Source: Kofleriaceae bacterium (GTDB taxonomy: Bacteria > Myxococcota_A > Polyangia > Haliangiales > Haliangiaceae). Taken from it: a stretch of 64,000 bases of DNA. Position 1 is the first letter of the stretch, and the number at the start of each line of letters is the position of its first letter. The notes below the pieces were generated by a model. That model was not told where the DNA came from, made no database searches, and worked only from the letters and a program-made list of their open reading frames with translations. A program made the translations under genes and the position numbers. Of the stretch, positions 1 through 64,000 are shown piece after piece. The DNA is taken from assembly GCA_965215005.1 (NCBI GenBank), contig CBDCCZ010000018.1, positions 192,001-256,000 on the forward strand, written 5' to 3'.

Positions 1-231
1 GACAGTATACGTCGAACACAGCGTTGCACCTGCCGAGACAGCTCGCTCGGCAAGCGACGCTGAGGGTGGAGCAGATAAGACCGCGAGCCGCAGCGTTTAT
101 TCAGCAGGCTGTGACCGACGCAACGTCGGACCGGCGCCATTTTGGAGCGCGGCGCTCAGGTGCACCTTCTGCCGCCGTTCGGCGATATCGATGAGCCGGA
201 TGACTTGCGCGCGCAGGACGTCTGCGGCGTG

Positions 232-1303
232 CTACCGGGGCGCTAGCAGCGCGTCGAGCTCGAGCACGGCGGCGGGGGGACCAAACGCCGGAGCCGCGGC
301 ACGCGAGCGAAGCGCGGCGCCGCCGGTGCACTGCGGGTCGACGGGATTGAGGGACGCAACGGCAGGGATGTCGTCGGCCGGGGTCGTCTCCGGGGCCCGG
401 GGGTGCCGTCGGGGTTGATGGTGCCGGCGGGGGTTTCGACGCAATAGCAGAACGGGCCGCCCATCCAGCGCGGGTCGGCCTGACAGTCGACGCAAAAACC
501 GATGTTGGCCGGCGTGGTCTCGGAGGCCCCGATATAGAGCAGCGCCTGGCACGAGTTGGTCGCAGCCGCGGTATCGCCGGCGCACTGCGGCTCGGCGCCG
601 GTGGTGTCGCACAGGCGATAACAATACGCGTCAGGATCGCCCTGTTGGAACCCGATGCACGCGTTGCCGCCGGCGCAGGTGTTGGGCGCATCGCACTGCT
701 GGCCGTGATTGCTCGGCGCACTGCAGGTCACCTCGTCTTCGCTGGGGCACGCCGGTGGCGTGATCGACTGTGCCGGCACCGACTCGACGCACAGGCCTTT
801 GCCCTTGTTGAGATCGGCACACAGACGTCAGGGTCCATGCAGTCCCGGGCGAGGAGGTCGCACGCATCGAGACAGAAAACCGGCGTTGCCGAAGTCGGCG
901 AAATGATCGTTAAACTCGCCGCACAGCGCTGCATCGCCGCACGAGTCGGGCGTGTTCTGACAAATCGTGCGGCAGACGCCGCTTATACAGCCAGTCCCGG
1001 CTTTGCAGTCGTCGTAGCCAGTCTCCGCCGTATAGCCCGCTGGTGCACGCCTCGCCGAGCTCCTTCTCGCCATCGGGCACGCACGCGGTGCGAAACAGCG
1101 TCTCGCCCTCGACCAGATGCGCGCACTTCTCGCCCGATTGGCAGTTGGTCTGGGCCACCGGATTGCAGCCGGCGCTCGAGCCGCCCGCGCCGCCATCGGA
1201 CGTTGGTGCGAATCCCGCCATCGCCTGCGGCACCGCCGTCACCGCCGCAACCAGAGAGGCTGAGCGTTCCAAACCACAATGCGACCAGGACGATGCTTCT
1301 CAT
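232..1303 (-). pseudogene. Cys-rich secreted lipoprotein, split by several frameshifts (probably assembly indels)
   Basis: Signal/lipobox MRSIVLVALWFGTLSLSGC with AAGGAG RBS; the Cys-rich sequence continues across ORF frames 910-1272, 828-1196, 728-934, 243-779 and 232-624. Confidence 0.65.
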
Positions 1304-1507
1304 CGGCGCAAGACTCCTTTCGCGCCGCCCTTTGCTCGCGCAACCGGCTAAGGACGATTTGCGACAGCGATGGCAACAGCGACAAAAACCGAACAATCTA
1401 CTATAGAGGCCCCCAGAATTGCCGGTCAATTGGCGTTTTTTCGCCCACGTCGGCGCGCTCTTCCCGACCCCTGCCGGGGGAGACCAACCGAAGCGCCGCG
1501 CCGCAGG

Positions 1508-2404
1508 CTATGGCGTAAGCGTGATGCGGCCGGGCTCGAGCGAGCCATCGCCGGTGTCGCCGCCGGTGGTAAAGAACAGCGTGGCGCCTACGCCCACCAC
1601 CGCCGCTCCGCCGGCGACCGTATACCAGCGCGCATACCACGGCCGCTCGCGACGAACGCTCCCCGGCTCGAGCACCAACGACAGCGGCGTCTCTGGACCA
1701 GCCACGCGGGCGATCGGCTGCCCGGCGAGGTCGCGGGCCTCGAGGAAATACTCCAGCTCGTAGCGCGCGGTTGCAGCGGGCCGGAACCACGCGACCGCGC
1801 CAGCGACCGGGGCCCGCCGGAGCGAGCGGCACACGCTGATAATCGAGCACGCCGCCGCGCCGCCACCCAAACAGGCACCTCCTTGATGCGCTCGGCGCCG
1901 GCCGACGCCGACACCTCGACCTCGAGCGGCCGCCCGGAGGTGCCGCTGGTTGGCACCGCGTGATCTAGAAGCACCTCAACGCTGGCGTCGAATCCGACAT
2001 AGTCTTCTTTCACGCGCGCGAAGAAGTCGCGGATTTTTGGCGAGCCAGAGTCATCGCGCAGCTGATAGCCCGGGTCGAGCGACAACAGCTCTTCGAAGGC
2101 CTCGCGCGCCAGCGAGCGCTCACCGAGGATGAGATGCGACATGCCGATGAGCTCGAGCGCGCGCACCCGCTGCGCTCGATTGGCCGCCGGATCGCGCGGA
2201 AGCGGGCCCAGCGCCAACAGCGCTTTGCGATACTCGAGCTCGTCGAACAGCCGCTTGCCTTCGACCAGTCGCTCGCGCACCCGCGCCCCCGCATCGCTCG
2301 ATCCGGCGGTGGTCGGCCTGCGCGTAGAGCCGCGCGTTGGGCAGCAGCAACGCGACGATGACGACCGCCAAGCTCCAGCGAAGCACCCACGACGACGCCA
2401 CCAT
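1508..2404 (-). pseudogene. Secreted TPR-like protein with C-terminal membrane anchor, two apparent frameshifts
   Basis: Signal peptide in frame 2120-2485, TPR-like helices in frame 1588-2454 (RALELIGMSHLILGERSLAREAFEELL), and a PWYARWY-TM tail in frame 1508-1870. Confidence 0.6.
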
Positions 2405-2460
2405 GACTCCAGCACGGGTGCGCGTGTCGGCCGCGGGCAGAAGCATCGGCGCAAAGCCTA

Positions 2461-3867
2461 TCACGGCGCCTCGGTGGCCACCCATCGCAGGCTGTCGGTG
2501 CCGCTCAGTAGCAAGTCGAGACGGCCGTCGGCGTCGAGGTCGACGAGCAGCACGTGCTCGCCAGTGGCAGGCACCGCCGCGCCGTCGCGGAACGCGCCGC
2601 TTTCGGAGCCGAGCCAGGAAACTGGCTCACCGTCGGCGACGGTGATGAACAAGTCGACGGCACAATCGCCATCCGAATCACCGGCAGCGAGATCCGTTGC
2701 GCTGAGCGCGGCGTCGTCGGGCAGCGTGATCAGGGAGCGATCCTCGAGCTGCCCGTTGCCGCGATTGATGAAGAGCCGCGGCCGCTCCGCCACAGCGGCC
2801 ACCGCCACGTCCATGGCGCCGTCGTCGTTGGCGTCGAGCAGCGCCAGACCCGCCACCCGCAGCGGCAGCTCGGGCAGCGCTGCGACCGCGGGCGCAAACG
2901 AGCCGTTGCCGCCCTCGTCGTTGAAAAACGCCCGCAGCGGCGCCGCTTCGCTACTGCCCTGCCCAACGATCAAGTCCGCGTGACCGTCGCCATTCAAGTC
3001 GCCCGCGGCTAGCGCCGTGACCTCGGTAAGCGCTCCAGCGGCGCTGAAGGCTGCCGCGTCAGCGGCGAAGGCACCGCCGCCTTCGTTGCGATAGAGCAGC
3101 AGCTCACTGCCGCCGCCAAAGACCACGTCGATGTCGCCGTCGCCATCGGCGTCGAAGCTCGCTGCTGCAGTGACGGCAGCCAAACCCACGGGAACGGGCG
3201 CCGAGGGCACCAGCGCCGCGCCGTTTCGCAGCCACAACTCGACGCCATTGGGGCCGGTTACTGCCAAATCATCATCACAGTCGCCGTCGACATCGAAGGC
3301 GATGACCACCGGAGCCGCCGCGACCCGCGGAAGCGTATCGTCGACGACGCGCAGGCGACCGTCGGTCGCCGCGATGGCAACGCTGCCATTGGCTCCAACG
3401 GCCACGATCAACGGCCCTTGGCGACCGCGACTAACCGCCAGCGTCGCCGCCTCCGGGATGGCCACGGAGTCGCGCAGCTGCGGCTCGCCCACCGCTCCGT
3501 CGCGGCACGCTCGCAGCGCCAGCTCGAGCTCGCCGCCGTCGAAGTCGAAGCGCGCTTGGTCGTGAGCAACCTCGATGCCGCGACGATAGCCGCGCACCAT
3601 GGCGACGGCGGCAGACGCCTCTCCCGGCGCGACGGTGAGGCTTTGCGGCAAGGAGAGCGTGGCGCCGAGAGGATAGTAACGACCGAAGGCGCCGCCGGTG
3701 TCGTCAACATCGTGTACCGCCAAGCACATGCCGTCGAGCTCGGTCGGAACTTGTAAATCCCCGGTGACGACGACCACCACCGCGGCGTCGCCACAACCGT
3801 AGCAGCCAACGCTAACGGCGGCGGCGGCGAGAAGAGAAGACCAGTGCACTCGCCAGCAGGATGGCAT
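2461..3867 (-). CDS. FG-GAP/VCBS-repeat (beta-propeller) lipoprotein
   Basis: Repeated DxDGDGDxD motifs (DVDGDCDDD, DADGDGDID, DLNGDGHAD, DLDADGRLD); start codon uncertain. Confidence 0.8.
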   Translation of the reverse strand: MPSCWRVHWSSLLAAAAVSVGCYGCGDAAVVVVVTGDLQVPTELDGMCLAVHDVDDTGGAFGRYYPLGATLSLPQSLTVAPGEASAAVAMVRGYRRGIEVAHDQARFDFDGGELELALRACRDGAVGEPQLRDSVAIPEAATLAVSRGRQGPLIVAVGANGSVAIAATDGRLRVVDDTLPRVAAAPVVIAFDVDGDCDDDLAVTGPNGVELWLRNGAALVPSAPVPVGLAAVTAAASFDADGDGDIDVVFGGGSELLLYRNEGGGAFAADAAAFSAAGALTEVTALAAGDLNGDGHADLIVGQGSSEAAPLRAFFNDEGGNGSFAPAVAALPELPLRVAGLALLDANDDGAMDVAVAAVAERPRLFINRGNGQLEDRSLITLPDDAALSATDLAAGDSDGDCAVDLFITVADGEPVSWLGSESGAFRDGAAVPATGEHVLLVDLDADGRLDLLLSGTDSLRWVATEAP

Positions 3868-5443
3868 AGGCCCACGAAGCGGTGCCAGCACCGCCGACAG
3901 CACATCCGCCGGTCAACGTAGCATCTGCTCGGTCATCGGATTCGACATCTGGCAACGTGGGGCTGGGCGGATCGCCGGGACCGCGCGGAGCCACGGTCAC
4001 CTCCATGCTCATCACCGGCCCGAACGCCTGGCCCTCGTGCACCAGCTGAAACGACTCGCTGAAGTTGGTGGCGGCCTCGACGTTCGGCGCGCGAATGACG
4101 AAGCTGAACCGGCCAACGGTGCCCGGTGCGTAGGTCGAATGGTCGGCACCGCTTGGATGCGACTCGCTGAGCCAGTTGCCAGAGACGAAGAACGGCGAGG
4201 CGCGATCCAGCGGCGCGGCCGTGGCAAGGCGGGTCTCGTTCACGCCCCAAGTAACGCTCGAGCGGTTCTCGAGCTCGAACCACACCACGCGCTCCTCTCC
4301 GGAGTACATCCGTGCCGGCGTGTCCTGCGTCATGAACGCCGCGTCAAAGTGCGCTTCGCCGCCGCTTCTGACCAGCGCCATGTACTTGTCCCAGTCCCAG
4401 CCGCTTCCCGGGTCGCCGTGATCGGAGCAGTCGGGGGTCTCGCCGTGCCCCATGATGTGGGCGCGATCTTTGGGAATGCCGTACTGATCAGCCAGCCATG
4501 CCGTCAGCCGCGCAGACGCCATGTACATCCCGTCGGTGTACCAAGCATCGGGGTCTTCTACCCAGCCCTCGTGCTCGATGCCGATCGACTTGCTGTTGAA
4601 ACACGCATCGTGCCAGCCGATGTCGCGATCATCGAGCATCTGGGTGATCTCGCCGTCCGAGGACCGCACCACGTAGTGCGCCGAGACGTTGGACGACGGA
4701 TCGCGAAACCACGAGATGGCCCCGTTGTAAGCGCCTTGGGTGGTGTGAATGACGATGTAGCGAAGGTCGTCGGCACCGCGATTGGCGTTGGTGTAGTTCG
4801 AAGAGTGCGCCGGCATCCACCGCGCAGACGGATAGCCCAGCGCCAACGAGCGCTGCGCGTAGATCGCAGCGTCATCGACGCGAAGCGGTCGCCCGGTGAC
4901 AGTCACCGCTGCACCTTCGGCGTCGAGCCCGCGCCAGCCGCGCTGGAGATGTGCATACACCTCCTCCGCAAACGCACGACCGGCCTCGCCGTCGCCGCCG
5001 TAGGCAACCAACGCCTCACGCCACGAATCGAGCGCGTCGCCGCCACCGGTTGCCGCGAGTAGCGCTGCGGCGGCCATGACGTTAGCAGCCGGCTCGAGCA
5101 CCACTTGCCCGCTAGAAAAACCGGCCAAGCTCGCGGCGCGCTCGAGACTACGCGCTCCTGGCTCAGCCTGTAGCGCCATCAGGCCGACCACCGCGAGCCC
5201 GTGACCATTGGCCGACTCGCTGTCGTGATCCACCGCGGTCTGGACGAACCGCAAGCGGGTTTCTACAAACGACACCGTGGCCAGAATTTCAGCCGGCACT
5301 CCGTGCACGCGCTCGGCGGCGGTGAACAGCTTCACGAGCGAGGAGGTTCCACCGAGGACAGGGGCGTCCGAGCTTGTAGGTAACGACGAGGGACTCGTGC
5401 AGGCGACAACGAGGAGACAAACGAGAGCGAGTATTCGCGGCAT
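3812..5443 (-). CDS. N-acetylmuramoyl-L-alanine amidase (Amidase_2) with N-terminal lysozyme-like region, Ig-like domain and MYXO-CTERM-like tail
   Basis: IVIHTT, SAHYVV, SIGIEHEG and GH..H.DPG motifs; C-terminal GGCAVGG-hydrophobic-RRRRR. Confidence 0.85.
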   Translation of the reverse strand: MPRILALVCLLVVACTSPSSLPTSSDAPVLGGTSSLVKLFTAAERVHGVPAEILATVSFVETRLRFVQTAVDHDSESANGHGLAVVGLMALQAEPGARSLERAASLAGFSSGQVVLEPAANVMAAAALLAATGGGDALDSWREALVAYGGDGEAGRAFAEEVYAHLQRGWRGLDAEGAAVTVTGRPLRVDDAAIYAQRSLALGYPSARWMPAHSSNYTNANRGADDLRYIVIHTTQGAYNGAISWFRDPSSNVSAHYVVRSSDGEITQMLDDRDIGWHDACFNSKSIGIEHEGWVEDPDAWYTDGMYMASARLTAWLADQYGIPKDRAHIMGHGETPDCSDHGDPGSGWDWDKYMALVRSGGEAHFDAAFMTQDTPARMYSGEERVVWFELENRSSVTWGVNETRLATAAPLDRASPFFVSGNWLSESHPSGADHSTYAPGTVGRFSFVIRAPNVEAATNFSESFQLVHEGQAFGPVMSMEVTVAPRGPGDPPSPTLPDVESDDRADATLTGGCAVGGAGTASWAYAILLASALVFSSRRRRR

Positions 5444-5456
5444 TGCTGGGGTCCTT

Positions 5457-5472
5457 CGCACGTGGAATGCCA
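5457..5472 (-). promoter_or_regulatory. Putative sigma54 -24/-12 promoter of the amidase gene
   Basis: TGGCATTCCACGTGCG with GG-N10-GC spacing; 14 nt between GC and ATG. Confidence 0.5.
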
Positions 5473-5752
5473 GACCCCAGCAGCCGTAACTAGCTGTTTC
5501 TACAACGCAAACATCGCAAACAGCGAGTTGCACTGGGCACTGGCGTCCCACCCTGGTGCCAACGATGATGGGCAGCATGCGCTGCGAACGCAAGCGGGCT
5601 TGATCGACCGCTCAGCGGCCAACAGAAGTACCCTTACCAAAGACAGCACGAGGTCCTCGAATGTCAGCAATGGAGAATGCGCGTCGGAGGCGCGTTGGAT
5701 GCAACCGTCGCAGCTGGGCGCGTTGGATGGAACTTGGTATGGTGCCGCCTTC

Positions 5753-7696
<1,944 letters not shown>

Positions 7697-7708
7697 CCAG
7701 GAGCCGTC

Positions 7709-8461
7709 ATGCCTTCCGTCACCTGCGAGCTCAGCGGCGCCGTCGCCGTTCTCACCCTATGCAACGCCGACAAGCGCAATGCGCTCGATGGGGCCATGTG
7801 CGCCGCGCTCGCCGGACATTTGGACCAGCTGCACGAGCACGCGCGCGCGGCCATCCTCACCGGCGACGGCGACGGCGCGTTCTCCGCGGGTTTCGACATC
7901 ACAGAGCTTTCCGCCGAGCTGCAGGGCGATGACCAGAAACACCCGTTTGAGCAGCTGATGGCGGCGGTGGCGCGGTGCCCGGTGCCGCTGATTGCGGCGA
8001 TGCGAGGCGTGGCGCACGGAGGCGGCCTCGAGCTCGCCGCGAGCTGCGATGTTCGCATCGCCCATGCGACGGTCCGCATGGCAATGCCTCCGGCCAAGCT
8101 CGGCATCGTGTATCGCACGCCAGGGCTCGCGCGCTTCGCGGCGCTCCTTGGCGAGGGCCGAGCGCGCGAGTTGTTTCTCACCGCCCGCTCGTTCACCGGG
8201 GAGGAAGCGGCTGCGTGGGGCCTGGTGCAGCGGCTGGTGGCGGAAGAGGCGGTGCTGGCAACGGCACACGCCGTCGCGGAAGAGATTGCCGCGTTGCCGA
8301 GCGCCGCGGTGCAGGGCACGCGGGTGGCGTTTGAGGCGCTGCTACGACGGCGCGCGGAGCTGCAAGGCGACGATGGCGTCGAGGTCGAGCGACGGCGCGC
8401 GGCGGCGTGGAGCTCGGCAGACGCCGAAGCAGCACGGCGTCGATTCCTCACCCGCCGCTAG
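7709..8461 (+). CDS. Enoyl-CoA hydratase/isomerase family protein
   Basis: FSAGFDI, GGGLELAASCD and MPPAKLGI crotonase motifs; AGGAG RBS. Confidence 0.9.
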   Translation: MPSVTCELSGAVAVLTLCNADKRNALDGAMCAALAGHLDQLHEHARAAILTGDGDGAFSAGFDITELSAELQGDDQKHPFEQLMAAVARCPVPLIAAMRGVAHGGGLELAASCDVRIAHATVRMAMPPAKLGIVYRTPGLARFAALLGEGRARELFLTARSFTGEEAAAWGLVQRLVAEEAVLATAHAVAEEIAALPSAAVQGTRVAFEALLRRRAELQGDDGVEVERRRAAAWSSADAEAARRRFLTRR

Positions 8462-8504
8462 CCGCGAGCCATGCGCGCAAGCTCAACCGAGCGAGCCTTT
8501 AGCT

Positions 8505-9921
8505 TTAGCCGACGAAATCGGGGAGCAGCTTGCCGGGGTTGAGCAGCCCTCGGGGATCGAGCGCGCGCTTGAGTGCGGCCATCAGCCGCAGCTCCTCCGC
8601 GGATCGCGAATAGCTCAGATACGGGCGCTTGAGGAGCCCGATGCCATGTTCGGCGGAGATGCTGCCGCGATGGCGGCGCACCAGCTCGAACATGTCGCGG
8701 TCAGCGTCGGCAACGCGGGCAAAGAAGCTGTCGCGGTCGAGCTCGTCTGGCTTCATGACGTTGATGTGCAGGTTGCCGTCGCCGATATGCCCGAACAAGC
8801 ACACTTCCCAGCCCGGATAGCGCGCGGCAAACACCGCGTCGAGCTCCGCGCAAAAGGCCTCGAGCGCGGCGACTGGCAGGGCGACGTCGTTTTTGTGCGG
8901 CAGCCCGGTGGCCGATAAGCTCTCGCTGATGCCTTCGCGGAGCTGCCACAGCTCGGCGGCCTGAGCGCTGCTCTGCGCCACCACGCCATCGCTGGCGAGC
9001 TCGCGCTCGAGCATGGCGGCAGTAAATGCCTCGAGCGCCTCAGCCGAGGCATCCTCCACCTCGAGAAGCACGTAGCAGTCAGTCGGTTCCTCGATCGGCA
9101 TGCGCACGCCGCGGTGCGCCACCAGCCGCGCCACGCACCGGTGGGTAAAGAACTCATACGCGGAGACCACGAGGCCGCTGACGCGGACCTCGCGAAACAG
9201 CCGCACCACGGCAGCCAGATCGGCGGCGGCAAGAAGCACCACGTCCAGACGCCGTGGCCGCGGCGTCAGCTTCAGGGTTGCGGCGGTGATGACGCCGAGG
9301 ATGCCCTCGGAGCCGATGAACAGCTGCCGAAGATCGATGCCGGTGTTGTTCTTCTCGAGGGCGCCGCCGAGCTCGAGGATGGTGCCGTCCATGAGCACAA
9401 CCTCGAGGCCCAGCACCCACTGGCGCGTAAGCCCATAGCGAATGACTTTGACGCCGCCGGCGTTGGTCGCGATGTTGCCTCCGACCTGACTTTGCCCTTT
9501 GGAGGCAAAATCGATCGGCCAGAGCAGGCCGTGCGGTGCAACGTGAGCGTGAACTGCTTCGGTGACCGCACCGGCTTGCACCCGAACCGTCCCGCCGAGG
9601 GTGTCCACGGGTTCCATACGCCGCATTCGCTCCGAGCGACAAAACCAGCTCACCACGCGCGGCGACGGCACCGCCGGCCAGTCCAGTCCGGCCTCCAGAA
9701 GGCACCACCGCGGACCGCGTGCTGTTGGCAGATGCGCAGCACCTCTGCCACCTCGGCGGTCGTGCGCGGCCATACGATGACCGCCGGCCGCTGGCGCCAC
9801 CACCTTGGTCCAGTCCGCGACCATACGCGCTGAGCTCAGCAGCCTCGGTGGACATCGCGGTCGGCTCGAGAACCGCGCGCAGGGCCTGTTGCGCCTCGAC
9901 TGGCAGCTTGCATCCCCTCAT
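8505..9921 (-). CDS. FAD-binding oxidoreductase (GlcD/D-2-hydroxyacid dehydrogenase family), 5' part frameshifted
   Basis: GGNIATNAGG, GSEGILGVIT, GHIGDGNLH and SAEHGIG motifs; N-terminal PSGGRTGLAGG lies in another frame (9154-9921). Confidence 0.85.
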
Positions 9922-9942
9922 CCTACGCCAGGCAACGCGGCT

Positions 9943-10820
9943 TCACGCGCTAGAGTCAGCGTCGGGGGCGAGCTGCGCGACGATCATGGAACCGAGCATC
10001 AAGGCGCAACCAAGCAGTTGCCCGTGGCGCCAGTGACTCGTCCAGGAGCCAAGCGCCAGCGAGCGCAGCAAACACCGACTCCATGCTGAGCAGCACCGCA
10101 ACGTGCGCGGCCGAGGCGTGCCGCTGGGCGACCACTTGAATGGTGAACGCGACGCCAACCGAGAGCACGCCGCCGTAGGCGATAGCCCCCGCGGCAGCCG
10201 ACATCGCGCTGCTCGCGATAGTCTCGGTAAAGCCCAGCCGCGACACTCGCGAGCAGCGCCACCACCGTAAACTGCACCACCGCGAGCTCGAATGGATCTT
10301 GGCTGGGCGCGACCCGCGCGACGATCAGCACATGCACCGCCCACAGCACCGCGCAGGCGAGCACGAAGCCATCACCGCGGCTAAAGCTCGCCCCGCCAGA
10401 GACGCTCAATAGGTACAAGCCAGCCACCGCCAAGGCCGCCGCCGCCCACATCGAGCGCGCCACCCGATGGCCAGAAATCAAGCCGAGGAGCGGCACGATG
10501 AGGACATAGAGACCGGTGATGAAGCCGGCCTTGGCCGCCGACGTGGTGACCAGGCCTATCTGCTGCAGCGCCGCGCCGCCAAACAGCGCCACGCCCGCGG
10601 CCAACCCACCCGCTAGCGGCAACCGACGCGGATGGGCCGCACGCCGGCGGCGAACCAGCACCAGCGGCAGCACCACCAGTGCTCCCAGGGTAAAGCGCGC
10701 CGCGGTGAAGGTCATGGGCCCCACGTGGTCCATACCGAGGCGCTGCGCGACGAAGCCGGTTCCCCAGATCAGGGCGGCGACCAGCATCAGCGCGTCGGCT
10801 CGCAGGGTCTCGCGGCGCAT
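9943..10820 (-). CDS. EamA/DMT family transporter, frameshifted near 3' end
   Basis: Multiple TM helices (IWGTGFVAQR, AGFITGLYV); continues in frames 9956-10246 and 9943-10344. Confidence 0.85.
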
Positions 10821-10841
10821 GTCGGCGGCGGGGCCGCGCCC

Positions 10842-12368
10842 TTAGTAGGCCTTGGCGAGCACCAGACGGCGCTCGGTGGGTTTGCCGGTGAAGATGCACG
10901 CACCAGCCTCGGCCTCACCACCGTCATCGGGCAGCGGCACGCAGCGGCGCGTCACCTTGAGCTCCTTGAGCGCTGCTGTGGCCTCGGGCTCATCAGCAAC
11001 ATGGGCCCACGCAAAGCCGCCGTGAATCTCCGGCTTGCTGGCATTCTCGGGGCTGAAAAAGCCGCGGAACTCATCAGCGCTATCGATGCGCCGGGTGTGC
11101 TCGCCGCGAAATCGCAGCGCCCGCTCATAGAGCCCCGTCTGCATCGCCTCGAGCATCCCGGCCGCGCTACTGATGAGCTCGGCGCGCGGGATGAACGCCT
11201 TGTCGGTGGCTGGGCGATCGCGCCGCCGCACGCACACCGAGTCCGAGGCCAAGTCGCGCGGGCCAATCTCGAGCCGCAACGGCACGCCTTTTTTGACGTG
11301 CTCCCAGTTCTTGCCGCCGTGCACGTCACGCTCATCCAGGAGCACCCGCAGCGGCGCCTCGGCGTAGCGCTGCGCGCGCAGCTCGGTGGCGAGCGTGCGG
11401 CAGTAGTCGAGCACGGCGGCGCGCTCGTCATCGCTGCGCCAGATCGGCATGATGACGATTTGCTGCGGCGCAAGCTTGGGCGGCAACACCAGACCGTCGT
11501 CGTCGCTGTGGGCCATGATGAGGGCGCCCACAAGCCTCGTAGAGACGCCCCACGAGGTGGTCCACGCGTACTGCTGCTGCCCCGACTCGTCGAGAAACGA
11601 GATGTTGGCCGGTCGCGAGAAGTTCTGCCCGAGGAAGTGCGAGGTCCCCGCCTGCAGCGCCTTGCGGTCCTGCATCATCGCCTCGAGCGTGTAGGTATCG
11701 ACGGCGCCGGGGAAGCGCTCATCGGCGGTCTTGATGCCTCGAATCACCGGCAGCGCCATGTAGTCGCGGGCGAAGTCGGCATACAAGTCGAGGATCATCC
11801 GGGTCTCGGTGATGGCTTCGTCGCGGGTGGCGTGGCACGTGTGGCCCTCTTGCCAAAGAAACTCTGCGGTGCGCAGAAACAGGCGCGTGCGCAGCTCCCA
11901 GCGGAATACGTTGGCCCACTGATTCACGAGGATCGGCAGATCGCGATACGACTGCACCCACTTGGAATAGACCTCGCCAATGATGGTCTCGCTGGTCGGG
12001 CGGATGATCAGCGGCTCCTCGAGCTCGCCGGCGGGGATGAGCTTGCCGTCGGGGCCGGCCTCGAGGCGATGATGGGTGACTACCGCGCATTCTTTGGCGA
12101 AGCCCTCGACGTGCTCGGCCTCTTTCTCGAGGTAACTCTTGGGGATGAGCAGCGGGAAATACGCGTTGACGTGGCCGGTGGCTTTGAAGCGATCATCGAG
12201 CTGCCGCTGAATGTTCTCCCAGATAGCGTAGCCCCACGGCTTGATGACCATGCAGCCGCGCACGGGGGAGGCCTCGGCGAGATCGGCGGCCTTGACGACC
12301 TGCTGGTACCACTCCGGGTAGTCCTCGGAGCGGGTTGGGCTAATCGCGGTTTTCGGTTTCTTGGCCAT
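10842..12368 (-). CDS. proS: Proline--tRNA ligase (archaeal/eukaryote-like type)
   Basis: RPTSET, FRWE, FLRTAEFLWQEGHT, ALQAGTSHFLGQNF and SWGVSTR motifs; C-terminal AKAY. Confidence 0.95.
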   Translation of the reverse strand: MAKKPKTAISPTRSEDYPEWYQQVVKAADLAEASPVRGCMVIKPWGYAIWENIQRQLDDRFKATGHVNAYFPLLIPKSYLEKEAEHVEGFAKECAVVTHHRLEAGPDGKLIPAGELEEPLIIRPTSETIIGEVYSKWVQSYRDLPILVNQWANVFRWELRTRLFLRTAEFLWQEGHTCHATRDEAITETRMILDLYADFARDYMALPVIRGIKTADERFPGAVDTYTLEAMMQDRKALQAGTSHFLGQNFSRPANISFLDESGQQQYAWTTSWGVSTRLVGALIMAHSDDDGLVLPPKLAPQQIVIMPIWRSDDERAAVLDYCRTLATELRAQRYAEAPLRVLLDERDVHGGKNWEHVKKGVPLRLEIGPRDLASDSVCVRRRDRPATDKAFIPRAELISSAAGMLEAMQTGLYERALRFRGEHTRRIDSADEFRGFFSPENASKPEIHGGFAWAHVADEPEATAALKELKVTRRCVPLPDDGGEAEAGACIFTGKPTERRLVLAKAY

Positions 12369-12481
12369 GAGGCGCCGGAGATTGACACAACCTGGCCGCC
12401 GGCGCGACGGCAACGCTGGAAACCAAACGCACCACCACGCGCATCTTGCCGGCAAGGTTGGCTTCGCACTGCGCGCCTAGC

Positions 12482-15232
12482 TCAAGGAATGCTGAGCTCG
12501 AGGGTCACCAACTCGTCACCGGGGGCGAGCACCAGCGGCGTGCTCGCACGAGCCTGGCCATGCTCAGCAATGAGCTCGATGCTGCCGGTGGCGACGTCGC
12601 GCAGGCGGAAGTTGCCGTCTTGATCGGTCGTGGTGCTGACTCCCGCGGCGACAACGCGGGCGCCGGCGAGGCGGCTACCGTCGGCGTCGCGAACCGTCCC
12701 GGCGAGGGTCGCGCCGCGCTCGAGCGCAATGGCCAGCGGTTGCGGCCTCGCCGAGGAAATTTCGCCAGCGATAGAGCGCGCCGCGTAACCGGGCAGCGCG
12801 GCGCGAAAGGTCCACGAGCCAAACCCCAGCGGGCCAAGGCTAGCGGTGCCATCGGCGCCGGTGCGGCCCTCGATGGCGGCGCCGCCTGGGCCGCGTCCCG
12901 TGAGCGCCACGCCGGGCAGCGCGGCTCGCGTGTGGGCGTCGGTCAAGGAAATCGCCACGGTACCGCCGGCAGGCAAGCGCAGCTCGTCGGTAGAATCGGT
13001 GGCGACAGACGTCAGCAGCGGCGGCGAGTGCGGAGAGCGCACCTCGAGCTGATACGTTCCCGGCGCCAAGGCGGCGATGCGGAGGGTGCCGTGCTCATCG
13101 GTTCGCGCCTGGCGACCGCGACCGCTCGGCCCGGAAAGGATGCGCGCCATGGCATCACGGGCTGGAAATCCAGCTGCGTCGACGACTCGCAGCTGCAAGG
13201 TGGCATCTTGCGCCGCGAGCTCGAAGCTCTCTTCTTGCCGCTGCGCTTGCAAGCCACCGCTGCTCAACACGAGCTCGCGCTCGCGCTCACCGAAGCCTTC
13301 CGCAGTCACCACGACCGTCACCGCGCCGGCCAGCGCCCGCAGTGTGTAATTGCCGCGGTCGTCGGTAATTGCCTTGGCAACCACACGCGCCGACTCGCCC
13401 TGCCCTTCCAGCACTCGCACCCGCGCTCCGGCAACTGCTCCAGCAGGGCCCAAAATTCGGCCCCATACGACCGTCCCCGCCGCCAACGTGAGCGCAATCC
13501 CGGTTATTTCTTCTCCGGCACGAACGGTCAGCGGCTTGCTCGAGCCGGGCGCGAGCTCGGCATCGAACGCGGTGACGACATAGCGGCCTGCAGCGATGCC
13601 CTCTAGGATGAAGCGCCCCTCGCCATCGGTCACCACTCGCTCCGGCGGTGCGGGCACTTGCGAGGCAGTGTCGGAGACCTCCGCCTCGAGCGCTGCCACT
13701 AGCACCGGCTCCTCGAGGGTCGCCGCCACCGGCAACACCACCGCGTGCCGCAACATCGGCTCCGGGTCGACGAACCAGCTGCGGCCGCCGTGCTCGAGCG
13801 ACATCGCAAAATGCAGATGCGGTGCTGAGCGAAGGATTCCGGTGCGGCCGAGGGTGCCGATGGGCTCGCCCGCGCGAACGCGGGTCCCGGGCGCCAGATC
13901 CGCGCGCAGCTCGTCGAGATGAATGTAATAGGTCATCACCCCGCCGCGATGCTCGAGCACGATGAAGCGGCCGGAGATGCCGCGACTCTGCCGGATCGCG
14001 GCGACTACCACGCCGTCGGCAGCCGCATGAACGGTGCTGCCGCGCTCACGGCCGAGATCGACGCCGCAGTGACCACGCCCGCACTCGGCCGGTCTGGTTC
14101 CGGACCGAGCCGCACCAAACTGCAATGCCTCGCGCCCCGGCAGCCGCCGCGTCCCCGCCAGCGGATGCACCCAACGCAGCCCGGTGGCGCGGCTGGCGGC
14201 GAGACCGGCGGCGCCCCCCGTCTTGCCGCCCGGACCATGGCCGGCCAACACCACCTGCGCGCCCCTCACCGGCCCGCCCCGGCCATCGACAACCCGCCCC
14301 GCGATGGTCCCGCCAGGCGCCAGCACCACGGTGATGGCGGCCTGATCCTGGTGTGCCGTCAACACCGGCTGGGCGGTGGCCACATGCCCCGGCGCGCTCG
14401 CCTCGAGGCGCCAACGCCCGCGCGGCAGCGCTGCGACGACAAAGTCGCCCTGCGCCGTGGCGCTGGCGGTCATCACCGCATGATCGACGTCGAGCGGCAC
14501 CAACGCGATGGTCGCGGCGAGGCCGTCGCCGCCGCCATCAACCACCCGTCCGCGCACCGCCGTCCCCGGCTCGAGCGCAAGCTGCAGCGGCGCCGCGTCG
14601 GCTTCGACCTCGGCGCGCACCAGCGGCGACACCGCCGCGCCGCGGTGGGCCCACAGCTCGACGATGCCGGGCGCCAGCTCGTCGAAACGCGCCTGTCCCG
14701 CGGCATCGGTTTGGGCGCTGCGCGCAGGGCCTCCGCTGCCGTCGCGCAGCATCACCTCGGCACCAGCGACCGGCCTGCCCGCCTCGCGCACCTGGGCGAG
14801 CACGGTAATTCGGCGGGTGGCCAGGATGCGCGGCGGCTCGGCGGCGGGACGCCAAGCGACCTTGGCCGCGAACACCGGCGCGCCGCTCAGGAGCAACGAG
14901 CTCGGCGTGGCATCTCCCAGGCGAAACGCGCCCTCGGCGTCGGTTTTGGTCAGCTCCTGCACGCCGTCGGCGACTGCCGCGGCAATGGTGACGCCTTCGA
15001 TGGCGGCGCCCGCGCGGTCGATGACGTAGCCCGACACCGGCAGCGGCTGCAGGCGCGGCGGCTCGCGCGCAGCGCCGGGCGCCGTCGACTGCGGCGCCGC
15101 CTCTGGGCTGGCCGGCGTTGCGGTAGTCGAGGCCGCCAGCACCAGGGCGCCGCCCACGGCTGCGACCGCCGCCGCGACCACTGCGACGCGCCACGGCCTT
15201 CGGCGCTCGAGCGCAGCGCGGCGAGCAATCAT
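12482..15232 (-). CDS. M23 metallopeptidase embedded among carboxypeptidase-regulatory-like (CarboxypepD_reg) repeats
   Basis: HCGVDL, YIHL and PHLHF M23 motifs flanked by repeated GRVVD..G.P..GA.V...TD..G.F units; N-terminal TM. Confidence 0.8.
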   Translation of the reverse strand: MIARRAALERRRPWRVAVVAAAVAAVGGALVLAASTTATPASPEAAPQSTAPGAAREPPRLQPLPVSGYVIDRAGAAIEGVTIAAAVADGVQELTKTDAEGAFRLGDATPSSLLLSGAPVFAAKVAWRPAAEPPRILATRRITVLAQVREAGRPVAGAEVMLRDGSGGPARSAQTDAAGQARFDELAPGIVELWAHRGAAVSPLVRAEVEADAAPLQLALEPGTAVRGRVVDGGGDGLAATIALVPLDVDHAVMTASATAQGDFVVAALPRGRWRLEASAPGHVATAQPVLTAHQDQAAITVVLAPGGTIAGRVVDGRGGPVRGAQVVLAGHGPGGKTGGAAGLAASRATGLRWVHPLAGTRRLPGREALQFGAARSGTRPAECGRGHCGVDLGRERGSTVHAAADGVVVAAIRQSRGISGRFIVLEHRGGVMTYYIHLDELRADLAPGTRVRAGEPIGTLGRTGILRSAPHLHFAMSLEHGGRSWFVDPEPMLRHAVVLPVAATLEEPVLVAALEAEVSDTASQVPAPPERVVTDGEGRFILEGIAAGRYVVTAFDAELAPGSSKPLTVRAGEEITGIALTLAAGTVVWGRILGPAGAVAGARVRVLEGQGESARVVAKAITDDRGNYTLRALAGAVTVVVTAEGFGERERELVLSSGGLQAQRQEESFELAAQDATLQLRVVDAAGFPARDAMARILSGPSGRGRQARTDEHGTLRIAALAPGTYQLEVRSPHSPPLLTSVATDSTDELRLPAGGTVAISLTDAHTRAALPGVALTGRGPGGAAIEGRTGADGTASLGPLGFGSWTFRAALPGYAARSIAGEISSARPQPLAIALERGATLAGTVRDADGSRLAGARVVAAGVSTTTDQDGNFRLRDVATGSIELIAEHGQARASTPLVLAPGDELVTLELSIP

Positions 15233-15245
15233 TGCGCCGGCGTTA

Positions 15246-15261
15246 TGCAGTGCCCAGGCCA
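15246..15261 (-). promoter_or_regulatory. Putative sigma54 promoter of the M23 gene
   Basis: TGGCCTGGGCACTGCA; 14 nt between GC and ATG 15232. Confidence 0.4.
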
Positions 15262-15502
15262 TGAGCGCAAGTCGCGTCTGGCGCTGACGCTGCCGGCGCC
15301 ATCTCCACCGCGCCGCGGGTGTGCCGGGGTATCCGTGGGGCAAATCGAGCAGCTCGTTCCCGAGACGATCGCGCCGCGCGCGTGCCGGGTTGTCGCTCCG
15401 CCGCTCGCGATCACGCCAGCGTGGCAACCGCGAGACCTCGCCCGCACGCGGAGAACGAGCCCCTGCCCGTGATACGCTGCCCCTTCGCCACAAGGAGCGC
15501 CC

Positions 15503-16192
15503 ATGGACTTCATCTTCATGTTGACGCGGTCGGACCGCACCATCGAAGACTGCCTCGAGGTGCTCGACGACGCGCTCGCGGTGGGCCTTGGCCACATTGG
15601 ATTCAAGGACGTCGGGGTTGCGCCCTCTCTCCTGGAAGCGCTGGTCGCCCGCATCCGCGCCGCCGGCGCCACCAGCTACATGGAGGTCGTGAGCACCAGC
15701 GCCGCGGCCTGCCTCGCCTCCGCCGACACCGCCGCCGCCATCGGAGTGGATCGCCTGCTCGGCGGCACCGACGTAGCGGCCATGCTGGCGCGGCTCGCCG
15801 GTTCAAACGTGCAGTATTTCCCGTTTCCAGGGCGTCCTTTCGACCATCCCACCAAGCTCGCCGGCGATGTGGCCACCGTTGAGCTCCATTGTCGCCGATT
15901 CATCGAGGCGGGCTGCGCCGGGTGCGATCTTCTTGCCTATCGCGCCACCGAGGCCGAGCCGCTAGAGCTCGTCCGCGCCGCGCGACGCGGCCTGGGCGCC
16001 GGCGGCACGCTCATTTGCGCCGGCAGCGTCGGGACCGCCGCGCAGATCGCCGCGCTCGCCGCCGCTGGCTGCGACGCGTTCACCGTCGGCTCGGCAGCAT
16101 TCCGCGGCGAGTTCTCGCCCACCAAAGGCGGCCTGCGCGCGCAGCTCCGCGACATTCTCGCTGCCAGCGAGGCTGCCAACGAGCCGGCATGA
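15503..16192 (+). CDS. Uncharacterised phosphate-binding TIM-barrel protein
   Basis: AAGGAG RBS; alternating beta/alpha pattern; C-terminal AGSV...GCDAFTVGSA phosphate-binding-like motif; ATGA overlap with next gene. Confidence 0.7.
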   Translation: MDFIFMLTRSDRTIEDCLEVLDDALAVGLGHIGFKDVGVAPSLLEALVARIRAAGATSYMEVVSTSAAACLASADTAAAIGVDRLLGGTDVAAMLARLAGSNVQYFPFPGRPFDHPTKLAGDVATVELHCRRFIEAGCAGCDLLAYRATEAEPLELVRAARRGLGAGGTLICAGSVGTAAQIAALAAAGCDAFTVGSAAFRGEFSPTKGGLRAQLRDILAASEAANEPA

Positions 16193-17475
16193 CCGACGAT
16201 CCACTCTCCGCGCTGGTCGCCGGCACTTTCGGTGACCCACGAGGCGGCCCGCCGCTGGACGTGGGGGTGCGTAGCGTCGTCATCGATGACCTCGGCGGGC
16301 GCGAAGCCGAGCTGGTGTCGACGCTCGAGCTCGGCGGCTATATCGCCGTCGTCAGCGACGCCGATACCCACGGCATCCTCGGCTCTCGCGTCGAGCGCGC
16401 GCTGGCGAGCGTGGCAAGAATCCAGCGCATCGTGCTCGAGCGCCGTCCCCGCGCCGATGAAGCGACCGCTGCGCGACTCGCCGCGCAGCTGCCCGAGGGA
16501 GTCGAAGCGGTCGTCGCAGTTGGCTCCGGCACCATCAACGACCTCTGTAAGATCACCGCCCATCGTCGCGGTCACGACTACGTCGTCTTCGGCACCGCGC
16601 CGTCGATGAATGGCTATACGTCGATGAACGCCTCCATCAGCGGCGGCGGTGCGAAGCGCTCGTTGCCCGCCCGCGCTCCGGTCGGCGCGTTCTTTGATTT
16701 AGCGACGATCGCGGCCGCGCCACCGCGGATGCTCCGCGCGGGCCTTGGCGAATGCGCGTGCCGCCCCACTGCGCAGACCGACTGGCTACTGTCCCATCTG
16801 CTTCTCGGTACGCCCTACCGCGAGCTGCCGTTTGCGATTCTCGCGGCGGATGAAGCTGCCCTGTTCGCAGAGCCCGAAGCGCTTCTCGCCGGCGATCGCA
16901 CCGTCATACGTCATCTGATGCGCAGCCTGATCTTGTCGGGCTTTGGCATGACGATCTCCGGTGGCAGCTATCCTGCGAGTCAGGGCGAGCATTTGATTTC
17001 GCACTACTTCGACATCCGCCGCCGTGACGACGACCCAGCGCCGCTGCATGGCGAACAAATGGCAGTCACCACGGTGTACATGGCGAGACTGCAGGAGCGC
17101 ATGTTGCGCAGCGGGCAGGCGCCTGTGCTGCAGTCATCGCCTCTGAGTCAAGCCGACGTCATTGGCCATTTCGGACCCCAGGTCGGTCAGCACTGCTGGG
17201 AAGAACTACAGCGCAAAGAGCTCTCCGAGCCGCAGCTCGGGCTGGTCAACGAGCGTCTCGCCGCCCGCTGGAGCTCGATGCGCGCCCAGCTGTTAAGCGT
17301 GGCACGACCTGCCGCGGAGCTCGCCACCATCCTGCAAGCGGCCGGTGCCGCCACGGATCCCGCGGCACTCGGTTGGACGGGCGAGCAGTTCGCACAAGCC
17401 TGCAACAGGGCTCGGCAGCTGCGCGATCGCTTCACCTTCCTCGATTTCGCAGCCCTTGCTCGCGGCTCGCGCTAG
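16189..17475 (+). CDS. sn-glycerol-1-phosphate dehydrogenase (AraM/EgsA family)
   Basis: AVGSGTINDLCK, GTAPSMNGYTS, SYPASQGEHLISH and LHGEQ motifs. Confidence 0.85.
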   Translation: MTDDPLSALVAGTFGDPRGGPPLDVGVRSVVIDDLGGREAELVSTLELGGYIAVVSDADTHGILGSRVERALASVARIQRIVLERRPRADEATAARLAAQLPEGVEAVVAVGSGTINDLCKITAHRRGHDYVVFGTAPSMNGYTSMNASISGGGAKRSLPARAPVGAFFDLATIAAAPPRMLRAGLGECACRPTAQTDWLLSHLLLGTPYRELPFAILAADEAALFAEPEALLAGDRTVIRHLMRSLILSGFGMTISGGSYPASQGEHLISHYFDIRRRDDDPAPLHGEQMAVTTVYMARLQERMLRSGQAPVLQSSPLSQADVIGHFGPQVGQHCWEELQRKELSEPQLGLVNERLAARWSSMRAQLLSVARPAAELATILQAAGAATDPAALGWTGEQFAQACNRARQLRDRFTFLDFAALARGSR

Positions 17476-17490
17476 CCAAGAGTTCACGCA

Positions 17491-17525
17491 CCCGAGCCCC
17501 CGACCCGTAGGTCGCGGGGCTTGGG
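17491..17525. terminator. GC-rich hairpin between convergent genes
   Basis: cccgagcccccgacc-cgta-ggtcgcggggcttggg imperfect inverted repeat. Confidence 0.45.
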
Positions 17526-17574
17526 GCCGCGGCTACGCCGACGCCGCGTCGCCATGTCGCAGCGTCATACTCGA

Positions 17575-18801
17575 TTAGCGCTTGCTGAGGATATTCACTT
17601 CCTTGTGGTGCATCGCGAGAAACACCTTTTGCCCCTGGATGAGCTTCTTGGTTTCCTCTTCGAGCTTGCCATTGACTTCCTTTTCCATCTCGTCGGGGCT
17701 GAGCGCGCGTGCCGAGAACTTGATCGTTTGGCCGCCCTTGATATCGATCATGTCAGGGCGCGGCACGTCCTCGCGCACGATGGCGAGAATTCGCTCGCCC
17801 TTGCCAGCACCATCGGCAGTCTTGAGCCAGAACGCCCGATCGGTCACCGCCTCGTCCACCACCGCCTCGCCAGTCACCATGACGTCAACATGGCTGGCGG
17901 GGTCTTTGGCAAACATCGCGTAGTCGATCGCATCGCCTTCGCCCATGCCACCCGCGGCCTGCGCCGCTGGGTCACGGACCGTCTCATTCATGCTGTCTGC
18001 ATCGATGTACAGCACCTCTTCGGCGATCTGCGTGCTGAGCGAGCGATCGAACGCCCATTTCTGCATCGCTTCTTTGGCGGGCGGCATCTTCTGCAGCTTG
18101 CCTTTGACGTCGACCAGCTCACCAACCTCGACACCCGCGGCGTCGAAGCCCTCTGGCGGCTCGACAAAGGTCATCGCCCGATGGCTATACCCAAGCCAAA
18201 GCCCGTTGCCGGCCTTATTCATCACCGGAACCGCGGTTAGCGAGATTTGTCGGTCAACCAATTTCTCCGGCTCCGCCACCGTGTAGATGGTCATCAGCCC
18301 AACGACACCCTCCGGCTCTTCGGTCTCCGACCAGCGGTCGTATTCGCCAACACGGCGGACGGACGTGGCCACCAAGACCGGCTTTCCTTCCCATTCGACC
18401 TCGACCTCTGAGGAGAGATCCCAGCCGGTGTCGCGCTCGACGTCGGTGGTCATCATTCGCACGGTGCCGGTGACGACGACTTCATCGCCGTCTTCGATGG
18501 TCCGGCCGCCGAGGCGCGGCGCATTCTTGGAAACCACCAACAGCTCTTCGTCAAAGAGCCAATCGTTGCCTTCGAGCTCGAACGAGCGCTCGCCGAAGAC
18601 GTTGTCGACCTCGCCGACCAGCGTCACCTGCTTGCCCGCATAGTCGAACGGCTCCTCGGCCACATCTTCAACGGTCGTGGACGCGGTTTCGGGAACTGCA
18701 ACTTCCTCACTCTTGCATGCGCCGGTCAACGCAAGCGCCGCGAGCGGGGGAGCGATCATCCAACGAGACCAAGCTGTCGTAGGTTGTTTAGTGCGTAGCA
18801 T
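17575..18801 (-). CDS. Lipoprotein with repeated OB-fold-like domains, function unknown
   Basis: Lipobox LTGAC; repeated GKQVTLVGEV...DEVVVTGTV-type units. Confidence 0.7.
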   Translation of the reverse strand: MLRTKQPTTAWSRWMIAPPLAALALTGACKSEEVAVPETASTTVEDVAEEPFDYAGKQVTLVGEVDNVFGERSFELEGNDWLFDEELLVVSKNAPRLGGRTIEDGDEVVVTGTVRMMTTDVERDTGWDLSSEVEVEWEGKPVLVATSVRRVGEYDRWSETEEPEGVVGLMTIYTVAEPEKLVDRQISLTAVPVMNKAGNGLWLGYSHRAMTFVEPPEGFDAAGVEVGELVDVKGKLQKMPPAKEAMQKWAFDRSLSTQIAEEVLYIDADSMNETVRDPAAQAAGGMGEGDAIDYAMFAKDPASHVDVMVTGEAVVDEAVTDRAFWLKTADGAGKGERILAIVREDVPRPDMIDIKGGQTIKFSARALSPDEMEKEVNGKLEEETKKLIQGQKVFLAMHHKEVNILSKR

Positions 18802-18813
18802 GCGCGGGCACTG

Positions 18814-18829
18814 TGCAATCAAGATGCCG
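18814..18829 (-). promoter_or_regulatory. Putative sigma54 promoter
   Basis: CGGCATCTTGATTGCA; 13 nt between GC and ATG 18801. Confidence 0.6.
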
Positions 18830-19080
18830 CTTGGCCGCGTTAGCGGTTGAACCGCTGCAGCCGTTCCCGCGAGCGAGAGCACGCAAGAATGGGCAGGCGA
18901 GCGCGGCGAGCCGCCCCTCACGCTGCTGCTTCGCTGCTGCGAACTGCCTCGCTGTGGCGAGTAGGTGCGTGCGCTGCCTACCGCGTCGGGAGCGCGCAAT
19001 CACTCCACCTGCCGCTGAATCCACCCGTGGCCATTGGGTGGCGGCGGCGTTGGGGTTAGCATGGGCGCCTGGGGGTGACC

Positions 19081-20964
19081 ATGCCGAGTATCAACTTTGC
19101 TACGCACGTGTCCGCGGCCATGGGTGCCGCGCGCAATTTTGGCTCGCTACTGCTTCGCAAAGAGAAGCAAGACGAGGTTCTCGACCGCGCGAGATTAGTG
19201 AAGCGCAAGCTGCCAGCAATCGTCCGCGGCCTCAAGCAGATCTCCAAGTCCGACAAGAGCGAGGTCTTGTCGATTGGGACCTATCTAGAAGAAAACGCCC
19301 GCCTGCGCCCCAACGCGCCAGCGCTACTCTTCGAAGATCGCCGCTACACGCACCGACAGCTCAATGAGCAGGCGAATCGCTACGCCAACCTGTTTCGCAG
19401 TCGCGGCGTCCGTAAAGGCGCGGTCGTGGCGATGTTCCTGGAGAACCGTCCGGAGCTGCTGTTTGCGGTCGCCGGCGCTGTCAAGCTCGGCGCCATCGCC
19501 TCTGTCATCAATACCAATCAACGCAAGAGCGTGCTCGTGCACAGCTTCTCGGTCTGCAAAGCCGAGCTGTTCGTGGTTGGGCAGGAGTTGGTAGAGGCGT
19601 TCCAAGAGGTGCGCAGCGAGCTCGGCCAAGCGCGGCGCGAATCGGTGCTGTTCATCGCAGACTCCGCCGACGCGGCAGCGCCTAGCGACATGAGTGACGC
19701 AGCGCCTCTGCTCGCCGAAGCTGCGACTAGCACACCGGCGGAGCTGCGCGCGGTCACGCTCGGCGACCCGTGTTTCTATATCTACACCTCGGGCACGACC
19801 GGCCTGCCCAAAGCATCCATCATGAGCCACTTTCGGTGGGTCAAAGCGGCGGGAGCCTTTGGCACCATCGCGCTCGACATGAAGCCAACGGATGTCATGT
19901 ACGTCGCCTTGCCGCTGTATCACAACAACGCGTTGAGTGTGGCTTGGGGCTCTGCGGCGTGTGCCGGGGCATGTCTCGTCATTCGCCGCAAGTTTAGCGC
20001 GAGCAAGTTCTGGGAAGATGTCCGTCGCTACCGCGCCAACTGCTTTTGCTACATCGGCGAGCTCTGCCGTTATTTGATGAATCAACCCCGGCGGCCGGAT
20101 GATGCGCACAACCCAGTGCAGAAGATCATCGGCAATGGGTTGCGGCCCGACATTTGGAACGACTTCAAAGAACGATTCGACATCGCCGAGGTCTACGAGT
20201 TCTATGCTGCCTCGGAGGGCAACATCGCGTTCGTAAACGTCCTCAATCTCGACAAGACCATAGGCTTTTGCCCTGCGCCTTACGCGATCGTCGAGTACGA
20301 CATCGATCGCGATCAACCGGTTCGTGGCGCCGATGGCTTCCTCACGCGCGTCAAGCGCGGCGGCACGGGTTTGCTCATCGGTGAAGTGTCTGAGAAATAC
20401 GCCTTCGACGGCTACACGGACCCGGTAGCAAGCGAAAAGAAACTCTTGCGCGATGTCTTCGAGCCCGGCGATGTCTGGTTCAACTCGGGCGATCTCCTCA
20501 AGGACCTGGGCTTTCGTCACGCGCAGTTCGTCGACCGCATCGGCGACACGTTCCGTTGGAAGTCGGAGAACGTTTCGACCAATGAGGTCGCGGAGGTCGT
20601 CAACTCATTCGAGCAAGTAGACGAAAGCACTGTGTACGGGGTTCAGATTCCGGGTACCGAGGGACGGGCGGGAATGGCGGCCGTGGTTGCAAATGTGCCG
20701 GTCGACAACCTCGACATCACGGCCCTCAGCCGACACTTGACCTCCGAGTTGCCGGTCTACGCACGGCCGGTGTTCCTGCGCTTTCGACCGGCCCTCGAGG
20801 TGACCGGGACCTTCAAGCAGAAGAAATCCGAGCTGCGCACCGAAGGCTTTGATCCGGCGGCCGTGACCGAGCCCCTGTACGTGCTCTTGCCGGGCACCGA
20901 CCGCTACACCAAGCTCACCGACGACGTCTTCCGCCGCATTCAGGGCGGACAGATGCGCTTCTAG
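19081..20964 (+). CDS. Long-chain acyl-CoA synthetase (FATP/FadD6 type)
   Basis: YIYTSGTTGLPK, YIGELCRY, EFYAASEG and DRIGDTFRWKSENVST motifs. Confidence 0.92.
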   Translation: MPSINFATHVSAAMGAARNFGSLLLRKEKQDEVLDRARLVKRKLPAIVRGLKQISKSDKSEVLSIGTYLEENARLRPNAPALLFEDRRYTHRQLNEQANRYANLFRSRGVRKGAVVAMFLENRPELLFAVAGAVKLGAIASVINTNQRKSVLVHSFSVCKAELFVVGQELVEAFQEVRSELGQARRESVLFIADSADAAAPSDMSDAAPLLAEAATSTPAELRAVTLGDPCFYIYTSGTTGLPKASIMSHFRWVKAAGAFGTIALDMKPTDVMYVALPLYHNNALSVAWGSAACAGACLVIRRKFSASKFWEDVRRYRANCFCYIGELCRYLMNQPRRPDDAHNPVQKIIGNGLRPDIWNDFKERFDIAEVYEFYAASEGNIAFVNVLNLDKTIGFCPAPYAIVEYDIDRDQPVRGADGFLTRVKRGGTGLLIGEVSEKYAFDGYTDPVASEKKLLRDVFEPGDVWFNSGDLLKDLGFRHAQFVDRIGDTFRWKSENVSTNEVAEVVNSFEQVDESTVYGVQIPGTEGRAGMAAVVANVPVDNLDITALSRHLTSELPVYARPVFLRFRPALEVTGTFKQKKSELRTEGFDPAAVTEPLYVLLPGTDRYTKLTDDVFRRIQGGQMRF

Positions 20965-21150
20965 TACGGCGCCGCGGGATTGATGACGCAAAAATCCGCC
21001 GCCCCGATGCGGGGCAAGGGCGGCAGATTTCTGCTGCTCAGGCGCCCCCTTCGGCGTCTCCCCAAGCGATTGTTGTTTTCTAGCGGTTCATGACTTCCGC
21101 CGAGAACCACTAGACCTCCAGCTCAGCGCGTTCGCGACGGCAAGCCGGAT

Positions 21151-21609
21151 TCACGGCGTGCCGTCGCCGAGCGCCATGACCTCGAGCTTCACCGGCGCCG
21201 TCCCCTTGTCGAGCATACCGAGCTTACGCGCGGCGGCGCGGGAAAGATCGATCACGCGCTGGTTGCCGCCAAACGGTCCGCGGTCGTTGATCTCCACGGT
21301 CACGGCCTCTTCGTTGCGCAAGTTGATCACTCGCACCTTGCTGCCAAACGGCAAGCGCCGGTGCGCCGCGGTCATGTCGTGCATGTCGAAGGTCTCGCCA
21401 CTCGCGGTCGACTGACCGTGGAACCCTTTGCCATAAAAACTCGCGACCCCGCGCATCACGCGAATGGGCTGCGGCTTCTCCGGCTCCTCGACGTGCGCGA
21501 GTGGCTCGCTGCTACTGCTCGGTGGGGCGTCTGAGCAACCGGCTCCCATTGCAATCAGCCCAGCTGCCATGGCCAGCACGCGGCTGCTCCTCATCTTGCT
21601 TCGTTTCAT
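21151..21609 (-). CDS. rlpA: Septal ring lytic transglycosylase RlpA family lipoprotein
   Basis: GVASFYG, TASGE, TAAHRRLPFG, INDRGPF and IDLS motifs; GAGGAGG RBS. Confidence 0.9.
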   Translation of the reverse strand: MKRSKMRSSRVLAMAAGLIAMGAGCSDAPPSSSSEPLAHVEEPEKPQPIRVMRGVASFYGKGFHGQSTASGETFDMHDMTAAHRRLPFGSKVRVINLRNEEAVTVEINDRGPFGGNQRVIDLSRAAARKLGMLDKGTAPVKLEVMALGDGTP

Positions 21610-21795
21610 CTCGACCTCCTCGGCGTAAAGCGCGGCTGGTTTCATCTCTCATGCCAGTTGGCCGCAGCGGCAGGGCCACCAACGTGGGTCACCTTGCCAC
21701 GCTGGGCTCTTCGTCACGCGCAACTCTATGGGCGCCGCGACGAGCGCTCGACTGCTCATGAATCGCTTGCGCCGCGCGTGGTAAAGGAGAAAGCC

Positions 21796-22599
21796 ATGCA
21801 CGGTTCGATCCCTTGCACGCAACACCTCGAAGCAGGCATGTTCATTCGCCGCCGTCGAGGCTCGAGCGCCGCATCACGACTGGTTTGCATTCATGGATTG
21901 GGCGAATCAGGCCTGTGTTTCGATTCGCTCTTGTCGCAACCAGCGCTCGCCGACCACGAGCTGATCATTCTCGACCTTCCCGGCTATGGGCGTAGCGCTT
22001 GGCCCTCGTCCCCACCATCTCTCTCCGATCTCGCGAGCCACCTCGCCGGATGGATCGCGAGCTTGGAGCGCGGCCCCGAGGTGATCGTGCTCGGCCACTC
22101 CATGGGCGGCGTCATCGCGACCTTGTCGGCTGAGCAACGGCCGCAATTGGCCGCAGGGATCATCAACGTAGATGGCAACGTCTCGATTGGCGATTGTAGC
22201 TACAGCAGTGTCGCAGCAGCACAGAGCGAGGAGGACTTCGTGGCCGCTGGATTCGCTGCGCTGCAGGAGTGTCTCTTCGAGGCGGGTGATCGCGCCTCGC
22301 GGGGGTACTTTGCCAGCATGCGGTTTGCCGACCCGCGCAGCGTGCATCGCCACGGCGTCGAGCTCGTGGCACTGAGCAAGGCTGAGAACCTGGCTGCGCG
22401 GTTGGCGGCGGTGGCAACGCCGCACTGCTACGTCGCCGGAGTCCCAGGTGGCGCCGCGGCCCGCTCGCGCGCGCTGTTGGCCGCTGCCGGAGTGGACGTC
22501 ATCGCCATCGAGCCGGCGGGACACTGGCCGTTCATCGACCAACCGGCGCGGTTTGCCGAGCAGACGGCAGCGTGGCTGGCGCGGTTGCCTCAACGGTAG
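21796..22599 (+). CDS. Alpha/beta hydrolase
   Basis: HGLG, DLPGYG, GHSMGG and AGHW motifs; AAGGAG RBS. Confidence 0.9.
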   Translation: MHGSIPCTQHLEAGMFIRRRRGSSAASRLVCIHGLGESGLCFDSLLSQPALADHELIILDLPGYGRSAWPSSPPSLSDLASHLAGWIASLERGPEVIVLGHSMGGVIATLSAEQRPQLAAGIINVDGNVSIGDCSYSSVAAAQSEEDFVAAGFAALQECLFEAGDRASRGYFASMRFADPRSVHRHGVELVALSKAENLAARLAAVATPHCYVAGVPGGAAARSRALLAAAGVDVIAIEPAGHWPFIDQPARFAEQTAAWLARLPQR

Positions 22600-22849
22600 C
22601 GAGCGAACCCGGCTTCGCCTCGGCGGGCGCGCCTGCCCCCCCCCCGGCCGCGGGAAATGCCTTTCCAGTAGCGAGGACGGCACAGGGTCCTCACCGCCCC
22701 AGCGTAGTTCCTCCAGCGCCTCCCTCGCCGCCTGCTGCTTTTTGCGTGACTAGGCCCGGCAAGAATGGTAGCTGGTCGAAATAGTTGGGGGCCGTGTGCC
22801 CCTTGTTAGAAGGCAAGCGCTACGGCGCCACAAGAAGAGAGACAGAATC

Positions 22850-23224
22850 GTGTCGAATAAGATCTTTGTAGGCGGGCTCAGCTGGGATACGAGCGATGCC
22901 AGCCTCCGCCAAGCATTTGAAGCGTACGGATCAGTTGTCGAAGCCAAAGTCATCAGCGACCGCGATACCGGTCGGTCACGTGGCTTTGGGTTCGTGACGT
23001 TCGAGAGCCCAGCCGATGCACAGGCAGCCATCGAAGAGATGGATGGCGCCGAAATCGATGGCCGCGCTGTCCGGGTCAATGAGGCTCAAGATCGCCGTGA
23101 CGGCGGTGGCGGCGGCGGCGGCGGCGGCCGGGGCCCACGGACGGATCGCGACGGCGGCGGCGGCGGCGGCCGTGGCCGTGGCGGTGGCGGTGGCGGTGGC
23201 GGGCGCGACCGCGATCGCTGGTAA
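22850..23224 (+). CDS. RRM RNA-binding protein with Gly/Arg-rich tail
   Basis: KIFVGGLS (RNP2) and RGFGFVTF (RNP1). Confidence 0.92.
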   Translation: MSNKIFVGGLSWDTSDASLRQAFEAYGSVVEAKVISDRDTGRSRGFGFVTFESPADAQAAIEEMDGAEIDGRAVRVNEAQDRRDGGGGGGGGGRGPRTDRDGGGGGGRGRGGGGGGGGRDRDRW

Positions 23225-23249
23225 TCGCGCTCTCTCGCGATGACGCGTT

Positions 23250-23282
23250 CGAACGGGGATGCTCTAGCAGCATCCCCGTTCG
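23250..23282 (+). terminator. Intrinsic terminator-like hairpin
   Basis: cgaacggggatgct-ctagc-agcatccccgttcg, a 14-bp perfect stem after the RRM gene. Confidence 0.75.
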
Positions 23283-23476
23283 TCGTTTCGGACCTGCACC
23301 AACTCACTACCAGCTCAAACGGCTCATCTGCCGTCGTGACATTCTCTGACAGCTCTGCCGTGCTCCGCCGAGCGGTCGCTGAAGATGCTAGAGCGGCCTT
23401 CCTGCGCAGCAAAGCGGCAATACGGGTCAATTGCTGGTAACTTGCCGACGCTTGGTCACCCACGAAGGAGGGATTT

Positions 23477-24574
23477 ATGAAAGCGCGCTATTGGTTCGTT
23501 GCAAGTCTCACCAGCGCCCTCAGCCTCGCCGGCTGCGGACCGAATGACAACACCGGTGGCAACGGAGATCCCAACGCCGGTGACGGCGGCAATACCACGG
23601 GTGATGATCCAGTCACGCCACGCGACGGCGGTGGCGGCGGCGACGATGAGTTCGCCGATGCTCGTCCAGACGCCAACTGCGGTCTGCAAAATGAGGCCAT
23701 CGAGGTTGTCGAGAGCGGCGAGCCGCCGGACCTGCTCATCGTCTTGGATCGCTCGGGTTCGATGGGCGACCCCCTCGACGGATTCTTCCCTCCAAGCCGT
23801 TGGCGGGTGATGTCGGAAGCGCTGACAACCATCACCGCCGCCACTGACGACCAGATTCGCTATGGCCTCGCGGTGTATCCCAGCGGCGACACCTGCGGCG
23901 TCAGTGCCGGAGCCGAGGTGGCCATCGGCGATAACACCGCCAGTGCCATCAACAGCTGGCTGGCCACGAGCCCAAGGCCCCTCGGCGCCACGCCCTCTCA
24001 TCTCGCCCTGACAAATGCCAAAGCGATTTACGCGAGCATGCCAGTCAATCCCGATGGCCGCTACGTCCTCTTTGCAACCGACGGCGCGCCCAATTGCGGC
24101 GACGGTAATCCGCAGCAAAACAGCGCCGACGAGGTTGTAGCAGCCGTTGAAGCGCTGGCCGCCGAAGGCATCAAGACGTACGTGCTCGGCTTCGGAGACG
24201 CCGGCGGCCTCGATACCAGCAACCTCGATGCAGCGGCGCTTGCCGGCGGAGTTCCCAAGCCCGGCGGTCCTCCTCACTACTACTCAGCGCGCAGCGCTGC
24301 GGAGCTGCAACAAGCGCTCGACGACATCGCCGGTGGCATCATCGTTCCGTCCTGCGAGTGGACTCTGGCCGAGCAGCCGCCCGATCCCGACCGCGTCAAC
24401 GTCACTCTCGACGGCATGCCGGTGCCCCGCTCCACCGCGCACACCGATGGCTGGGATTACTACCCCGATGCCTCGACCATCACGCTGTTCGGCAGCTATT
24501 GCGAGCAAGTGAAGGAAGGAACGGTCACCGAGGTCAGCTTCTCCTTCGGCTGCCCGGGTCCAGTCGTCGATTAG
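23477..24574 (+). CDS. vWA-domain lipoprotein (CglB-like)
   Basis: Lipobox LAGC; MIDAS motif DRSGS; TDGAPNC; Cys-containing C-terminus; AAGGAGG RBS. Confidence 0.8.
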   Translation: MKARYWFVASLTSALSLAGCGPNDNTGGNGDPNAGDGGNTTGDDPVTPRDGGGGGDDEFADARPDANCGLQNEAIEVVESGEPPDLLIVLDRSGSMGDPLDGFFPPSRWRVMSEALTTITAATDDQIRYGLAVYPSGDTCGVSAGAEVAIGDNTASAINSWLATSPRPLGATPSHLALTNAKAIYASMPVNPDGRYVLFATDGAPNCGDGNPQQNSADEVVAAVEALAAEGIKTYVLGFGDAGGLDTSNLDAAALAGGVPKPGGPPHYYSARSAAELQQALDDIAGGIIVPSCEWTLAEQPPDPDRVNVTLDGMPVPRSTAHTDGWDYYPDASTITLFGSYCEQVKEGTVTEVSFSFGCPGPVVD

Positions 24575-24722
24575 CGCGCGCCATGGTCTTCTGACGTGGG
24601 GCAACGACGGCTCGTCGGTGCCCCGTGGTCCCTCTCTTTAGTCCCAGCGGGACAGGCCGCGCCGTCGTGCGTCGGCCTTGTTCCCGCAGGTCCTTCCAAT
24701 ACGCAGCACCTAGCGCGAGGCT

Positions 24723-25946
24723 CTACACGTAGAACTCGTGCTTTTCCCATTTGAGCAGCAGGTCCTTCATGCGCCGGCTCTCGTCGCCATAGAAGAAGAC
24801 ATTGCCGTAGTGCTGGCCATAGCCGGTGCGCTCGGCGACCTTTCGCTCGGCAGGAACGAACAAGTCGTGACGTTCGTAGTAGGGATCATCCAGAAGCGCC
24901 TGTGGCACGTCGATGTCTTCGATCCACGGCACGTTTGGATACGCAAGTAGACACCCGGCGTACCCATTGGCGCTGTCTTCTTGGGGAAAGAACGCGGCGA
25001 TCTCCTCTTCGGTTGCCTTGGGATCGCTGCATAGTACGTGGCCCTGGTAGGCGTTGAAGCCATAGGCGCGCTCGATCAGCTCGAAAGCATTGCCGCCCGG
25101 AACTCGATAGGCAACCTCACCGAAGTGCAGCACATCATCTTTGGTGATGAACCACTCGGGATGAATGAACCCGTAGCGGATATCGAACGCCTCGATGAGC
25201 TGCTCGCACGCCTTGCGGATCTGCTGGCGTTTGCCCTCGAGCTTAGGCCCTGGCGGAACGAAGACTGAATAGCCGAGGTGCACGTACTGCGAAATGTTCA
25301 AGAAGCGGATCTTCTTGTCGTGGATGAAGACCTCGCAGGCGAACTCGAAGCCGTCGAGATGGCTCTCGAGGAGACATGGGAACTCGTCATCCTTGATCAC
25401 ACTGATGTCGTCATCACTGGAGATGACGCGGTGACCACTGCAACCAGCGCGGTCGAACGGCTTGAGATGAATTGGGTCATTGCCCTCATGCTCCAGCTTT
25501 AGCAGCGCATCATTCACTCGCCGCAAGAAGCGCGTGACGTCGTCTCGATTCCACGCCTCTTCGAAGACTCCCACCCGCAGGCCCGAAATCTGCGCGCGCC
25601 GCTTCATCATCGACTTGTCGCGAAATAACAGCGACTGATTGAACAATCGCGGATCGTTGCAGAGCCGCGAGTTGACCGCGCCCGCCCACTCCACTGTCTC
25701 TTCATAGAGCGGAACCGCAATGTCGACTCCTTCGGCATGGAGCAGGTCAAAGAGACCCGTGGCGCGCTCGTTGAGGCGCTCAAAGTCCCACTTGATGAAG
25801 TTGATGCCGTTGTCGCGGGCGTATTCTTCGGCCCACGCCGGTGCAACCACCACAAACTTGCGATTGAACCGATTGAGCGCGTCGATCGCGCGCAAGCTCC
25901 ACCCCAATATCGCTACATAACTCGTATCCGGCGCTATCTCTTGCAT
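24723..25946 (-). CDS. ATP-grasp carboxylate-amine ligase
   Basis: FRDKSMMK, HLKPFDRAGC, LLESHLDGFEF, HPEWF and GEVAYRVPGG motifs. Confidence 0.8.
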   Translation of the reverse strand: MQEIAPDTSYVAILGWSLRAIDALNRFNRKFVVVAPAWAEEYARDNGINFIKWDFERLNERATGLFDLLHAEGVDIAVPLYEETVEWAGAVNSRLCNDPRLFNQSLLFRDKSMMKRRAQISGLRVGVFEEAWNRDDVTRFLRRVNDALLKLEHEGNDPIHLKPFDRAGCSGHRVISSDDDISVIKDDEFPCLLESHLDGFEFACEVFIHDKKIRFLNISQYVHLGYSVFVPPGPKLEGKRQQIRKACEQLIEAFDIRYGFIHPEWFITKDDVLHFGEVAYRVPGGNAFELIERAYGFNAYQGHVLCSDPKATEEEIAAFFPQEDSANGYAGCLLAYPNVPWIEDIDVPQALLDDPYYERHDLFVPAERKVAERTGYGQHYGNVFFYGDESRRMKDLLLKWEKHEFYV

Positions 25947-26002
25947 GGGGGACCTTACCATGCCGCACAATCGCCCCTGATCGCTGTGCTAGATTGACGA
26001 CG

Positions 26003-27082
26003 ATGGGCGAGGTGACGGTGGTCTACGACGAGGCGATGCTCGCGCATCAGCCACAGCGACTCGAGTCGTTTCGGGCAGACGAGAACGCGGCCGACGACGC
26101 ACCAGGGGGAGGCTTATTGAGCCATCCAGAGCGTCCTGAGCGGCTGGCTGCCATCGCGCAGCGACTCGATGAGCAACCTATTACTGGACTGCGCATGGTC
26201 GGCGCCAAGCCGGCAACCGATGCGATGCTCGCGCGCGTACACCGGCGGTATTATCTCGAGTACATCGAGTCACTGGCCGGTACGACGCAAATGATCGATC
26301 CCGACACCACCGCGGTGTCCCCGGCCACCGTCGATGCCGCCAAGCATGCTGCCGGTGCCGCCGTCCGTGCCGTCGAAGCGGTGTACTGCGATGGCACGAA
26401 TCGGGCAATGGCGCTCGTGCGCCCGCCCGGTCACCATGCCACTCCAGCACGCGCCATGGGATTTTGCTTCTACAACAACGTTGCAGTCGCAGCCGCTCAC
26501 GCGCGTGCGGTGTTTGGCTGCGAACGCATCCTTATCGTCGATTGGGACGTGCATCATGGCAACGGCACTCAGGAGATCTTCTATGCAGATCCCAGCGTGC
26601 TTTTCTTCGATACCCACGCCGCAGCGCCCTTCTATCCCGGCAGTGGCGGCCTCATCGAAATCGGCCGAGATGCCGGCATTGGCAAGACCATCAACGTACC
26701 GCTGCCCATCGGCTGTGATGACGCCACCATGCTCGCGGCCTATCAAGACGTTCTCGCACCACTCGCAGCGATGTTTGCGCCCCAGCTGGTGCTGGTCTCC
26801 GCCGGATTCGACGCCCATCACCTCGACTTGGCCATGAACATGACCGAAAGCGGCTTCGCCGCCCTCTGTGGCGCCGTGATGAAGATTGCCGAGCAGCATG
26901 CCCAAGGTCGGCAGGTGTTGGTACTCGAGGGCGGCTATCACGCCGCTTCCATCGCCTCTAGCTCGCATGCGTGCCTGCAGGTGCTCGCTGGCGGTGAGGT
27001 GCCAACGCTTGCTAGCGCCGCAGCCGATGCCATTGGCCTAGAGGAGATTCGCACCGCCCGCCGGTTTCACGGCCTACTCTAG
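26003..27082 (+). CDS. Histone deacetylase/acetylpolyamine amidohydrolase family protein
   Basis: HPERPER, RPPGHHA, DWDVHHGNGTQ, SAGFDAH and LEGGY motifs. Confidence 0.92.
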   Translation: MGEVTVVYDEAMLAHQPQRLESFRADENAADDAPGGGLLSHPERPERLAAIAQRLDEQPITGLRMVGAKPATDAMLARVHRRYYLEYIESLAGTTQMIDPDTTAVSPATVDAAKHAAGAAVRAVEAVYCDGTNRAMALVRPPGHHATPARAMGFCFYNNVAVAAAHARAVFGCERILIVDWDVHHGNGTQEIFYADPSVLFFDTHAAAPFYPGSGGLIEIGRDAGIGKTINVPLPIGCDDATMLAAYQDVLAPLAAMFAPQLVLVSAGFDAHHLDLAMNMTESGFAALCGAVMKIAEQHAQGRQVLVLEGGYHAASIASSSHACLQVLAGGEVPTLASAAADAIGLEEIRTARRFHGLL

Positions 27083-28545
27083 CTGCGAACCTCTTTGGCG
27101 GCGGCGAGCACTTCCGCGACCAGCGCGTCGGCATCGGCAAGCGTGGAGCGAGGTCCGATGAAGCAAGGCCGTATCGCCAGCTTGTTGTTCACTCGCGTGC
27201 TCGAAGGCGTCACCCGGCCGCGGCTCTGCACGCGCGCCAGAATTTCCTCATTGAGACGCTCCAGAGTGCCGGAGTCGCGAATGCTGGGTGGATGATAGCG
27301 AAAGCAGCAAATCGACAACACCGGCGGGGCGAGTAGCTCGAGCTCCGGGTGCGCCTCCACCAAGGTGGCAACGTGGCGAGCGCAGTCGAGGTGCCGCGTG
27401 ACCCGCGCGCGCATGCCGGCGGCGCCAATCTCTTTGAGCGTCGCCCACACCGCCAGACCGCGCGCGGGGGCCGAGTGCTCGGGCGTGTGGTCCGCGGAGC
27501 CCTCGCCAAGCTCGGCGAAGGCCGACAGTGGATCACCGCCGGTGCGTCGGCCGAAGCGGACGTATGCTGCCGATTCAATCGCCAACGCGCGCGATAGCAG
27601 TGACGGGTCGCGTACCAGCGCGGCGCCGCAACCGATGGGCACCGCCATCCACTTGTGCGGATCGACGGCGAGCGAATCAATGGCCGCAAAGTCGCCGTAG
27701 CGCCCACGCACCCGCTCATCGAGCACGCCAAAGCCGCCGTAGGCGCCATCCACGTGCAACCAAACCCCACGCTCGTGGGCGATTGCCAGCATCGCGTCGA
27801 TGGGATCGATGCTGCCGGTGTTGACCTCTCCCGCCGATGCGACCACGGCAACCGCGGTGATTCCGGCCGCGCGGTCGGCGTCCAGCGCCCGCTCGAGCGC
27901 CGCCAGGTCCGGCCCTCGCTGCGGCGACCACGGCACCCGCACCAGTGCATCGCGACCGAGGCCGAGGATCGCCAGCGCGCGCTCGACCACCCGATGCGCC
28001 GACTCCGGTGCGTACACCCGAGCACGCCCTAACGCGGCCACGCCCTCGGCGGCCACGTCGACACCGACCCGCTCCCCGGCGTGTTGTCGCGCCGCGAGTA
28101 GCCCCACCAGGTTCGCCATCGCGCCGCCGCTGACCAACGCCCCGCCAAACGACTCCGGCAGTCCGAGAAGCTGCGCCAACCATCGCACCGCTTGGACCTC
28201 GAGAAAATTGCCTGGATGAACCCACCACCGCTGCGGCGCCGCCAGCGAGCCGACCAAGCTCGCCGCCGTAGGGATCACGGTGGGCATGGTGGTCACCCAG
28301 CCGCAAAAGCCCGAGGCGCCGAGCGGCAAGCCGTGTTCGGTCACCACCTGCGCAAGCAGCTCGAGCACCGCATCGGCACCAGCGCCTTGCTCAGGCAGCG
28401 CTTCTTCCAAAAGCGGTCGCCACACCGACCGCTCGGCAGCGCGTGCGGGATGCTCGAACGCTAGAAACCGCTCCAACGCTGGCAACAAGCCACGAATGGC
28501 TGCGCCGAGCTCGGCAGTGCGCGCAAGGTCATGGTCCAACGTCAT
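27079..28545 (-). CDS. Group II PLP-dependent amino acid decarboxylase
   Basis: SGGAMAN, WLHVDGAYGG and DPHKW (PLP lysine) motifs. Confidence 0.9.
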   Translation of the reverse strand: MTLDHDLARTAELGAAIRGLLPALERFLAFEHPARAAERSVWRPLLEEALPEQGAGADAVLELLAQVVTEHGLPLGASGFCGWVTTMPTVIPTAASLVGSLAAPQRWWVHPGNFLEVQAVRWLAQLLGLPESFGGALVSGGAMANLVGLLAARQHAGERVGVDVAAEGVAALGRARVYAPESAHRVVERALAILGLGRDALVRVPWSPQRGPDLAALERALDADRAAGITAVAVVASAGEVNTGSIDPIDAMLAIAHERGVWLHVDGAYGGFGVLDERVRGRYGDFAAIDSLAVDPHKWMAVPIGCGAALVRDPSLLSRALAIESAAYVRFGRRTGGDPLSAFAELGEGSADHTPEHSAPARGLAVWATLKEIGAAGMRARVTRHLDCARHVATLVEAHPELELLAPPVLSICCFRYHPPSIRDSGTLERLNEEILARVQSRGRVTPSSTRVNNKLAIRPCFIGPRSTLADADALVAEVLAAAKEVRS

Positions 28546-28746
28546 GCGTGCCTTCGTAGAACAGTCGTGCCGCAGCGAGCAATGCCCTGCGCAGCGCGCG
28601 TTCGCAATCCACGCGAATGACGTGCAACCATGGCTCGCCAGCGGTAGCTACACGCGCCAGTAACAGCCACCGGCGGCCACCACAGTTGCCGCTGATCGTC
28701 CACGCCACTTCCTCGAATTCGCTTACAAAGTGGCGATAGCGGGCCG

Positions 28747-28762
28747 CGGCACACCAGTTGCT
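28747..28762 (+). promoter_or_regulatory. Putative sigma54 promoter
   Basis: CGGCACACCAGTTGCT; 13 nt between GC and ATG 28775. Confidence 0.6.
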
Positions 28763-28774
28763 GTTGACGCCGCC

Positions 28775-29746
28775 ATGCTTCGCGTCACTTCCCTTGTACT
28801 CCTGGCCACGCTAGCCGCGGCGCCCTCGTCTGGTTGCGTCGTTGACGACGTAGCTACCGAGCCCGCAAGCGTCGACCTCGGCAAAGCCGACGACGCCTCC
28901 AATGACCCCGAGGACTGCATCTTCGATGCAACAGATTCTTTCGAGCCGCACTCGCGGATGCCCAAAGGACGCTACCGTGGCCGCTGCCTCGATACCCGCC
29001 AAGCCCGTTCTATCGTCCATCTGAGCGCCGAGCAGGCAGCGCCCTATGGTGGCCTCAGCAGCAGCGAGATCGTCGTCGCCAACGTGTTTCACGACGACGC
29101 CTTCTGGGTCGCGCGCATTCCCGCTGACGGCATCGAGACGGTGCTGTTTCAGCTCGAATACTTTCCAGCGATCGTCCCTGCAGGGCATACGCAATTTCGG
29201 CTGCGCTTCAGCGCCGATCAGCCGGTGCGGCTCATCGGCCAGGCGGGCGCAAACGCCGGAGCCACGGCGACGCTACGCGACTTGGTGCTGTCGGTGGAAG
29301 CGATCGGCCAACTCGGCTACCAATACGACGTGGTGCGTGGGCTCACCAACGAGTTTGGAGCCGTCTATCGAGTGCTGTCGCTCGACGCCAAGGTCGAACA
29401 CATGATCATCGCGCAGGACCACGAGGTCGAGCAGTGGGAGCTCGAGCTCACGACCGACGAGAAGCGCGAGCTATTGGCCAACTTCCTCGACGAGAGCGAT
29501 ATCCGCGGCATGAGCTTCATGTACAACACGCTCTTTCTCAACTGCACCAACGAGCTCGTGCGGGTGCTCGATGACTCGGTGAGTTACACCGTGGGCGAGC
29601 AGCTCAAGCGCTTCCTCACCAAGGTCACCGAGTTCTATCCCAACATCATCCGCGCCGCGCTGATCGCTCGCGGACTGTTGCCCCTCGATCAGTCGACCGA
29701 CTGGCCGCGGCTCAAAAACGACCCGACGATCGCCGAGCTTCTTTGA
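28775..29746 (+). CDS. Lipoprotein with DUF4105/Lnb-like domain
   Basis: Signal peptide with Cys; GKAD motif; GHTQ ... YNTLFLNCTN. Confidence 0.65.
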   Translation: MLRVTSLVLLATLAAAPSSGCVVDDVATEPASVDLGKADDASNDPEDCIFDATDSFEPHSRMPKGRYRGRCLDTRQARSIVHLSAEQAAPYGGLSSSEIVVANVFHDDAFWVARIPADGIETVLFQLEYFPAIVPAGHTQFRLRFSADQPVRLIGQAGANAGATATLRDLVLSVEAIGQLGYQYDVVRGLTNEFGAVYRVLSLDAKVEHMIIAQDHEVEQWELELTTDEKRELLANFLDESDIRGMSFMYNTLFLNCTNELVRVLDDSVSYTVGEQLKRFLTKVTEFYPNIIRAALIARGLLPLDQSTDWPRLKNDPTIAELL

Positions 29747-29755
29747 GGCGCCAGC

Positions 29756-30022
29756 TCAGGTGCCGACGCCTTGGCGCTTGAGCGGGCTCGAGACCCGCAG
29801 CTCGTTGGATTCGCGGCTCTTGCGCTCGACCTGGATGTCGATGCATTCGGCGTCAATATCCACGTAGCGCGCCAGCACCTCGGCAATTTCGGCGCGCAGC
29901 TCTTGCAGCCGCGCGCCGTCGAGGCCGGCCCGATCGTGAGCCAAGACCAAATGCAGGCGCCCCTTGGCCTCATCGCGGCTGGCCTTGCGGGTGCCAAATA
30001 GATTCCGTACGCCATTCCACAT
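29756..30022 (-). CDS. minE: Cell division topological specificity factor MinE
   Basis: SRDEAKGRLHLVLAHDR ... EIAEVLARYVDI; GAGGAG RBS. Confidence 0.92.
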   Translation of the reverse strand: MWNGVRNLFGTRKASRDEAKGRLHLVLAHDRAGLDGARLQELRAEIAEVLARYVDIDAECIDIQVERKSRESNELRVSSPLKRQGVGT

Positions 30023-30033
30023 CGAGACGCTCC

Positions 30034-30831
30034 TCACGACGCCGCCGGCGCAAAGCCGAGCGCGCGCGACAGACGGGCAAAGAAGCCGACATTGGCCGGC
30101 TCCTCGGCAACCTCGAGACCAGCAAGCCGACGCGCTGCATAGTCGAAACCGCGCGCTGCTGGCGACACGCCTTCGAGAGTCGCGGGCACTCCTTTGTTGG
30201 TCGCCGAGACGATGCTGTCATCGAGCGGAATGGCCGCAAGCAGCTCGAGCGCCAGGATCTCGATGACGTCTTCCTGCGACAGCATATCGCCGCGCCGCAC
30301 CATCTCTGCAGAAATGCGATTGACGATAAGTCGCGCGGGGATGTCGCTCTTCGACAACAGACCCACCACGCGATCGGCATCACGAATTGAAGACACCTCC
30401 GGCGTTGCCACCACGATGGCTTCATCCGCGCCAGCGATGGCGTTGCGGAAGCCCTGCTCGATGCCAGCGGGGCAGTCGATGATGACGAAGTCGAAGCTCT
30501 CCTTGAGCGAGCCGACGATCTCACGCATCTGGTCGGGCGCGATGGCATCTTTCTCGTCGGTCTGCGACGACGGCAAAAGGTGCAGGTTTTCGATGCGACG
30601 ATCTTTGATCAGCGCTTTCGCAGCCGTGCACTTGCCGTTGGCGACGTCGACGAGATGGTAGACGATGCGATTTTCCAGCCCCATGACCACATCGAGATTG
30701 CGTAGCCCGATGTCGGCATCTATCAAGACGACGCTCGAGCCGAGCTTGGCTAGCGAGGTCCCAAGATTGGCGGTCGTCGTGGTCTTGCCGACGCCGCCCT
30801 TGCCCGAAGTGATGACGATTGCTCGACCCAT
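30034..30831 (-). CDS. minD: Septum site-determining ATPase MinD
   Basis: TSGKGGVGKTT, DIGLRNLD, DCPAGIE and PEVSSIRDADR motifs; C-terminal amphipathic helix. Confidence 0.95.
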   Translation of the reverse strand: MGRAIVITSGKGGVGKTTTTANLGTSLAKLGSSVVLIDADIGLRNLDVVMGLENRIVYHLVDVANGKCTAAKALIKDRRIENLHLLPSSQTDEKDAIAPDQMREIVGSLKESFDFVIIDCPAGIEQGFRNAIAGADEAIVVATPEVSSIRDADRVVGLLSKSDIPARLIVNRISAEMVRRGDMLSQEDVIEILALELLAAIPLDDSIVSATNKGVPATLEGVSPAARGFDYAARRLAGLEVAEEPANVGFFARLSRALGFAPAAS

Positions 30832-30840
30832 GGCGTTCTC

Positions 30841-31554
30841 CTAAAGGCCGGCGACGCGAAAGCCGCCCGGCAGTTTCCCTTGATACTCTTCGACGAGGAT
30901 GCGATCGGCTGCGCGATACGCGATTTCGGCGGCACGCGCCGCTGGCGCATCGCCGGCGCGAGCGATGAGGTCCCCAATGCGCAGCTGCTGAGGAGCCAGC
31001 CGCAGCGCTAATATGAAGCTATCCACACCGCCCATTCCCGCATGGGCAATGCCGCGGAGCGCACCGAGCACGATGACGCTCTTGCCGGCGCGAAGCTCGG
31101 CTCCGGGGTTGACGTCGCCCAGCACCACCAGATGCTCGGGCACCTCGAGAATGGTCCCAGAGCGAACCGGTCCCGCCAACACCCGAGTCTGCGCCGGAGC
31201 CGGCAGTGGCAGCGTCGACATCGCTGGAAGCGGCGGTGGCGGCAGCGGCGGCGCTCGTGGCGGCTCGGGTCGCGGCGCCGGCCCCACCTCGACGATGCGC
31301 AGTGCATAGCGGCTGGTGATGGCATCGAGCCGCGCGAGCGCGCCCACCGGCAGTGGATCCTCGCAGCGCACCACCACGTCGCTACCGCAGAAGAACTCCG
31401 GCGACTGCGCCAGCCGAGCCCGGAGCTCGCGCGAGATCTGTTCGGCGGTCGCGCCGCTTTCGATGACGATCTCGAGTCCGCGCTTGGTTCCGCGCAGAGA
31501 CACCGTCGGAAGGCGGGATTCTTGGCGTTCGAAAGCTGCGCTGGAGACGTTCAT
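30841..31554 (-). CDS. minC: Septum site-determining protein MinC
   Basis: PVRSG, LGDVNPGAE, GALRGIAHAG and QLRI beta-helix motifs. Confidence 0.9.
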   Translation of the reverse strand: MNVSSAAFERQESRLPTVSLRGTKRGLEIVIESGATAEQISRELRARLAQSPEFFCGSDVVVRCEDPLPVGALARLDAITSRYALRIVEVGPAPRPEPPRAPPLPPPPLPAMSTLPLPAPAQTRVLAGPVRSGTILEVPEHLVVLGDVNPGAELRAGKSVIVLGALRGIAHAGMGGVDSFILALRLAPQQLRIGDLIARAGDAPAARAAEIAYRAADRILVEEYQGKLPGGFRVAGL

Positions 31555-31669
31555 TGGCTGGAGCCGACCTCGTGCTCAGTGGCGATGCCCAACTGCATCA
31601 CCCACCTCCTCGGGTATCGCCTCCACCGATCCGAGGCAACTTTTCGACCCTGGTGCGACCGAAAATAAA

Positions 31670-31701
31670 TCGCGCCGCGCGCGAATCATCGCGGCGGCGC
31701 G
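31670..31701 (-). terminator. Putative intrinsic terminator
   Basis: tcgcgccgc...gcggcgcga hairpin followed by TTTATTTT on the minus strand. Confidence 0.55.
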
Positions 31702-31720
31702 AGCGCTCGATGAGCGATTG

Positions 31721-32767
31721 TCAGACGGGATCGACCGAGCGGCGATGCGCCTCCGCTACGCGCGGACTACGCGTCTTGGGCGCACCGAGAAGCCCGCCCA
31801 CGCCCGCGGCCACTGCAGTGATCAGCAGGTAGAAAAACATCCACCACGCCGCGCTCGCCACCGCGTTCGCGGTTGCCTCGGCGGCATCCACCGCCATCGC
31901 CTGCGTGTCCTGCCAAGCACCCGAAGCGCGCTTCTCGACATCGGACCACGCGCTGCCAAAGGTTTGCGCCCACGCATCCACGCGCTGTCGCGCTTGCGCC
32001 TCGGTCAGCTCGGTACGCGCCACCAACACGTTGACCGCTGCGTCCTTATCGGCTGCAGAGACCGTGGTGCGAGCGGTGCGGTAGAGCTGCGAGAGCGCCG
32101 ACTCGAGCTCGGCTTTCGCCGCCTCCGGCGTTGCAGCCGCGGCCGCCTGCTCGAGCTGGCCCGGCACTGCATCGAGCCGTTGCTGAACCGCTTCCGGTTG
32201 TAGCTCTGGCGCCTTGGTCTGCCGCAACAGCTCCATCGCTTCCTGCTTGACCTGCTCCCACTGCACGTCGGGCGCATTCGCTCCCTCCGCCAGTCCCGGC
32301 ATATCGAGCTTCGCGATGCCACTACCGACCGCGCGCACGCCCTGCGCCGCCACCGAGGCGCCGGTTCCCACCACGCGGAAGGCACCCGAGATCATCGCGC
32401 CGACCACCGTGGTCATGAGCGCCACGATTGCCACCGTCGCCAGGGCCCATACCACCAGGCCGTGCAGCGTGCCCTCCCACTTGCGCCGCAGCCCCGCCAA
32501 TCGCCCAGCAGCGGCGCCACCGGCCAACAGCGCCAAAATTCCGCTCACCAGCCACCAGATGCCCGCGCCGATCCCCAGTGCCTTGACGCCCGGTGTGTCA
32601 CCTGTGGCCGGGTCGATGGTCGTGGCGCCGATCGCCACACCGAGCGCACCGAGCAGCGTCATTACTGCGACCGCGATGAACGCGCCGCCAAAGATCGCGC
32701 CCCACGAGGCGCGCTTGAGCGGCGCTAGTTCGTATTCCCTTCGCTCTACCGTCCGTTCGAGTGCCAT
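31721..32767 (-). CDS. Uncharacterised membrane protein
   Basis: SWGAIFGG N-terminal TM bundle, helical linker, C-terminal TM; GGAGG RBS; sigma54-like AGGCACAGTGAATGCA at 32794-32809. Confidence 0.75.
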   Translation of the reverse strand: MALERTVERREYELAPLKRASWGAIFGGAFIAVAVMTLLGALGVAIGATTIDPATGDTPGVKALGIGAGIWWLVSGILALLAGGAAAGRLAGLRRKWEGTLHGLVVWALATVAIVALMTTVVGAMISGAFRVVGTGASVAAQGVRAVGSGIAKLDMPGLAEGANAPDVQWEQVKQEAMELLRQTKAPELQPEAVQQRLDAVPGQLEQAAAAATPEAAKAELESALSQLYRTARTTVSAADKDAAVNVLVARTELTEAQARQRVDAWAQTFGSAWSDVEKRASGAWQDTQAMAVDAAEATANAVASAAWWMFFYLLITAVAAGVGGLLGAPKTRSPRVAEAHRRSVDPV

Positions 32768-32869
32768 GATCGTCACCTCCGCGGGACGGCGCTTGCATTC
32801 ACTGTGCCTTACCTCACAGGAGAGGCATTTACGGTCGCACAGCTTGCAGCGATTGCAGCCCTCTTCCTG

Positions 32870-34927
32870 CTAGCGTCTGGCGCGATTGGACAGGCCCGTG
32901 TGCTCGAGCAACGCGCGCACGTCGGGCCCGCGACCGCGAAATGCCTCGAAGACCTCGCTGGGCGGGCGACTGCCGCCCAAGGCCAAAACCGTCTCGCGAA
33001 ACCGCCGCCCGGTCGCCGCCACCGCCTCGGGATCGTCGAGGCCGGCTTCCTCGAAGGCGGCAAAGGCGTCGGCCGACAGCACTTCGGCCCATTTGTAGCT
33101 GTAGTATCCGGCGGCGTAGCCACCGGCGAAGATATGCCCAAAGCTGCACAAGAAGCGATCCTCGGCCAGCGGCGGTAGCGGTGAGCTCTCCGCGGCGACG
33201 CGTCGCTGCACCGCAAGGAAATCGGCGATGGGGCCATTATGGAGCTCGAGGTCCAGGGTCGCGAAGTAAACCTGCCGCGCGGTTTGATAGGCGGCGCGGT
33301 AGTTCTTGGCGGCAAGGATCTTGGCGAAAAGCTCCTCGGGCAGGGTCTGGCCGGTATCGACGTGCCGGGCCATCGGCAGGATGACCTCGGGCCTGTAGCA
33401 CCAGTTCTCCATGAACTGGCTCGGCAGCTCCACCGCGTCCCACTCGATGTTGCGAATGCCGGCGGCCGCGGGATGGTCAACCTCGGTGAGCATGTGCTGC
33501 AGGCCGTGACCAAACTCGTGAAACAGCGTCTCGACCTCGATGAAGGTCATCAGCGCCGGCCGCTCGCCCACCGGCGGCGTTGCATTGCAGATCAGGTAGG
33601 CGATCGGCGCGCGCACCGAGCCATCGACGCGTCGCATCCGGTCCAAGGCGGCATTCATCCAAGCTCCGCCGCGCTTGTCTCCGGGGCGACTGAACGGATC
33701 GAGATAAAAGCCAGCGAGCTCGGTGCCGTCGGCGTCGGCGACGCGAAAAAAGCGCACGTCGGGATGCCACACCGGCGCCTGCCCATCAGCGGCGGTGATG
33801 GTGACCTGGAACAAGCGCTGCGCCGTGGCAAACAGGCCTTCGAGCACGCGTGGCTGCGAGAAGTATGGTCGCAGGTCCTCTTCACTATAGGCGTAGCGCT
33901 CTTCACGCAGCCGCTCGGCCCAGTACGGCACGTCCCATAATGCGAGCTCGAGCCCGGGCTCGCTAGTGCGGCGAGCAGCCAGCGCCGTGAGCTCGTCCTG
34001 CTCGGCACGCGCCGCCGGCAGCGCAACCTGTCGCAGCTGCTCGAGGAGAAGCTCCACGGCAGCGACATCCGGCGCCATTTTCACCGCCAAGCTCATAGCC
34101 GCAAAGCTCTCGAAGCCGAGCAATGTGGCTTTCTCGTGGCGTAGCTCGAGGATGCGCTTGATGATCGGTTGGTTGTCGTGGGGCTCGCTCGATGCGCGAC
34201 TTATGAAAGCGCGATAAATTTGCTCGCGAAGGTCGCGACGCGTGCTGTGCTCGAGAAACGGCACGAAGCTCGGCGCATCGAGAGTGATCTTCCACGGCCC
34301 GAGCTCGGGATCCTCGGCTCCGGCGGCCTGCGCCGCGCGAGCCCGCGCGCTCGCGGGCAGCCCCTCCACATCCTCGACCGACGATAGCTCGAGGGCGAAC
34401 GCCTTGGTCGCGTCGAGGACGTTGTTGTTAAAACGCGTCGCCAACTCAGCGAGCTCGGTCGCAATGGCGCTGAAGCGCAGCTTGGCGCTGCCTTGCAGCC
34501 CTACACCGGCTCGCTCCGCCGATTGAATCGAGCTCTCGAGGATGCGCCGCTGCGCTGCATCGAGGCGCTCCCACTGCAGGCCCGTGGCCATCGCCTTCAT
34601 CGCCTGATAGATCGGTGCGCTCTGCTCCACGCGCATAAGTCCCTGCACCACGTCCGATTGGACTGCATCGTGCGCGCTGCGCAGCTCGGGGCGGTTGCGC
34701 ACCGAGAGCAGGTGCTTGACCACGCCCCACGCTCGGCTCACCGGCTCGATCAGGTCCTCGAGGGGAATCATCAGCGTCTCCCAGCTGGTGCCTGGAGTCG
34801 CCTCGAGAGCCGCAAGTCGCTCAGCCATGGTCGCCAGCAGTGCGCGCATCGCGGGCTCGACGTGGGCGGGCTCGATGACATCGAAGGCCGGCAGCTCAGG
34901 TAACTCGAGAAGAGGATTTTGCGACAT
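32870..34927 (-). CDS. prlC: Oligopeptidase A (M3 family)
   Basis: FHEFGHGLQH, WDAVELPSQFME and GYAAGYYSYKWAE motifs. Confidence 0.92.
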   Translation of the reverse strand: MSQNPLLELPELPAFDVIEPAHVEPAMRALLATMAERLAALEATPGTSWETLMIPLEDLIEPVSRAWGVVKHLLSVRNRPELRSAHDAVQSDVVQGLMRVEQSAPIYQAMKAMATGLQWERLDAAQRRILESSIQSAERAGVGLQGSAKLRFSAIATELAELATRFNNNVLDATKAFALELSSVEDVEGLPASARARAAQAAGAEDPELGPWKITLDAPSFVPFLEHSTRRDLREQIYRAFISRASSEPHDNQPIIKRILELRHEKATLLGFESFAAMSLAVKMAPDVAAVELLLEQLRQVALPAARAEQDELTALAARRTSEPGLELALWDVPYWAERLREERYAYSEEDLRPYFSQPRVLEGLFATAQRLFQVTITAADGQAPVWHPDVRFFRVADADGTELAGFYLDPFSRPGDKRGGAWMNAALDRMRRVDGSVRAPIAYLICNATPPVGERPALMTFIEVETLFHEFGHGLQHMLTEVDHPAAAGIRNIEWDAVELPSQFMENWCYRPEVILPMARHVDTGQTLPEELFAKILAAKNYRAAYQTARQVYFATLDLELHNGPIADFLAVQRRVAAESSPLPPLAEDRFLCSFGHIFAGGYAAGYYSYKWAEVLSADAFAAFEEAGLDDPEAVAATGRRFRETVLALGGSRPPSEVFEAFRGRGPDVRALLEHTGLSNRARR

Positions 34928-35058
34928 CGGTCTCATGGTACCGCCGCCCTCGATGCTGTGCAGGGGCCGGTGTGTGAGGTCCCACTGCGACCGGCGAAGG
35001 CTCCAGTGCGGCACCCGCGCCGTGGGCGCAACGAGGCGAGATCACGAGTGAGAAGCTG

Positions 35059-35074
35059 CGGCATGCGGTTTGCG
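35059..35074 (+). promoter_or_regulatory. Putative sigma54 promoter
   Basis: CGGCATGCGGTTTGCG; 13 nt between GC and ATG 35087. Confidence 0.5.
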
Positions 35075-35086
35075 AATGCCCCGAGC

Positions 35087-35680
35087 ATGCGACGTATGGC
35101 GAGCTCTCTGTTGTTAATCGGCGCTCTGGCGCTCTCGCTTCCTGCTTGTGTGGTCGGCGAGGGCATGACCCCGATGGGAAGTCCGGGCACCGACGCCGGT
35201 GGCCCTGCCGGCGACGGTAGCCCGACAGGCGGCGCGGTTCCGACGCCTGGCGATCCCAACGCGCCCACAGGCGGTGCCGATGCCGGTCCAGCGGCGGTCG
35301 ACACCCTGGCCGCTTTCGGCGCGTGCATGACGCTGGCCGATTGGGACGCGGCCAATCTCGGGCAGATCGCGCTGATTCAAAGCAATCAAGGCGCCTGCAC
35401 GACCTGCCACGGCGCCGGCACCTACGGCGTCTATCTCAACGCCGACAACGTGCTCACCTTCGAGCAGTCGAAGGTCCGCCCGTACGTGCTGCAATACGCC
35501 GATTTAGGCGTGCAGGACGAGTTCGTTCTGCCCGATACGTTGGTAGTCAAAGGTCAAGATCCTGCCCACCCGAGCTACACGATGCCGGCGGCGTTGCAGC
35601 AGGGCCTACAGCAGTTCTTCGACGCCACCAACGCCCGCTACGTCGCCAATGGCGGCAACTGCCCGGCGGAAGCACTGTAA
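35087..35680 (+). CDS. Lipoprotein with a single CxxCH (possible monoheme cytochrome c)
   Basis: Lipobox LPAC, Gly/Pro linker, CTTCHG. Confidence 0.65.
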   Translation: MRRMASSLLLIGALALSLPACVVGEGMTPMGSPGTDAGGPAGDGSPTGGAVPTPGDPNAPTGGADAGPAAVDTLAAFGACMTLADWDAANLGQIALIQSNQGACTTCHGAGTYGVYLNADNVLTFEQSKVRPYVLQYADLGVQDEFVLPDTLVVKGQDPAHPSYTMPAALQQGLQQFFDATNARYVANGGNCPAEAL

Positions 35681-35812
35681 ACCTCGCCGGCAGCGACGCC
35701 GGTGATGTGGCGACGCTGCTGGTGCGACCTCTTCCCTCGCCCTGTCGGTTTTCCCGCGAGTTCGGCAACTCTGGCCGGCAACCACTCGCCGGCAAGCAGC
35801 TACAATGGCTGC

Positions 35813-37018
35813 GTGGCGCTGCTCCTGGACATCGCGAAGCTCTTGCGCTGGCAAGACATCGTCGATGTCGCGATTCTCACCCTGCTGCTGTTTCGCGCGT
35901 ATCTGTGGCTTCGCGGCACCGTCGCGCTGCAGGTGCTGATCGGCATGCTCATCCTCGTCGGCAGTGGCTTCGTCGCTGCCGAGCTCGGACTGATCCTCAC
36001 GGCGTACGTGCTGCAAGCGCTGGGCGCGGTAGTCACGCTAACCGCGGTGGTGCTATTTCGGGACGAGATCCGCCAGGGCCTGCGGCAAGCCAATCCACTG
36101 CGCTGGTGGCGCTCGCGTAAGAGCAGCGGCGAGCAGCGCGATCAATACGTCGAGCTTGCCGAGAGTGTCTTTGCGCTGGCACAAAAGCGCATTGGGGCAC
36201 TCGTGGTGCTCCCTGGGATCGATCAGGTCGACGAGCACGTCACCGGCGGCACCGAGCTCGACGCGCGCCTCTCGCCGCTGTTGTTCGAGGCCATCTTCCA
36301 CACCGGCTCGCCCATCCATGATGGCGCAGCCGTGGTTGATGGCGCATGCGTTCGACGCGCCGGTGCGTTCCTGCCGCTCAGCACGTCGGCGCAGCTGCCC
36401 AAGCGCTATGGCACGCGGCATCGCGCGGCCGCCGGTCTCACCGAGCAGTGCGACGCCGTGGTGCTCATCGCCAGCGAGGAAAGCGGCAACGTCTCACTCG
36501 CAGCCGCCGGGCGCATCGCCGTTGCACCCACGCCGGAGGTGCTCGCTGAGCGCATTGCGCGGACGGTGGGACGCGGCAGCTCACCCGCACCACGAAGAGC
36601 CACGATGATGATCGCGGCCACAGCCACGCCGTCGCGGCGCCGGCTCATCGACACCGCCTGGTTCTCCGGAATCTTGGTGTTCGTGTTGACCGCCTGGTAC
36701 TCGGTCGCCGGCGACCGCAACACCATCATCACGCCCACGGTCCCGCTCGAGCTGCGCAATCTGCCCGCAGGACTCGATGTCGATCCACCGCAGCCGGCGC
36801 AAGTGACGCTGCACCTGCGTGGACCTCGCAAGCTGCTCCTCGAAAGCGATCGCGATGAGCTGGAGACGTGGGTCAATCTCGATAAGCTCGAGCCCGGTGT
36901 CCGCCGCATGAACGTTTCCGCGGCGGCTCCGGCCGGCGTCGTGGTCGAGAAGGTTCAGCCCGACACGGTCGTGTTGCGCGCTCGCAAGGCGCCGCCTACG
37001 CCCAAGCTCAAGCGTTAA
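35813..37018 (+). CDS. cdaA: Diadenylate cyclase CdaA (DisA_N) fused to a YbbR/CdaR domain
   Basis: 3 N-terminal TMs; IHDGA and GTRHRAA catalytic motifs; extra TM then YbbR-like VPLELRNLP...VTLHLRGP. Confidence 0.85.
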   Translation: MALLLDIAKLLRWQDIVDVAILTLLLFRAYLWLRGTVALQVLIGMLILVGSGFVAAELGLILTAYVLQALGAVVTLTAVVLFRDEIRQGLRQANPLRWWRSRKSSGEQRDQYVELAESVFALAQKRIGALVVLPGIDQVDEHVTGGTELDARLSPLLFEAIFHTGSPIHDGAAVVDGACVRRAGAFLPLSTSAQLPKRYGTRHRAAAGLTEQCDAVVLIASEESGNVSLAAAGRIAVAPTPEVLAERIARTVGRGSSPAPRRATMMIAATATPSRRRLIDTAWFSGILVFVLTAWYSVAGDRNTIITPTVPLELRNLPAGLDVDPPQPAQVTLHLRGPRKLLLESDRDELETWVNLDKLEPGVRRMNVSAAAPAGVVVEKVQPDTVVLRARKAPPTPKLKR

Positions 37019-37024
37019 CGGGCA

Positions 37025-37843
37025 TCACTGCCGCGCCAGGGCCAGCAGCTGCTCGGCGCGCGCTGGCGTATCGGCCAGCGCATAGGCGCCAAGTCCCACG
37101 CCCACCCCGGGATCCCGTCGCTGCCACGGACCGTCGGCAAGTAGCACAGCGCCGCCTGCTTCGGTCACCGCCAAAAAGCCGATGGCACGGCGGCGGTCGG
37201 TGTCGCCGAGGTGAACCGAGCCGAGGCCGCGGCCCAGTGCCGGTGCTGCACTATCGACCGCTGAGCACCGCGACAGCTCGACCTCGTACTGCTCCGCGAG
37301 CCGCTCGCGCAGCCGTCGCGGCGTTCGCGGCGGCACCAAGATCCGCGGCGGCAGCTCGGCCACGTGCACTCGCTCGGTGCGACCACCATCGGCGCAGCGA
37401 TAGCAACCACCACCCGCGATAGCCCAATACGTCACGCGCCACGCCGGATAGTAGAGAACCACCGCATCGAAGCGAGCCTGCTCGACCCACGCGCCCATCA
37501 CCGCGTAGTCCTTGGAACCGCGCAGATAGTTGAAGCTGCCGTCGATCGGATCGACCACCACGAGCGGCTGCGCGACGTCGGGCGGAGCGAAGCGAGCAAC
37601 GCTTTGCGTATCCTCTTCGGCATCCATGGCGACATCGCCAAAGCTCTCGGCCAGTCGCAGTAGCAGAACGTCCTGCGCCGCCAGATCGGCCGCCGAGAGT
37701 GCTTCTCCTTCCGGACACGAGAAGCCCTCTTTGCCGACGTTCTCCACTTCTCCTTGCAGGCGACGTGCAACGGCACCGGCTTGCGCCGCCGCGGCGCGAA
37801 ACACCTCGACGAACTTCTCCGCGCGCGGTTGAGCAGCTGCCAT
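37025..37843 (-). CDS. Inositol monophosphatase family protein
   Basis: AADLAAQ, AEE and VVDPIDGSFNY motifs. Confidence 0.85.
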   Translation of the reverse strand: MAAAQPRAEKFVEVFRAAAAQAGAVARRLQGEVENVGKEGFSCPEGEALSAADLAAQDVLLLRLAESFGDVAMDAEEDTQSVARFAPPDVAQPLVVVDPIDGSFNYLRGSKDYAVMGAWVEQARFDAVVLYYPAWRVTYWAIAGGGCYRCADGGRTERVHVAELPPRILVPPRTPRRLRERLAEQYEVELSRCSAVDSAAPALGRGLGSVHLGDTDRRRAIGFLAVTEAGGAVLLADGPWQRRDPGVGVGLGAYALADTPARAEQLLALARQ

Positions 37844-37888
37844 CCTCGCAACGTACGCTGGCGCTAGGCGCGCTGCAAACCCGTGAGC

Positions 37889-40054
37889 TCAGCCATCGAG
37901 CCGCGCCAGCGGTAGCCGGACGAGCGAGCCATCGGCAGCAAACGACTCGAGCCACTGGTCGGCGCCGGGATCGGCGCTGCCATCGAGCTCGCCGCTCTTG
38001 CGCGAAGCTCTCGCGTGGCGCCACCGCCCTGCTTCCCAGCCGTCGCCGGCATCTTCAAAGACCGCGCCGCGGGCGGTTTCTGGCTCCATCCCGGCGCGCC
38101 AGATCAACGGCTGCCACCAGGCGCTGCCGGTGTGCGCGCGCGGTTCCGTCATCGGCACCAGCGAGCCGCCGCGTTGCAGCAGTGGACAGCGTTCAAGCGG
38201 CGCCGACACCTGCACCCGCGCCGGCCCGCGATGCAGGCTGCCGGTCCAGAAATCTGTCCACCACCCTTCCGGCAGGTACACCTGCCGCTCGCGGATCCCC
38301 GGCGCCAGCACGGGCGCGGCCAGCAACGCATCCCCCAACATCAGCTGCGAGTCGAGTGCACCGACCTCGGGATCTTCAGGCCACTCATAGACCAGCGGTC
38401 GCAGGATCGGCTGCCCTTCGGTGGCGGCGAGGCGCGCCAGCGTATAGAGATACGGCAGCAGTCGATAGCGCAGCCGCAGTGCCTGGCGGCTCGCGGCCAG
38501 CACCTGCTCGCCGAATCGCCACGGCTCTTGCCGGCAGGTGTCGTGAGCGCTGTGATTGCGCAGAAACGGATAGAACACCCCGAGCCACAGCCAACGGGCC
38601 AGCAGCTCTCCGTCAGCATCACCGGAAAAACCACCGACATCCGCACCGCAGAAGGGCATGCCGCTGAGGCCGAGGTTGCATAGCATTGGAATGGATTGCG
38701 CCAGGTGCTCCCAATTGCTTTCGTTGTCACCTGTCCAGATGAACGCGTAGCGGTGAAGGTCCGCGTAGCCAGCGCGACTCAGCACAAACGGGCGTCGCTC
38801 CGGCCGCTGCGACGCGAGCGCCGCTTGCGTCGCTTCGCACATGCGCGAGCCGTAGAGGTTGTGGACCTGGTCGTGCGAGCCGCTCTGGTGAACGACATCG
38901 GCGGGAAAATCACAGGGAGCGCCCTTGCTGTCGTGGCTCACGGGCTCGTTCATGTCGTTCCAGAAGCCCGCAACACCAAGGTCGGTATAGAAACGGTGTT
39001 GCTCGCCCCACCACGCGCGGACCCGCTCGGAAGTGAAATCGGGCCACACGGTTCGTCCTGCCCAAAGACGCCCGTGCCACACGTGCCCGCGCCGGTGCAC
39101 GAAGACGTCCTCGGCCAAGCCGGCTTCGTAGAGCTGCACACCTGATTCGGCTTTGACCGCGGGATCGACGATTACCACCGTGCGGATATCATGCTCGGCG
39201 AGCGTGGCGATGGTCTGCGCCGGCTCGGGAAACGCGGCGCGATCGAAGGAGAACACCTCGAACGCGTCCATGTGGTCGATATCGAGCCACAGCGCGTCGA
39301 GGGGCAGCTGCCGGCGGCGATGCTCACGCGCCATCGCCACCAGCTCCTCGGCGCTCGCCTGGCCCCAGCGACTGTGATGATAGCCAAACGCCCACAGCGG
39401 CGGCATCGGTGCGGTTCCCATGAGCGCCGCGTACCGAGCCAGAATATCGGCTGGCCGGGGGCCCGCGAGCAAGTAGACGTCGAGCCGAGGAGACTGGGCG
39501 CACACTCGCACGTCGGCGCCGCGCAGGTCGATGGTGGTGCGGCGAGGCTCGTCGACGAACATCGCCGTGCAGTGGCCGTTGTCTTCGACGATCATCGTCA
39601 AGGTATGGGTGAGATACAGCGGGTCGTCCTCGGGTCCATACGCGGGCTTGTCGCTGTTCCAGTTGCTCCAACGCCTGCCGCGTTTGTCGAGACCACCGGT
39701 GCGCTCACCGAGCCCGTAGCAGCGATAGCCGCGGGAGGGCGTTAGCCAAACCTCGATGCCCTCGCGCTGATGCCACTGCAGCCGACTCTGATGCCACTGC
39801 AGCTCCGCAGCGGCGCCGCAAATGTGAACGACGTCTGAGTCGGCTTGCAGCTCGAGCCAAGGCGGCTCGTGGCGACAACGGACCGGGCGACGCGCTGGGC
39901 GAGCGACGCCTAAGGCCGCACCACCTCCCGCAGCAGCCCACGCCAACCGCCAGATTCCTGGCCCCGGCGAGCTCACCGTCAGAGCGCCGGCCAAGCCTGC
40001 GAAGTGCCATTGATCATGTTCTGCCGTGCACTGCGGCAGCGCCAAACGCGTCAC
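37889..40054 (-). CDS. Glycoside hydrolase family 31 (alpha-glucosidase)
   Basis: YGLGE, LDIDHM, GFWNDMNEP, WTGDN, GADVGGF and RNHS motifs. Confidence 0.92.
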   Translation of the reverse strand: MTRLALPQCTAEHDQWHFAGLAGALTVSSPGPGIWRLAWAAAGGGAALGVARPARRPVRCRHEPPWLELQADSDVVHICGAAAELQWHQSRLQWHQREGIEVWLTPSRGYRCYGLGERTGGLDKRGRRWSNWNSDKPAYGPEDDPLYLTHTLTMIVEDNGHCTAMFVDEPRRTTIDLRGADVRVCAQSPRLDVYLLAGPRPADILARYAALMGTAPMPPLWAFGYHHSRWGQASAEELVAMAREHRRRQLPLDALWLDIDHMDAFEVFSFDRAAFPEPAQTIATLAEHDIRTVVIVDPAVKAESGVQLYEAGLAEDVFVHRRGHVWHGRLWAGRTVWPDFTSERVRAWWGEQHRFYTDLGVAGFWNDMNEPVSHDSKGAPCDFPADVVHQSGSHDQVHNLYGSRMCEATQAALASQRPERRPFVLSRAGYADLHRYAFIWTGDNESNWEHLAQSIPMLCNLGLSGMPFCGADVGGFSGDADGELLARWLWLGVFYPFLRNHSAHDTCRQEPWRFGEQVLAASRQALRLRYRLLPYLYTLARLAATEGQPILRPLVYEWPEDPEVGALDSQLMLGDALLAAPVLAPGIRERQVYLPEGWWTDFWTGSLHRGPARVQVSAPLERCPLLQRGGSLVPMTEPRAHTGSAWWQPLIWRAGMEPETARGAVFEDAGDGWEAGRWRHARASRKSGELDGSADPGADQWLESFAADGSLVRLPLARLDG

Positions 40055-40115
40055 CGCTGCAGTATGCGTTCACGCAGCGGCGCTGGCTCGATGCACCGCG
40101 GGGCCGGAGGCGCAC

Positions 40116-40439
40116 TCACCGCAGCCGCGGCAGGCCGCTCATTCCTGCGCGGCAAAGATACTGGCGCACGCGGGCGATGAGGATGCCGACCGCTTGCCCC
40201 TCGACATCATCGCCGGCCGGCATTTCGTGCGCCATGGCATCGAGATGGCACACGGCCTCTTCCATGGTGTGGAGCTGGGTGCCAAGAGCGGCTGCCAAGT
40301 CCAAGGTGCGGCGCCGGAATGGCTCTAACAAAGGGCCACGCAGCGGCGCGGTGACGGCTTGCTCGCGCAGCCAGTTCCGCAGGGTAGGAAGGTCAATGGT
40401 AACAGCATTGTTCATAGGGAAGGCGAGCCGGTCATCCAT
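40116..40439 (-). CDS. Small hypothetical protein
   Basis: Helical-looking ORF filling the gap upstream of GH31; start 40439 or 40415. Confidence 0.45.
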   Translation of the reverse strand: MDDRLAFPMNNAVTIDLPTLRNWLREQAVTAPLRGPLLEPFRRRTLDLAAALGTQLHTMEEAVCHLDAMAHEMPAGDDVEGQAVGILIARVRQYLCRAGMSGLPRLR

Positions 40440-40447
40440 GACCGGCT
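40426..40447. promoter_or_regulatory. Perfect palindrome, operator-like
   Basis: AGCCGGTCAT-CC-ATGACCGGCT. Confidence 0.4.
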
Positions 40448-40620
40448 GACCACGCCAGCATAGGCAACCAACGGTGGCGGGTGGTGGCAGGACTAGGCAA
40501 AGTTCTGACACCGGGAGGCGCCCTACCCGGGCCGCGACGCCACCTGCAATCGATAACATTCTGGCGTTCCGCCTTTCCCTCCCGCGCCGAGCGCGCTAGC
40601 GATCATGAAAGGAGGTTTCG

Positions 40621-40911
40621 TTGACGGGAGACATCGCCACCGAAGACGCGTTGGTCCAACGCCGCATCGAGCGCGACTTGCGTACCGGGCTCATAGACAC
40701 CGCCGATCTCGACGTCGAGCCGCCCGAGGAGCTCGCTCCGGGCTGCTACCGCATGCTGGTGCGCGCGTTCGTCGAGGCGGGCCCCGGGGATGAGGCCAAA
40801 GCCGCACTCGAGTCTTACTACCTCTATGTCCGCAATCGCCGGCGCCGACGGCGGGCCGCTCCCGAGGCAGAATCCAGTGCGGGTCCCGACCTATCGCGGT
40901 GGATCCGCTGA
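40621..40911 (+). CDS. Small hypothetical protein (96 aa)
   Basis: Strong AAGGAGG RBS before the TTG start. Confidence 0.6.
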   Translation: MTGDIATEDALVQRRIERDLRTGLIDTADLDVEPPEELAPGCYRMLVRAFVEAGPGDEAKAALESYYLYVRNRRRRRRAAPEAESSAGPDLSRWIR

Positions 40912-42573
40912 CGGCGGCGCATCGGTCGAAGCCGCGGCAGCGGCGGCGCATCGAGCCGACTCTGGCGGCACCAGCGGCGACCGCGCGAGCTCGTCGCGAC
41001 AACGCAATCGCCATTGGCGCGCCGGACCGTAGGTAGCCTCGATCGCGAGCGAGGCCTCGAATTGCTCGAGCGCTTCGTGCACCTGCCCGAGCTTGTAGTG
41101 GCAGAGGCCCATGTTGAAGTAGGTCACCTCATGCGGCCCGGTCGCAGCAAGCGAGTGCTCATATAAATGAAGCGCTTCGCTGTGACGCCCAATGCCGTAG
41201 AGCAGCACCGCAAGCTCGAACGGCAGGTCCTCGCCATCGTCGGCTTGGTAGTGCAGTTTCCAGACCTCGGCCAACGCATCTCGGAGGCGATGTTGCTGCT
41301 CTTCCGTGGCCTCAGCGAGGACCTCTTGCAGTCGCGGCGCCATCGCCAAGAGCGTCTGCGGATCCCAGCGGGCGATGCGAAGCAGCGCCAAGAGCTGCGC
41401 AAGCGGCGTGTTCTCCGCGAGGTCGCCGCAGCTGAGCTCGAACACCTCGAGAGGGCCGACCTCATCCATGAGCTCCCCGAAGCCGGCACGCGCGCGCGGC
41501 ACCAGGGCCGCTGGCAAGGTGGACAGAGCCACCAACTCCAACGCGGCGTCGCGGCCCGCCGTGCGCTGCCAAAACCCGCCGCGCCCGGTCACGAATCGGC
41601 CTAGCGCGTCGAAGTTGACCATCATCGAGACGCTGCCGTGGCTCACGATCTCCGGCTCCGACTGCTCCGAGAGCTGGTGCAAGCCGGTGTAGCCTTTGTC
41701 GGCGGCAAGAACGAACAACCGGCCGTTGGCGATGCCATCGAGACGACTTAGGCAACGAAGCGCGCCGAGCGGAAACGGCACGGCGGTGTTGCCGAGCGAT
41801 CCGATATAGGCGGCGAGGATCGCGTCGAGCTCAGCGTCATCGTAGGGCGCCTGCGAACACGGTCGCCAGACGTAACGCACTCGCAGGTGATCGAGCGAGT
41901 CATCACCGCTCACGCGTTTGGGGTCGGAAAGAAGCTCGGCGAGCCCCTCTTCTAGACACCCGCGGCGCACCCGAAATACGTCGTGGACGATGCTATCGAA
42001 GACGTAGTTGGCGATCACCACCATCGGCGTGGTCTGGCTTCCCGGTTCCAGACACTGCCCCGAGATCGCCAGCTCGAGACGAGTGTCGCGCTCGGCGTCG
42101 AACTGAGCAACATCGAGCAGGCCCTCGCGCACCAGCGGCGCTAACTGCGGATGAGAACGCCAGTGCTCGAGGTTCGTGGCAGTGAAGTCGGTGACCACGT
42201 ATTGCACCGGCGGCAGCGGCATCGGCGCCCTCGCCCGCCGCTCTTGCAGCTTGCGCAGAAAGAGGAACGCAAAGTAGCCGCTGCCGCCGCCGAGCTCGAC
42301 GATGGGAATCGGCGTGTCATCCACGAGCTCCTCGATCACGAGATCTTCCAAGAGCCGGCACACCACGGAGGCGTAGGCCTCGGCCATGAACGCGTTTGAC
42401 GTGGCGTGGGTGGGAACCAGCCGCTCACTCCACGCTCGCGCCCCCCGCTGGTCATAGAACCGGCGCTGCAAGCTCCAAAGCCGCGAGCGCGATAGCCGTC
42501 TGGCAGCCTCGATCAGAACCTCATCCTGGGGCGGGGAATCGTCGGGATCGGCCACGAGGGCGGAGGCTAGCAT
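40891..42573 (-). CDS. SAM-dependent methyltransferase (MidA/NDUFAF7-like) with C-terminal TPRs
   Basis: IVELGGGSG, IANYVFDS, DKGY motifs; TPR YFNMGLCHYKLGQVHEALEQF. Confidence 0.75.
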   Translation of the reverse strand: MLASALVADPDDSPPQDEVLIEAARRLSRSRLWSLQRRFYDQRGARAWSERLVPTHATSNAFMAEAYASVVCRLLEDLVIEELVDDTPIPIVELGGGSGYFAFLFLRKLQERRARAPMPLPPVQYVVTDFTATNLEHWRSHPQLAPLVREGLLDVAQFDAERDTRLELAISGQCLEPGSQTTPMVVIANYVFDSIVHDVFRVRRGCLEEGLAELLSDPKRVSGDDSLDHLRVRYVWRPCSQAPYDDAELDAILAAYIGSLGNTAVPFPLGALRCLSRLDGIANGRLFVLAADKGYTGLHQLSEQSEPEIVSHGSVSMMVNFDALGRFVTGRGGFWQRTAGRDAALELVALSTLPAALVPRARAGFGELMDEVGPLEVFELSCGDLAENTPLAQLLALLRIARWDPQTLLAMAPRLQEVLAEATEEQQHRLRDALAEVWKLHYQADDGEDLPFELAVLLYGIGRHSEALHLYEHSLAATGPHEVTYFNMGLCHYKLGQVHEALEQFEASLAIEATYGPARQWRLRCRDELARSPLVPPESARCAAAAAASTDAPPSADPPR

Positions 42574-42688
42574 GGCCGACGCAACGGAGTGGGTGCCGGC
42601 GGCTGGTGTAGGCGCAGCAGTGAAGATCGCAAGCGCCTCACGAAGGCAGTTAGGATTTGCTTCAAAGTGGCCGATGGCAGGAATCGCT

Positions 42689-43549
42689 ATGTCGCACCGC
42701 CACCCGTTTCCCGCCGCCAGCGCCTCCAATCAGAACCACGGGGAGCCGCGGCAAGGACGCCGGGCGGGCGACTGGTTGGCTACCTGCCGCGCCCTGGCCA
42801 GCGGCGGAGATCCGGTGGCGCGCCTGCGAGCGCGCGGCGCGGAGCACGGCGCGGGCGACCTCGCCAGTGCCATCGCCCGGCTGCTGCCCGAGATTGAAAT
42901 TCGCGAGGAAACGCTGCGCGGGCCGCATCAGGGCCGCATCACCTTCTTCATCGCCGGGCCGATCATCAGCCTGGCGCCGGGACTCGAGGCGCATCAGCGC
43001 GAGCGCGTGCTCGCCCGCGCGCTGCGACACATCGCTCGCGCGGCGGCGGTCGAGCTTGCCGGCATCGACACCGGCGAGACCACGGTGTGCCTTTGGCCCG
43101 AGCGTGGCCAACGGTTCTTAGACGATGCCCTTCCCGCCGGCAAGAGCCCCAACGCACGGCTGGCGCAGAGCCTGTGGCGACGCGTGGTGCTCGATTTCGA
43201 CGAGCCGAGCCTGGGCTCGGAGATCACCATGAGTCTTGACGATCTCACCGACAACGAAGCCACCTGGGCCGGGCACGCTGCGCTGCGCGACGCAACCACC
43301 GTGGAAGCGGTGTGTGCGGAGGCGCTCGAGCGCGTGGTTTGGTGCAAGTGGCTGCGCTGGAAGGAGCATCGCACCGAGCTGTTTGCGCGACTCGAGGGCA
43401 TGACGCTGCTCTCGTGGTCCGAGCTGCCGGCGCACCTGCAACGCTGGCTCGAGGTCGGTGCGGAGTTTCGTGGAGTCGCGACCGAGGAATTGTTTGCGGC
43501 GTTTGCGGCGGCGAGCTGCGAAGCAGCGCCACGCCCTTTCAATCAGTAG
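42689..43549 (+). CDS. Hypothetical protein
   Basis: Long ORF with plausible composition; start uncertain (42572-42689). Confidence 0.55.
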   Translation: MSHRHPFPAASASNQNHGEPRQGRRAGDWLATCRALASGGDPVARLRARGAEHGAGDLASAIARLLPEIEIREETLRGPHQGRITFFIAGPIISLAPGLEAHQRERVLARALRHIARAAAVELAGIDTGETTVCLWPERGQRFLDDALPAGKSPNARLAQSLWRRVVLDFDEPSLGSEITMSLDDLTDNEATWAGHAALRDATTVEAVCAEALERVVWCKWLRWKEHRTELFARLEGMTLLSWSELPAHLQRWLEVGAEFRGVATEELFAAFAAASCEAAPRPFNQ

Positions 43550-43573
43550 AGCGGCGAGCGTCACGCGACGCGG

Positions 43574-45310
43574 TTACATCGACATGGAGCCTTTGCGAAA
43601 CTCGCTGGCGCCGATGTGCACGTTGATGACCACCGGCTTGCCGCCGGCAGCGAGCTCCTTGGCTCGATCGATGGTTTCGTCGATCTTGCTCGGGTCATCG
43701 AGCAGCAGACCCACGCCGCCGTAGCCTTCGGCCACCGTTTGATAGGGGCAGCGCTCGAGCACCGTGCCAACGTCGTCGCCGAGGATCTCCACTTGCTCGC
43801 GGGCGATCTGCGCCCACGCGCCGTCACTGCCAATCACGGCAATTGGCGTAAGACCGTGACGAACGCAGGTGTCGAACTCGGCGAGGCTGTAGGCGCACGA
43901 GCCATCTCCATAGATGAGCCACAGCTCGGCGGCGGGACGGACCGTCGCGGCGCCCACCGCGAACCCGCCACCCACGCCCAAGGTGCCAAACACGCCGGGA
44001 TCGAGCCAAGAAAGCGGCGAGCGCGGCTTGAGGATGTAAGCGGCAGTTGCCACGAAGTCGCCACCGTCGACGATGAGCACCGCGTCGTCTGCCATCTTCT
44101 CCTCGAGACGCAGAAAGAACGCCAGCGGGTTGACGAGCTCACCCGGCTCACGAGATTGCCGCTCGATTTCCGCGTCGCGCTCGCGCTCGCGCTCGCTTAG
44201 GAGCTCGCGCCAGGTGGGCCAAGGCCCAAACGAGCCGGCGGCGGCAAGCTCCTCGAGAAGCGCTCCCGGGTGCATCTGCAGAGCGATGTCGGGACGGCGG
44301 TTCTTGCGCAGGTCGGTCGCGTCGAGATTGGCGGCAATGAGCGTTGCTCTGCTGCTGATGCTGCGGCCATAGCCGAGGCGAAAGTCGAACGGAAAACCGG
44401 CCACGACCACCACATCGGCTTCCTTGAGCGCTTTAGAGCGCTTGTGGCGAAACTGAATGGCCGAGTCGCGCCCCAGCAAGCCGCGGGCGGTGCCACCGAG
44501 AAACGTCGGAATGCCGAGCTTCTCCACGGCACGCGCCAGCGGCCGAGCGTCGCGAACGTTGACCAGCGCCTGGCTGCCGATGACCAAGGCCGGCTTCTCG
44601 GCGTGGGCAAGTCGATCGACCACGTCATCGAGGCTGGCGCTCGAGCTCAGGCGCGGCAGCTTGACCTGCGGCAGCGGCAGGCTCAGGTGCGGCGCGTGGA
44701 ACTGCTTGAACAAGTGGCCCCGCAGATACAGCTGCAGCGCTTTGGCACCCATTCCCACCGGGTCCTCCACCCCGCTCTCCTTCATATACCAGTCGCGAAC
44801 GACCTCCTCGGGGTATAGGAGATCGACAGGCACCTCGATGAATACCGGCCCCGGAACGCCTTCCACGGCGATATCGAACGCTTTCTCCACCGTCGGCCCC
44901 AATGCCGCAAGATGTTTCACCGTCGTGCACCACTTGGTGATCGGCGCCATCAGCGAGAGCTGATCGATGTCCTGCAGGGAGCCGCGCCCCTTGAGAATGG
45001 TGGCCGTCGCACCCCCAAAGATGAGCACCGGCGACTGCGCCATCTGCGCGTTCTTCACCGCCGTCACCGTGTTGGTCACCCCGGGCCCCGCGGTCACCGC
45101 AGCCACGCCCGCAACGCCGGTCATCCGCGCCACTGCATCGGCCGCAAACACCGCGTTCTTCTCATCGCGCATATCCACGACGCGGATCCCGCGCGCCTTC
45201 GCCCCCACCAATATCGGCGAGATATGCCCACCGCACAGCGTAAACAGCGATTGCACTCCACGCCGAGCCAGAACCTCAGCGATGATCGAGCCCCCATCAG
45301 ACTGCGCCAT
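43574..45310 (-). CDS. Thiamine pyrophosphate enzyme (acetolactate synthase-like / 2-hydroxyacyl-CoA lyase type)
   Basis: [35 protein letters not shown] and GDGS motifs. Confidence 0.9.
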
Positions 45311-45352
45311 GCCGCGACCATCGCACACCCGCGCCCGCCGACAAAGCGCGGC

Positions 45353-45547
45353 TCACCGCCGAGACTGACTCAACCTACTCTTCGAGCAGCGCGCGCGTTC
45401 ACCCACGGCTATGGCCTCCTCGACGAGCGCAGCGTCCACCAGCGGATCGCGTTCTACGAGCTCCTCCGCCAGCTTCGCTTGGCGCGCGGCAAGGTCTTGA
45501 TACACGACCAGCCGCAGGCGTTCGTGAGCGATATGGCGCGTCTCCAT
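45353..45547 (-). CDS. Possible small hypothetical protein
   Basis: 64-aa ORF co-oriented between two minus-strand genes. Confidence 0.3.
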
Positions 45548-45576
45548 CAGCTGCTCGAAGCGTATGTCAGGAACTT

Positions 45577-46275
45577 CTAACGCGCGTTTAGGAGGTTGTT
45601 TGCGGCGGCGACGGCGTCGGGTGGGATCTCATGGCCGCCGGTGAACGGCACCCAATCGACGCCGAGACCCGCGCCACGGAGTCGATCGCGCAGCAATTCG
45701 GCGGCGCTGAAGGAGAGCAGCGGGTCCTGTCGACCGTGGCTCTGCACGACGGCTAAGCCAGCGCGCGCGGCCATGCGGGGCACCCACGTCGACTGCGATA
45801 TCAGCGCGCCGCTCCACAGGATGAGCCCGGAAAGCCGTCGCTCCGTGTGGAGCGCAACGTCACAGGCAAGGACGGCGCCCTGCGAGAATCCGCCTAGAAA
45901 CAGGCGCTCGGGCGCATTGAGCGCGTCGAGAAGCTTGCAGACGCTCAAGCGCGCGCTCTCGAGCCCTTCAGGATGTTCATCCTGCAAATCGCGCGGCGTG
46001 CCGGTCATGAGCGCGCGCTCGAGCATCGCCTGCTCAATCCTCCACCAGGCCCGCGCTGACGCCGGAGCGAAGGGGATAGAAATGGCCATTGGCGCTTCTG
46101 GGAAGGCGAATCGGGTTCCCTCTGGCCCCCGAAGCACCTGCGCCAGCGAAACCAAATCGTCGCCGGGCGCGCCAAAGCCGTGCAATAGAACCACGAGCGG
46201 TCCATTGCCGCCGCCTTGGCCGTCATCACCGCCGAGCAGCCGCACACGCAGGTCGGCAATCACTGTCTCTTGCAT
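45577..46275 (-). CDS. Phospholipase/carboxylesterase
   Basis: LHGFGA, GFSQG, HGRQDP and GGHEI motifs. Confidence 0.9.
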   Translation of the reverse strand: MQETVIADLRVRLLGGDDGQGGGNGPLVVLLHGFGAPGDDLVSLAQVLRGPEGTRFAFPEAPMAISIPFAPASARAWWRIEQAMLERALMTGTPRDLQDEHPEGLESARLSVCKLLDALNAPERLFLGGFSQGAVLACDVALHTERRLSGLILWSGALISQSTWVPRMAARAGLAVVQSHGRQDPLLSFSAAELLRDRLRGAGLGVDWVPFTGGHEIPPDAVAAANNLLNAR

Positions 46276-46432
46276 CGCTAGCTCTTCCTCCTGTGCCGGC
46301 TCGAGTGTCCTGTCGACGTCGAGCCCCAGGGGATCTTATCAGCTTCGCCCTCTGCACCACCCCTTCGCACCCCACCCCGCTAGCGACGAGCCGGAGAGCC
46401 GCTGGCACGAGCGGCTACGTTAGAATGCAGCG

Positions 46433-47770
46433 ATGAGCGCGAGCGAGTCAGGTATTTGGGTAACACGTGACGGAGGGCAGCCGCGTGTCGTCCTGCGCGC
46501 TGTGCGCATCGAAATCGTCAATGGACCGGGCTCGGGCACCTCGATGACGTTTCAGCAGCCACGCATTCGAGTGGGCGCGCTGCCGGAGAATGACATCGTG
46601 CTCGAGGATCCTCGCGCCTCCGGCGTGCACTTCGAAGTGATGCTCACCGAGACCGGGCTGCGCGTGCGCGATCTCAACTCGACCAATGGCACCGTGGTCG
46701 AAGGGGTTCGTATCGTCGATGGCTACGTTCAGCCGCTACAGCGGATCACCGCCGGACGAACGCAGCTGATGATCGTGCCGACCGGCGCAAGCCACGAGCT
46801 GCCACTCGCCACAGGCGCTGAGTTCGCCGACATCGTCGGTAGCAGCATCGCGATGCAGCGCGTGTTCGGAATGCTCGGCCCGGTGGCGCCAACCGATGCG
46901 ACGGTGCTGCTAACCGGCGAGACGGGCACTGGCAAAGAGGTCGTCGCAGAAGCGATCCACGGCGCCTCGCCGCGAGCCAATGGACCGTTTGTGGTCGTCG
47001 ATTGCGGCGCCATCCCCGCGACGCTGTTCGAAAACGAGCTCTTCGGCCACAAACGCGGCGCGTTCACTGGCGCCGACAGCGACGCTCCTGGGGCTTTCGA
47101 GCGCGCTCACGGTGGCACTCTCATGCTCGACGAAATCGGCGAGCTGCCACTCGACCTTCAGCCCAAGCTGCTTCGCGTCGTGCAGTCGCGGACGGTGCAG
47201 CGCGTCGGCGGGAGCAAGCGCGTGCCGTGTGACGTGCGCATCATCGCCGCGACCAACCGCGATCTACTGCGCGAAATCAATGGCGGCGGGTTTCGCGCCG
47301 ATCTCTACTATCGGCTCGCGGTCGCCCACATCGAGCTGCCACCGCTGCGTGAGCGCGATGGCGACATCGCGCTGCTCGCCCACTACTTTGCCAACGCCAT
47401 CACCGAGGATCCTGGGAGACAACTTCCAGCGGAGCTGATCGAGCAGTTCGAGCGGTACTCGTGGCCCGGCAATATTCGCGAGCTTCGCAACGCGGTCGAG
47501 CGCGCTCTCCTGCTTCCGCACCTGCCCCCTAAGCTCGGCCACGGCGTCTCGGCCGCGCCCGACGGCCCCGGATTTTGGGTTCCGGTCGACACCGCTATCG
47601 GATTCAAAGAAGCGAAACAACAACTCATCGATGAGTTCGACCGGCAGTACGTCACGCAGCTGCTTGATGAGAATCAGCGGAACGTTGCCCGTGCCGCGCG
47701 TGCCGCCGGAATCGACCGCGCGTCATTGCACAAGATCATGGCCCGCGTTGGCATCCAGCGGCCCCAATGA
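46433..47770 (+). CDS. FHA-domain sigma54-dependent enhancer-binding protein
   Basis: FHA ([12 protein letters not shown]), [29 protein letters not shown]-terminal Fis-type HTH. Confidence 0.93.
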
Positions 47771-48679
47771 TCCTGCTGCATCCAGCTCCTGCGCCGGCGG
47801 CTGAACCTCAACCACGGTTCCCACAGGGGGAAGCTCAGTCGTCGCCGCGTTGCCAATCTGCGCTTGCACGAAGATCAGCTGCGAAGCGGAATCGACCACC
47901 GCGGCCACCGAGGTGATCGAAGCCTGCCAAGACGTCGCGCCAAGATGGGCCGTTACCGGGGCGCCAACGACAAACGCGGGCGCCCGCTCTGGCCGCACGG
48001 CGAAGCGCAAATCGCGCTCCTGGGACATCAGCTCGACGATGGGCTGCTCGGCCGCAACGGTTGCGCCAGCATCGAAGCGCCGTGCCGCGACATGTCCGGC
48101 CAACGGCGCGCGTAAGGTTGCGCGCTCACGCAGCTGCGCGAGCTGATCGCGAACCGTGCGGTGACGCTCGATTCCCGCGAGGCTTCGCTCGAGCTCCGCC
48201 TGCCCTTGCGCCCGCGCCGACCGCGCATCGCGCAGCTGATTGCTCGCCGCCGCCTGCGCGCGCACCAGCTTCTCGACCGCCCTCACCTCTTGACGTGCCG
48301 TGCGCAACGCGACCCGAGCTTGGGCGGCAATTGCTTGCGCCTCACGCAATGCGCTATCGGCCGCTTCGAGCTCAGCATCGAGCTCTTCGGTCTGCAGGGT
48401 CGCCAATACCGCTCCCTCGGCGACGAAATCACCGACCTCGACGCGCATTTCTTCGACCCGTGCTGGCACCGGCAACGAGACGGCTACCTGGCGTCGCGCC
48501 ACGATGACGCCGATGAATCGCTCCACGCCCCTGCGCGCCGTCGTGGCCACAGGTCGCATCTGCCGCGTCGTAGGTGCCTCGAGCGGAGTGGCCTCACACC
48601 CGGCGATCATCGCGCAGCCGAGCAGTATCGGCAGGTGCCGCGCCACGCCATACCACGGTGAGTCGATGATCCTCTTCAT
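47723..48679 (-). CDS. Efflux periplasmic adaptor (HlyD/MFP) lipoprotein
   Basis: IAGC lipobox, lipoyl half-motifs ([19 protein letters not shown]), coiled coil. Confidence 0.85.
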
Positions 48680-50939
48680 TGGCTTCCTTCCAGTCATGCT
48701 CGGGCGCCGTCGGACGAGACCGTCCAGGAGGTGCAGGGTTTTTGCGAGAAGCGCCGAGCTGCGCGCGCACGAGTCGGGCGTAGCGTCCTCCCGCGGCCAG
48801 CAGCTCATCGTGGGTGCCTCGCTCGACGATGCGACCGCGATGCACCACCACGATGAGGTCCGCATCGACCACCGTGCTGAGGCGGTGGGCGATCTGGATG
48901 CGGGTCATGCGGAGCCGCTTGAGCTGACGCACCACGCGCGCCTCCGTCTCCGCATCGAGCGCGCTCGTGGCTTCGTCGAGCAGCAGCGCCACGGGGCGAG
49001 CGAGCAGTGCCCGCGCCAGCGCCAGTCGTTGCCGCTGACCGCCCGATAGCGACTGCCCGCGATCAGCGAGCGGAGTCTCGTAGCCCATCGGCAACTTGGC
49101 GATGTCATCGTGAATGCAGGCGGCCTTGGCCGCCGCAACGACGCGATCGAGGTCCGCATTCGGATCGGCCAGCGCGATGTTGTCGCGAATCGAGGTATCG
49201 AAGAAGTAGGGGTCTTGCGGCACCGTCCCCAGCTGCGCCCGAACCGCACGAAGATCGAGGCGTTCGAGCGGGTGCTCATCGAGCAAGATGCGTCCCGCGG
49301 TTGGCGCGTACAAGCCGAGTAGCAGCGCCGCAAGGGTTGATTTGCCCGATCCAGACTCACCGACGATGGCGACGTTGGTGCCCGCGGGAATCTGCAGCGA
49401 CGTGTCGCGGATGACGTCGGGACCGGCATCGCGATAGCGAAATGAAACCTGGTCGAGCTCGATTGCCCCCGTGAGCCGCGTGATCTTTCCCGGCTCCGAC
49501 TGTTCGGGCTCCACATCGAGAACGTCCTTGAGTCGGTCGAGGTGACCTCGTACCTGTTGCAGGGACAGCGCGCTCGCCACCAAGTTTCCAAGTGGCTCGA
49601 GGAACGAGCCGGCGAGCGCGTTGACCGCCAGCATGGTGCCAAGCGACAGCTCGCCGTGGACCACGCGCACCGCGCCGACGCTGAGGATTGCCAGCGGCGC
49701 GGCCGTGCGGAGGGCGCCGAGCAGCGCATCTACCGTGGCGCGCGACCGGCTCATGTCCAACCCGGCGTTGAGCATGTCAGCCAAATCATGGCTCCAACGC
49801 TCCACCGCCCGCTGCTCGGCTCCTGCTAGCTTCAGGGTGCCGATTGCCGACAGCGCTTGCACCAAGTACGACTGCGAGCGTGCGTTGGCATCGACCACAC
49901 TCGCCTCGAGATCCTCAAAGCGGCGCCGCGTCACGAGAAGGATCACGAGCTGCAGGATTCCAAATCCCGCCACCAGCGCGGCCACGATGGCGTCTGCAAT
50001 CAAGATGATGATCAGATAGAAGACGACGAGCCCGCCGTCGATGAGCGCCGACAACGTCTGCGACGTGAGTAGCTCGCGGATGGTTTGATTGCTGGCGATG
50101 CGCGACAGCAAATCTCCGGTCGAGCGGCGCTGAAAAAAACTATACGGCAAGCTCACCAGATGGCCGACGAAGCCGAGCGTCATCCGGGTATCCAAGTCGG
50201 TGCGCATTTGCAGCAGCAGATGCGCGCGGACCAGCGACGAGAGCATCTTGAACACGACCAGCGTTGCGAGGCCGAGGCCGATCAGGGTGAGCATGTCGAG
50301 ATCGCCCTGGGGAACCACGCGGTCGACGATCAAGCCGGTGAGCAGCGGGACGGCGAGCGCGAACACCTGCAGCAGTGCTGACATCGCAAGGATTCGCCCG
50401 AGTCGCGCGTTCATCTGTCGCAAGAACGCGCGCACCAGGCCGCCGCTCGGCAGCCGGCGCACGAAGGTGTCACCCGGCGCTAGCTCCAGAGCGATTCCGG
50501 TGAATGAACGCGACACCGCCTCGCGGCTCAGCGCGCGCCGCCCGCGCGCCGGATCCACGACGTGCACAAGGCCCCGAGCCACCCGCTCGAGCACCACGAA
50601 GTGATTGAATTCCCAGTGCAGGATGGTGCCCGCCGGCGCATGTTCGAGCTCGTCGAGCTCGAGCGACACGCCGCGTCCGCGCAAGCCGAATCGCTCACCG
50701 GCGGCAACGATGCCGCTGGCGCTGGTGCCCGCGTCGCTGGTCCCCGCCGCAACCCGCACCTCCCCCAGCGGTACGTGGCAGCCGTGATGCGCCAGCACCA
50801 TTGCCAGACACGCGGCGCCGCAGTCGGCAGCCTCCATCTGCCGCACAATCGGAATCCGCCGCCGGCGCGGCACGAGCTTGGTGAGAGCGGGAAATCGCTT
50901 CGTATCGACAGGCGCCAAGGCAGGCGGCGAATTGGCCAT
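48594..50939 (-). CDS. Peptidase-containing ABC transporter (C39 PCAT), double-glycine peptide exporter
   Basis: QMEAADCGAAC, HWEFNHFVV, ABC membrane domain, GESGSGKST, LSGGQRQR, LDEATSALD. Confidence 0.95.
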   Translation of the reverse strand: MANSPPALAPVDTKRFPALTKLVPRRRRIPIVRQMEAADCGAACLAMVLAHHGCHVPLGEVRVAAGTSDAGTSASGIVAAGERFGLRGRGVSLELDELEHAPAGTILHWEFNHFVVLERVARGLVHVVDPARGRRALSREAVSRSFTGIALELAPGDTFVRRLPSGGLVRAFLRQMNARLGRILAMSALLQVFALAVPLLTGLIVDRVVPQGDLDMLTLIGLGLATLVVFKMLSSLVRAHLLLQMRTDLDTRMTLGFVGHLVSLPYSFFQRRSTGDLLSRIASNQTIRELLTSQTLSALIDGGLVVFYLIIILIADAIVAALVAGFGILQLVILLVTRRRFEDLEASVVDANARSQSYLVQALSAIGTLKLAGAEQRAVERWSHDLADMLNAGLDMSRSRATVDALLGALRTAAPLAILSVGAVRVVHGELSLGTMLAVNALAGSFLEPLGNLVASALSLQQVRGHLDRLKDVLDVEPEQSEPGKITRLTGAIELDQVSFRYRDAGPDVIRDTSLQIPAGTNVAIVGESGSGKSTLAALLLGLYAPTAGRILLDEHPLERLDLRAVRAQLGTVPQDPYFFDTSIRDNIALADPNADLDRVVAAAKAACIHDDIAKLPMGYETPLADRGQSLSGGQRQRLALARALLARPVALLLDEATSALDAETEARVVRQLKRLRMTRIQIAHRLSTVVDADLIVVVHRGRIVERGTHDELLAAGGRYARLVRAQLGASRKNPAPPGRSRPTAPEHDWKEANEEDHRLTVVWRGAAPADTARLRDDRRV

Positions 50940-52940
50940 CTAGAAGATCCTCTCGAGTCCTGGGAACAAGCTAATGAGGAGCGACTCCGACCGAACCTCG
51001 ATGTCGACGGTGGCTGCCATCCCGTGATGAAAACGATGGGTGACGCCGTCGATCACGAATCCTTCGCTCGGCAACGCCACCCGCACGAACACCACCGCGG
51101 TGGTGATCGGAACGGCGTCGCCGAGCAGGCTGCCGAGACGACGAGCAGCCGCCCCCGGACCAAGCGCCTCATCGCCAACTTCGACGATCGGCAGCTCGAG
51201 ACGAACACCGCGATGGCCAGCAAGGGAAACACGGGCGCGATCGCCAAGCTCGATGAGAGGACGACGAGCGGCGGGAATGGCCGCCAAGACGCTCATTTCG
51301 GGGTCGGCAGCGACAACGGAGAGGATGGGCGCGCCGGCGGCGACGGTAGCTCCGCTGCGCAAGAGCACTTCGCCGGCCACGCCCGAACGAGGAGCGCGAA
51401 TCGAGTGTCGCTCTACCGCGCGTTCGGCCTGCTCACGCCGTGCACTCAGCTCCACGAGTGCCTGGCCTGCAACCGCGTCTCGCGGATCCATGAGACGCTC
51501 GATGAGGCGACGGTCGAACTGATGCTGGAGCGCGGCAAGCTCGGCTCGGGCACCCTCGTCGCGCAACTGCGCGACCACCTGCCCTGCTTGCACGCGCTCG
51601 CCCGGTTCGACGACGACAGCTTCGAGAACGCCGCTTAGCTCGGCAAGCGCGTCGCTGCGCTCATCAGCGACGACGACGGCAACGCCGCTCGCATACTCGC
51701 CGACCCGACCGACGCATAGATAGACCGCCGCGGCGGCGAAGAACGCGACGATGATCCAGTAGACGATGTTGACCCACGGTGAGTGCACGCGAACAACGTG
51801 CCCGCGGTCCCGCCGGCGCCGGTGCGCGTCGATCGCCTCAGGTCGAAACACGCTGGCTTCGGAGGCGACCGGTTGCGCCTCCAGCCCCCAGGAAAGCGCA
51901 TCGAGGAGAGGCCCACAGGCGGCGGCGAAATCGGCCGCGATGGCACGTTCGCGCGCATCGAAAGGAGCGCCACGCCCGTCTCTAGCCGCGATCCACACCG
52001 CGTGGAGCTCTTCGGCGCCATGGACCGGCTGCACCAGTAGCCGCGCCTTTGGGCCGAGGCCGAGGTCGTCGACCGCCGCGCAATATTGCGGCGCATCACC
52101 GGCCCGTTCGACCGCAAGGCAAACGCCTCGCCGGAGCGCCTCGCCAGCGAGACCGAGCAGGCCCTCGACCTCGAAATCATCACCGGGCTCATCTGCCTCG
52201 TACGCCAGAGTTGCTGCCTCCGCATCGACATAGAGACAACGCGCGCGATCGGCATCGATCAGTTGGGCGAGCTCACGGGCCATGACGCCGCTGCTGTCGC
52301 GCGTGCTTGGCTGCATCGCGACACGCCGCAGCGCAGCGCCGATCTTACCGCGGCCCCGGTCGGCTGGCGGTACCGCATCCACAGCCGTGGGGCTCCATTC
52401 TGCAACCGGGTCGACGCGCACCAGCGGCGCAGTGGGCTGCTCGGCGATCGGTAGCAGCTCGAGTGGGTTTGCGCTGGGGGCCGATGGCCACGATCTCGCT
52501 GCCGCGATGGCGCCGGCACCTGCCACTTGGCCGAACGGTGGGGACGGCTGTCTCACGCTTGGGAGTCCGCTAGAATCCATCCCGCGGTCGCTTGCGGCTT
52601 CGAGCAACGCGCTGCGAAGCGCGTGCGGCGACAAACTCCGGGACAACGGCCGCGCGCGCCGGGAGGGAAGCACCCCAGCAGCGTCGATGAGCGCGAACAC
52701 CGGGCCACACTGCCGCGTGCACAACCACTCAATCAGCGCTGCAGCGTGCTCGGTGGGCGCGCCGACGACGATGGCGTTGAACCCACGCTGACCGACAGCG
52801 GCAACGGCTTGCGCGGCGGTCTCGACGCCAACGACCTCACACGGCGCGAGGCGCTCGCGTAGCCACGACCAGGTTCTTTCGTCAGCGTCGCACACCAGAA
52901 ACGAAGCGAGCGGAGCCGGTGGTCGCGCCGGACGAGCCAT
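50940..52940 (-). CDS. HlyD-family secretion adaptor with N-terminal receiver-like and GAF domains
   Basis: GAF-like region (ADRARCLYVD...LLVQPV...PFDARE), VFRPEA motif, TM, lipoyl/coiled-coil HlyD body; abuts the PCAT start. Confidence 0.85.
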   Translation of the reverse strand: MARPARPPAPLASFLVCDADERTWSWLRERLAPCEVVGVETAAQAVAAVGQRGFNAIVVGAPTEHAAALIEWLCTRQCGPVFALIDAAGVLPSRRARPLSRSLSPHALRSALLEAASDRGMDSSGLPSVRQPSPPFGQVAGAGAIAAARSWPSAPSANPLELLPIAEQPTAPLVRVDPVAEWSPTAVDAVPPADRGRGKIGAALRRVAMQPSTRDSSGVMARELAQLIDADRARCLYVDAEAATLAYEADEPGDDFEVEGLLGLAGEALRRGVCLAVERAGDAPQYCAAVDDLGLGPKARLLVQPVHGAEELHAVWIAARDGRGAPFDARERAIAADFAAACGPLLDALSWGLEAQPVASEASVFRPEAIDAHRRRRDRGHVVRVHSPWVNIVYWIIVAFFAAAAVYLCVGRVGEYASGVAVVVADERSDALAELSGVLEAVVVEPGERVQAGQVVAQLRDEGARAELAALQHQFDRRLIERLMDPRDAVAGQALVELSARREQAERAVERHSIRAPRSGVAGEVLLRSGATVAAGAPILSVVAADPEMSVLAAIPAARRPLIELGDRARVSLAGHRGVRLELPIVEVGDEALGPGAAARRLGSLLGDAVPITTAVVFVRVALPSEGFVIDGVTHRFHHGMAATVDIEVRSESLLISLFPGLERIF

Positions 52941-52952
52941 GCAGCGGCCCTT

Positions 52953-52968
52953 TGCACCGGTCGTGCCT
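52953..52968 (-). promoter_or_regulatory. Sigma54 -24/-12 promoter of the export operon
   Basis: AGGCACGACCGGTGCA; nearly identical to the precursor promoter at 57565. Confidence 0.75.
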
Positions 52969-53020
52969 CGCTAGATGTCGTGTGATTTCGCTCGCCAAGC
53001 GCGAAACGTGACTGCGCGGC

Positions 53021-53056
53021 GTTGCCGGCTCGCAACGACTGTAGGCGCGCGGCGAC
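53021..53056. promoter_or_regulatory. Tandem enhancer (UAS)-like boxes
   Basis: GTTGC-N6-GCAAC, 4 nt, GTAGG-N6-GCGAC. Confidence 0.6.
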
Positions 53057-53110
53057 GCCCACTGCGCGCGCCAACGACGAGCGGTATAGTCTTTGCTCAT
53101 TGCGGTCGCG

Positions 53111-56100
53111 ATGCGATGGGAGTCCCCGAAAGGACGCGTAACTGCTGAAGAGCTGGCCGAAACTGTAGCTACCTCGGATACACAAGGTGTAACCAAAGAC
53201 CCAGGTCAGGGTCATCATCCCCCGCCGGACCTACCTAATCCTGGGGATCGGGTCGGCCGCTACCGGCTGGGCTCGGTCATCGGTAGCGGCGGCATGGGCT
53301 GCGTGATGCGCGCCGAGCACGTCGATCTAGGTCGCCAGGTGGCGATCAAGTTCATGCTCACAGCCAAAGAGCAGGCCGAGGCAAACGTCGTGCGCTTCTT
53401 TCGCGAAGCACAGCTCGTCAACCGCATTCGCCACCCGCACGTCGTCGACGTCACCGATATCGACTGGCTACCCAGCGGCGCCGTCTACATCGTCATGGAG
53501 CTGCTGCACGGGCGCTGCCTGCAACGGGCGATCAGCACCGGACCACTGCCGCTGGGTCTCATTCAACGCATCGCGCACCAGTCGGCGGCGGCGCTATCGG
53601 CGGTGCACGCGGCGGGCATCATTCATCGCGACATCAAGCCCGGCAATTTGTTTCTCTGTGATGATCAGGCTGAACCACACCTAAAGATCCTCGACTTTGG
53701 TGTCGCCAAGCTCGGGGCCGACAGCGTTGCAAAGGCAGACGTTCTCACCGTGGCGGGCGGAGTCGTCGGCACGGTCGCCTACATGGCTCCAGAACAAGCA
53801 CGCGCTGAAGAACTCGATGCCCGCGCCGACCTGTTCTCGCTCGCTGCGACGCTCTACGAAGCAGCCACCGGATATCGGCCGTTTCGCAGTCATGCGCTCG
53901 GCGCGTTGGTCCACGAGCACACCACGTACGTGCCGCCGCGGCTTTCACAGGTTTTAGGCGCCGGCGTCGTGCCGGCGGCCCTCGATGAGACCATCGCCAG
54001 TGCGCTTCAGGTCGATCCCCACCGACGCCCCCCCTCCGCCGCCGCATTTGCCGATGCGCTCTCCGGATCCACCCCGCCAGCACGCTCGCTATCGCTGCCG
54101 GCGCCTCGGCCGCGGGCTGCCCGTAGCTCCCGACACACCGCAGTCGCCGTATGCCTTCACGCGCATGGCGCTGGGGCGGCGTTACGTGCGATCGCCGAGG
54201 CCACCGAGGCTGCCGGCGGGCTCGTGCTCGAGCGAAAGGCGAGCGCGCTCACCGCACTATTCGGAGTTCCCGACGTCGACAGCAGCACGTTTGCCCGCGC
54301 GCTCGAGGTTGCCGAAAGCGTTCGCGACGTGAGCATCGTGCTCGAGCTCGGTCGTGTGCGGGTCCGGCGAGCTCCCACAGGCATCGTGGCGACAGGCTCG
54401 CTGCTCACGCGGCTAGCGCGGCTAGCTAGCATCACGTGCCCAGGCCTGCGACTTGGTCCCAACGCGCACCGCTGGGTGTATCCGCTCGCGAGCGGTGATG
54501 CCGAGATGCCGCGGCCCGACGCACGGCCATCGCATCACGGTGAGCTCGTTCGTATGGTCAGCGCCGCTCTGGCTGGCGATGACACCGCCTGCCACATCGT
54601 CATCGACGGGCCGCCAGGCGCGGGCACTACCTACAGCTTGCATACGGCGCGGGAGAAATTCGACGCCTCGGCCCGGTGGCACGCCGCTCGCGCGCGACCG
54701 GGCGATCGCGGTTTCTACGCCACTCTGACGCACCTCGTCCCTGCCCTGGCCGAGCAGCTGCGGGCAGCGCCGACGCGACACGATGAACGAATTGATGCGT
54801 GGCTAACCGCGGAGGTGAGCTCCGGGCCGTTGGTCATTGCCCTCGATGACGCCGAATACGCCGATGAAGCCAGCATGGCGACGCTGCGGCGCCTCGCGGA
54901 GCTCGGCCGTGGAAAGCCGATTGCCGTGATCGTGGCGGGTCACCAACTCGACCACGACGGCGGTCAGCGACTCTCACTCGAGCCGCTCGCCGACCGCGCA
55001 GCAACGCAGCTCGCCGCCGCCCTCGCTCCAGCGGCCTCACGCGCCGAGATTGATGCGGTCGTAGCACGCGCAGCGGGCTGTGCTCGTTACGTCGTCGAGC
55101 TCGCGCGAGACCTCGATGCGAATGGCTCCGGCGCCGAAGAGTCAGCAACATCCCCGGCGCTCGAGCTGGCGACACGAGCGCATCTCGACGCCATGCTTCC
55201 CCACGCCCGACGCATCTACGAAATCGTAGCGATTGCGCAACAGGCGGGCTGGGCGGAGCTATTGGTCGCGCTGGCCGTCGCCCGCGGCTCGACCGCCGAC
55301 GAGGCACGCGAAGCGCTCTGGGAGCTCGAGGAGTGCGGCGCGATCGTGGCGGCGGAGGACGGACCTGCGACTTCTGAGCGATTCGTCGCCGCTGTGCCGG
55401 TTCTCGCCGAGACGGCGTATCGCGAGCTCAGCAGCGAACAGCGCCGCGCCCTGCACCTCGATTTGGCCACCCGCCTCGAAGCGGAGGGTGAGGCCGAAGC
55501 AGTTCCCGCAATTCCGTCTTTGCTCGCCGCGGCCCGCCAGTATGCTGCCGCTGGCGCCATCGATCACGCCGCTCGCTGCGACCGCCGCGCAGGGGCCGCA
55601 CTGCTGGCCGCCGGCGATCATCGCGGTGCGCACGCTGCACTGGTGCGCGCCATCGACGCCAGCGCGCCGTCGAGCGAGCTGCTCGAACAAGCCGGCGACG
55701 CGGCGATGGTTGCCGCCGGTCTGGACGCTGCGCAAGACCTCTATGCGCGGGCCCTCGACCTATCGGAACCCGACGAGCTCACCCGCGCACGCCTATGGCG
55801 CAAGCTCGGCGACTGCGCGACCCAGCGTGGAGACAACGCTGTGGCGGCGGCGTACTACGAGCGGGGGATTGCAGCGCTGGCTCCCGATGGCGAGCTCACG
55901 CCGAGAGCAGAAGCCGACGCGGTGACCGCGGCAGAGCTTTACGCCGCGCTGGGATGGCTGCGCGGCTATCAGCTCGGCGATTTCGAGATTGGCTCGCAAC
56001 TCGGAGCTCGCGCGCTCGAGCTATTGGAGGGAACCGAGCACCAGCAGGCGCTCGCGCACGCTTTGTCGCGGTTGGGTGGCTGCTACATGCGAGGGGGGCG

Positions 56101-56797
56101 CTACGCGGAACAGCTCGCGTGCAACGAGCGGACTCTCGAGGTGTCCATCGGCCTCGGTGATACCTGGATGGAGATGATCGCTCGACTCAACCTCGGAATT
56201 ACCTACTTGACCACCGGAAGGATTACCGAAGCGCGCGCTCAAACCACCCGCGCCTTGGCAATGGCGCGACGCACCGACTCGGTTCGCGTCGAAACCGTGG
56301 CCACCAACAACCTTGGCGCCATCGAGCTCGAAGCCGGAGATCCGTATCGCGCACTCGCTCACTTTGAACGCGCCGCAGAGCTGGTGCTCCGCTCGGGTTA
56401 CCGCTCGGTGCTACCAGAGCTCCACCGCGTCCGCGCTCGCGCCTACGCAGCCATAAACGATCTCCACCGCGCCAACCGCGACGCCCGACGCAGCCGCGCG
56501 CTAGCAACGCAACTCGAGGCCAGCTTCGAGGCCGGGCTTGCCGCGCGCGTGTTGGCGCTGATCGCGCTCCGGCTCGACAACCCGCAGCGGGCGAGCGCGT
56601 TACTCGACGAAGCGGCGGCACAAATCGGCACGCGCGACCCGCTCGAGTGCGCCAGGCTGAGCGTCGCGCGGGCGCTGCTTGCGCGCGCGGAGGGCGCCCC
56701 CGACGCCGATGACCAACTCGCCGCCGCGCACTCCGAGCTCGAGCGCCTCGGCCTCGCCCATGAGATCGCCGCGTTTGCAGCCAACAGCATCCGCTGA
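53111..56797 (+). CDS. Ser/Thr kinase - degenerate AAA/STAND NTPase - TPR multidomain protein
   Basis: GSGGMG, VAIK, HRDIKPGN, DFG and YMAPEQ motifs; Walker A-like GPPGAGTT and Walker B VIALDD; C-terminal TPRs; start uncertain. Confidence 0.88.
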   Translation: MRWESPKGRVTAEELAETVATSDTQGVTKDPGQGHHPPPDLPNPGDRVGRYRLGSVIGSGGMGCVMRAEHVDLGRQVAIKFMLTAKEQAEANVVRFFREAQLVNRIRHPHVVDVTDIDWLPSGAVYIVMELLHGRCLQRAISTGPLPLGLIQRIAHQSAAALSAVHAAGIIHRDIKPGNLFLCDDQAEPHLKILDFGVAKLGADSVAKADVLTVAGGVVGTVAYMAPEQARAEELDARADLFSLAATLYEAATGYRPFRSHALGALVHEHTTYVPPRLSQVLGAGVVPAALDETIASALQVDPHRRPPSAAAFADALSGSTPPARSLSLPAPRPRAARSSRHTAVAVCLHAHGAGAALRAIAEATEAAGGLVLERKASALTALFGVPDVDSSTFARALEVAESVRDVSIVLELGRVRVRRAPTGIVATGSLLTRLARLASITCPGLRLGPNAHRWVYPLASGDAEMPRPDARPSHHGELVRMVSAALAGDDTACHIVIDGPPGAGTTYSLHTAREKFDASARWHAARARPGDRGFYATLTHLVPALAEQLRAAPTRHDERIDAWLTAEVSSGPLVIALDDAEYADEASMATLRRLAELGRGKPIAVIVAGHQLDHDGGQRLSLEPLADRAATQLAAALAPAASRAEIDAVVARAAGCARYVVELARDLDANGSGAEESATSPALELATRAHLDAMLPHARRIYEIVAIAQQAGWAELLVALAVARGSTADEAREALWELEECGAIVAAEDGPATSERFVAAVPVLAETAYRELSSEQRRALHLDLATRLEAEGEAEAVPAIPSLLAAARQYAAAGAIDHAARCDRRAGAALLAAGDHRGAHAALVRAIDASAPSSELLEQAGDAAMVAAGLDAAQDLYARALDLSEPDELTRARLWRKLGDCATQRGDNAVAAAYYERGIAALAPDGELTPRAEADAVTAAELYAALGWLRGYQLGDFEIGSQLGARALELLEGTEHQQALAHALSRLGGCYMRGGRYAEQLACNERTLEVSIGLGDTWMEMIARLNLGITYLTTGRITEARAQTTRALAMARRTDSVRVETVATNNLGAIELEAGDPYRALAHFERAAELVLRSGYRSVLPELHRVRARAYAAINDLHRANRDARRSRALATQLEASFEAGLAARVLALIALRLDNPQRASALLDEAAAQIGTRDPLECARLSVARALLARAEGAPDADDQLAAAHSELERLGLAHEIAAFAANSIR

Positions 56798-56887
56798 TCT
56801 CTCATATTACTACTGGTCCAAAGAGCACCTAGCGCTAGCGCGGCACGAAGCGAGGCTCCAGACGGCATGTTCTCGCAAATAGGGCTA

Positions 56888-56914
56888 ATGCCCTCGCACT
56901 AAGCGCGAGGGCAT
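56888..56914. terminator. Hairpin downstream of precursor B / kinase gene
   Basis: ATGCCCTCGC-actaagc-GCGAGGGCAT, 10-bp perfect stem, 17 nt past the stop of 56932-57138. Confidence 0.65.
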
Positions 56915-56931
56915 CAAAGGACAGATTTCTT

Positions 56932-57138
56932 TTAGAACTTGCCGCCGCTGTAGAGGCCAGTACCGGTAACTTCGAAGTGAGCTTCCGCCGCCCGGCCGTG
57001 AGCCGCGAACGCCTCGCCACGGTTGTCCCACGCCCAGTCAGCCGCGCCCGTGATCGCTTCGCTAGCCGCGAGCTCGAGCAAGAACCTACCGACACCTCCG
57101 CCGGCGACATTTACAGTATTCAGATCGATGGTCTTCAT
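56932..57138 (-). CDS. Putative double-glycine-leader precursor peptide B (68 aa)
   Basis: MKTIDLNTVNVAGG leader plus 54-aa core; GGAG RBS, own sigma54-like promoter and downstream hairpin. Confidence 0.7.
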   Translation of the reverse strand: MKTIDLNTVNVAGGGVGRFLLELAASEAITGAADWAWDNRGEAFAAHGRAAEAHFEVTGTGLYSGGKF

Positions 57139-57202
57139 TGCTATCTCCCGTTCCTTTAGAAGGTTTGAGCCGCGACACATTCGCGACGTTGACCAAAGCC
57201 TT

Positions 57203-57218
57203 TGCGAACAACGGACCA
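57203..57218 (-). promoter_or_regulatory. Sigma54-like promoter of precursor B
   Basis: TGGTCCGTTGTTCGCA with GG-N10-GC spacing. Confidence 0.55.
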
Positions 57219-57270
57219 ATCGCCTACCTCGTAAACATCAGTCGTCCCGTCCCCTCCCTCCAGACTCGAT

Positions 57271-57306
57271 GTTGCCCGCAAGCCTCAGATGTCGCCAGCC
57301 GATGAC
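57271..57306. promoter_or_regulatory. Tandem UAS-like boxes (degenerate)
   Basis: GTTGC-N6-GCCTC, 4 nt, GTCGC-N6-ATGAC. Confidence 0.45.
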
Positions 57307-57477
57307 GTAAATGAGAGTCTGCACCGGATGCGTGATGAATAGTCCCTTCTCCTTATTAACGCGTGATTATGAAATTCGACTGGATCCTCAAACGGGCATA
57401 CGAGTGGTCTACGAATCTTCAGCCTTGGGCGAGGTGAATGGTGACGGCACGCACTGGCGCCGTCTCACCTATCGCGA

Positions 57478-57514
57478 GTTGCCAGGCGGCGACAGTCCGT
57501 CGCTCACCTGCAAC
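57478..57514. promoter_or_regulatory. Tandem UAS-like boxes
   Basis: GTTGC-N6-GCGAC, 5 nt, GTCGC-N6-GCAAC. Confidence 0.65.
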
Positions 57515-57564
57515 ATCCCACGCCGCTAGAACGGCTAGAGGGGCTTACGAATAGGCATTTCGCC

Positions 57565-57580
57565 TGGCACAACCGGTGCA
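57565..57580 (+). promoter_or_regulatory. Sigma54 -24/-12 promoter of the precursor A-JmjC operon
   Basis: TGGCACAACCGGTGCA. Confidence 0.8.
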
Positions 57581-57622
57581 ATCCCCCAACTCGTTCAATC
57601 CACACCTTCAGAGGAGTAAACT

Positions 57623-57838
57623 ATGAAGAACCAGCGAAAGTCTCTCTCTCTCCAAGATCGCGCGCAGCTCCACGATGCCGCGCTCGATACCGTCTCCGGT
57701 GGCACGACGATGCCGCGCATGCCACCGGTCGGTCCAGAGCCGTTTCCGTGGGGCATCATCATCGAGCCTCCTCCGACTGGAGGGCTGCCGTTCCCCACGC
57801 CTCCCGGATTTCCCTACGGCATACCGGGACTGGGCTAA
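57623..57838 (+). CDS. Putative RiPP precursor A: double-glycine leader plus Pro-rich core (71 aa)
   Basis: GAGGAG RBS; leader ends LHDAALDTVSGG (L-12, L-7, V-4, GG); core TTMPRMPPVGPEPFPWGIIIEPPPTGGLPFPTPPGFPYGIPGLG. Confidence 0.85.
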   Translation: MKNQRKSLSLQDRAQLHDAALDTVSGGTTMPRMPPVGPEPFPWGIIIEPPPTGGLPFPTPPGFPYGIPGLG

Positions 57839-57841
57839 CCG

Positions 57842-59080
57842 ATGGTCGCGGGTTCGTCCGTCGGAGCTCGAGAAGCGCACGATGAGGCTCCGGCGGCGGC
57901 CCTCGCCGCCCTGTTCGGTAGCGACGGCGCACGAGCTTTCGCCGGCCCACATTGGCCGCATCACCCGTTCGTCGTCCATCGCACGCTCTCGCAGCTGCCG
58001 AGCGCACTGCGGGCACCGCTGCTACTCGACCCGCGCGCCCTTGCTGCCGTCTACCGCGGCACCGTCGAGGTAACGAACGGTCGCGCGGGCCAATTTCGCC
58101 TCAGCGGCGTCGATCCGAATGTCTACTTTGAAGTATTAGGCCTTGCGACTCGCTTTAGCGAGCTCCAGCAATACGTGCCCCAAGCAGCATCGTACTTGCG
58201 CGAGCTCGAGGCCGCCCTGGGCGCGCCGAATGGCTGCGCGAGCCTTCATGCGTTTGTTAATCCGGCTCATGTGGGTCTCGCCGCGCACTGCGATCCGGCG
58301 GAGCATATCGCTGTGCAACTCGCCGGCAAGAAGCGGTTCAAGGTGCTGCGCAACGAGGTTCCCTATGCGGCAGTCTCCCATGGTGCTCGTCGCCCCCCTT
58401 CACGCCGCACACTAGCGACGATTGGTGGTCATCTGCCGCGCTGGGAGCGACTTCCCGAGACCGCAGAGACCATTGACCTCGAGCCGGGCTCGGTCCTATT
58501 CATGCCGCGCGGCACGTATCACGAGACTCTCGGCGGTGAAGGCGAGCCATCCGTCACGCTCGTCATTCAACTCGCAGTTCCCAGTGCAGCAGACGTCTTC
58601 TTAGACTATCTACGCGACTATTTGGCGCAGGCAACACCTTGGCGCCAGCCGCTCTTACACACCTGGCGCGGCGCCTCTCCGGCCGCACAGGCGCACCTTC
58701 GAGACAGTCTCGATGACCTTGCCGAGCGACTCCTCCGCCTATCGCCTCAACAAATGATCGATGCGCGCTCTCCTGCACTCACGCTCGATTACGCACGATT
58801 GGTTCGCGCGCCGGGCGTCGAGGTCCGCGTCACAATCGACGACGACCAAATGTGCGTCCAGTTCGTAGCCGACGATCGCAGAGCCAGCGCCCCGGTCGAG
58901 CTGGCAGCCGAGCTGAGCAGCGTCTTCGACTGGCTGCTCGCACAAACCGACCCATTCTCGCTCGCGGCCGCGCAACAGGCCCTCCCAGAGTGGGAGCCGG
59001 ACGCTATCGAGGCAGTGGCGCAGTTTCTGCTCGCGCGTGGTGCGTTGCTCTCGCTTCCCATCGAGCCGTTCAATGCGTAA
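57842..59080 (+). CDS. JmjC/Cupin_4 (YcfD/ROX-like) Fe(II)/2-oxoglutarate oxygenase
   Basis: AHCD..EHIAVQLAGKKRF and LEPGSVLFMPRGTYH give the HxD...H facial triad; C-terminal winged-helix-like region. Confidence 0.88.
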   Translation: MVAGSSVGAREAHDEAPAAALAALFGSDGARAFAGPHWPHHPFVVHRTLSQLPSALRAPLLLDPRALAAVYRGTVEVTNGRAGQFRLSGVDPNVYFEVLGLATRFSELQQYVPQAASYLRELEAALGAPNGCASLHAFVNPAHVGLAAHCDPAEHIAVQLAGKKRFKVLRNEVPYAAVSHGARRPPSRRTLATIGGHLPRWERLPETAETIDLEPGSVLFMPRGTYHETLGGEGEPSVTLVIQLAVPSAADVFLDYLRDYLAQATPWRQPLLHTWRGASPAAQAHLRDSLDDLAERLLRLSPQQMIDARSPALTLDYARLVRAPGVEVRVTIDDDQMCVQFVADDRRASAPVELAAELSSVFDWLLAQTDPFSLAAAQQALPEWEPDAIEAVAQFLLARGALLSLPIEPFNA

Positions 59081-59201
59081 CTCACGCACCATTCAAACGT
59101 GCGCCCGTTTAGCGGTTTCGCTCGGCCCCGTCGTTTTCAGCACGAACCGCGATGAGTAGATAGCCTACCGTGCGCCGCTCGAAACCTAGACGAACAGAAA
59201 C

Positions 59202-59600
59202 TTGAAACAGCGCACGGTATTCGTACTGGACGGCCTCGGCGCGTCTGTCAGCGCCATCCTTTTAGGTCTGGTGCTGCCCCGTCTTCAGCATTGGATCGGG
59301 CTTCCCACCGTCCTGTTGTACGTTCTTGCGGAGAGTGCAGCGGTGCTGGCCCTCTATTCGTTGAGCTGCGCCCGTTTCGCCAATGCGTCAGACGAACGCT
59401 GGCTGCGGGCGCTCGTTGTCGCCAACCTTCTCTACTGTGCCGCCACGGCCGGGCTCGTGCTCTGGTTCTGGAAGGCAATGCATCCCCTCGGCTTCGCGTA
59501 TTTTGCTGGCGAGATCTTCATCATCCTTGGGCTCGTTCAACTCGAGCGACGAGTCTTGGCAAGGCGAAGGGAACGTCGGCGCGCTCGACTGGCGCTATGA
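59202..59600 (+). CDS. Small 4-TM membrane protein
   Basis: Four hydrophobic segments; TTG start. Confidence 0.65.
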   Translation: MKQRTVFVLDGLGASVSAILLGLVLPRLQHWIGLPTVLLYVLAESAAVLALYSLSCARFANASDERWLRALVVANLLYCAATAGLVLWFWKAMHPLGFAYFAGEIFIILGLVQLERRVLARRRERRRARLAL

Positions 59601-59648
59601 GCTAGCTGACTTGGGCGGCGAGGACGCAGGAGTGCTAGCGTGCTGCCG

Positions 59649-60971
59649 ATGCGTCTCGTCGTCATCGTCGCGATCGGTTTGGCGATATCTGTTCCGGCCC
59701 TGGCCGACCCACTATTGGACGCGCTTGGTGCGGAGGAGCCGGCGGAGGAGGCGGTGGAGGAGGCGATCCCGCTCGATCCGCCCAGTGATGTGGCTATCGC
59801 GACTCGCCTGCAGGCAATTTATGCCGAAATAGAAGACTTGGCGGATATCGAGGCCGTGGTCAGATCCGGGGTCGTGCACCTAACAGGCTCCGCGCCTACG
59901 GCTGCTGCCAGTGAGCGCGCCACCGCTATCGCCGATGCGTTGCCTGGGGTGGTGTACGTCGACAATGGCATCGACGATGCCCCGCCTGCGAGTGCGCGGG
60001 TCGCGCCGCTGCTAGATCGCGCCGAGGCTCGCGCTCGCGAGCTCCTGGCGCATCTGCCGATCCTTGGGCTGGCCATCTTGGCGGCGCTGCCATTCTTCGT
60101 CTTGGCGGCGGTGCTGCGGCGCTGGGAAGCACCGTTCAAGCTGTTCGTGCGACGCCAGTTGATCCGCAGCATCGTGCAGCGCATCGTCGCCAACGTCGTC
60201 ATCATCGGCGGCATCTTGGTGGCGCTCGACGTGTTAGAAGCGACCGCCATCGTCGGTGCGGTGCTCGGCGCCGCCGGGTTGGCCGGCATCGCGATCGGCT
60301 TTGCGTTTCAGGACATCGCCGAGAACTACCTCGCCAGTATTCTTCTCAGCGTACGGCGGCCCTTCGCCGCCGGCGATTCGGTGAAGATCGGCGAGCAGGA
60401 AGGCGTGGTCGTCGGCCTCAACACCCGCGAGACGCTCCTGATGACCTACGAAGGAAATCACCTGAGCCTGCCGAACGCGACCGTCTTCAAGAGCGAGATC
60501 TTGAACTACACCCGCAACCCCCGCCGCCAGTTCAACTTCTTAGTGGGCATCGGCACCGAGGTCGACTTGACGGCGGCGCAGTCACTCGGCGTTTCTACCC
60601 TGCGGCAGACGCCGGGCGTGGTCGTCGATCCGCCGCCGTTCTCGCGCGTCGAGGAGCTTGCCGACTTCACGGTCAACGTGCGGTTTCATGGCTGGGTAGA
60701 CCAGACGAAGACCGACTGGAACAAAGCCCGCAGCGAAGCGATCCGGCGCGTCAAAGTTGCGTTCGACGATGCCGGTGTCGATATGCCAGTGCCCACTTAC
60801 AACGTGCTCACGCGTGCTGCCGAGCCACCGAAGCCTTCTCCCGTGGCCACGGGAGGTCAGCTCGATGCCGCCGCTCACGACGTCGCCGCCGACGATAATC
60901 TCGCCCGCCAAATCGACGAAGAACGCGCCCACCAGACCGATGATCTGCTGCGAGAGCCGGGCGCTAACTGA
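59649..60971 (+). CDS. Small-conductance mechanosensitive channel (MscS family) with BON domain
   Basis: Signal peptide, BON domain (GVVHLTG...GVVYVDN), GIAIGFAFQDIAEN, RPFAAGD, LPNATV. Confidence 0.9.
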   Translation: MRLVVIVAIGLAISVPALADPLLDALGAEEPAEEAVEEAIPLDPPSDVAIATRLQAIYAEIEDLADIEAVVRSGVVHLTGSAPTAAASERATAIADALPGVVYVDNGIDDAPPASARVAPLLDRAEARARELLAHLPILGLAILAALPFFVLAAVLRRWEAPFKLFVRRQLIRSIVQRIVANVVIIGGILVALDVLEATAIVGAVLGAAGLAGIAIGFAFQDIAENYLASILLSVRRPFAAGDSVKIGEQEGVVVGLNTRETLLMTYEGNHLSLPNATVFKSEILNYTRNPRRQFNFLVGIGTEVDLTAAQSLGVSTLRQTPGVVVDPPPFSRVEELADFTVNVRFHGWVDQTKTDWNKARSEAIRRVKVAFDDAGVDMPVPTYNVLTRAAEPPKPSPVATGGQLDAAAHDVAADDNLARQIDEERAHQTDDLLREPGAN

Positions 60972-61039
60972 GGCGCCCGGTGCGCAAGCCCGAGCAGCTC
61001 CGCTCGAAGGTGAGCGAGTGCAATGGGCCTAATGGAAAA

Positions 61040-61075
61040 GCCGCCTTGCTGCCCCGTGAAGGAGAGCAAGGCGGC
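61040..61075 (-). terminator. Intrinsic terminator
   Basis: gccgccttgct...agcaaggcggc stem followed by TTTT on the minus strand. Confidence 0.65.
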
Positions 61076-61133
61076 GGGCGGAATGCGCGGCAAGCGCGAA
61101 GGCGAGCCGACCGCAGAAAAGCGATCGCAGGCG

Positions 61134-62984
61134 TTACTGCGGCGTCTGACCCGGATTAAGGGCGCCAAAGGTGGAGTCGCCCTGGGTCCAGTCGCTCGAG
61201 TCGTTCGCGTCGGTGTCGCTTAGCCGCTGCAGCGAGGGTCCCGTCGATTCGGCTGGCGCGGCATTGTTGTTGTAGACCGCGTGCGGGTGGAAATCGCCAT
61301 CCACGAAGCCCATCGCTGGGACTCCGCCGCCGACCATCTGCCACTGCGCCGCCGCCGCCACCACCGCTGCCTGTGCTTCGGTGCCTGCAGCGGTATTGGG
61401 CTCGTACATCGGATCATCGACCGCTTGATCGGTCACGAAAACGGCGTCGAGAATCGCGCCAGCAGCGTCATAGAGGGTAAACACGTTGTTGGTGCGGGTG
61501 AGGCCGCTATCTGCCGACCACCAGTCGAACGCGGTGTCGTAGTTGCCAGCGTACTCCGCAGCCGGCTGGGCAGCGATGCCGTCGCGCTCGTCGACGACGC
61601 TAGCTGGGGCACACCTAGCGGTATCGAGGTGAACGACGATGAGGTCATTGGTAGCGACCTCGAAGTCGCTGAAGGTGATGAGCGTTTCGCGATCGCGTTC
61701 CTGCAGCACGACGCCGTTCATCGTGCCTCCGCTGAGCACGCGGAGCTCGATGAGGTCGCATTGGCCATTGTTCTCGCCAACGATGTTGGACTTCACCTCG
61801 TTGATGCGCACAGCGGCCACCGCGGTGTAGCCCGCAAAGGTAGCGGTGTTGGCGTCAGCTGCCACGGGCTCGCCATCGCGATCGGTCACGGTGTCGGCCA
61901 CGGTAACGGTGTAGTCGGCGGCGGTTTGCGCGGCGGTCGTGAGAACCACGGTGGTGTCATCGGCGGGGTCGAGCGCGGCGCCGGTGACGGCGAGCGCGGT
62001 GCCGCTGCTATCGATGATGCTGAAGCCAGCGGCTACGACCGAGTCAGTCGCAAGTGGCCGGCTGAAGGAGAGCCGCACCTCGGTGGCGGAGGCGGCAACC
62101 GCCGTGTTCAAGCGCGGCGAAGCGCATTGAGTGATCGTCACGTCCTCGGCGACGAACGCGGCGAGCTGCAGTCGGTCGCGGAATCGACCGACGGGCGTTG
62201 CTCGAAGTGAAAACATGCAGCCTTCGGTGAGACCGAGCTCGTCATCGAGCTCCTCGGGTACACGCAGCAAGAAATTTGCCTCACCCGTGATACCCGGGGT
62301 TTCGATCGTAGCGGCCTGAAATCCACTACCGGCGAAATCGAAGGCCGAGGTAACGGTGCCGCTCATCGTGATCAGCTCGCTCTCGTAGTCGTCGATGTTA
62401 GTCACCAGGTCGGTGGCGCTGGAGAGATCCTGCACGAGCGGCATGAGGTCGTTTGCTTCGCTGCTGCGAGCCCAGTCGGTGAGCGCCGTGGCTTGCCGCA
62501 ACCCATTGACGGTGCCCATCGAGGTAATCGTGAAGCTGACGGCATCGCCCACCGCGGGAGCTGGTGTCAACGTGGTCGGATCAATGGCGACGAAGAGCGC
62601 CGGCCCGGTTGCATCGACCTGCACGGTGAACCCGGCGACGTCACTGCCGATGCTCGGCTTTAAATAGGTTACGAAGGCGTTGACGATGGCGATAGAGAGG
62701 CCTTCGCCGTCGGCGGCCGCACGCGCAGCAGCGATGCCTTCTGCGCCGGGGTCCGTGGGATCGGTCGGGTCCGTGGGATCGGTCGGGTCCGTGGGATCGG
62801 TCGGGTCCGTGGGATCGGTCGGGTCCGTGGGATCGGTCGGGTCCGTGGGATCGGTGGGATCCGTTGGGTCCGTGGGCATCGCGTCGGGCATGTCATTGCC
62901 GGACGAGCCTTCGTCGTCGCCACAAGCGGCAGCCATCATCGCTGCCACAAACAAGAGCAGTCCAAACCATTTCAAGCGGAGCAT
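61134..62984 (-). CDS. Surface lipoprotein with PTD-repeat linker, Ig-like and lamin-tail-like domains
   Basis: Lipobox AAAC; (PTD)n; VRLSFSRPL Ig-like; VRINEV...IELRV lamin-tail-like. Confidence 0.75.
   Translation of the reverse strand: MLRLKWFGLLLFVAAMMAAACGDDEGSSGNDMPDAMPTDPTDPTDPTDPTDPTDPTDPTDPTDPTDPTDPTDPTDPTDPGAEGIAAARAAADGEGLSIAIVNAFVTYLKPSIGSDVAGFTVQVDATGPALFVAIDPTTLTPAPAVGDAVSFTITSMGTVNGLRQATALTDWARSSEANDLMPLVQDLSSATDLVTNIDDYESELITMSGTVTSAFDFAGSGFQAATIETPGITGEANFLLRVPEELDDELGLTEGCMFSLRATPVGRFRDRLQLAAFVAEDVTITQCASPRLNTAVAASATEVRLSFSRPLATDSVVAAGFSIIDSSGTALAVTGAALDPADDTTVVLTTAAQTAADYTVTVADTVTDRDGEPVAADANTATFAGYTAVAAVRINEVKSNIVGENNGQCDLIELRVLSGGTMNGVVLQERDRETLITFSDFEVATNDLIVVHLDTARCAPASVVDERDGIAAQPAAEYAGNYDTAFDWWSADSGLTRTNNVFTLYDAAGAILDAVFVTDQAVDDPMYEPNTAAGTEAQAAVVAAAAQWQMVGGGVPAMGFVDGDFHPHAVYNNNAAPAESTGPSLQRLSDTDANDSSDWTQGDSTFGALNPGQTPQ
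62749..62876. repeat. Coding tandem repeat, 18-bp unit (two 9-bp subunits), encoding about 14 Pro-Thr-Asp units
   Basis: Five perfect copies of gggtccgtgggatcggtc plus degenerate copies. Confidence 0.95.
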
Positions 62985-63267
62985 GCGCGCCTTATACACC
63001 ACTTCTGGGGCGATACCGTCTCGTCACTTCACTCGCTCGTTGCAAACGAACATAAGCGGAATTCCTTGGCATTTGCCGAACCAGCGACCAAAGCTCGGCG
63101 GCCGATGAGTCCTCCCATAACCTCCTGCGACCGAGTGAGCTGCCGATCTCTACGAACGGCATTCTTTTGTTGCAGCAGGTAGTCGATGGTCCTACTCCAG
63201 CGTTTGTAAGCAACACTTTGATTTGCAAGGAGTAACTGGAATGAACTGCAACAAACGTTCAAACGCG

Positions 63268-64000
63268 ATGAAGACTCTTTTGATGGTTGGGACCATAGGC
63301 ACGCTCGTCGGATGCGTCGATGCCGGCCCGCAAGCGCCTGCCGCGACCCAGAGCGCCGTCACTAGCGATGGCTTGGCGATGGTCAGCGGCGACTTCGACG
63401 GCGATGGCTCGCTCGACGCCGCGGTCGCCGCGATTGATTCGGACACTGGCGCTGGAGCGCTATCAATACTTGCCGGCGCGGGCAACGGCTACCGTCAACC
63501 GCGCGCTTTAACGGTTCCAGAAGCGGCACTAGCGTGCGACCAGCTGGCGCTCATCATCACCAATGGCAACACCGCGCGAGCCAACCTGAACCTCGTCTCG
63601 CCGTGCACTGGCGAGCATTGGCTGTATCGCGGCAGCGCCGATGGCCTCATGACCGATCCCCAGGCCGGAACGGAAGGCCCCGCGCTGCTCGCGGAGCTGG
63701 CCGCCCCCGAGGGCGTTGCAACGCTCGAGCAAAGCGTCCGTCAGCCGCCCGCAATCGATTGGGACGACATGACTGCGCTACAGCGGCACGTTGCGTTCTT
63801 CGATTACGACGGCGACGGCTACGTGACATTAGGCGAGGACTATCGCGGTCTCCGCGCTCTCGGGCTCGACCCCGTCAGCTCAGCAGCCTTTGCAACCATC
63901 ATCAACGGTGCGCTCGGAACCTCGACCATCGGCTACCCATCGCTCACGATCAGCATCTACGGCATCGCGGGGGCAGTGCACGGCAGCGACACCGGCATTT
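63268..64000 (+). CDS. Lipoprotein with FG-GAP-like motif and caleosin/peroxygenase domain (runs off window end)
   Basis: Manual translation: MKTLLMVGTIGTLVGC ... GDFDGDGSLD ... MTALQRHVAFFDYDGDGYVTLGEDYRGLRALG ... HGSDTGI. Confidence 0.8.
   Translation, partial: MKTLLMVGTIGTLVGCVDAGPQAPAATQSAVTSDGLAMVSGDFDGDGSLDAAVAAIDSDTGAGALSILAGAGNGYRQPRALTVPEAALACDQLALIITNGNTARANLNLVSPCTGEHWLYRGSADGLMTDPQAGTEGPALLAELAAPEGVATLEQSVRQPPAIDWDDMTALQRHVAFFDYDGDGYVTLGEDYRGLRALGLDPVSSAAFATIINGALGTSTIGYPSLTISIYGIAGAVHGSDTGI

Follow-up and report, generated by a model that had tools for sequence, protein, structure and literature searches.

A GG-leader peptide paired with a JmjC oxygenase in a candidate RiPP-like locus with PCAT export genes and sigma-54 promoters

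The 64-kb stretch of Kofleriaceae DNA analyzed here (the window) contains a short precursor gene, pepA, followed immediately by a gene for a JmjC oxygenase. Around this pair lie a second small ORF, an hlyD-PCAT-hlyD export module, a kinase gene, a sigma-54 activator gene and two sigma-54 type promoters (Table 1). A first-pass annotation made from the sequence alone had named these genes, and ORF calls and Pfam domains recovered all of them at the positions it gave. This includes the C39 PCAT with its two HlyD adaptors, the kinase-AAA-TPR gene and the GAFTGA-bearing FHA activator, whose motifs can be read in the translations, as well as the start of the JmjC gene 3 nt past the PepA stop codon. 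As that annotation had also held, lanthipeptide, YcaO, radical-SAM and lasso-type Pfam domains are absent from all 13 proteins scanned between 43.5 and 63 kb. By Pfam, the same 13 proteins include none of the class-defining enzymes of curacozole- or biphenomycin-type RiPPs (YcaO/cyclodehydratase; MNIO and B12-rSAM).

Table 1 Features of the locus, with positions in the window.
Feature	Position	Strand	Basis and details
FHA sigma-54 enhancer-binding protein	46433-47770	+	445 aa; Pfam FHA, Yop-YscD_cpl, Sigma54_activat (E 7e-67), AAA_lid_14
HlyD/RND-type membrane fusion protein 2	47723-48865	-	Pfam HlyD_3, HlyD_D23; NCBIfam RND_mfp
PCAT (C39 peptidase, transmembrane domain, ATPase)	48594-50939	-	Pfam Peptidase_C39, ABC_membrane, ABC_tran
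HlyD-type membrane fusion protein 1 (hlyD1)	50940-52940	-	666-aa ORF; Pfam HlyD_3, HlyD_D23; NCBIfam type_I_hlyD
Sigma-54 type promoter of hlyD1, AGGCACGACCGGTGCA	52953-52968	-	12 nt 5' of the first ATG of the hlyD1 ORF
Ser/Thr kinase, AAA (STAND-like) ATPase and TPR protein	53093-56797	+	1234-aa ORF; Pfam Pkinase (E 4e-42), AAA_22/AAA_16, TPR_12/TPR_MalT
Peptide B ORF	56932-57138	-	68 aa; ORF list; short GG-like leader MKTIDLNTVNVAGGG
Sigma-54 type -24/-12 promoter of peptide A, TGGCACAACCGGTGCA	57565-57580	+	Ends 42 nt before the pepA start codon
Precursor peptide A (PepA)	57623-57838	+	71 aa; ORF and translation; leader ends LDTVSGG
YxbC/ROX-like JmjC Fe(II)/2-oxoglutarate oxygenase	57842-59080	+	412 aa; Pfam Cupin_8, JmjC_2

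PepA shows the organization generally expected of a RiPP precursor, in which a short ORF joins a conserved leader to a variable core. A GGAG ribosome-binding site lies 7 nt upstream of the gene. The GG-type leader spans residues 1-27, with hydrophobic residues at positions -4, -7 and -12, and is followed by a core of 44 aa that contains 15 Pro and 8 Gly and displays the Phi-Pro motifs PFPW, LPFP and GFPYGIPG. In alignments of five and of nine precursors, the leader is conserved up to the GG (consensus K-x-SLSxxDLxxLxxAxLxxVxGG), while the cores diverge except for a common G-[I/F]-P-[W/P/L] motif. The PepA leader had no match among the leader models of NCBIfam and Pfam.

The first-pass annotation had counted two GG-leader precursors. 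The second small ORF (peptide B) does exist, with a GG-like leader, a GGGAG ribosome-binding site and a GC3 of 0.71, but it lies on the minus strand and is an orphan: no homologue was found in 100 related genomes, and a search of ~5.8 billion proteins returned the peptide B ORF itself as the sole match. We treat it as an unproven candidate gene.

The protein encoded next to PepA has the double-stranded beta-helix fold of JmjC enzymes. Beyond the Pfam assignments, a profile search of the PDB identified YxbC (1vrb/7zcc; E 2e-44) as the closest solved structure, and Foldseek aligned the model of the protein to 1vrb with an E-value of 5e-19. The HxD...H iron triad of JmjC and YxbC-ROX oxygenases is present as H149, D151 and H227, all invariant in seven sequences, as is K164, presumably the 2OG-binding basic residue. 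The family is rare: among 1.84 billion representative proteins, 33 reach E ≤1e-30 and ~14 reach E ≤1e-50.

AF2 models and fold searches divide the protein into the catalytic JmjC domain, a helical linker and, at the C-terminus, an RRE-like domain (approximately residues 312-412; nt 58775-59077). In fold searches, this last domain matches the C-terminus of MINA53 (Z 9.0) and the RRE of PbtF (Z 8.8), as well as TigE (8.3), MccB (8.1), TbtB (8.1), ThcOx (7.5), TbiB1 (6.4), LynD (6.3), NisB (5.7) and PqqD (5.4). Because the domain resembles the winged-helix domain of ribosomal oxygenases and is also present in Pseudomonadota homologues of ~30% identity with no peptide in their vicinity (matches reach query residue ~405), an RRE-like fold does not by itself mark a RiPP enzyme. 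Complex prediction weakly supported binding of PepA by the JmjC protein, with a score of 0.48 against 0.00 for the best control, at least 34% of contacts in common between runs and a partner pLDDT of at least 43. Of 157 solved complexes, 116 reached the pass mark of this procedure, as did 2 of 215 mismatched pairs; when the score is 0.60 or lower, only 18 of the 157 solved complexes do so, and both passing mismatches lie in that range.

The pairing of PepA with the JmjC enzyme goes beyond chance, since related loci repeat it. In the window and in L026, L027, L028, L023, L125, L126, L129, L130 and L131, 3-90 nt separate the JmjC orthologue from a GG-leader ORF upstream of it; in L024/L029 the distance is ~2 kb. 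Some of these entries are near-duplicates, with ~9 distinct peptide sequences. Matches to the leader HMM were confined to pair loci (13 rows, duplicate fetches counted), with none at any other locus among 35,016 ORF translations from 165 sources. In the JmjC phylogeny (FastTree, 149 rows; IQ-TREE, 46 rows), a clade of 12 rows with SH-aLRT 100 unites 10 peptide-linked JmjCs and two contigs without upstream sequence. A GG-leader ORF is thus found upstream in 10 of the 10 members with upstream sequence, while the sister clade (29 rows) contains no peptide-linked JmjC. This genetic coupling, with its spacing of 3 nt in the window, supports the proposal that precursor A is tailored by the JmjC protein. 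A further question of the first-pass annotation, whether GG peptide, JmjC and PCAT recur together in Myxococcota, received a divided answer: peptide and JmjC do so within one clade, but a PCAT accompanies them in only one other genome.

The same data bear on the possibility that PepA is an unmodified class II GG-leader bacteriocin or pheromone, and that the JmjC protein acts elsewhere, on a ribosomal protein or a component of the kinase pathway. Foldseek matches the architecture of the protein to NO66, MINA53 and YcfD over their full lengths, and both the peptide-less Pseudomonadota homologues and the weak complex prediction would fit such a role. However, peptide and enzyme co-occur strictly within one clade at close spacing, and the core motif is shared despite otherwise divergent cores. 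Moreover, paralogous JmjCs occur alongside YcaO, DUF4135 or methyltransferase genes in clusters that carry GG or Nif11-type precursors, and the available text on CzlI indicates that the YxbC-like JmjC subfamily is able to modify RiPP precursors (PMC11575548). An unmodified class II peptide would have no dedicated modifying enzyme, whereas here the JmjC gene is co-conserved with the precursor; we consider this explanation highly improbable.

The transporter matches PCAT1 (4ry2; E 3e-110) and ComA, each over the full length, and Pfam detects all three domains that define a PCAT. Its C39 domain reads ...AADCGAACL... (DCG) in translation, and we take the Cys of this motif to be the catalytic Cys of the peptidase. 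The N-terminal ~375 aa of HlyD1 precede the HlyD part (approximately residues 380-660) and have no Pfam match; an Atlas feature search (GAF 0.95, GAF+Response_reg 0.91) provides a lead that this extension may be receiver-like and GAF-like. As judged by eye from the translation, the true start of HlyD2 is probably internal, near 48679-48697, which would give a lipoprotein-like N-terminus. Assignment to the NHLP/Nif11 export system (TIGR03796/03794) was rejected: the PCAT scores 640 bits with the NCBIfam model NHLM_micro_ABC1, under its cut-off of 853, the HlyDs reach 21-26 against 156 bits, and neither peptide matches any NCBIfam model.

The two operons are connected by their promoters. Within the window, TGGCAC-N6-TGCW is matched exactly by the pepA promoter and nowhere else; the hlyD1 promoter, with one mismatch to this pattern, shares 14 of 15 bases with the pepA promoter. 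The 6.2-Mb genome contains the 15-mer GGCACRACCGGTGCA at exactly two sites, one before the peptide-JmjC operon and one before the hlyD-PCAT-hlyD operon, which links the export genes and the FHA-sigma-54 activator beside them with the PepA-JmjC pair. With rpoN present in the genome, these near-identical, genome-unique -24/-12 promoters lend support to the sigma-54 circuit suggested at first pass. In L026, L027 and L125, too, sigma-54-like sites lie ahead of the precursor (background rate, 0.015 per 250 nt), while Nannocystaceae-type loci have an AraC-type regulator and no sigma-54 site. Apart from the promoter itself, no activator site common to both upstream regions was found.

The activator combines an FHA domain, an AAA+ domain with the GAFTGA loop and a C-terminal HTH, and its gene abuts the export operon. 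FHA domains usually have a phosphate-binding Gly-Arg; here, this position, read by eye, seemingly holds Gly-Ala. FHA-type enhancer-binding proteins are highly paralogous, with 10 in this genome, and the activator has no clear orthologue (best outside match, 54% identical). In the kinase, the HRD, DFG and APE motifs are intact.

The view of the first-pass annotation that the whole cluster is self-contained did not stand up to comparison with related loci. PCAT and kinase genes lie beside the PepA-JmjC pair only in the window and in genome G055 (L023), where kinase-TPR, JmjC and peptide genes, followed by hlyD-PCAT-hlyD, fall within 11 kb; kinases also adjoin the JmjC clusters in L024 and L025. 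Six pair loci retain several kb of flanking sequence and come from at least four distinct sources (L026, L027, L028, L126, L021 and L022, the last two duplicating L026 and L027); at each of them the pair stands alone. In the five loci other than L126, tblastn gave no match to the PCAT, the kinase or the activator inside 10 kb, and no such gene was seen by eye among the flanking ORFs of L126 (~3-6 kb). A homologue of the activator was found beside the pair at no other locus tested.

These observations raise the possibility that the functional unit consists of PepA and JmjC only, and that the PCAT/HlyD proteins, kinase and activator are general-purpose or unrelated neighbors. PCATs of 49-56% identity occur elsewhere in the genomes of the solitary pairs, at 1-4 per genome, and the activator's want of a clear orthologue fits as well. 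Orthologues of the PCAT (51-52% identity) are part of the same hlyD-PCAT-hlyD module in L023 and L104, where the module follows an ATP-grasp gene and, in L104, also its own GG peptide, which suggests a transporter shared with or owned by another pathway. In this genome, however, the exclusive occurrence of the 15-mer before pepA and hlyD1 argues for co-regulation of precursor and enzyme with the exporter. The position of the activator gene next to the export operon and the retention of kinase, JmjC, peptide and PCAT together in G055 likewise speak against a two-gene unit, which we regard as unlikely.

A different division of the locus would make the kinase-AAA-TPR protein and the activator a stress or anti-phage signaling module separate from peptide production. 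PADLOC gives matches for the kinase domain (models PD-T4-6 and mad6) and for the activator (RtcR_PspF models), but these matches cover only the generic kinase domain (approximately residues 50-340) and the generic AAA+/HTH domains. JmjC, peptides and HlyD1 are without a PADLOC match, and the sigma-54 promoters point to the peptide and export operons, leaving this option with a negligible probability.

We consider it probable that the locus encodes a RiPP-like system in which PepA undergoes leader-guided oxidation by the JmjC enzyme and is cleaved and exported by the PCAT, under sigma-54 control by the FHA activator. PepA and the oxygenase, adjacent and co-conserved, would be translated together. 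The RRE-like domain may hold the conserved leader while the JmjC domain, using Fe(II), 2-oxoglutarate and O2, would oxidize the core; hydroxylation at the G-[I/F]-P-[W/P/L] motif, adding 16 Da per site, is the most likely reaction. As for the target residue, our guess leans slightly to Pro, with the preceding Phe/Ile close behind and other residues less likely. From knowledge of the family, the C39 domain would cut after Gly26-Gly27, and the PCAT with its two HlyD adaptors would export the 44-aa core, which could be an antimicrobial or a signal. Transcription from the near-identical promoters of both operons would need an enhancer-binding protein. The adjacent activator is the natural candidate, and the presence of an FHA domain in it may indicate control by the neighboring Ser/Thr kinase-AAA-TPR protein.

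An extension of this scheme, which we find distinctly unlikely, would close it into a peptide-signaling loop: a JmjC-hydroxylated Pro-rich peptide, with the JmjC-RRE protein as sole class-defining enzyme, would be exported, sensed back and relayed through kinase and activator to both promoters. The sensor could be the TPR domain of the cytoplasmic kinase-AAA protein, by analogy with RRNPP receptors, or alternatively the receiver/GAF-like extension of the HlyD adaptor. If true, the loop would represent quorum-sensing-like autoinduction built from eukaryote-like kinase signaling and sigma-54, as well as a new RiPP family defined by a JmjC-RRE oxygenase alone.

Returning to leader-guided JmjC oxidation with PCAT export, we asked how far known systems resemble it. 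The first-pass annotation had called the cluster undescribed and outside any RiPP class. JmjC tailoring of RiPPs is in fact known, according to the available text on CzlI (PMC11575548) and BipG (PMC12707348), but a family with JmjC as its only modifying enzyme looks undescribed. The cluster looks like a small new family of peptides modified by an enzyme rather than an entirely novel type of system. Recognition of JmjC/2OG oxygenases as RiPP tailoring enzymes is recent (2024-2026), and in this role they are known only as accessories to other, class-defining enzymes. The present locus and its relatives would constitute a compact two-gene family, a GG-leader peptide and a JmjC-RRE enzyme with a recognizable core motif, and therefore an easy system for studying stand-alone JmjC action on a peptide. 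Hydroxylation of Pro or Phe/Ile at a Phi-Pro motif, if true, would be new chemistry for the JmjC fold.

CzlI, the YxbC-like JmjC enzyme of the curacozole cluster, is described in the available text as hydroxylating Phe18 of its RiPP precursor (PMC11575548). It too is an Fe(II)/2OG enzyme with B. subtilis YxbC as its closest solved structure, and its triad occupies nearly the same positions (H145/D147/H224 versus H149/D151/H227 here). CzlI likewise acts on a ribosomal precursor and needs core-flanking sequence, but as an accessory enzyme in a YcaO/azole, cyanobactin-like pathway (PMC11575548), whereas here there is no other modifying enzyme and the precursor joins a GG leader to a Pro-rich core. 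BipG, the JmjC ornithine hydroxylase of the biphenomycin pathway (PMC12707348), and MppG, an alpha-KG/non-heme-iron hydroxylase that carries an RRE and modifies a Nif11-leader lanthipeptide (bioRxiv 10.64898/2026.10.04.756588), are, as far as the available text goes, similarly 2OG oxygenases whose reaction is side-chain hydroxylation in RiPP precursors. MppG depends on the leader via its RRE, the leader being removed in vitro by the LahT150 protease. According to the same partial sources, MppG acts after a lanthionine synthetase and BipG after MNIO, rSAM or arginase, in contrast to the JmjC enzyme here, which stands alone.

The ribosomal oxygenases YcfD/RoxA, NO66 and MINA53 (4ccl, 4diq, 2xdv) share the order of JmjC, helical and C-terminal winged-helix-like domains with our enzyme by full-length Foldseek matches. 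They differ in their ribosomal protein substrates, the absence of an attached precursor gene and their low sequence similarity to it (E ~1e-8 to 1e-12); the coupled GG-leader peptide argues for another substrate here, as far as gene context can indicate. GG-leader/PCAT systems such as PCAT1, ComA/ComC and NHLP/Nif11 (TIGR03796) likewise combine a GG-type leader, a C39-ABC transporter and an HlyD-type adaptor. Unlike these, the present locus has a PCAT below the TIGR03796 equivalog cut-off, a leader without a model match and two adaptors, one with the receiver/GAF-like extension, and its regulation involves sigma-54 rather than a two-component pair of the ComDE/BlpRH type.

The genome-unique promoter pair makes it possible to test whether a Ser/Thr-kinase/FHA activator is linked to peptide export in Myxococcota. 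In Myxococcus xanthus, FHA-domain sigma-54 enhancer-binding proteins are coupled to Ser/Thr kinases, and the known examples control development; we know of no link between such proteins and a peptide-export operon. The activator described here resembles them in its FHA, AAA+ (GAFTGA) and HTH domains, in its many paralogues per genome and in the eukaryote-like kinase encoded next to it, and differs in its place beside a peptide-export operon, where phosphorylation-dependent control is putative.

Homologues of the JmjC oxygenase were sampled in about 61 related genomes, in one genome-collection scan and in one metagenome scan. They were present at E-values of 1e-3 or better in 11 of the 61 related genomes, four of which reached 36–49% identity, and the two scans added 79 (genome collection) and 80 (metagenome) loci. 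An ORF with a double-glycine (GG) leader lies 3–90 nt directly upstream of the JmjC gene in the window and at L026, L027, L028, L023, L125, L126, L129, L130, and L131 (L021 and L022 being duplicate fetches of L026 and L027, respectively), while at L024/L029 it lies ~2 kb upstream. Setting near-copies aside (L023/L130, L028/L129, and L026/L125) leaves about nine distinct peptides. Their alignment revealed the leader consensus K-x-SLSxxDLxxLxxAxLxxVxGG and cores that diverge except for an initial G-[I/F]-P-[W/P/L] motif and additional Phi-Pro repeats (PFPW and GFPYGIPG in the window; NGIPW, QGIPWPE, VFPYGL, and PIGFPPA at other loci). A leader HMM searched against 35,016 ORF translations from 165 sources matched exclusively at peptide-JmjC loci (13 rows); L129 is absent from these matches, presumably because its open frame exceeds the length limit, and its GG ORF was found by inspecting the locus.

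In trees calculated with FastTree (149 rows) and IQ-TREE (46 rows, LG+C20+F+G4), the ten peptide-linked JmjCs and those of L127 and L128, two contigs without upstream DNA, form a single clade (support 100), and the sister clade of 29 rows, mostly Pseudomonadota, holds no peptide-linked enzyme; as the clade labels were taken from the same loci, this pattern is descriptive and does not amount to a statistical test. The coupling of peptide and JmjC is real and clade-specific. The first-pass annotation had proposed a self-contained GG-peptide, JmjC and PCAT (C39 peptidase-containing ABC transporter) system that might recur: the peptide-JmjC pair is indeed conserved in this one clade, but the remainder mostly is not.

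JmjC homologues and GG-leader peptides also occur in other settings. At ~30% identity, homologues in Pseudomonas, Janthinobacterium, and Caballeronia (L035, L038, and L073) have, by eye, luciferase-like monooxygenase, acyl-CoA-dehydrogenase-like, ABC substrate-binding, and TonB-receptor genes as neighbours, which points to a function in metabolism that has nothing to do with peptides. The ORF just upstream of the homologue in two MAG contigs from beta/gammaproteobacteria (L051, 2784-3155; L056, 1803-2156) codes for a Sec-signal-like peptide in which (H/Q)GT(V/G) motifs recur and which may represent a different kind of JmjC substrate. Conversely, many Myxococcota genomes (L109, L111-L113, L116, L117, and L120-L124) encode GG-leader peptides at a distance from any JmjC gene; their leader is similar, KKLSLSKETLRxLxxxELxxVxGG, but their cores are Cys-rich or of other types, and genome G075 alone has five.

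ORF and domain calls bore out the gene anatomy described at first pass, which had left unstated that peptide B lies on the opposite strand. The described absence of lanthipeptide, YcaO, radical-SAM, and lasso enzymes also held, as none of the 13 scanned proteins carries such a domain. A family scan identified a TPP enzyme and a carboxylesterase on the upstream side of the cluster and an MscS channel on its downstream side, and all three look unrelated to it. Judging from the sequence, the true start of the second adaptor is probably internal, near 48679-48697, which would give a lipoprotein-like N-terminus.

Features of the JmjC cluster and its surroundings in the window
Feature	Coordinates	Strand	Remarks
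FHA + sigma-54-interaction-domain activator	46433-47770	+	GAFTGA visible in translation
Second adaptor, HlyD/RND type	47723-48865	-	third gene of leftward three-gene operon
C39 peptidase/ABC transporter (PCAT)	48594-50939	-	middle gene of leftward operon
HlyD-type adaptor HlyD1, long N-terminal extension	50940-52940	-	first gene of leftward operon
HlyD1 extension	51816-52940	-	~375 aa, predicted cytoplasmic
Second sigma-54 type promoter	52968-52953	-	one-mismatch copy; 12 nt before first ATG of hlyD1 ORF
Ser/Thr kinase, AAA + TPR regions	53093-56797	+	1234 aa
Inverted repeat	56880-56925		perfect, GC-rich; between convergent kinase-gene and peptide B ends
Peptide B ORF	56932-57138	-	68 aa
orf72	57311-57529		GC3 0.63
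Sigma-54 type promoter	57565-57580	+	sole exact TGGCAC-N6-TGCW in window; ends 42 nt before PepA ATG
Peptide A (PepA) ORF	57623-57838	+	71 aa
Cupin_8/JmjC_2 protein (JmjC)	57842-59080	+	412 aa; starts 3 nt past PepA stop codon
Predicted lipoprotein	61134-63002	-	622 aa; CopC + Big_5 domains

Near the N-terminus of the predicted lipoprotein, the tripeptide PTD is repeated in a run of ~14 copies. The inverted repeat (ATGCCCTCGC...GCGAGGGCAT) could act as a bidirectional terminator; it is devoid of a T-run and was not called in the terminator scan. Across 56.7–59.3 kb, scans for sigma-70 promoters and terminators gave none above shuffles.

We consider it likely that the locus encodes a RiPP-like system in which PepA is modified by JmjC and exported by the PCAT under sigma-54/kinase control, the links to kinase and activator and the chemistry on PepA being those that we infer. 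The enzyme itself has the Fe(II) triad H149/D151/H227 and K164, all of them invariant across seven homologues. Among solved proteins, B. subtilis YxbC is the closest (1vrb/7zcc; profile E 2e-44, Foldseek E 5e-19), and since the enzyme aligns along its whole length with the ribosomal oxygenases NO66, MINA53, and YcfD, the initial label 'YcfD/ROX-like' is a fair one. No NCBIfam model matched the JmjC protein, PepA, or peptide B.

Modelled with high confidence (pLDDT 91.3), the C-terminal 101 residues of JmjC form three or four strands and then three helices. The top VIA-align match of this domain was the MINA53 C-terminus (Z 9.0), followed by bona fide RiPP recognition elements (RREs) and peptide clamps (PbtF RRE 8.8, TigE 8.3, MccB 8.1, TbtB 8.1, and ThcOx 7.5; lower, MibB 6.8, McbB 6.8, TbiB1 6.4, LynD 6.3, NisB 5.7, and PqqD 5.4), and Foldseek returned the same families with weak E-values of 3e-3 to 0.1. 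Since Z values of 7–8 are common in VIA-align, we take these matches to indicate an RRE-like fold, which does not in itself prove that the domain binds the leader. Pseudomonadota homologues that lack a peptide have this domain as well. Structure prediction of the JmjC-PepA complex gave a score of 0.48 versus 0.00 for the best control and was graded 'weak support'. Of 157 solved complexes, 116 attain the pass mark of this scale, as do 2 of 215 mismatches; those that pass with a score no higher than 0.60 comprise just 18 of the 157 solved complexes and both of the mismatches. Contact agreement across runs was at least 34% and partner pLDDT at least 43.

Expression of the peptide-JmjC pair and of the exporter appears to be tied together by the two sigma-54 type promoters. 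They have in common the 15-mer GGCACRACCGGTGCA, of which the 6.2-Mb assembly contains exactly two copies, at pepA and hlyD1, and the one further genomic near-match carries a mismatch that abolishes the GG. The genome carries rpoN. A relaxed-pattern scan (background 0.015 per 250 nt) also revealed sigma-54-like sites (TGGCCG-N5-TTGCA) ahead of the precursors of L026, L027, and L125. It found none upstream of the precursor at Nannocystaceae-type loci, where an AraC-type gene lies directly upstream instead (by Pfam in L023; by eye in L129 and L130). Co-regulation of the peptide-JmjC pair and the exporter in the window's genome is well supported.

Sigma-54 promoters require an enhancer-binding protein, a role for which the neighbouring FHA-type activator is the best-placed candidate at both sites; the nearby kinase would be a natural input to it. 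With 10 paralogues in the window's genome and a best outside match of 54% identity, the FHA-activator family is so paralogous that an orthologue cannot be named. Upstream of both promoters, a search for activator sites returned no common word of at least 11 nt besides the promoter itself. FHA domains usually carry Gly-Arg at a position where this one has an apparent Gly-Ala, which could weaken phosphothreonine binding. A PADLOC assignment was set aside as it consisted of generic kinase and AAA+ matches only.

The transporter is a complete PCAT with C39, transmembrane, and ATPase domains that matches PCAT1 and ComA full-length, scoring 640 bits versus the NHLP-system equivalog cut-off of 853 (NCBIfam). 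Leaders of the GG type have hydrophobic residues at -4, -7, and -12 relative to GG, and these are present in the PepA translation. From what PCATs do, the transporter would be expected to cleave PepA after Gly27 and export a 44-aa core. L023 and L104 (Enhygromyxa salina) also have the hlyD-PCAT-hlyD module (51-52% identity), preceded in both by an ATP-grasp gene. Among the 79 genome-collection loci, a match spanning both peptidase and membrane parts was obtained for one (L104), and 14 others matched the query by the ABC part only. Genomes with a lone peptide-JmjC pair encode 1-4 full-length PCATs elsewhere (49-56% identity), so that the exporter may be shared between pathways. The N-terminal 375 residues of HlyD1 gave no Pfam match and, as a lead only, lay near GAF (0.95) and receiver (0.91) proteins in a language-model feature search. 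Such an extension is unusual for an HlyD adaptor, and the HlyD1 orthologues of L023 and L104 do not have it.

Peptide B, put forward at first pass as a second precursor, has a good ribosome-binding site and a leader that fits the GG pattern if cut after the third Gly. No homologue was found in 100 related genomes, where the sole other match (E 0.006, inside a 1012-aa frame) was taken as spurious, and a near-length search through about 5.8 billion proteins retrieved nothing besides the ORF. With no homologue in any search, peptide B was rejected as a supported second precursor, and a precursor role for it is hypothetical. The nearby orf72 has no ribosome-binding site, gave no Pfam or NCBIfam match, and sits where an upstream activator site is expected, so it is probably non-coding.

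Further support for JmjC as a peptide modifier comes from the recurrence of its family in peptide-modifying contexts of Myxococcota. Protein kinases adjoin JmjC clusters at three other places: L023 (Pkinase + TPR), L024 (279 aa), and L025. The last, on another contig of the window's genome (G000:C14:127000-146999, mainly 590-10850), gives that genome a second peptide cluster with JmjC genes; it has a 1308-aa Pkinase + AAA_16 protein on the minus strand, along with three JmjC-like genes, a DUF4135 (LanM-dehydratase-like) protein, and a sigma-54-like site at 4808-4823. L104 (Enhygromyxa salina SWB007, 500-21100) comprises, in order, radical-SAM, DUF6817, JmjC, nitroreductase, YcaO, JmjC, and JmjC genes, followed by a GG-leader peptide, the ATP-grasp gene, and the hlyD-PCAT-hlyD module (PCAT, 51% identity); as a whole it resembles a large RiPP-like cluster of several enzymes that uses the same exporter module.

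Two of these clusters have precursors of other kinds. The L025 precursor (within 6844-7335) has a leader that is Nif11-like by eye and ends in ...AAATGG, and its core contains ENWG repeats. In the Haliangium sp. MAG (L024/L029; L024 8391-14500), a GG-leader peptide with the 9-aa core NFANYQGSD is followed by genes for a TylF-type O-methyltransferase, the kinase, JmjC, an FmdA/AmdA-like protein, JmjC, and a Fur regulator.

An alpha-KG dioxygenase described by Xia et al. in 2025, which has been cited as a RiPP context of the JmjC type, reportedly catalyses RiPP macrocyclisation. Literature searches returned no family in which a GG-leader peptide is modified by a JmjC protein alone, although Xia et al. 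2025 or the supplement of PMC12710340 could cover relatives of the enzyme. Several published enzymes serve for comparison. CzlI, a YxbC-like JmjC from the curacozole cluster, converts precursor Phe18 to Tyr and needs flanking sequence (PMC11575548), and BipG is a JmjC ornithine hydroxylase of biphenomycin biosynthesis (PMC12707348). MppG, an alpha-KG/non-heme-iron hydroxylase with an RRE, beta-hydroxylates two Trp of a Nif11-leader lanthipeptide (bioRxiv 10.64898/2026.10.04.756588). A 2025 survey mentions JmjC (PF08007)-RRE fusions with bacterial homologues 'in RiPP-like genomic contexts' (PMC12710340), and Pro beta-hydroxylation in a RiPP has been described for a different enzyme family, alpha-KG-HExxH (PMC13060819). 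The window cluster belongs to neither the curacozole nor the biphenomycin family, since their defining enzymes are absent from it, and it is not an NHLP/Nif11 system either, as it falls below their cut-offs and was negative in the leader test. With CzlI and BipG already described as JmjC RiPP enzymes in these sources, the first-pass annotation overstated its case for a class without precedent.

Follow-up and report, generated by a model that had tools for sequence, protein, structure and literature searches.

Introduction

Gram-positive bacteria have bacteriocin regulons induced by peptides, in which a single regulator and a single C39 exporter are combined with several dispersed double-glycine peptides and a repeated promoter box, and in which control is exerted by histidine kinase/response regulator pairs on sigma70-type promoters. 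Boxes of the TyrR/NifA/NtrC type are dyads with GT...AC ends, which are bound by Fis-type helix-turn-helix (HTH) domains and paired on one helical face. Phosphothreonine-binding FHA domains carry Gly-Arg, Ser-x-x-His and Asn-Gly motifs, and an FHA domain is present in the activator MXAN_4899. That sigma54 governs natural products in myxobacteria is already known: natural-product promoters of M. xanthus are controlled by Nla28, HsfA and MXAN_4899 (PMC7910581, PMC4880591, PMC12773805). The targets given there are polyketide and nonribosomal peptide genes, and Nla28 binds 8-bp direct repeats, CT(C/G)CG(C/G)AG, which are often intragenic. In the NmpR regulon of M. xanthus (PMC11841059), several operons for oxygen use are governed by a receiver-domain sigma54 activator with its histidine kinase. 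Its enhancers are dyads (GCGCA-N5-TGCGC, 14-15 nt between sites), two to three per promoter, the proximal one lying near the -24/-12 element.

The locus described here lies in a window (the whole stretch of DNA analysed) of 64,000 nucleotides. It resembles the NmpR regulon in its sigma54 activator, in two dyad sites per promoter with the proximal one near -24/-12, and in several operons joined in one regulon; it resembles the Nla28, HsfA and MXAN_4899 systems in that a sigma54 activator would directly govern secondary-metabolite genes in a myxobacterium. However, the genes concerned encode ribosomal peptides and their exporter, and the sites, dyads of 16 bp, lie between genes and keep a fixed short distance. 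Read directly, these boxes correspond neither to the NmpR dyad nor to the Nla28 repeats. As in the TyrR/NifA/NtrC type, the boxes are GT...AC dyads paired on one face, but their inner bases differ. With the Gram-positive regulons it would have in common a single regulator, a single C39 exporter, double-glycine peptides at scattered loci and a recurring promoter box; it would differ from them in relying on sigma54, on an activator with an FHA domain and on a Ser/Thr kinase. Among the papers searched (mostly non-subscription, supplements apart), none dealt with the sites of FHA activators or with a sigma54 regulon of double-glycine peptides.

Results and Discussion

Gene Content of the Export Locus

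The genes considered are the following (Pfam matches in brackets).

46433-47770, plus strand: FHA-domain sigma54 activator (FHA, Sigma54_activat), in the order FHA, AAA+ with GAFTGA, putative C-terminal Fis-type HTH
47723-48865, minus strand: closing gene of the export operon, for a membrane-fusion protein of the HlyD type; its real start probably comes later than 48865
48594-50939, minus strand: peptidase-containing ABC transporter, C39 plus ABC (Peptidase_C39, ABC_membrane, ABC_tran)
50940-52940, minus strand: opening gene of the export operon, for a long membrane-fusion protein of the HlyD type that is extended at its N-terminus (HlyD_3, HlyD_D23)
53111-56797, plus strand: Ser/Thr kinase-AAA-TPR protein, divergent from the exporter (Pkinase, AAA_22, TPR)
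56932-57138, minus strand: precursor B, 68 aa, double-glycine-type leader
57623-57838, plus strand: precursor A, 71 aa, double-glycine leader, proline-rich core
57842-59080, plus strand: JmjC/cupin oxygenase (JmjC_2, Cupin_8)

Neither precursor matched any Pfam or NCBIfam family. A leader matrix trained solely on peptides of relatives was used to rank 90 small ORFs located behind 586 sigma54-like sites. Precursor A came first with a score of 19.1 and precursor B fourth with 8.4; an ORF on contig C1 (8.5) took the third place, and a precursor on contig C14 scored 15.2. The combination of a C39-ABC transporter with precursors carrying hydrophobic residues at -12/-7/-4 and GG is that of double-glycine/PCAT systems, and the transporter would cleave and export these peptides. 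The JmjC/cupin oxygenase, starting 3 nt after precursor A, is likely its modifying enzyme. Relatives of the long HlyD-type protein are found order-wide, in 108/147 genomes.

Three Promoters Share One Architecture

The predicted promoter elements and boxes are listed below. Cores were scored with a hand-set sigma54 matrix, and box fit was read directly against GT(T/C)GC-N6-GC(A/G)AC; the sigma54 consensus given in PMC7910581 is TGGCACG-N4-TTGC(T/A).

52952-52967, minus strand: -24/-12 element of the export operon, 11.4 bits
53021-53036: exporter-proximal box, perfect dyad GTTGC-N6-GCAAC, fit 10/10, gap 53
53041-53056: exporter-distal box, fit 8/10, period 20
53083-53097, plus strand: -24/-12 candidate ahead of the divergent kinase gene, 10.1 bits
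57203-57218, minus strand: -24/-12 element of precursor B, weak, 9.1 bits
57271-57306: box pair of promoter B, proximal 57271-57286 and distal 57291-57306, fit 8/10 each, period 20
57478-57514: box pair of promoter A, distal 57478-57493 and proximal 57499-57514, fit 10/10 each, period 21
57566-57581, plus strand: -24/-12 element of precursor A, 16.1 bits

A preliminary description of this DNA had proposed that the exporter, precursor A and precursor B promoters share one sigma54 core and a tandem enhancer. The three core strings were indeed found at 52967-52952 (minus strand), 57566-57581 (plus strand) and 57218-57203 (minus strand), and the six boxes occupy the positions claimed, with periods of 20, 21 and 20 and with 53, 51 and 53 nt between the proximal GCAAC and the -24 GG (exporter, A and B, respectively). 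The spacing GG-N10-GC is exact in all three, B being marginal by score; having both the lowest core score and the lowest box fit, B is the weakest promoter on both counts. Each promoter thus carries two dyad sites above -24 in helical phase, the arrangement of an enhancer (UAS). The string GGCAC[AG]ACCGGTGCAA occurs in exactly two copies in the 6.2-Mb genome, which are the exporter and precursor A promoters. The sites are intergenic and upstream of genes, with 27, 57 and 79 nt from GG to ATG for exporter, A and B, respectively. Since this distance is only 27 nt for the export operon, a near-leaderless mRNA is predicted; genome-wide, the GG-to-ATG distance peaks at 27-28 nt. The genome has a single rpoN (one Sigma54_DBD gene). 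The same letters were seen in a run carrying this DNA, an agreement that is not independent because the run is probably the source sample.

The chance test permitted motif discovery, that is, any 5-mer dyad with a spacer of 5-7 and a period of 20/21 at a common distance was allowed. The triple of the window reached 49/60, and 0/3000 random triples, drawn from the remaining intergenic sigma54-like promoters (417 total), equalled it, the best reaching 46. A model built from the three promoters placed these three, C14+131808 and C1-22185 as the top five among 6252 sigma54-like sites, all five being intergenic with scores of 27.2-44.3 (next best 24.9). When each promoter was left out in turn, it was recovered at rank 1, 2 or 6 of 6249 sites, rank 6 being that of promoter B. 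The proposal that both peptides and the exporter form one regulon is supported by the chance test, by this recovery and by the independent members outside the window. As to background frequency, on which the proposal had been made to depend, the paired and spaced form is rare, whereas a lone loose box is frequent (270 strand matches), so that rarity is confined to the former. Promoter duplication as the source of the likeness was rejected: the linkers between box and -24 are dissimilar among the three promoters (97, 123 and 59 shuffles, each of 300, matched their score), which argues against a recent event.

The Predicted Reader of the Boxes

The FHA activator at 46433, which had been named as the protein binding the boxes, is the likely reader as predicted from sequence. 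Its AAA+ domain matches PF00158 with E 7e-67 and has an intact GAFTGA by alignment. The C-terminus gave no Pfam HTH_8 match of its own at E<=0.001, and it aligns without gaps to the HTH region of relatives, one of which matches HTH_8. The FHA fold was matched by Pfam, and Ser-x-x-His and Asn-Gly-Thr are present; the Arg of the Gly-Arg motif is missing (GALPE), so that the domain does not show the full set of phosphothreonine-binding motifs, while exporter-linked relatives keep GR in the alignment.

This protein is the sole one of ~50 genome activators (~10 with FHA domains) located near these promoters; the rest are separated by >70 kb from those on C14 and C1. The best activator match in 29 other genomes adjoins an exporter homologue in 19, does not in 5, and was viewed narrowly in 5. 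In two trees (one quick method and FastTree only), the activator falls inside a clade of exporter-linked activators with support of 98; its branch is long, with 48-53% identity to its own clade and to the neighbouring clade alike. No close relative was found, the best matches being 39-57% in genome contigs and 30-42% in metagenomes, generic activators only (160 loci).

The promoters of exporter-linked relatives' clusters carry a 16-bp G-Y...R-C dyad at gaps of 43-44, 54-55, 64-65, 74-75 and 84-86, phased with R 0.74 at 10-10.3 bp (37 distinct genus-class-gap values, in which kin are not independent). The relatives' matrix misses the window boxes (-2.8 to 4.6 bits) and is uneven between genera, with 12/17, 3/9 and 13/85 when held out and 11-14/285 in the background. 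In genome G145, activator, kinase and divergent exporter adjoin a lanthipeptide gene, and GTCGC-N7-GCGAC pairs occur with a period of 21 at gaps of 53/74 and 97/118. An N6 box at a gap of 45-59 was found in 0/29 other exporter-adaptor loci (1.5-kb flanks; mostly another cluster type), the best having at least 2 mismatches. The exact pattern of a single box plus promoter gave 33 matches in 147 genomes of the order (29 outside G000) versus 19 for the reversed control, with mixed downstream genes. Across 401 genomes of the class, the loose tandem N6 form was by eye not commoner than its control, seven of its matches being examined closely, and the loose N7 form fell by eye mostly in coding DNA.

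The same box pair, at a gap of 52-53, also precedes a DUF2834-like gene in four g128 genomes and in G331, where this gene adjoins a histidine kinase and a receiver-domain activator. An unrelated activator thus seems to read the motif there, and the motif does not name its reader. Linkage, tree and the relatives' motif therefore speak for the activator at 46433, and this unrelated locus with the same boxes and spacing leaves the assignment unproven. The regulon might be real and yet be read by another of the ~50 activators, such as a receiver-domain protein or the FHA paralogue at C3:260180, which we regard as unlikely though deserving consideration. The identical architecture beside a two-component activator in other genomes would fit such a reader, as would the recognition helix of the paralogue (GIDRMSIHKML), near-identical to that of the activator at 46433; moreover, M. 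xanthus activators have been reported as hetero-oligomers, judging from the title of Volz 2012 as cited in PMC4880591. Yet the two-component activator has no clear orthologue in G000 (best 42-46%, tied), from which the DUF2834-like target is absent as well, and none of the other activators has a high-scoring promoter nearby. The helix of the paralogue belongs to the RMSI type seen in the relatives, and the motif of that type is unlike the window boxes.

Probable Extent of the Regulon

The C14 promoter lies 27 nt ahead of an operon encoding three JmjC proteins, an NHLP-like precursor (the match falls below the cut-off) and a DUF4135/LanM-like protein, and this RiPP-like operon has no exporter. 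The C1 promoter precedes the double-glycine-type ORF mentioned above. Within the window, the divergent kinase gene probably shares the box pair of the exporter, with 28 nt from GG to ATG and the boxes 26 and 46 nt upstream. The preliminary description contained neither the likely kinase promoter, with its GG at 53083, nor any member on another contig.

It is very unlikely that co-regulation is limited to precursor A and the exporter, with B, C1 and the kinase site as chance look-alikes in GC-rich DNA. The low cores (9.1, 9.1 and 10.1 bits, respectively) and the start of the C1 ORF 258 nt from GG would be in line with such an origin, as would non-members reaching at least 30 bits in 3/36 shifted-distance windows. 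However, the kinase site itself accounts for one of these three matches and both others lie near the same helical face, the C1 ORF ranked third among the 90 by leader score independently of its promoter (rough joint chance 0.007), and B was recovered when left out. That the boxes are operators of a repressor or of a non-sigma54 regulator, located by chance above sigma54-like strings, is hardly credible: short dyads with a two-turn period are in general used by many regulator families, but the distance to the -24 GG is fixed in five promoters, the relatives' dyads step by 10 bp and the linked activator has an intact GAFTGA.

About 10 further double-glycine-type ORFs and a second exporter cluster (C4) are without a box pair. 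No sign of autoregulation of the activator was seen, as a GGCACG string upstream, near 46406, has no GC at the -12 spacing. At C10:186569, ahead of an operon for cbb3 oxidase, one perfect box lies at a gap of 51. This site was rejected as a member, since it has no second box and its palindrome coincides in part with a near-perfect NmpR site, next to a globin/kinase/activator set. A 95-aa ORF behind C10+202514 resembled a double-glycine precursor by eye and was rejected at a leader score of -0.4.

Proposed Mechanism and Significance

We consider it probable that the three promoters, together with one or more on another contig, sharing -24/-12 elements and pairs of 16-bp dyads (GTTGC-N6-GCAAC) that end 51-53 and 72-73 nt upstream, are jointly switched on by the FHA activator at 46433. 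The distance of the boxes from the -24 GG corresponds to the near end of the 80-150 bp given in PMC7910581. From the general working of sigma54 activators we infer that two activator dimers would bind on one DNA face, two helical turns apart, and oligomerise, and that the GAFTGA loop would act on the sigma54 complex, five to seven turns downstream, to open it. Switched on in this way would be precursors A and B, the JmjC enzyme and the C39 exporter with two adaptors, in addition to the exporter-less C14 operon and probably the kinase and the short C1 ORF. With members at several loci, peptides encoded in different places would share a single exporter. The FHA domain is the probable entry point of the signal, and the co-regulated kinase would be its obvious partner; this is the weakest step.

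More tentatively, and on present data rather doubtfully, the circuit of Ser/Thr kinase, FHA activator and sigma54 might be an order-wide master switch for double-glycine peptide export, a counterpart, assembled from eukaryote-like parts, of the quorum regulons for Gram-positive bacteriocins. It would extend to exporter-less RiPP clusters on other contigs and control its own kinase by feedback, and the 16-bp site would change together with the recognition helix (RMSIYK with GYnnA-CCnnGG-TnnRC; RASLHK with GTTGC-N6-GCAAC). If so, orphan peptide clusters could be assigned to their exporter by means of the sites.

Myxobacteria-like genomes contain dozens of sigma54 activators, few of them with known sites. 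The locus provides a precise predicted site for one such activator and a link to ribosomal peptide export rather than to polyketides, and through its noncoding DNA a RiPP-like operon that lies on another contig and has no exporter is connected to one. The relatives' natural series of helices and sites offers material on how activators keep apart, and the predicted site is a possible handle to wake these clusters in a laboratory host.

Architecture of the three promoters

The cluster lies on contig C18 of the Kofleriaceae bacterium genome (G000; 6.2 Mb, 65% GC, 93% complete), which has one rpoN copy, about 50 sigma54 activators and, by our own gene calls, 68 Ser/Thr kinase-like genes, and whose gene content suggests a myxobacterium.

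Features of the cluster (window coordinates)
46433..47770 (+): FHA activator, converging on the export operon
52952-52967 (-): promoter of the export operon (-), encoding a long HlyD-type adaptor, a C39-ABC transporter and a second adaptor
53111 (+): Ser/Thr kinase, divergent from the export operon
57203-57218 (-): promoter of precursor B (-), same cluster
57566-57581 (+): promoter of precursor A (+), same cluster, followed by a JmjC enzyme

The preliminary description had given sequences, coordinates and distances for three sigma54-type promoters and for the boxes paired above each of them (16-bp dyads related to GTTGC-N6-GCAAC), all of which were confirmed on the sequence. The 16-nt core common to the exporter and A promoters occurs at only these two places in the genome. 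On a matrix set by hand from the consensus, the -24/-12 core of A reaches 16.1 bits, that of the exporter 11.4 and that of B 9.1, and the consensus printed in the accessible text of PMC7910581 agrees with the one used. Since a single box is common in the genome, the whole architecture was tested in a way that allows for motif discovery. Of all 5-mer dyads, GTCGC with spacer 6 suited the three promoters best, with 49 of 60 matches, a score that none of 3000 triples drawn at random from the other intergenic sigma54-like promoters reached (best 46). The linkers of the three promoters are unrelated in sequence, so that common ancestry of the promoters does not account for their likeness. Over all promoters the motif gave only a small peak, as expected for a small regulon.

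Genome-wide, the distance from GG to ATG at strong intergenic sigma54-like sites is most often 27 or 28 nt, a sharp peak of 34 and 21 cases against 0-9 at other distances. Many sigma54 mRNAs are accordingly predicted to be near-leaderless, with leaders of 2-3 nt.

Predicted regulon members outside the cluster

A promoter model was trained on nothing but the three window promoters and applied to 6252 sigma54-like sites. Its top five were these promoters, C14+131808 (31.9 bits) and C1-22185 (31.6 bits), followed at rank 6 by a site inside coding DNA (24.9 bits). When each promoter was left out in turn, A, exporter and B ranked 1, 2 and 6 of 6249, which together with the chance test supports the proposal that both peptides and the exporter form one regulon.

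The C14 promoter has a 14.8-bit core, a perfect proximal box at a gap (nucleotides from box to -24 GG) of 53 and a weaker distal box at a period (box-to-box step) of 21, and lies 27 nt before the first of the following operons. C1-22185 has a weak core, followed by a 64-aa ORF 258 nt away. With a matrix derived from 68 leaders of other genomes and applied to 90 small ORFs behind 586 sites, A ranked 1, the C1 ORF 3 and B 4; the C14 precursor, labelled NHLP-like from NCBIfam matches below cut-off, scored 15.2.

Further loci in G000
C14:131835-137846: RiPP-like operon; three JmjC proteins, NHLP-like precursor, stand-alone DUF4135/LanM-like dehydratase domain
C10:202435-216707: biosynthetic operon; HMGL-like, heme-oxygenase-like, aminotransferase, several ATP-grasp, PhzF-like and MFS genes
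C4:23746-32074: second exporter cluster, with LanB-type dehydratase
C31:37635-38109 (-), C31:31796, C14:110312, C48:14842, C4:4293: further double-glycine-type small ORFs, none with a full box pair

The C14 precursor comprises 110 aa with ENWG repeats in the core; two divergent kinases accompany the operon, and no exporter was seen in the 18 kb read.

In a shifted-distance control, a non-member scored at least 30 bits in 3 of 36 windows. Among these, a -24/-12 site at 53083 (+) stands 28 nt ahead of the kinase ATG and would use the exporter's boxes jointly. The others, C10+202514 and C18-15611 (gap 81), may be either real or due to chance. C10+202514 precedes the C10 biosynthetic operon, its -24/-12 site scores 12.2 bits and its box pair has gap 42; this operon is a possible further member. 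A perfect single box before a cbb3 oxidase operon was rejected, as an overlapping NmpR-type site explains it (PMC11841059, accessible text). An NmpRSTU-like set (globin, histidine kinase, activator; C10:183167-188767) is divergent from this operon, which carries NmpR-type sites.

The full box pair is absent at about ten other double-glycine candidates and at the C4 exporter cluster; the regulon does not take in all double-glycine peptides of the genome. Three of the further small ORFs form a class II bacteriocin-like trio, another encodes a proline-rich peptide resembling precursor A, and several adjoin kinases. The C4 cluster has a short C39 transporter frame of 474 aa and, upstream, a degenerate activator-like ORF; no precursor was seen directly beside the cluster.

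The candidate activator

A shared regulator very probably stands behind these promoters, and it is likely to be the 46433 protein. This protein carries an FHA domain, an AAA+ domain with GAFTGA and, by alignment, a C-terminal helix-turn-helix; by coordinates, every other activator lies more than 70 kb from the C14 and C1 sites and more than 40 kb from the window promoters. In 29 other genomes, the best activator match adjoins an exporter homologue in 19 and does not in 5, the remaining 5 having been viewed narrowly; such counts include the unpublished genomes G036 and G037. Among 40 fetched loci, 31 were picked for known presence of both genes, and the exporter was present in four of the nine unbiased ones. 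Quick IQ-TREE and FastTree trees placed the 46433 protein in the exporter-linked activator clade on a long branch (support 98), apart from the paralogue on C3; no close relative was found in the collections searched.

The FHA domain lacks the motif arginine, which is usually needed for phosphothreonine binding, and kinase input to the activator is therefore only a guess. Kinase genes are frequent enough that about 10% of the genome falls within 4 kb of one, so that kinase adjacency is only modest evidence.

Exporter-linked loci of relatives have a sigma54 promoter at each of the outer-membrane channel, two surface-type proteins, several double-glycine peptides and the exporter. De novo search of these promoters yielded a 16-bp dyad, GYnnA-CCnnGG-TnnRC, with gaps clustering at 43-44, 54-55, 64-65, 74-75 and 84-86, in steps of roughly one helical turn (R 0.74 across 37 distinct values, kin not being independent). 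In length and in its GY...RC ends the dyad agrees with the window box but differs in the inner bases; it does not score the window boxes, and the recognition helix reads RMSIYK in relatives versus RASLHK in the 46433 protein. Held-out tests of the relatives' motif were uneven (12/17, 3/9 and 13/85 versus 11-14/285 background promoters).

A module conserved in family f1 (L175-L205, L211-L214) combines the FHA activator and exporter with an outer-membrane efflux channel, two surface-type proteins and 2-5 double-glycine peptides, whose Met/Gln-rich cores are unusual (up to nine Met in a run); no modifying enzymes were seen in these loci.

Related architectures in other systems

In G145, a genome of another family, lanthipeptide genes are accompanied by a kinase, a divergent exporter and an FHA activator that belongs to a different clade. 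Paired GTCGC-N7-GCGAC boxes (period 21) lie at gaps 53 and 74 before the precursor (proximal box 8/10 by eye) and 97 and 118 before the exporter. The precursor box also has an opposite-strand -24/-12-like site at gap 54, directed into the activator gene at its 3′ end (L111:4365-4449 (+)).

The window's own box pair recurs at gaps 52-53 and 73 before a DUF2834-like gene in G360, G372, G384, G348 and G331, adjoining a histidine kinase and a receiver-domain activator; the reader therefore cannot be told from the motif alone. As no clear orthologue of this two-component system was found in G000, the FHA protein stays the best candidate. The DUF2834-like gene encodes a membrane protein (L355-L358, L361) and in three genomes lies next to a RiPP cluster that has a C39 exporter; the precursors of this cluster showed no sigma54-like site of at least 12 bits.

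Implications

Sigma54 activators with paired dyad sites (PMC11841059) and sigma54 control of M. xanthus natural-product genes (PMC7910581, PMC4880591, PMC12773805) are established according to the accessible text of these papers; that of PMC3951391 lists myxobacterial C39 exporters and does not mention sigma factors or FHA. The regulon is a variation on established sigma54-activator control; no description of an FHA-activator site or of a sigma54 regulon for double-glycine peptides was found in the literature covered, largely main texts of open papers. Sequence, spacing, rarity and linkage are observed, and the regulon is a real and well-supported prediction.

For binding, transcription, export and signal we infer a circuit in which, most likely, two activator dimers would occupy the two dyads of a pair, two turns from each other, and then oligomerise. 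Five to seven turns further downstream, on the same face of the DNA, the oligomer would open the sigma54 complex. This would co-induce the peptides and their modifying enzymes together with exporter and kinase, and one exporter would process peptides from C18, C14 and C1.

Follow-up and report, generated by a model that had tools for sequence, protein, structure and literature searches.

A rare double-glycine precursor with a G-[I/L/F]-P core lies beside a JmjC oxygenase and probably belongs to an undescribed family of enzyme-modified peptides

JmjC enzymes have so far appeared in RiPP pathways as accessory tailoring enzymes only, namely CzlI in 2024 and BipG in 2025. CzlI from the curacozole pathway of Streptomyces curacoi is a JmjC-subfamily Fe/2-oxoglutarate enzyme whose gene adjoins the precursor gene, and it hydroxylates Phe18 of CzlA to Tyr (PMC11575548). 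The same text states that CzlI requires sequence outside the CzlA core, that its top structural neighbour is YxbC, and that its iron ligands are His145/Asp147/His224 (PMC11575548). BipG from the biphenomycin pathway was described as a JmjC-domain 2-oxoglutarate/Fe(II)-dependent ornithine hydroxylase that acts on a RiPP precursor (PMC12707348). Moreover, RRE-like domains fused to JmjC (PF08007), with bacterial homologues in RiPP-like contexts, were noted in a 2025 survey, which leaves them uncharacterised (PMC12710340). A different kind of enzyme, the alpha-KG HExxH beta-hydroxylase PesO, makes 3-hydroxyproline in a bacterial RiPP (PMC13060819), so proline hydroxylation exists in bacterial RiPPs.

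Here we analysed a 64,000-nucleotide stretch of DNA from a Kofleriaceae bacterium, called the window below, in which the gene of a JmjC-type oxygenase follows that of a small Pro/Gly-rich peptide. The resemblance to the curacozole system lies in the enzyme, since YxbC is the nearest solved structure of both oxygenases and the ligand spacing given for CzlI is nearly equal to that of H149/D151/H227 here. However, the curacozole pathway is a multi-enzyme, cyanobactin-like azole pathway in which CzlI acts as a tailoring enzyme, is not essential and makes one Phe-to-Tyr change (PMC11575548). In the window, by contrast, only the oxygenase is conserved beside the precursor, whose leader is of the double-glycine type and whose core is rich in Pro and Gly and carries G-[ILF]-P. 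The BipG pathway depends in addition on MNIO, radical-SAM, HExxH and arginase-like enzymes, and no such enzyme is encoded near the window gene. PesO shares with the window oxygenase the use of Fe/2-oxoglutarate and hydroxylates a precursor residue, but its fold and HExxH iron site are unrelated to the JmjC barrel.

The precursor gene is an ATG-initiated open reading frame of 71 aa at positions 57623-57838 on the forward strand, with the stop codon TAA at 57836-57838, as found in the ORF list of the window. A Shine-Dalgarno-like GAGGAG (57611-57616, forward strand) was read from the sequence 6 nt 5' of the start codon. The GC content by codon position (0.67/0.56/0.69) was indistinguishable from that of three overlapping ORFs in other frames. 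The case for a real gene therefore rests on the ribosome-binding site, on the homologues (P0010, P0012/P0013 and ORFs in the loci L101, L105, L123 and L125) and on the conserved gene order. The window peptide matched no Pfam or NCBIfam family at E up to 1 and no curated leader or bacteriocin model, and its relatives reached curated leader models at sub-threshold values only (TIGR04149 at 0.041 and NF038167 at 0.0018). A promoter and terminator scan of 56800-59400 was uninformative, giving 0 promoter-like sites and 2 terminator-like sites, a number equal to that in shuffled sequence. A look-up of the precursor in the ESM Atlas returned rows labelled 'Bacteriocin' or ComC-type with a best score of 0.87 and all scores below 0.9; these rows would be compatible with a generic double-glycine peptide and were taken as leads only.

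Double-glycine leaders are cut at GG (or GA/GS), and their positions -4, -7 and -12 are hydrophobic. Residues 1-27 of the precursor (57623-57703, forward strand), which end in ...LHDAALDTVSGG, carry L at -12, L at -7, V at -4 and G at -2 and -1. Homologous leaders occur in the family, and the leader claimed in the earlier note was upheld, the ORF having the look of a true precursor of the double-glycine type. The remaining 44 residues (28-71; 57704-57835, forward strand) form a Pro/Gly-rich core. Its composition was P 15, G 8, T 4, I 4 and F 3, with C, S and K absent, and the counts reported before (44 aa, 15 Pro, 8 Gly, no Cys, Ser or Lys) were exact. The glycines are at residues 37, 44, 53, 54, 62, 66, 69 and 71; since the every-third-Gly period of Gly-X-Y triplets is absent from this core, the proposal of a collagen-like peptide was given up. 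Proline-rich antimicrobial peptides (PrAMPs) are cationic and Arg-rich and contain PRP-type motifs. The 44 residues of the window core include 1 Arg, 2 Glu and no Lys, and the peptide falls outside that definition, in agreement with what had been noted earlier.

The three repeats described before, PFPWGI (residues 40-45), PFPTPP (56-61) and GFPYGI (62-67), are all present in the core, and had been read as an F-P-(W/T/Y) motif. Comparison with the homologues upheld a conserved repeat but not its third position. G-[ILF]-P was present in 8/8 precursor cores and FPxG in 5/8, and the position after F-P was variable among the homologues (W, Y, D, Q, N or P). In total there were 18 instances of G-[I/L/F]-P in the 8 cores compared with 2.44 expected, and 0 of 5000 composition-preserving shuffles reached 18; P0012 and P0013 are near-duplicates, and these statistics rest on ~7 independent sequences. 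The extended form F-P-x-G-[I/L/F]-(P) was found in 5/8 cores, two of the five being near-duplicates. On the sequences compared, the conserved core unit is thus G-[I/L/F]-P, often preceded by F-P-x, and not F-P-(W/T/Y).

In the window peptide, the unit FPWGI (residues 41-45; 57743-57757, forward strand) aligns with TPWGI, FPDGI and FPQGI of homologues. It is followed by the cluster GLP-FPTPP-GFPYGIP (residues 54-68; 57782-57826, forward strand), in which three G-[ILF]-P units were recognised from the sequence and the shuffle test, and the core holds GLP, GFP and GIP together with FPWGI, which has no final Pro. When the window core was shuffled 5000 times at constant composition, FPxG reached at least the observed 2 copies in 0.9% and G[ILF]P at least the observed 3 in 1.1% of the shuffles. 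When all six frames of the window were translated (127,996 residues), FPxG[ILF] occurred 3 times, and 2 of the 3 occurrences were in the 71-aa ORF. Phe was found in every precursor core, with 2-4 residues each, and F63 was invariant across the 6 aligned precursors. The internal TGG, which had been proposed as a second processing site, is an unlikely one, because it is not conserved (PGGG in one homologue, nothing comparable in the others) and no leader helix precedes it.

The earlier note had proposed a search for homologues of leader and core, and this search did find relatives, with a conserved leader and conserved pairing. The precursor has very few relatives. Nothing but the query came back from a word-index search of 5.8 billion proteins, and phmmer, run exhaustively against 1.84 billion representatives, gave five matches at E up to 0.001, namely the query, three long proteins and P0010. 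The long proteins (P0007-P0009, 511-726 aa) consist of long tandem repeats, were judged to be low-complexity matches and were dropped as homologues. P0010, with 69 aa, an E of 1.4e-4 and 46% identity, has a leader ending in ...LEEVGGG and a Pro/Gly-rich core with PWGIP and GFPNGFPG; judged by its sequence, it is the one short homologue that the exhaustive search yielded. The sole match beyond self in the same genome (E 1.3e-4) was an alternative frame of a 561-aa gene and was put down to chance.

Further relatives were found beside oxygenase genes. A screen of 91 loci (L004-L094) for a GG-type leader with FPxG[IVL] after it gave L054, the best metagenomic locus (oxygenase 38%), where a 67-aa ORF ends 89 nt 5' of the oxygenase gene; its leader ends in ...LESVAGG and its core contains YFPQGIPWP. 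The same screen also gave one match in L005, which lies within a 139-aa frame of the other strand at a distance of more than 4 kb from the JmjC gene; this match was left uncounted because the family HMM did not recover it. In G645, G623, G210 and G544, a homologous double-glycine peptide is encoded about 25-90 nt upstream of the oxygenase on the same strand, with a core of four VFP[DY]G[IL] repeats in G645, two VNGIP units in G623 and two GPIGFPP units in G210 and G544. The leader columns M1, L8, L16, L21, G26 and G27 were invariant across the 6 aligned precursors. A family HMM of the precursor recovered all six loci (E 1e-27 to 2e-3), and among roughly 90 Pseudomonadota and metagenome loci of distant oxygenase homologues it found nothing comparable, the exceptions being one weak match each in L011 and L019 (E 0.009), at ~5 kb from the gene. 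Within the class, many further double-glycine peptides combine a similar leader with an unrelated core, and 18/401 genomes gave matches.

The oxygenase gene starts 4 nt 3' of the precursor stop codon, a spacing that suggests coupled translation. Among seven oxygenase loci of the same clade with available DNA, six (the window, L054, G210, G645, G623 and G544) encode a homologous double-glycine peptide on the strand of the oxygenase, 4-90 nt upstream of it. The seventh, G462, has a double-glycine ORF 2 kb upstream, with a short and different core that lacks G[ILF]P, and a second JmjC paralogue follows the first. Judging from this peptide, the oxygenase clade is not tied to one motif. The clade (E up to 1e-40) was found in 6/401 sampled genomes of the same class, including that of the window. 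More distant JmjC homologues of the phylum (G252, G164, G265 and G099; E 1e-26 to 1e-31) had no double-glycine peptide in their upstream regions and were therefore placed outside the precursor-oxygenase family. ORF72 (72 aa; 57311-57529, forward strand), which lies upstream of the precursor, a second peptide with a leader ending in Gly-Gly-Gly (56932-57138, reverse strand) and ORF132 (59202-59600) had no matches in the related loci, and these three are therefore outside the conserved unit.

The oxygenase (412 aa; 57842-59080, forward strand) was identified as a JmjC/cupin Fe(II)/2-oxoglutarate enzyme by Pfam, an invariant metal triad, an AF2 model and its relation to YxbC. It scored 36.6 bits with Cupin_8 (cut-off 27.4) and 35.5 bits with JmjC_2 (cut-off 22). 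H149, D151, K164 and H227 were invariant in 34 aligned homologues, and H149-x-D151...H227 forms an intact HxD...H iron triad. From its spacing (D+13), we take K164 to be the 2-oxoglutarate ligand, presumably as Lys214 is in FIH. The AF2 model had a pLDDT of 90.7, and its double-stranded beta-helix fold matches 1VRB/7ZCC with a target-normalised TM of 0.75-0.81 and an rmsd of 2.5-3.3 A. These structures are of YxbC from B. subtilis, the best solved relative (profile E 3e-43 over positions 1-299; Foldseek 1.5e-18 at 23% identity and target-normalised TM 0.77-0.81), which differs in that it has about 340 aa and ends where the winged-helix domain of the window oxygenase begins.

The next closest folds were the ribosomal oxygenases NO66, MINA53 and YcfD (Foldseek 1e-17 to 1e-12), which share the layout of JmjC, helical domain and C-terminal winged helix; however, their substrates are Arg or His residues in ribosomal proteins, which they hydroxylate, and they are not encoded beside small leader peptides; their identity is 16-21%. 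At the sequence level, two homologues on short contigs were 42-44% identical to the window oxygenase and many others about 30%. A maximum-likelihood tree was built from 37 JmjC homologues, G623, G544 and G462 not being among them. The six peptide-linked sequences that it covered grouped together as a single clade (support 100/99), separately from the 29 sequences of Pseudomonadota.

The C-terminal part of the oxygenase (58796-59056, forward strand) is a winged-helix domain, as indicated by the secondary structure of the models and by the similarity of its fold to that of RRE domains and of the C-terminal ends of MINA53 and NO66. Folded alone, it had a pLDDT of 86.2 and a beta3-alpha3 order. 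The Z value was 8.5 with the C-terminal domain of MINA53 (rmsd 3.0, 86 aligned) and 7.0 with that of NO66. The RRE of PbtF, which is bound to a leader fragment, gave a Z of 7.9 (rmsd 3.0, 84 aligned), followed by TigE (7.8), MccB (7.7) and TbtB (7.3), and ThcOx, MibB, McbB, LynD, TbiB1, CteB, PqqD and NisB were also matched. The RRE matches span Z 5.5-7.9, which is middling, and values under 8 are common for a fold of the winged-helix type. Moreover, the alignment placed the domain also in Pseudomonadota oxygenase homologues without such a peptide, and it is present in the ribosomal oxygenases, so its presence is no proof of leader binding. The modelled fold of this domain would be compatible with leader binding.

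The oxygenase and the precursor, each with its alignment, were also co-folded. The score was 0.45 in all three runs, and the highest of three controls was 0.00; 116/157 solved complexes and 2/215 mismatched pairs attained the mark, and values of 0.60 or less comprised 18/157 of the former and both passing mismatches. The runs agreed in at least 32% of contacts, with a partner pLDDT of 45-46. This modelling lends weak support to an oxygenase-precursor complex; it returned no contacts and reveals no residue at the iron.

On these data, we consider it fairly probable that the peptide is a leader-guided precursor which is oxidised by the JmjC enzyme at repeated G-[I/L/F]-P units and is then cleaved and exported by a C39 exporter, and the precursor-oxygenase pair is probably an undescribed family of enzyme-modified peptides. 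The 27-residue leader would be held by the oxygenase, probably through the C-terminal winged-helix (RRE-fold) domain. The JmjC domain, with Fe(II), 2-oxoglutarate and O2, would then oxidise the repeated units of the Pro/Gly-rich core, of which the window copy has FPWGI, GLP, GFP and YGIP; the reaction would most likely be a hydroxylation. That the repeats are sites of iterative oxidation had been proposed before; since the pairing with the JmjC gene is conserved in 6/7 loci, this idea is plausible, but the aromatic third position, being unconserved, is an unlikely target.

The oxidised residue may tentatively be sought in the Pro of the motif, the simplest candidate because of its invariance. 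The I/L/F residue, at its beta-carbon, is a rather less likely site; C3-hydroxylation is a habit of the JmjC family, with which such a site would fit, and enzymes of this branch hydroxylate by default. Oxidation of the Phe ring by analogy with CzlI, or another chemistry at the core, would each be improbable. The larger claim, that the two genes are a self-sufficient cassette and a new RiPP family, in which JmjC would be the sole class-defining modifier and would iteratively oxidise G-[I/L/F]-P (e.g. to hydroxyproline or beta-hydroxy residues), is put forward tentatively.

The most extreme alternative, that the 71-aa ORF is an untranslated chance frame in GC-rich DNA, would agree with the three longer or similar ORFs that overlap it in other frames, with the non-discriminating codon-position GC, with the lack of a family model match, and with the fact that the sole paralogue-like match in the genome was an alternative frame of a real gene. 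We regard it as highly improbable, since homologues with the same leader-core layout occur in at least 6 other loci and in 2 further database proteins, always hold the same place relative to the oxygenase in spite of enzyme identities of 37-49%, and the window gene has a strong ribosome-binding site. A translated peptide could still be left unmodified, as a class II-type bacteriocin or signal peptide that is cut after Gly-Gly and exported by the C39-ABC/HlyD proteins, the JmjC enzyme acting elsewhere, for example on a ribosomal or other protein as YcfD/NO66 do. The double-glycine leader, the nearby C39-ABC with HlyD, the similar leaders with unrelated cores in 18/401 genomes and the ribosomal protein hydroxylases among the relatives of the oxygenase all agree with this. 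However, it is the pair with the oxygenase that was kept in 6/7 loci and the exporter in 2/7, the 4-nt spacing suggests coupled translation, and the peptide-linked oxygenases form a clade of their own, which makes an unmodified peptide unlikely. The comparison with known peptides of C39-ABC exporters (class II bacteriocins and NHLP/Nif11-type RiPPs) points both ways: the GG site, the -4/-7/-12 pattern and the nearby C39-ABC and HlyD genes are shared, but the window precursor has no curated leader match, a core unlike known bacteriocins and an exporter outside the conserved pair.

It is also conceivable that the oxygenase acts on the peptide but is not a simple hydroxylase, and makes a cross-link or macrocycle (e.g. 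between aromatic residues or through C-O/C-C bonds), desaturates the peptide, or cleaves its backbone at the repeats and so frees several short peptides. Fe/2-oxoglutarate enzymes are capable of such chemistry, macrocyclisation by an alpha-KG dioxygenase in RiPPs was reportedly described in a JACS paper of 2025, and the four VFP[DY]G[IL] units of G645 would suit a multi-copy precursor. On the other hand, the aromatic positions are not conserved between the homologues, the conserved pair comes with no protease other than the C39 domain, and the characterised JmjC-type peptide or protein enzymes that were reviewed, CzlI and BipG, are hydroxylases. Chemistry of this kind thus seems to us a minor prospect beside hydroxylation of the core by the JmjC enzyme.

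If the two-gene reading is true, the cassette would hold the first JmjC enzyme to hydroxylate prolyl or aliphatic residues of a secreted bacterial peptide; that no JmjC prolyl hydroxylase is known to us counts against the proposed pathway. The literature covered, with most subscription journals outside it, described neither this precursor family nor a JmjC enzyme whose partner is a Pro-rich precursor of the double-glycine type. Oxidation of the repeats would moreover make the pair a simple, easily expressed enzyme and substrate for site-selective C-H oxidation of proline-rich peptides and would widen the range of substrates on which JmjC enzymes of the YxbC branch are known to act. Because the family is so rare (6/401 genomes of the class), any product would be new chemistry and not a re-discovery, and the leader, combined with G-[ILF]-P, offers a definite pattern with which more members can be sought.

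For the last step of the proposed pathway, a C39-peptidase ABC exporter would cut after Gly-Gly and export the product. In the window, the candidate leader peptidase and exporter is probably the C39-peptidase ABC protein (PCAT) of 781 aa encoded 7 kb upstream (48594-50939, reverse strand), which was assigned by Pfam Peptidase_C39 (4.6e-34), ABC_membrane and ABC_tran and scored 640 bits with NCBIfam TIGR03796, under the cut-off of 853. Its partner would be the adjoining HlyD-type membrane-fusion protein of 666 aa (50940-52940, reverse strand; Pfam HlyD_3 1.2e-9, and NCBIfam type_I_hlyD 5.9e-15, under the cut-off). A C39-ABC exporter was found within about 9 kb of the pair in 2/7 loci, the window and G210, and none within that range in the other five, so it is not part of the conserved unit. 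In G210, a 51%-identical ABC protein and a HlyD homologue lie 3-6 kb from the pair. Between the exporter and the precursor in the window lie the gene of a large Ser/Thr kinase that also contains AAA and TPR parts (53093-56797) and that of the second peptide, and the exporter may serve this second peptide.

In contrast to the rare Pro-rich core, the double-glycine leader type occurs widely within the class. Many other small ORFs with closely similar double-glycine leaders were found at loci L104-L121 of same-class genomes, where the leaders follow the pattern K-K-L-x-L-N-x-E-T-L-R-x-L...V-x-G-G. The cores behind these leaders are unrelated and mostly Cys-rich.

The cassette formed by the precursor and the JmjC gene has a divergent relative in the locus of genome G462 (L129), whose putative substrate differs. 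In this locus (about 8700-12900), two tandem JmjC paralogues share 35 and 30% identity with the enzyme of the window, and 2 kb upstream there is a double-glycine ORF whose short core reads NFANYQGSD. A Ser/Thr kinase gene is located directly upstream of the tandem paralogues. Overall, a Ser/Thr protein kinase gene adjoins the JmjC gene in three of the seven loci, namely at 53093-56797 of the window and L101:6334-9201 of genome G210, both encoding kinases with TPR parts, and at L129:8719-9495 of G462. This adjacency could be due to chance if these genomes simply abound in such kinases.

In G210, several further genes adjoin the JmjC pair (L101:11541-16418). The C39-peptidase ABC exporter encoded beside the pair shares 51% identity with that of the window, and a HlyD homologue is also among these neighbors. 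Moreover, a RimK-type ATP-grasp gene was assigned by Pfam near the pair, and in one ORF of the locus, a GG site in the C-terminal part precedes three TTLALGEEG repeats. The gene group at L101:11541-16418 resembles a graspetide (omega-ester peptide) cluster.

A second small ORF is present in the window at 56932-57138 on the reverse strand, in divergent orientation to the precursor gene. Its product begins with the N-terminus MKTIDLNTVNVAGGG, which is followed by a 53-residue core that is Gly/Ala-rich and not Pro-rich. No family model of Pfam or NCBIfam matched this ORF, and a search of the related loci found no counterpart. It may serve as a separate substrate for the C39 exporter. The window also encodes a predicted secreted protein of 622 aa (61134-63002, reverse strand), which has about 13 PTD tripeptide repeats in a run near the N-terminus, as well as Ig-like domains of the CopC/Big_5 type.

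A distant JmjC homologue was found in genome G265 (L099) with an E value of 3e-28. The gene directly upstream of it encodes a putative lipoprotein in which CMGKNDCKGKGGC is repeated twice, and this protein may resemble the Cys-rich metal-binding peptides accompanying DUF692-type enzymes.

Follow-up and report, generated by a model that had tools for sequence, protein, structure and literature searches.

The JmjC-type Fe(II)/2-oxoglutarate (2OG) oxygenase encoded at 57842..59080 (+) of the window, the whole 64,000-nt stretch of Kofleriaceae DNA that was analysed, likely hydroxylates the small peptide encoded next to it rather than acting on the ribosome, because the pairing of precursor gene and oxygenase gene recurs in related bacteria. 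The best explanation of the locus, which we consider moderately probable, is a leader-guided JmjC RiPP hydroxylase that acts at G-Phi-P motifs and whose product is exported by a C39 peptidase-containing ABC transporter (PCAT). According to this model, the precursor and the oxygenase would be co-transcribed from a sigma54 promoter, the predicted RRE-fold domain at the C-terminal end of the oxygenase would bind the Leu(-12)/Leu(-7) motif of the leader, and the JmjC core would oxidise the G-Phi-P motifs of the precursor core. The transporter, encoded in an operon with HlyD and MFP adaptors, would then cleave the peptide behind Gly-Gly and carry the hydroxylated core of 44 residues out of the cell, where it likely serves as an interbacterial or signalling peptide; this last step is the weakest of the model.

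The precursor gene (57623..57838, +) is preceded by the Shine-Dalgarno sequence GAGGAG and codes for 71 residues, a 27-residue double-glycine leader followed by a 44-residue Pro-rich core. The leader ends in Val-Ser-Gly-Gly and has Leu at -20, -12 and -7 and Val at -4; the core carries three G-[FIL]-P motifs. Only 3 nt separate the precursor stop from the oxygenase start, which confirms the tight coupling described in an earlier note on this DNA. The oxygenase, 412 residues in length, matches the Pfam families JmjC_2 (PF08007, E 8e-9) and Cupin_8 (PF13621, E 6e-9), both above the cut-off. Its JmjC core extends approximately from residue 131 to residue 245 and contains the metal triad H149/D151/H227 as well as K164, the basic 2OG-binding residue. 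All 72 aligned relatives keep H149, D151, G162, K164 and H227 unchanged, so that the HxD...H triad is indeed intact, as had been claimed. The AlphaFold model (pLDDT 80.6) predicts helices at residues 249-317, directly after the JmjC core, and a winged-helix/RRE-fold domain at residues 309-412 (window 58766-59077), in line with the earlier proposal of a winged-helix-like C-terminus as in ROX enzymes. As modelled, the three parts form a ROX-like architecture. Two features of the MINA/NO66/YxbC/YcfD clade, an HxD...H core with a basic 2OG residue and a C-terminal winged helix, are present, the latter as a prediction. The QxxGxK motif, previously ascribed to the YcfD/NO66/MINA53 family, occurs in NO66 and YxbC, but E. 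coli YcfD has QxxGxR; the motif is no diagnostic of ribosomal oxygenases. NCBIfam has no family for the oxygenase, for four of its relatives or for the two small peptides of the window, the precursor and a 68-residue peptide. Pfam has none for either peptide and no match at E<=1 for the C-terminal 104 residues of the oxygenase, a Foldseek search with the C-terminal domain gave no match at E<=0.001, and the ESM Atlas returned for the precursor only leads under 0.9.

Scans of genome and metagenome contigs yielded 160 loci, 15 of which were chosen as close by score. In a FastTree phylogeny of 74 proteins and 383 columns, on which a single YcfD was imposed as root, the window oxygenase and the 13 close loci included form one myxobacterial clade (SH support 1.0), with Haliangium sp. 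and a Nannocystaceae bacterium among the named hosts. Two high-scoring loci outside the close set, L043 and L128, fall in the sister group. A short leader-bearing peptide is encoded nearby in 15 of the 16 clade loci with DNA; the remaining locus, L188, is without upstream DNA. The peptide gene lies within 150 nt of the oxygenase gene in 14 of the 16, upstream in ten and downstream in four. The ten upstream peptides are of the double-glycine type (that of L121 is truncated), and in L042 a peptide of this type is encoded 2.0 kb upstream of the oxygenase gene. The downstream peptides, in L122, L124, L125 and L177, possess a different leader that ends in TGVRAG, with G-W-P kept, and the three of these loci that are in the tree nest inside the G-F-P-P subclade. 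One locus, L208, is identical to L041, and the clade loci collapse to approximately seven independent lineages. Outside the clade, none of the 81 full-length loci with adequate flanks has a credible precursor; the leader pattern matched twice, both times judged spurious, in a screen of 700 nt on each side and ATG starts that a precursor placed as in L042 would escape. No double-glycine precursor was seen near L205-L207 and L209-L212 (E 1e-47 to 1e-66), intermediate homologues from myxobacteria that stand outside the clade count. A proteobacterial sister clade, found among the non-clade loci L043-L198 in Pseudomonas, Janthinobacterium, Caballeronia and Sulfuricaulis, is widespread and shows the full JmjC plus RRE-fold architecture, with no precursor gene beside it. 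The gene pair lies among unrelated genes in L039, L040, L041 and L120, where no other tailoring enzyme was recognised. Of the 147 genomes of the order, four match the clade profile at E<=1e-40, a distribution unlike that of a housekeeping gene. The recurrent linkage across the clade supports the peptide tailoring that the earlier note had proposed.

The motif G-[F/W/I/L]-P, often repeated, occurs in the cores of 14 of the 15 clade loci with a precursor; its background is 3% of 45-residue windows. The short cores of L127 and L125 contain a single motif each. With one representative per lineage it was found in six of six lineages, whereas in 5000 shuffles no motif of this kind was ever shared by all six. 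This test allowed for the choice of motif; L042 was found afterwards and lies outside it. The L042 precursor has the leader, and its core contains neither Pro nor G-Phi-P. For the window core taken alone, the chance of one motif is high (P=0.49) because the core is rich in Pro and Gly, and that of three is P=0.018. The middle residue of the motif varies between Ile, Leu, Phe and Trp, and in the P0166 core Leu replaces the Phe of its relatives, while Gly and Pro are constant in the motif-bearing cores; Pro is therefore favoured as the target. MINA and NO66 likewise modify histidines that follow a Gly at a distance of two residues. Pro is the most likely single position of oxidation. The C-beta of the preceding hydrophobic residue, somewhat less probable, is a serious alternative because MppG is reported to beta-hydroxylate Trp (bioRxiv 10.64898/2026.10.04.756588) and CzlI to hydroxylate Phe (PMC11575548); a position elsewhere is appreciably less probable than either. 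A leader HMM applied to 31969 short ORFs of the window's own genome brought up no additional G-Phi-P precursor in its 15 best matches, and a pattern search of viral contigs gave 14 matches, none of which was confirmed. In L039, a second Pro-rich double-glycine peptide, without G-Phi-P, is encoded directly downstream of the JmjC gene (L039:7331-7534).

An operon 4.7 kb upstream of the precursor-oxygenase pair (52940-47723, -) encodes an HlyD-family secretion adaptor whose N-terminus carries a long extension (50940..52940, -), a C39 PCAT (48594..50939, -; PF03412, E 5e-34) in which the Cys and His motifs are visible, and a second, RND_mfp-like membrane-fusion adaptor (47723..48865, -). This PCAT is the likely protease for the leader and the likely exporter of the core. 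A PCAT is found near the oxygenase in three of eight loci with longer flanks and in none of the DNA examined at the other five; C39 domains are present somewhere in the genome of four of four relatives tested. The 68-residue peptide (56932..57138, -) is of the double-glycine type and bacteriocin-like, is encoded divergently from the precursor, lacks G-Phi-P and has a weaker sigma54-like site (9/12) 79 nt upstream; it is possibly a second cargo of the PCAT. A second HlyD-PCAT-MFP set is located at G000:C4:24037-32074, with the ABC transporter split over two overlapping ORFs, and further orphan double-glycine peptides are encoded at G000:C31 ~31800 (+) and 37800-38110 (-) and at C4:4293-4481, two of them in tandem by a Ser/Thr kinase gene.

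A sigma54-type -24/-12 site with 10/12 consensus positions (57565..57580, +) lies 57 nt before the precursor ATG. Of the single sigma54 promoter claimed earlier, the site and its place upstream of the precursor stand, but the pattern on its own is weak: where 0.33 matches are expected the window has one, as do 28 of 100 shuffles. Its position is more telling; sites scoring 10/12 occur at 0.015 per 300 nt genome-wide. A twin sigma54-type site (52952..52968, -) is located just upstream of the exporter operon, where it would set the transcription start only ~2 nt before the HlyD ATG. In the 6.2-Mb assembly the string GGCAC.ACCGGTGCA, a pattern drawn up from these two sites after both had been seen, occurs in only two places, once at 57566 ahead of the precursor and once ahead of the exporter operon. 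Sigma54-like sites (9/12) precede the precursors of L039, L119 and L040, and none precedes those of L041, L120, L123, L126 and L127. A sigma70/terminator scan remained at chance level. The FHA-domain sigma54 enhancer-binding protein encoded at 46433..47770 (+) is a candidate activator of the twin promoters, and the Ser/Thr kinase-AAA-TPR protein encoded between both operons (53093..56797, +) is a candidate partner of this activator. Farther along, the window contains a lipoprotein-like ORF that combines a long tandem repeat of Pro-Thr-Asp with a Big_5/CopC-like domain (61134-63002, -), and an ORF, cut by the window end, in which FG-GAP repeats are fused to a caleosin-like EF-hand domain (63223-63999, +; PF05042, E 8e-17).

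Among ten clade leaders, Leu is present at -20, -12 and -7 in nine each and Val at -4 in seven, and the predicted fold of the C-terminal domain together with the precedent of MppG suggests that the leader is likely gripped by this domain. It is conceivable, if on balance unlikely, that the oxygenase reads the core motif directly, that its C-terminal domain was inherited as a structural module and that the leader serves the PCAT only. PCATs recognise hydrophobic residues at -4, -7 and -12 before Gly-Gly (PMC10885120). The window precursor has such residues at all three positions, with L(X)4L at -12/-7, and the leader conservation therefore has another sufficient cause. L122, L124, L125 and L177 keep the core motif though leader type and gene order change. 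Moreover, linkage to a precursor brings no better conservation of the C-terminal domain, in which the precursor-linked and the orphan sister clade are similar (mean identity 0.28 vs 0.30), and since the orphan clade and the ribosomal oxygenases possess the domain as well, the fold alone is no proof of leader binding. Arguing against a leader used by the PCAT only are the conservation of Leu at -20 and -15, beyond the LahT-type positions, the invariance of W384 in the C-terminal domain across the clade, and the dependence of MppG and CzlI, as they are described, on leader or flanking sequence.

Another chemistry might be performed on the same precursor, for example desaturation or an oxidation of Gly C-alpha after which the backbone of multi-repeat cores is cleaved. 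Within the motif, Gly is no less invariant than Pro, the cores of L040, L041 and L039 consist of tandem repeats, and oxidative backbone cleavage by alphaKG-HEXXH enzymes has been reported (PMC12636437). By contrast, the characterised relatives that were compared, CzlI, BipG/PbsQ, MppG and YcfD/NO66/MINA, are all described as hydroxylases, and hydroxylation remains the preferred reaction; the other chemistries are improbable.

The oxygenase shares its architecture with the ribosomal oxygenases but belongs to a different branch, since YxbC ranks first in sequence and fold searches, and YcfD is absent from the former and low in the latter. In a PDB sequence search that gave 18 sequences at E<=1, YxbC was best (E 1e-15), NO66 and MINA had E 0.004-0.02, and YcfD was absent; a structure search with the model put YxbC at the top, followed by NO66, with YcfD at ranks 33-40. 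The best BLASTP segment shared with E. coli YcfD has 31% identity over 49 residues (E 0.004), and the family profile aligns with YcfD at 18% over 206 columns in the JmjC part only. PF20514 (ROXA-like_wH) scores YcfD with E 3e-34 and does not match the window oxygenase. The E. coli gene lies in the context pepT-roxA-phoQP-purB, and the window has no purB/phoPQ neighbourhood. A YcfD/RoxA orthologue was considered and ruled out by the short BLASTP segment, the missing PF20514, the different context and the PDB ranking; a clustering with true YcfD orthologues, which the earlier note had still allowed for, is not seen in BLASTP, PF20514 or structure ranking. That a ribosomal or other cellular protein is the substrate and the peptide gene a neighbour or regulator is very improbable, for although the fold of the entire chain resembles that of NO66/MINA/YcfD, one relative bears the automatic name 'L16 Arg81 hydroxylase' and the YcfD slot appears open, with no PF20514 gene in this assembly (92.8% complete) or in five relatives, the distance from YcfD in sequence and context, the patchy presence in the order and the precursor linkage argue against it. 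The view that the enzyme was repurposed from a ribosomal oxygenase is not retained: its nearest solved relative is YxbC, and because peptide modification has been proposed to be ancestral (Iyer et al. 2010, PMC2938197), a ribosomal-oxygenase origin is neither needed nor shown. The tree, with its single, imposed YcfD root, says nothing on the direction of change.

The three other JmjC genes of the genome (G000:C14:131643-137846, L001-L003) flank what we take to be a long nitrile-hydratase-leader-like double-glycine precursor and a 631-residue, presumably LanM-dehydratase-like ORF in which no cyclase part is obvious. Each of the genome's four JmjC genes is thus in a RiPP-like setting. A more complex cluster within the same clade is found in L030:6430-12000 (G011), where a double-glycine precursor with a 9-residue core is followed by genes for a TylF methyltransferase, a kinase, two JmjC enzymes, Fur and a TonB receptor. 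In L125:7263-11569, JmjC, peptide, a 137-residue Cys-containing ORF without a Pfam match, HlyD and a C39 transporter are encoded in a row; the start of an ORF similar to the 137-residue one comes after the peptide in L124 and L177.

A bolder proposal, which we advance only tentatively, is that the clade represents JmjC-fold prolyl hydroxylases, each the sole class-defining enzyme of an undescribed myxobacterial RiPP family of secreted hydroxyproline peptides, whose leader-binding domain and the winged helix of NO66/MINA53/YcfD are one and the same module. If this is true, the winged helix of human NO66/MINA53 would be an inherited peptide-recognition element. The structural tie between RRE and ribosomal-oxygenase winged helix provides a concrete hypothesis for the function of the latter, which has been stated to be unclear (PMC6182338). 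The minimal two-gene RiPP cassette is testable, and it comes with approximately seven independent natural substrate variants that share the G-Phi-P motif. Should Pro be the target, prolyl hydroxylation would be added to JmjC chemistry, and a leader-directed tool to place hydroxyproline in peptides would become available.

Among known proteins, B. subtilis YxbC (1VRB/7ZCC) is the best match in sequence (E 1e-15, residues 33-309) and in fold (E 5e-19, rmsd 3.6). Unlike the window oxygenase, it has ~340 residues, aligns only as far as residue 309 and lacks most of the C-terminal domain; it is named putative or uncharacterised. YcfD/RoxA, NO66 and MINA53, in which C-3 hydroxylation chemistry is known (PMC5862942), resemble the window oxygenase in the sequence of JmjC core, helical segment and winged helix; they differ in that structural identity amounts to 15-21%, PF20514 is missing from the window enzyme, and the gene context and patchy distribution are not theirs. 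JmjC-family hydroxylases of RiPP precursors, as proposed here, include CzlI of curacozole (PMC11575548), for which the top structural match is also YxbC and which needs flanking sequence, and BipG/PbsQ of biphenomycin (PMC12707348, PMC12257519). The conversion of Phe to Tyr by CzlI and the formation of gamma-hydroxy-Orn by BipG/PbsQ are, as reported, accessory tailoring steps in large clusters, whereas the window JmjC enzyme is the apparent sole modifier of a G-Phi-P core. RREFam042 'Cupin_JmjC_RRE', with bacterial homologues in RiPP-like contexts, fuses JmjC to an RRE-like fold, as predicted for the window oxygenase, which was compared with it by description; the passage on the family names no precursor family or chemistry (PMC12710340).

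The closest parallel, likewise compared by description, is MppG from the mpp cluster of Moorena producens (bioRxiv 10.64898/2026.10.04.756588), an Fe/2OG enzyme that is leader-dependent. Its His-x-Asp...His residues are 141/143/229 (149/151/227 in the window oxygenase), it has a C-terminal RRE, here predicted, and it contacts L(X)4L at -12/-7 of the leader, where the window leader has the same spacing. By contrast, the MppG substrate combines a lanthionine-cyclised core with a 77-residue Nif11 leader in a multi-enzyme cluster; the window precursor has a 27-residue leader, a linear Pro-rich core and no adjacent modifier. Hydroxylation of Pro in RiPPs is known from the alphaKG-HExxH enzyme PesO (PMC13060819). 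In the literature searched, mainly outside subscription journals, there was no JmjC prolyl hydroxylase, no account of this myxobacterial two-gene cassette or of G-Phi-P cores, and no paper on this family, whether in work on RREs and the winged helix of ribosomal oxygenases or in work on myxobacterial RiPPs with cupins and double-glycine leaders. Since JmjC RiPP hydroxylases and types with a C-terminal RRE have been published (CzlI, BipG, MppG, RREFam042), the concept is known; the novelty lies in the minimal two-gene cassette, in the core motif that its members share and in the possible prolyl specificity.
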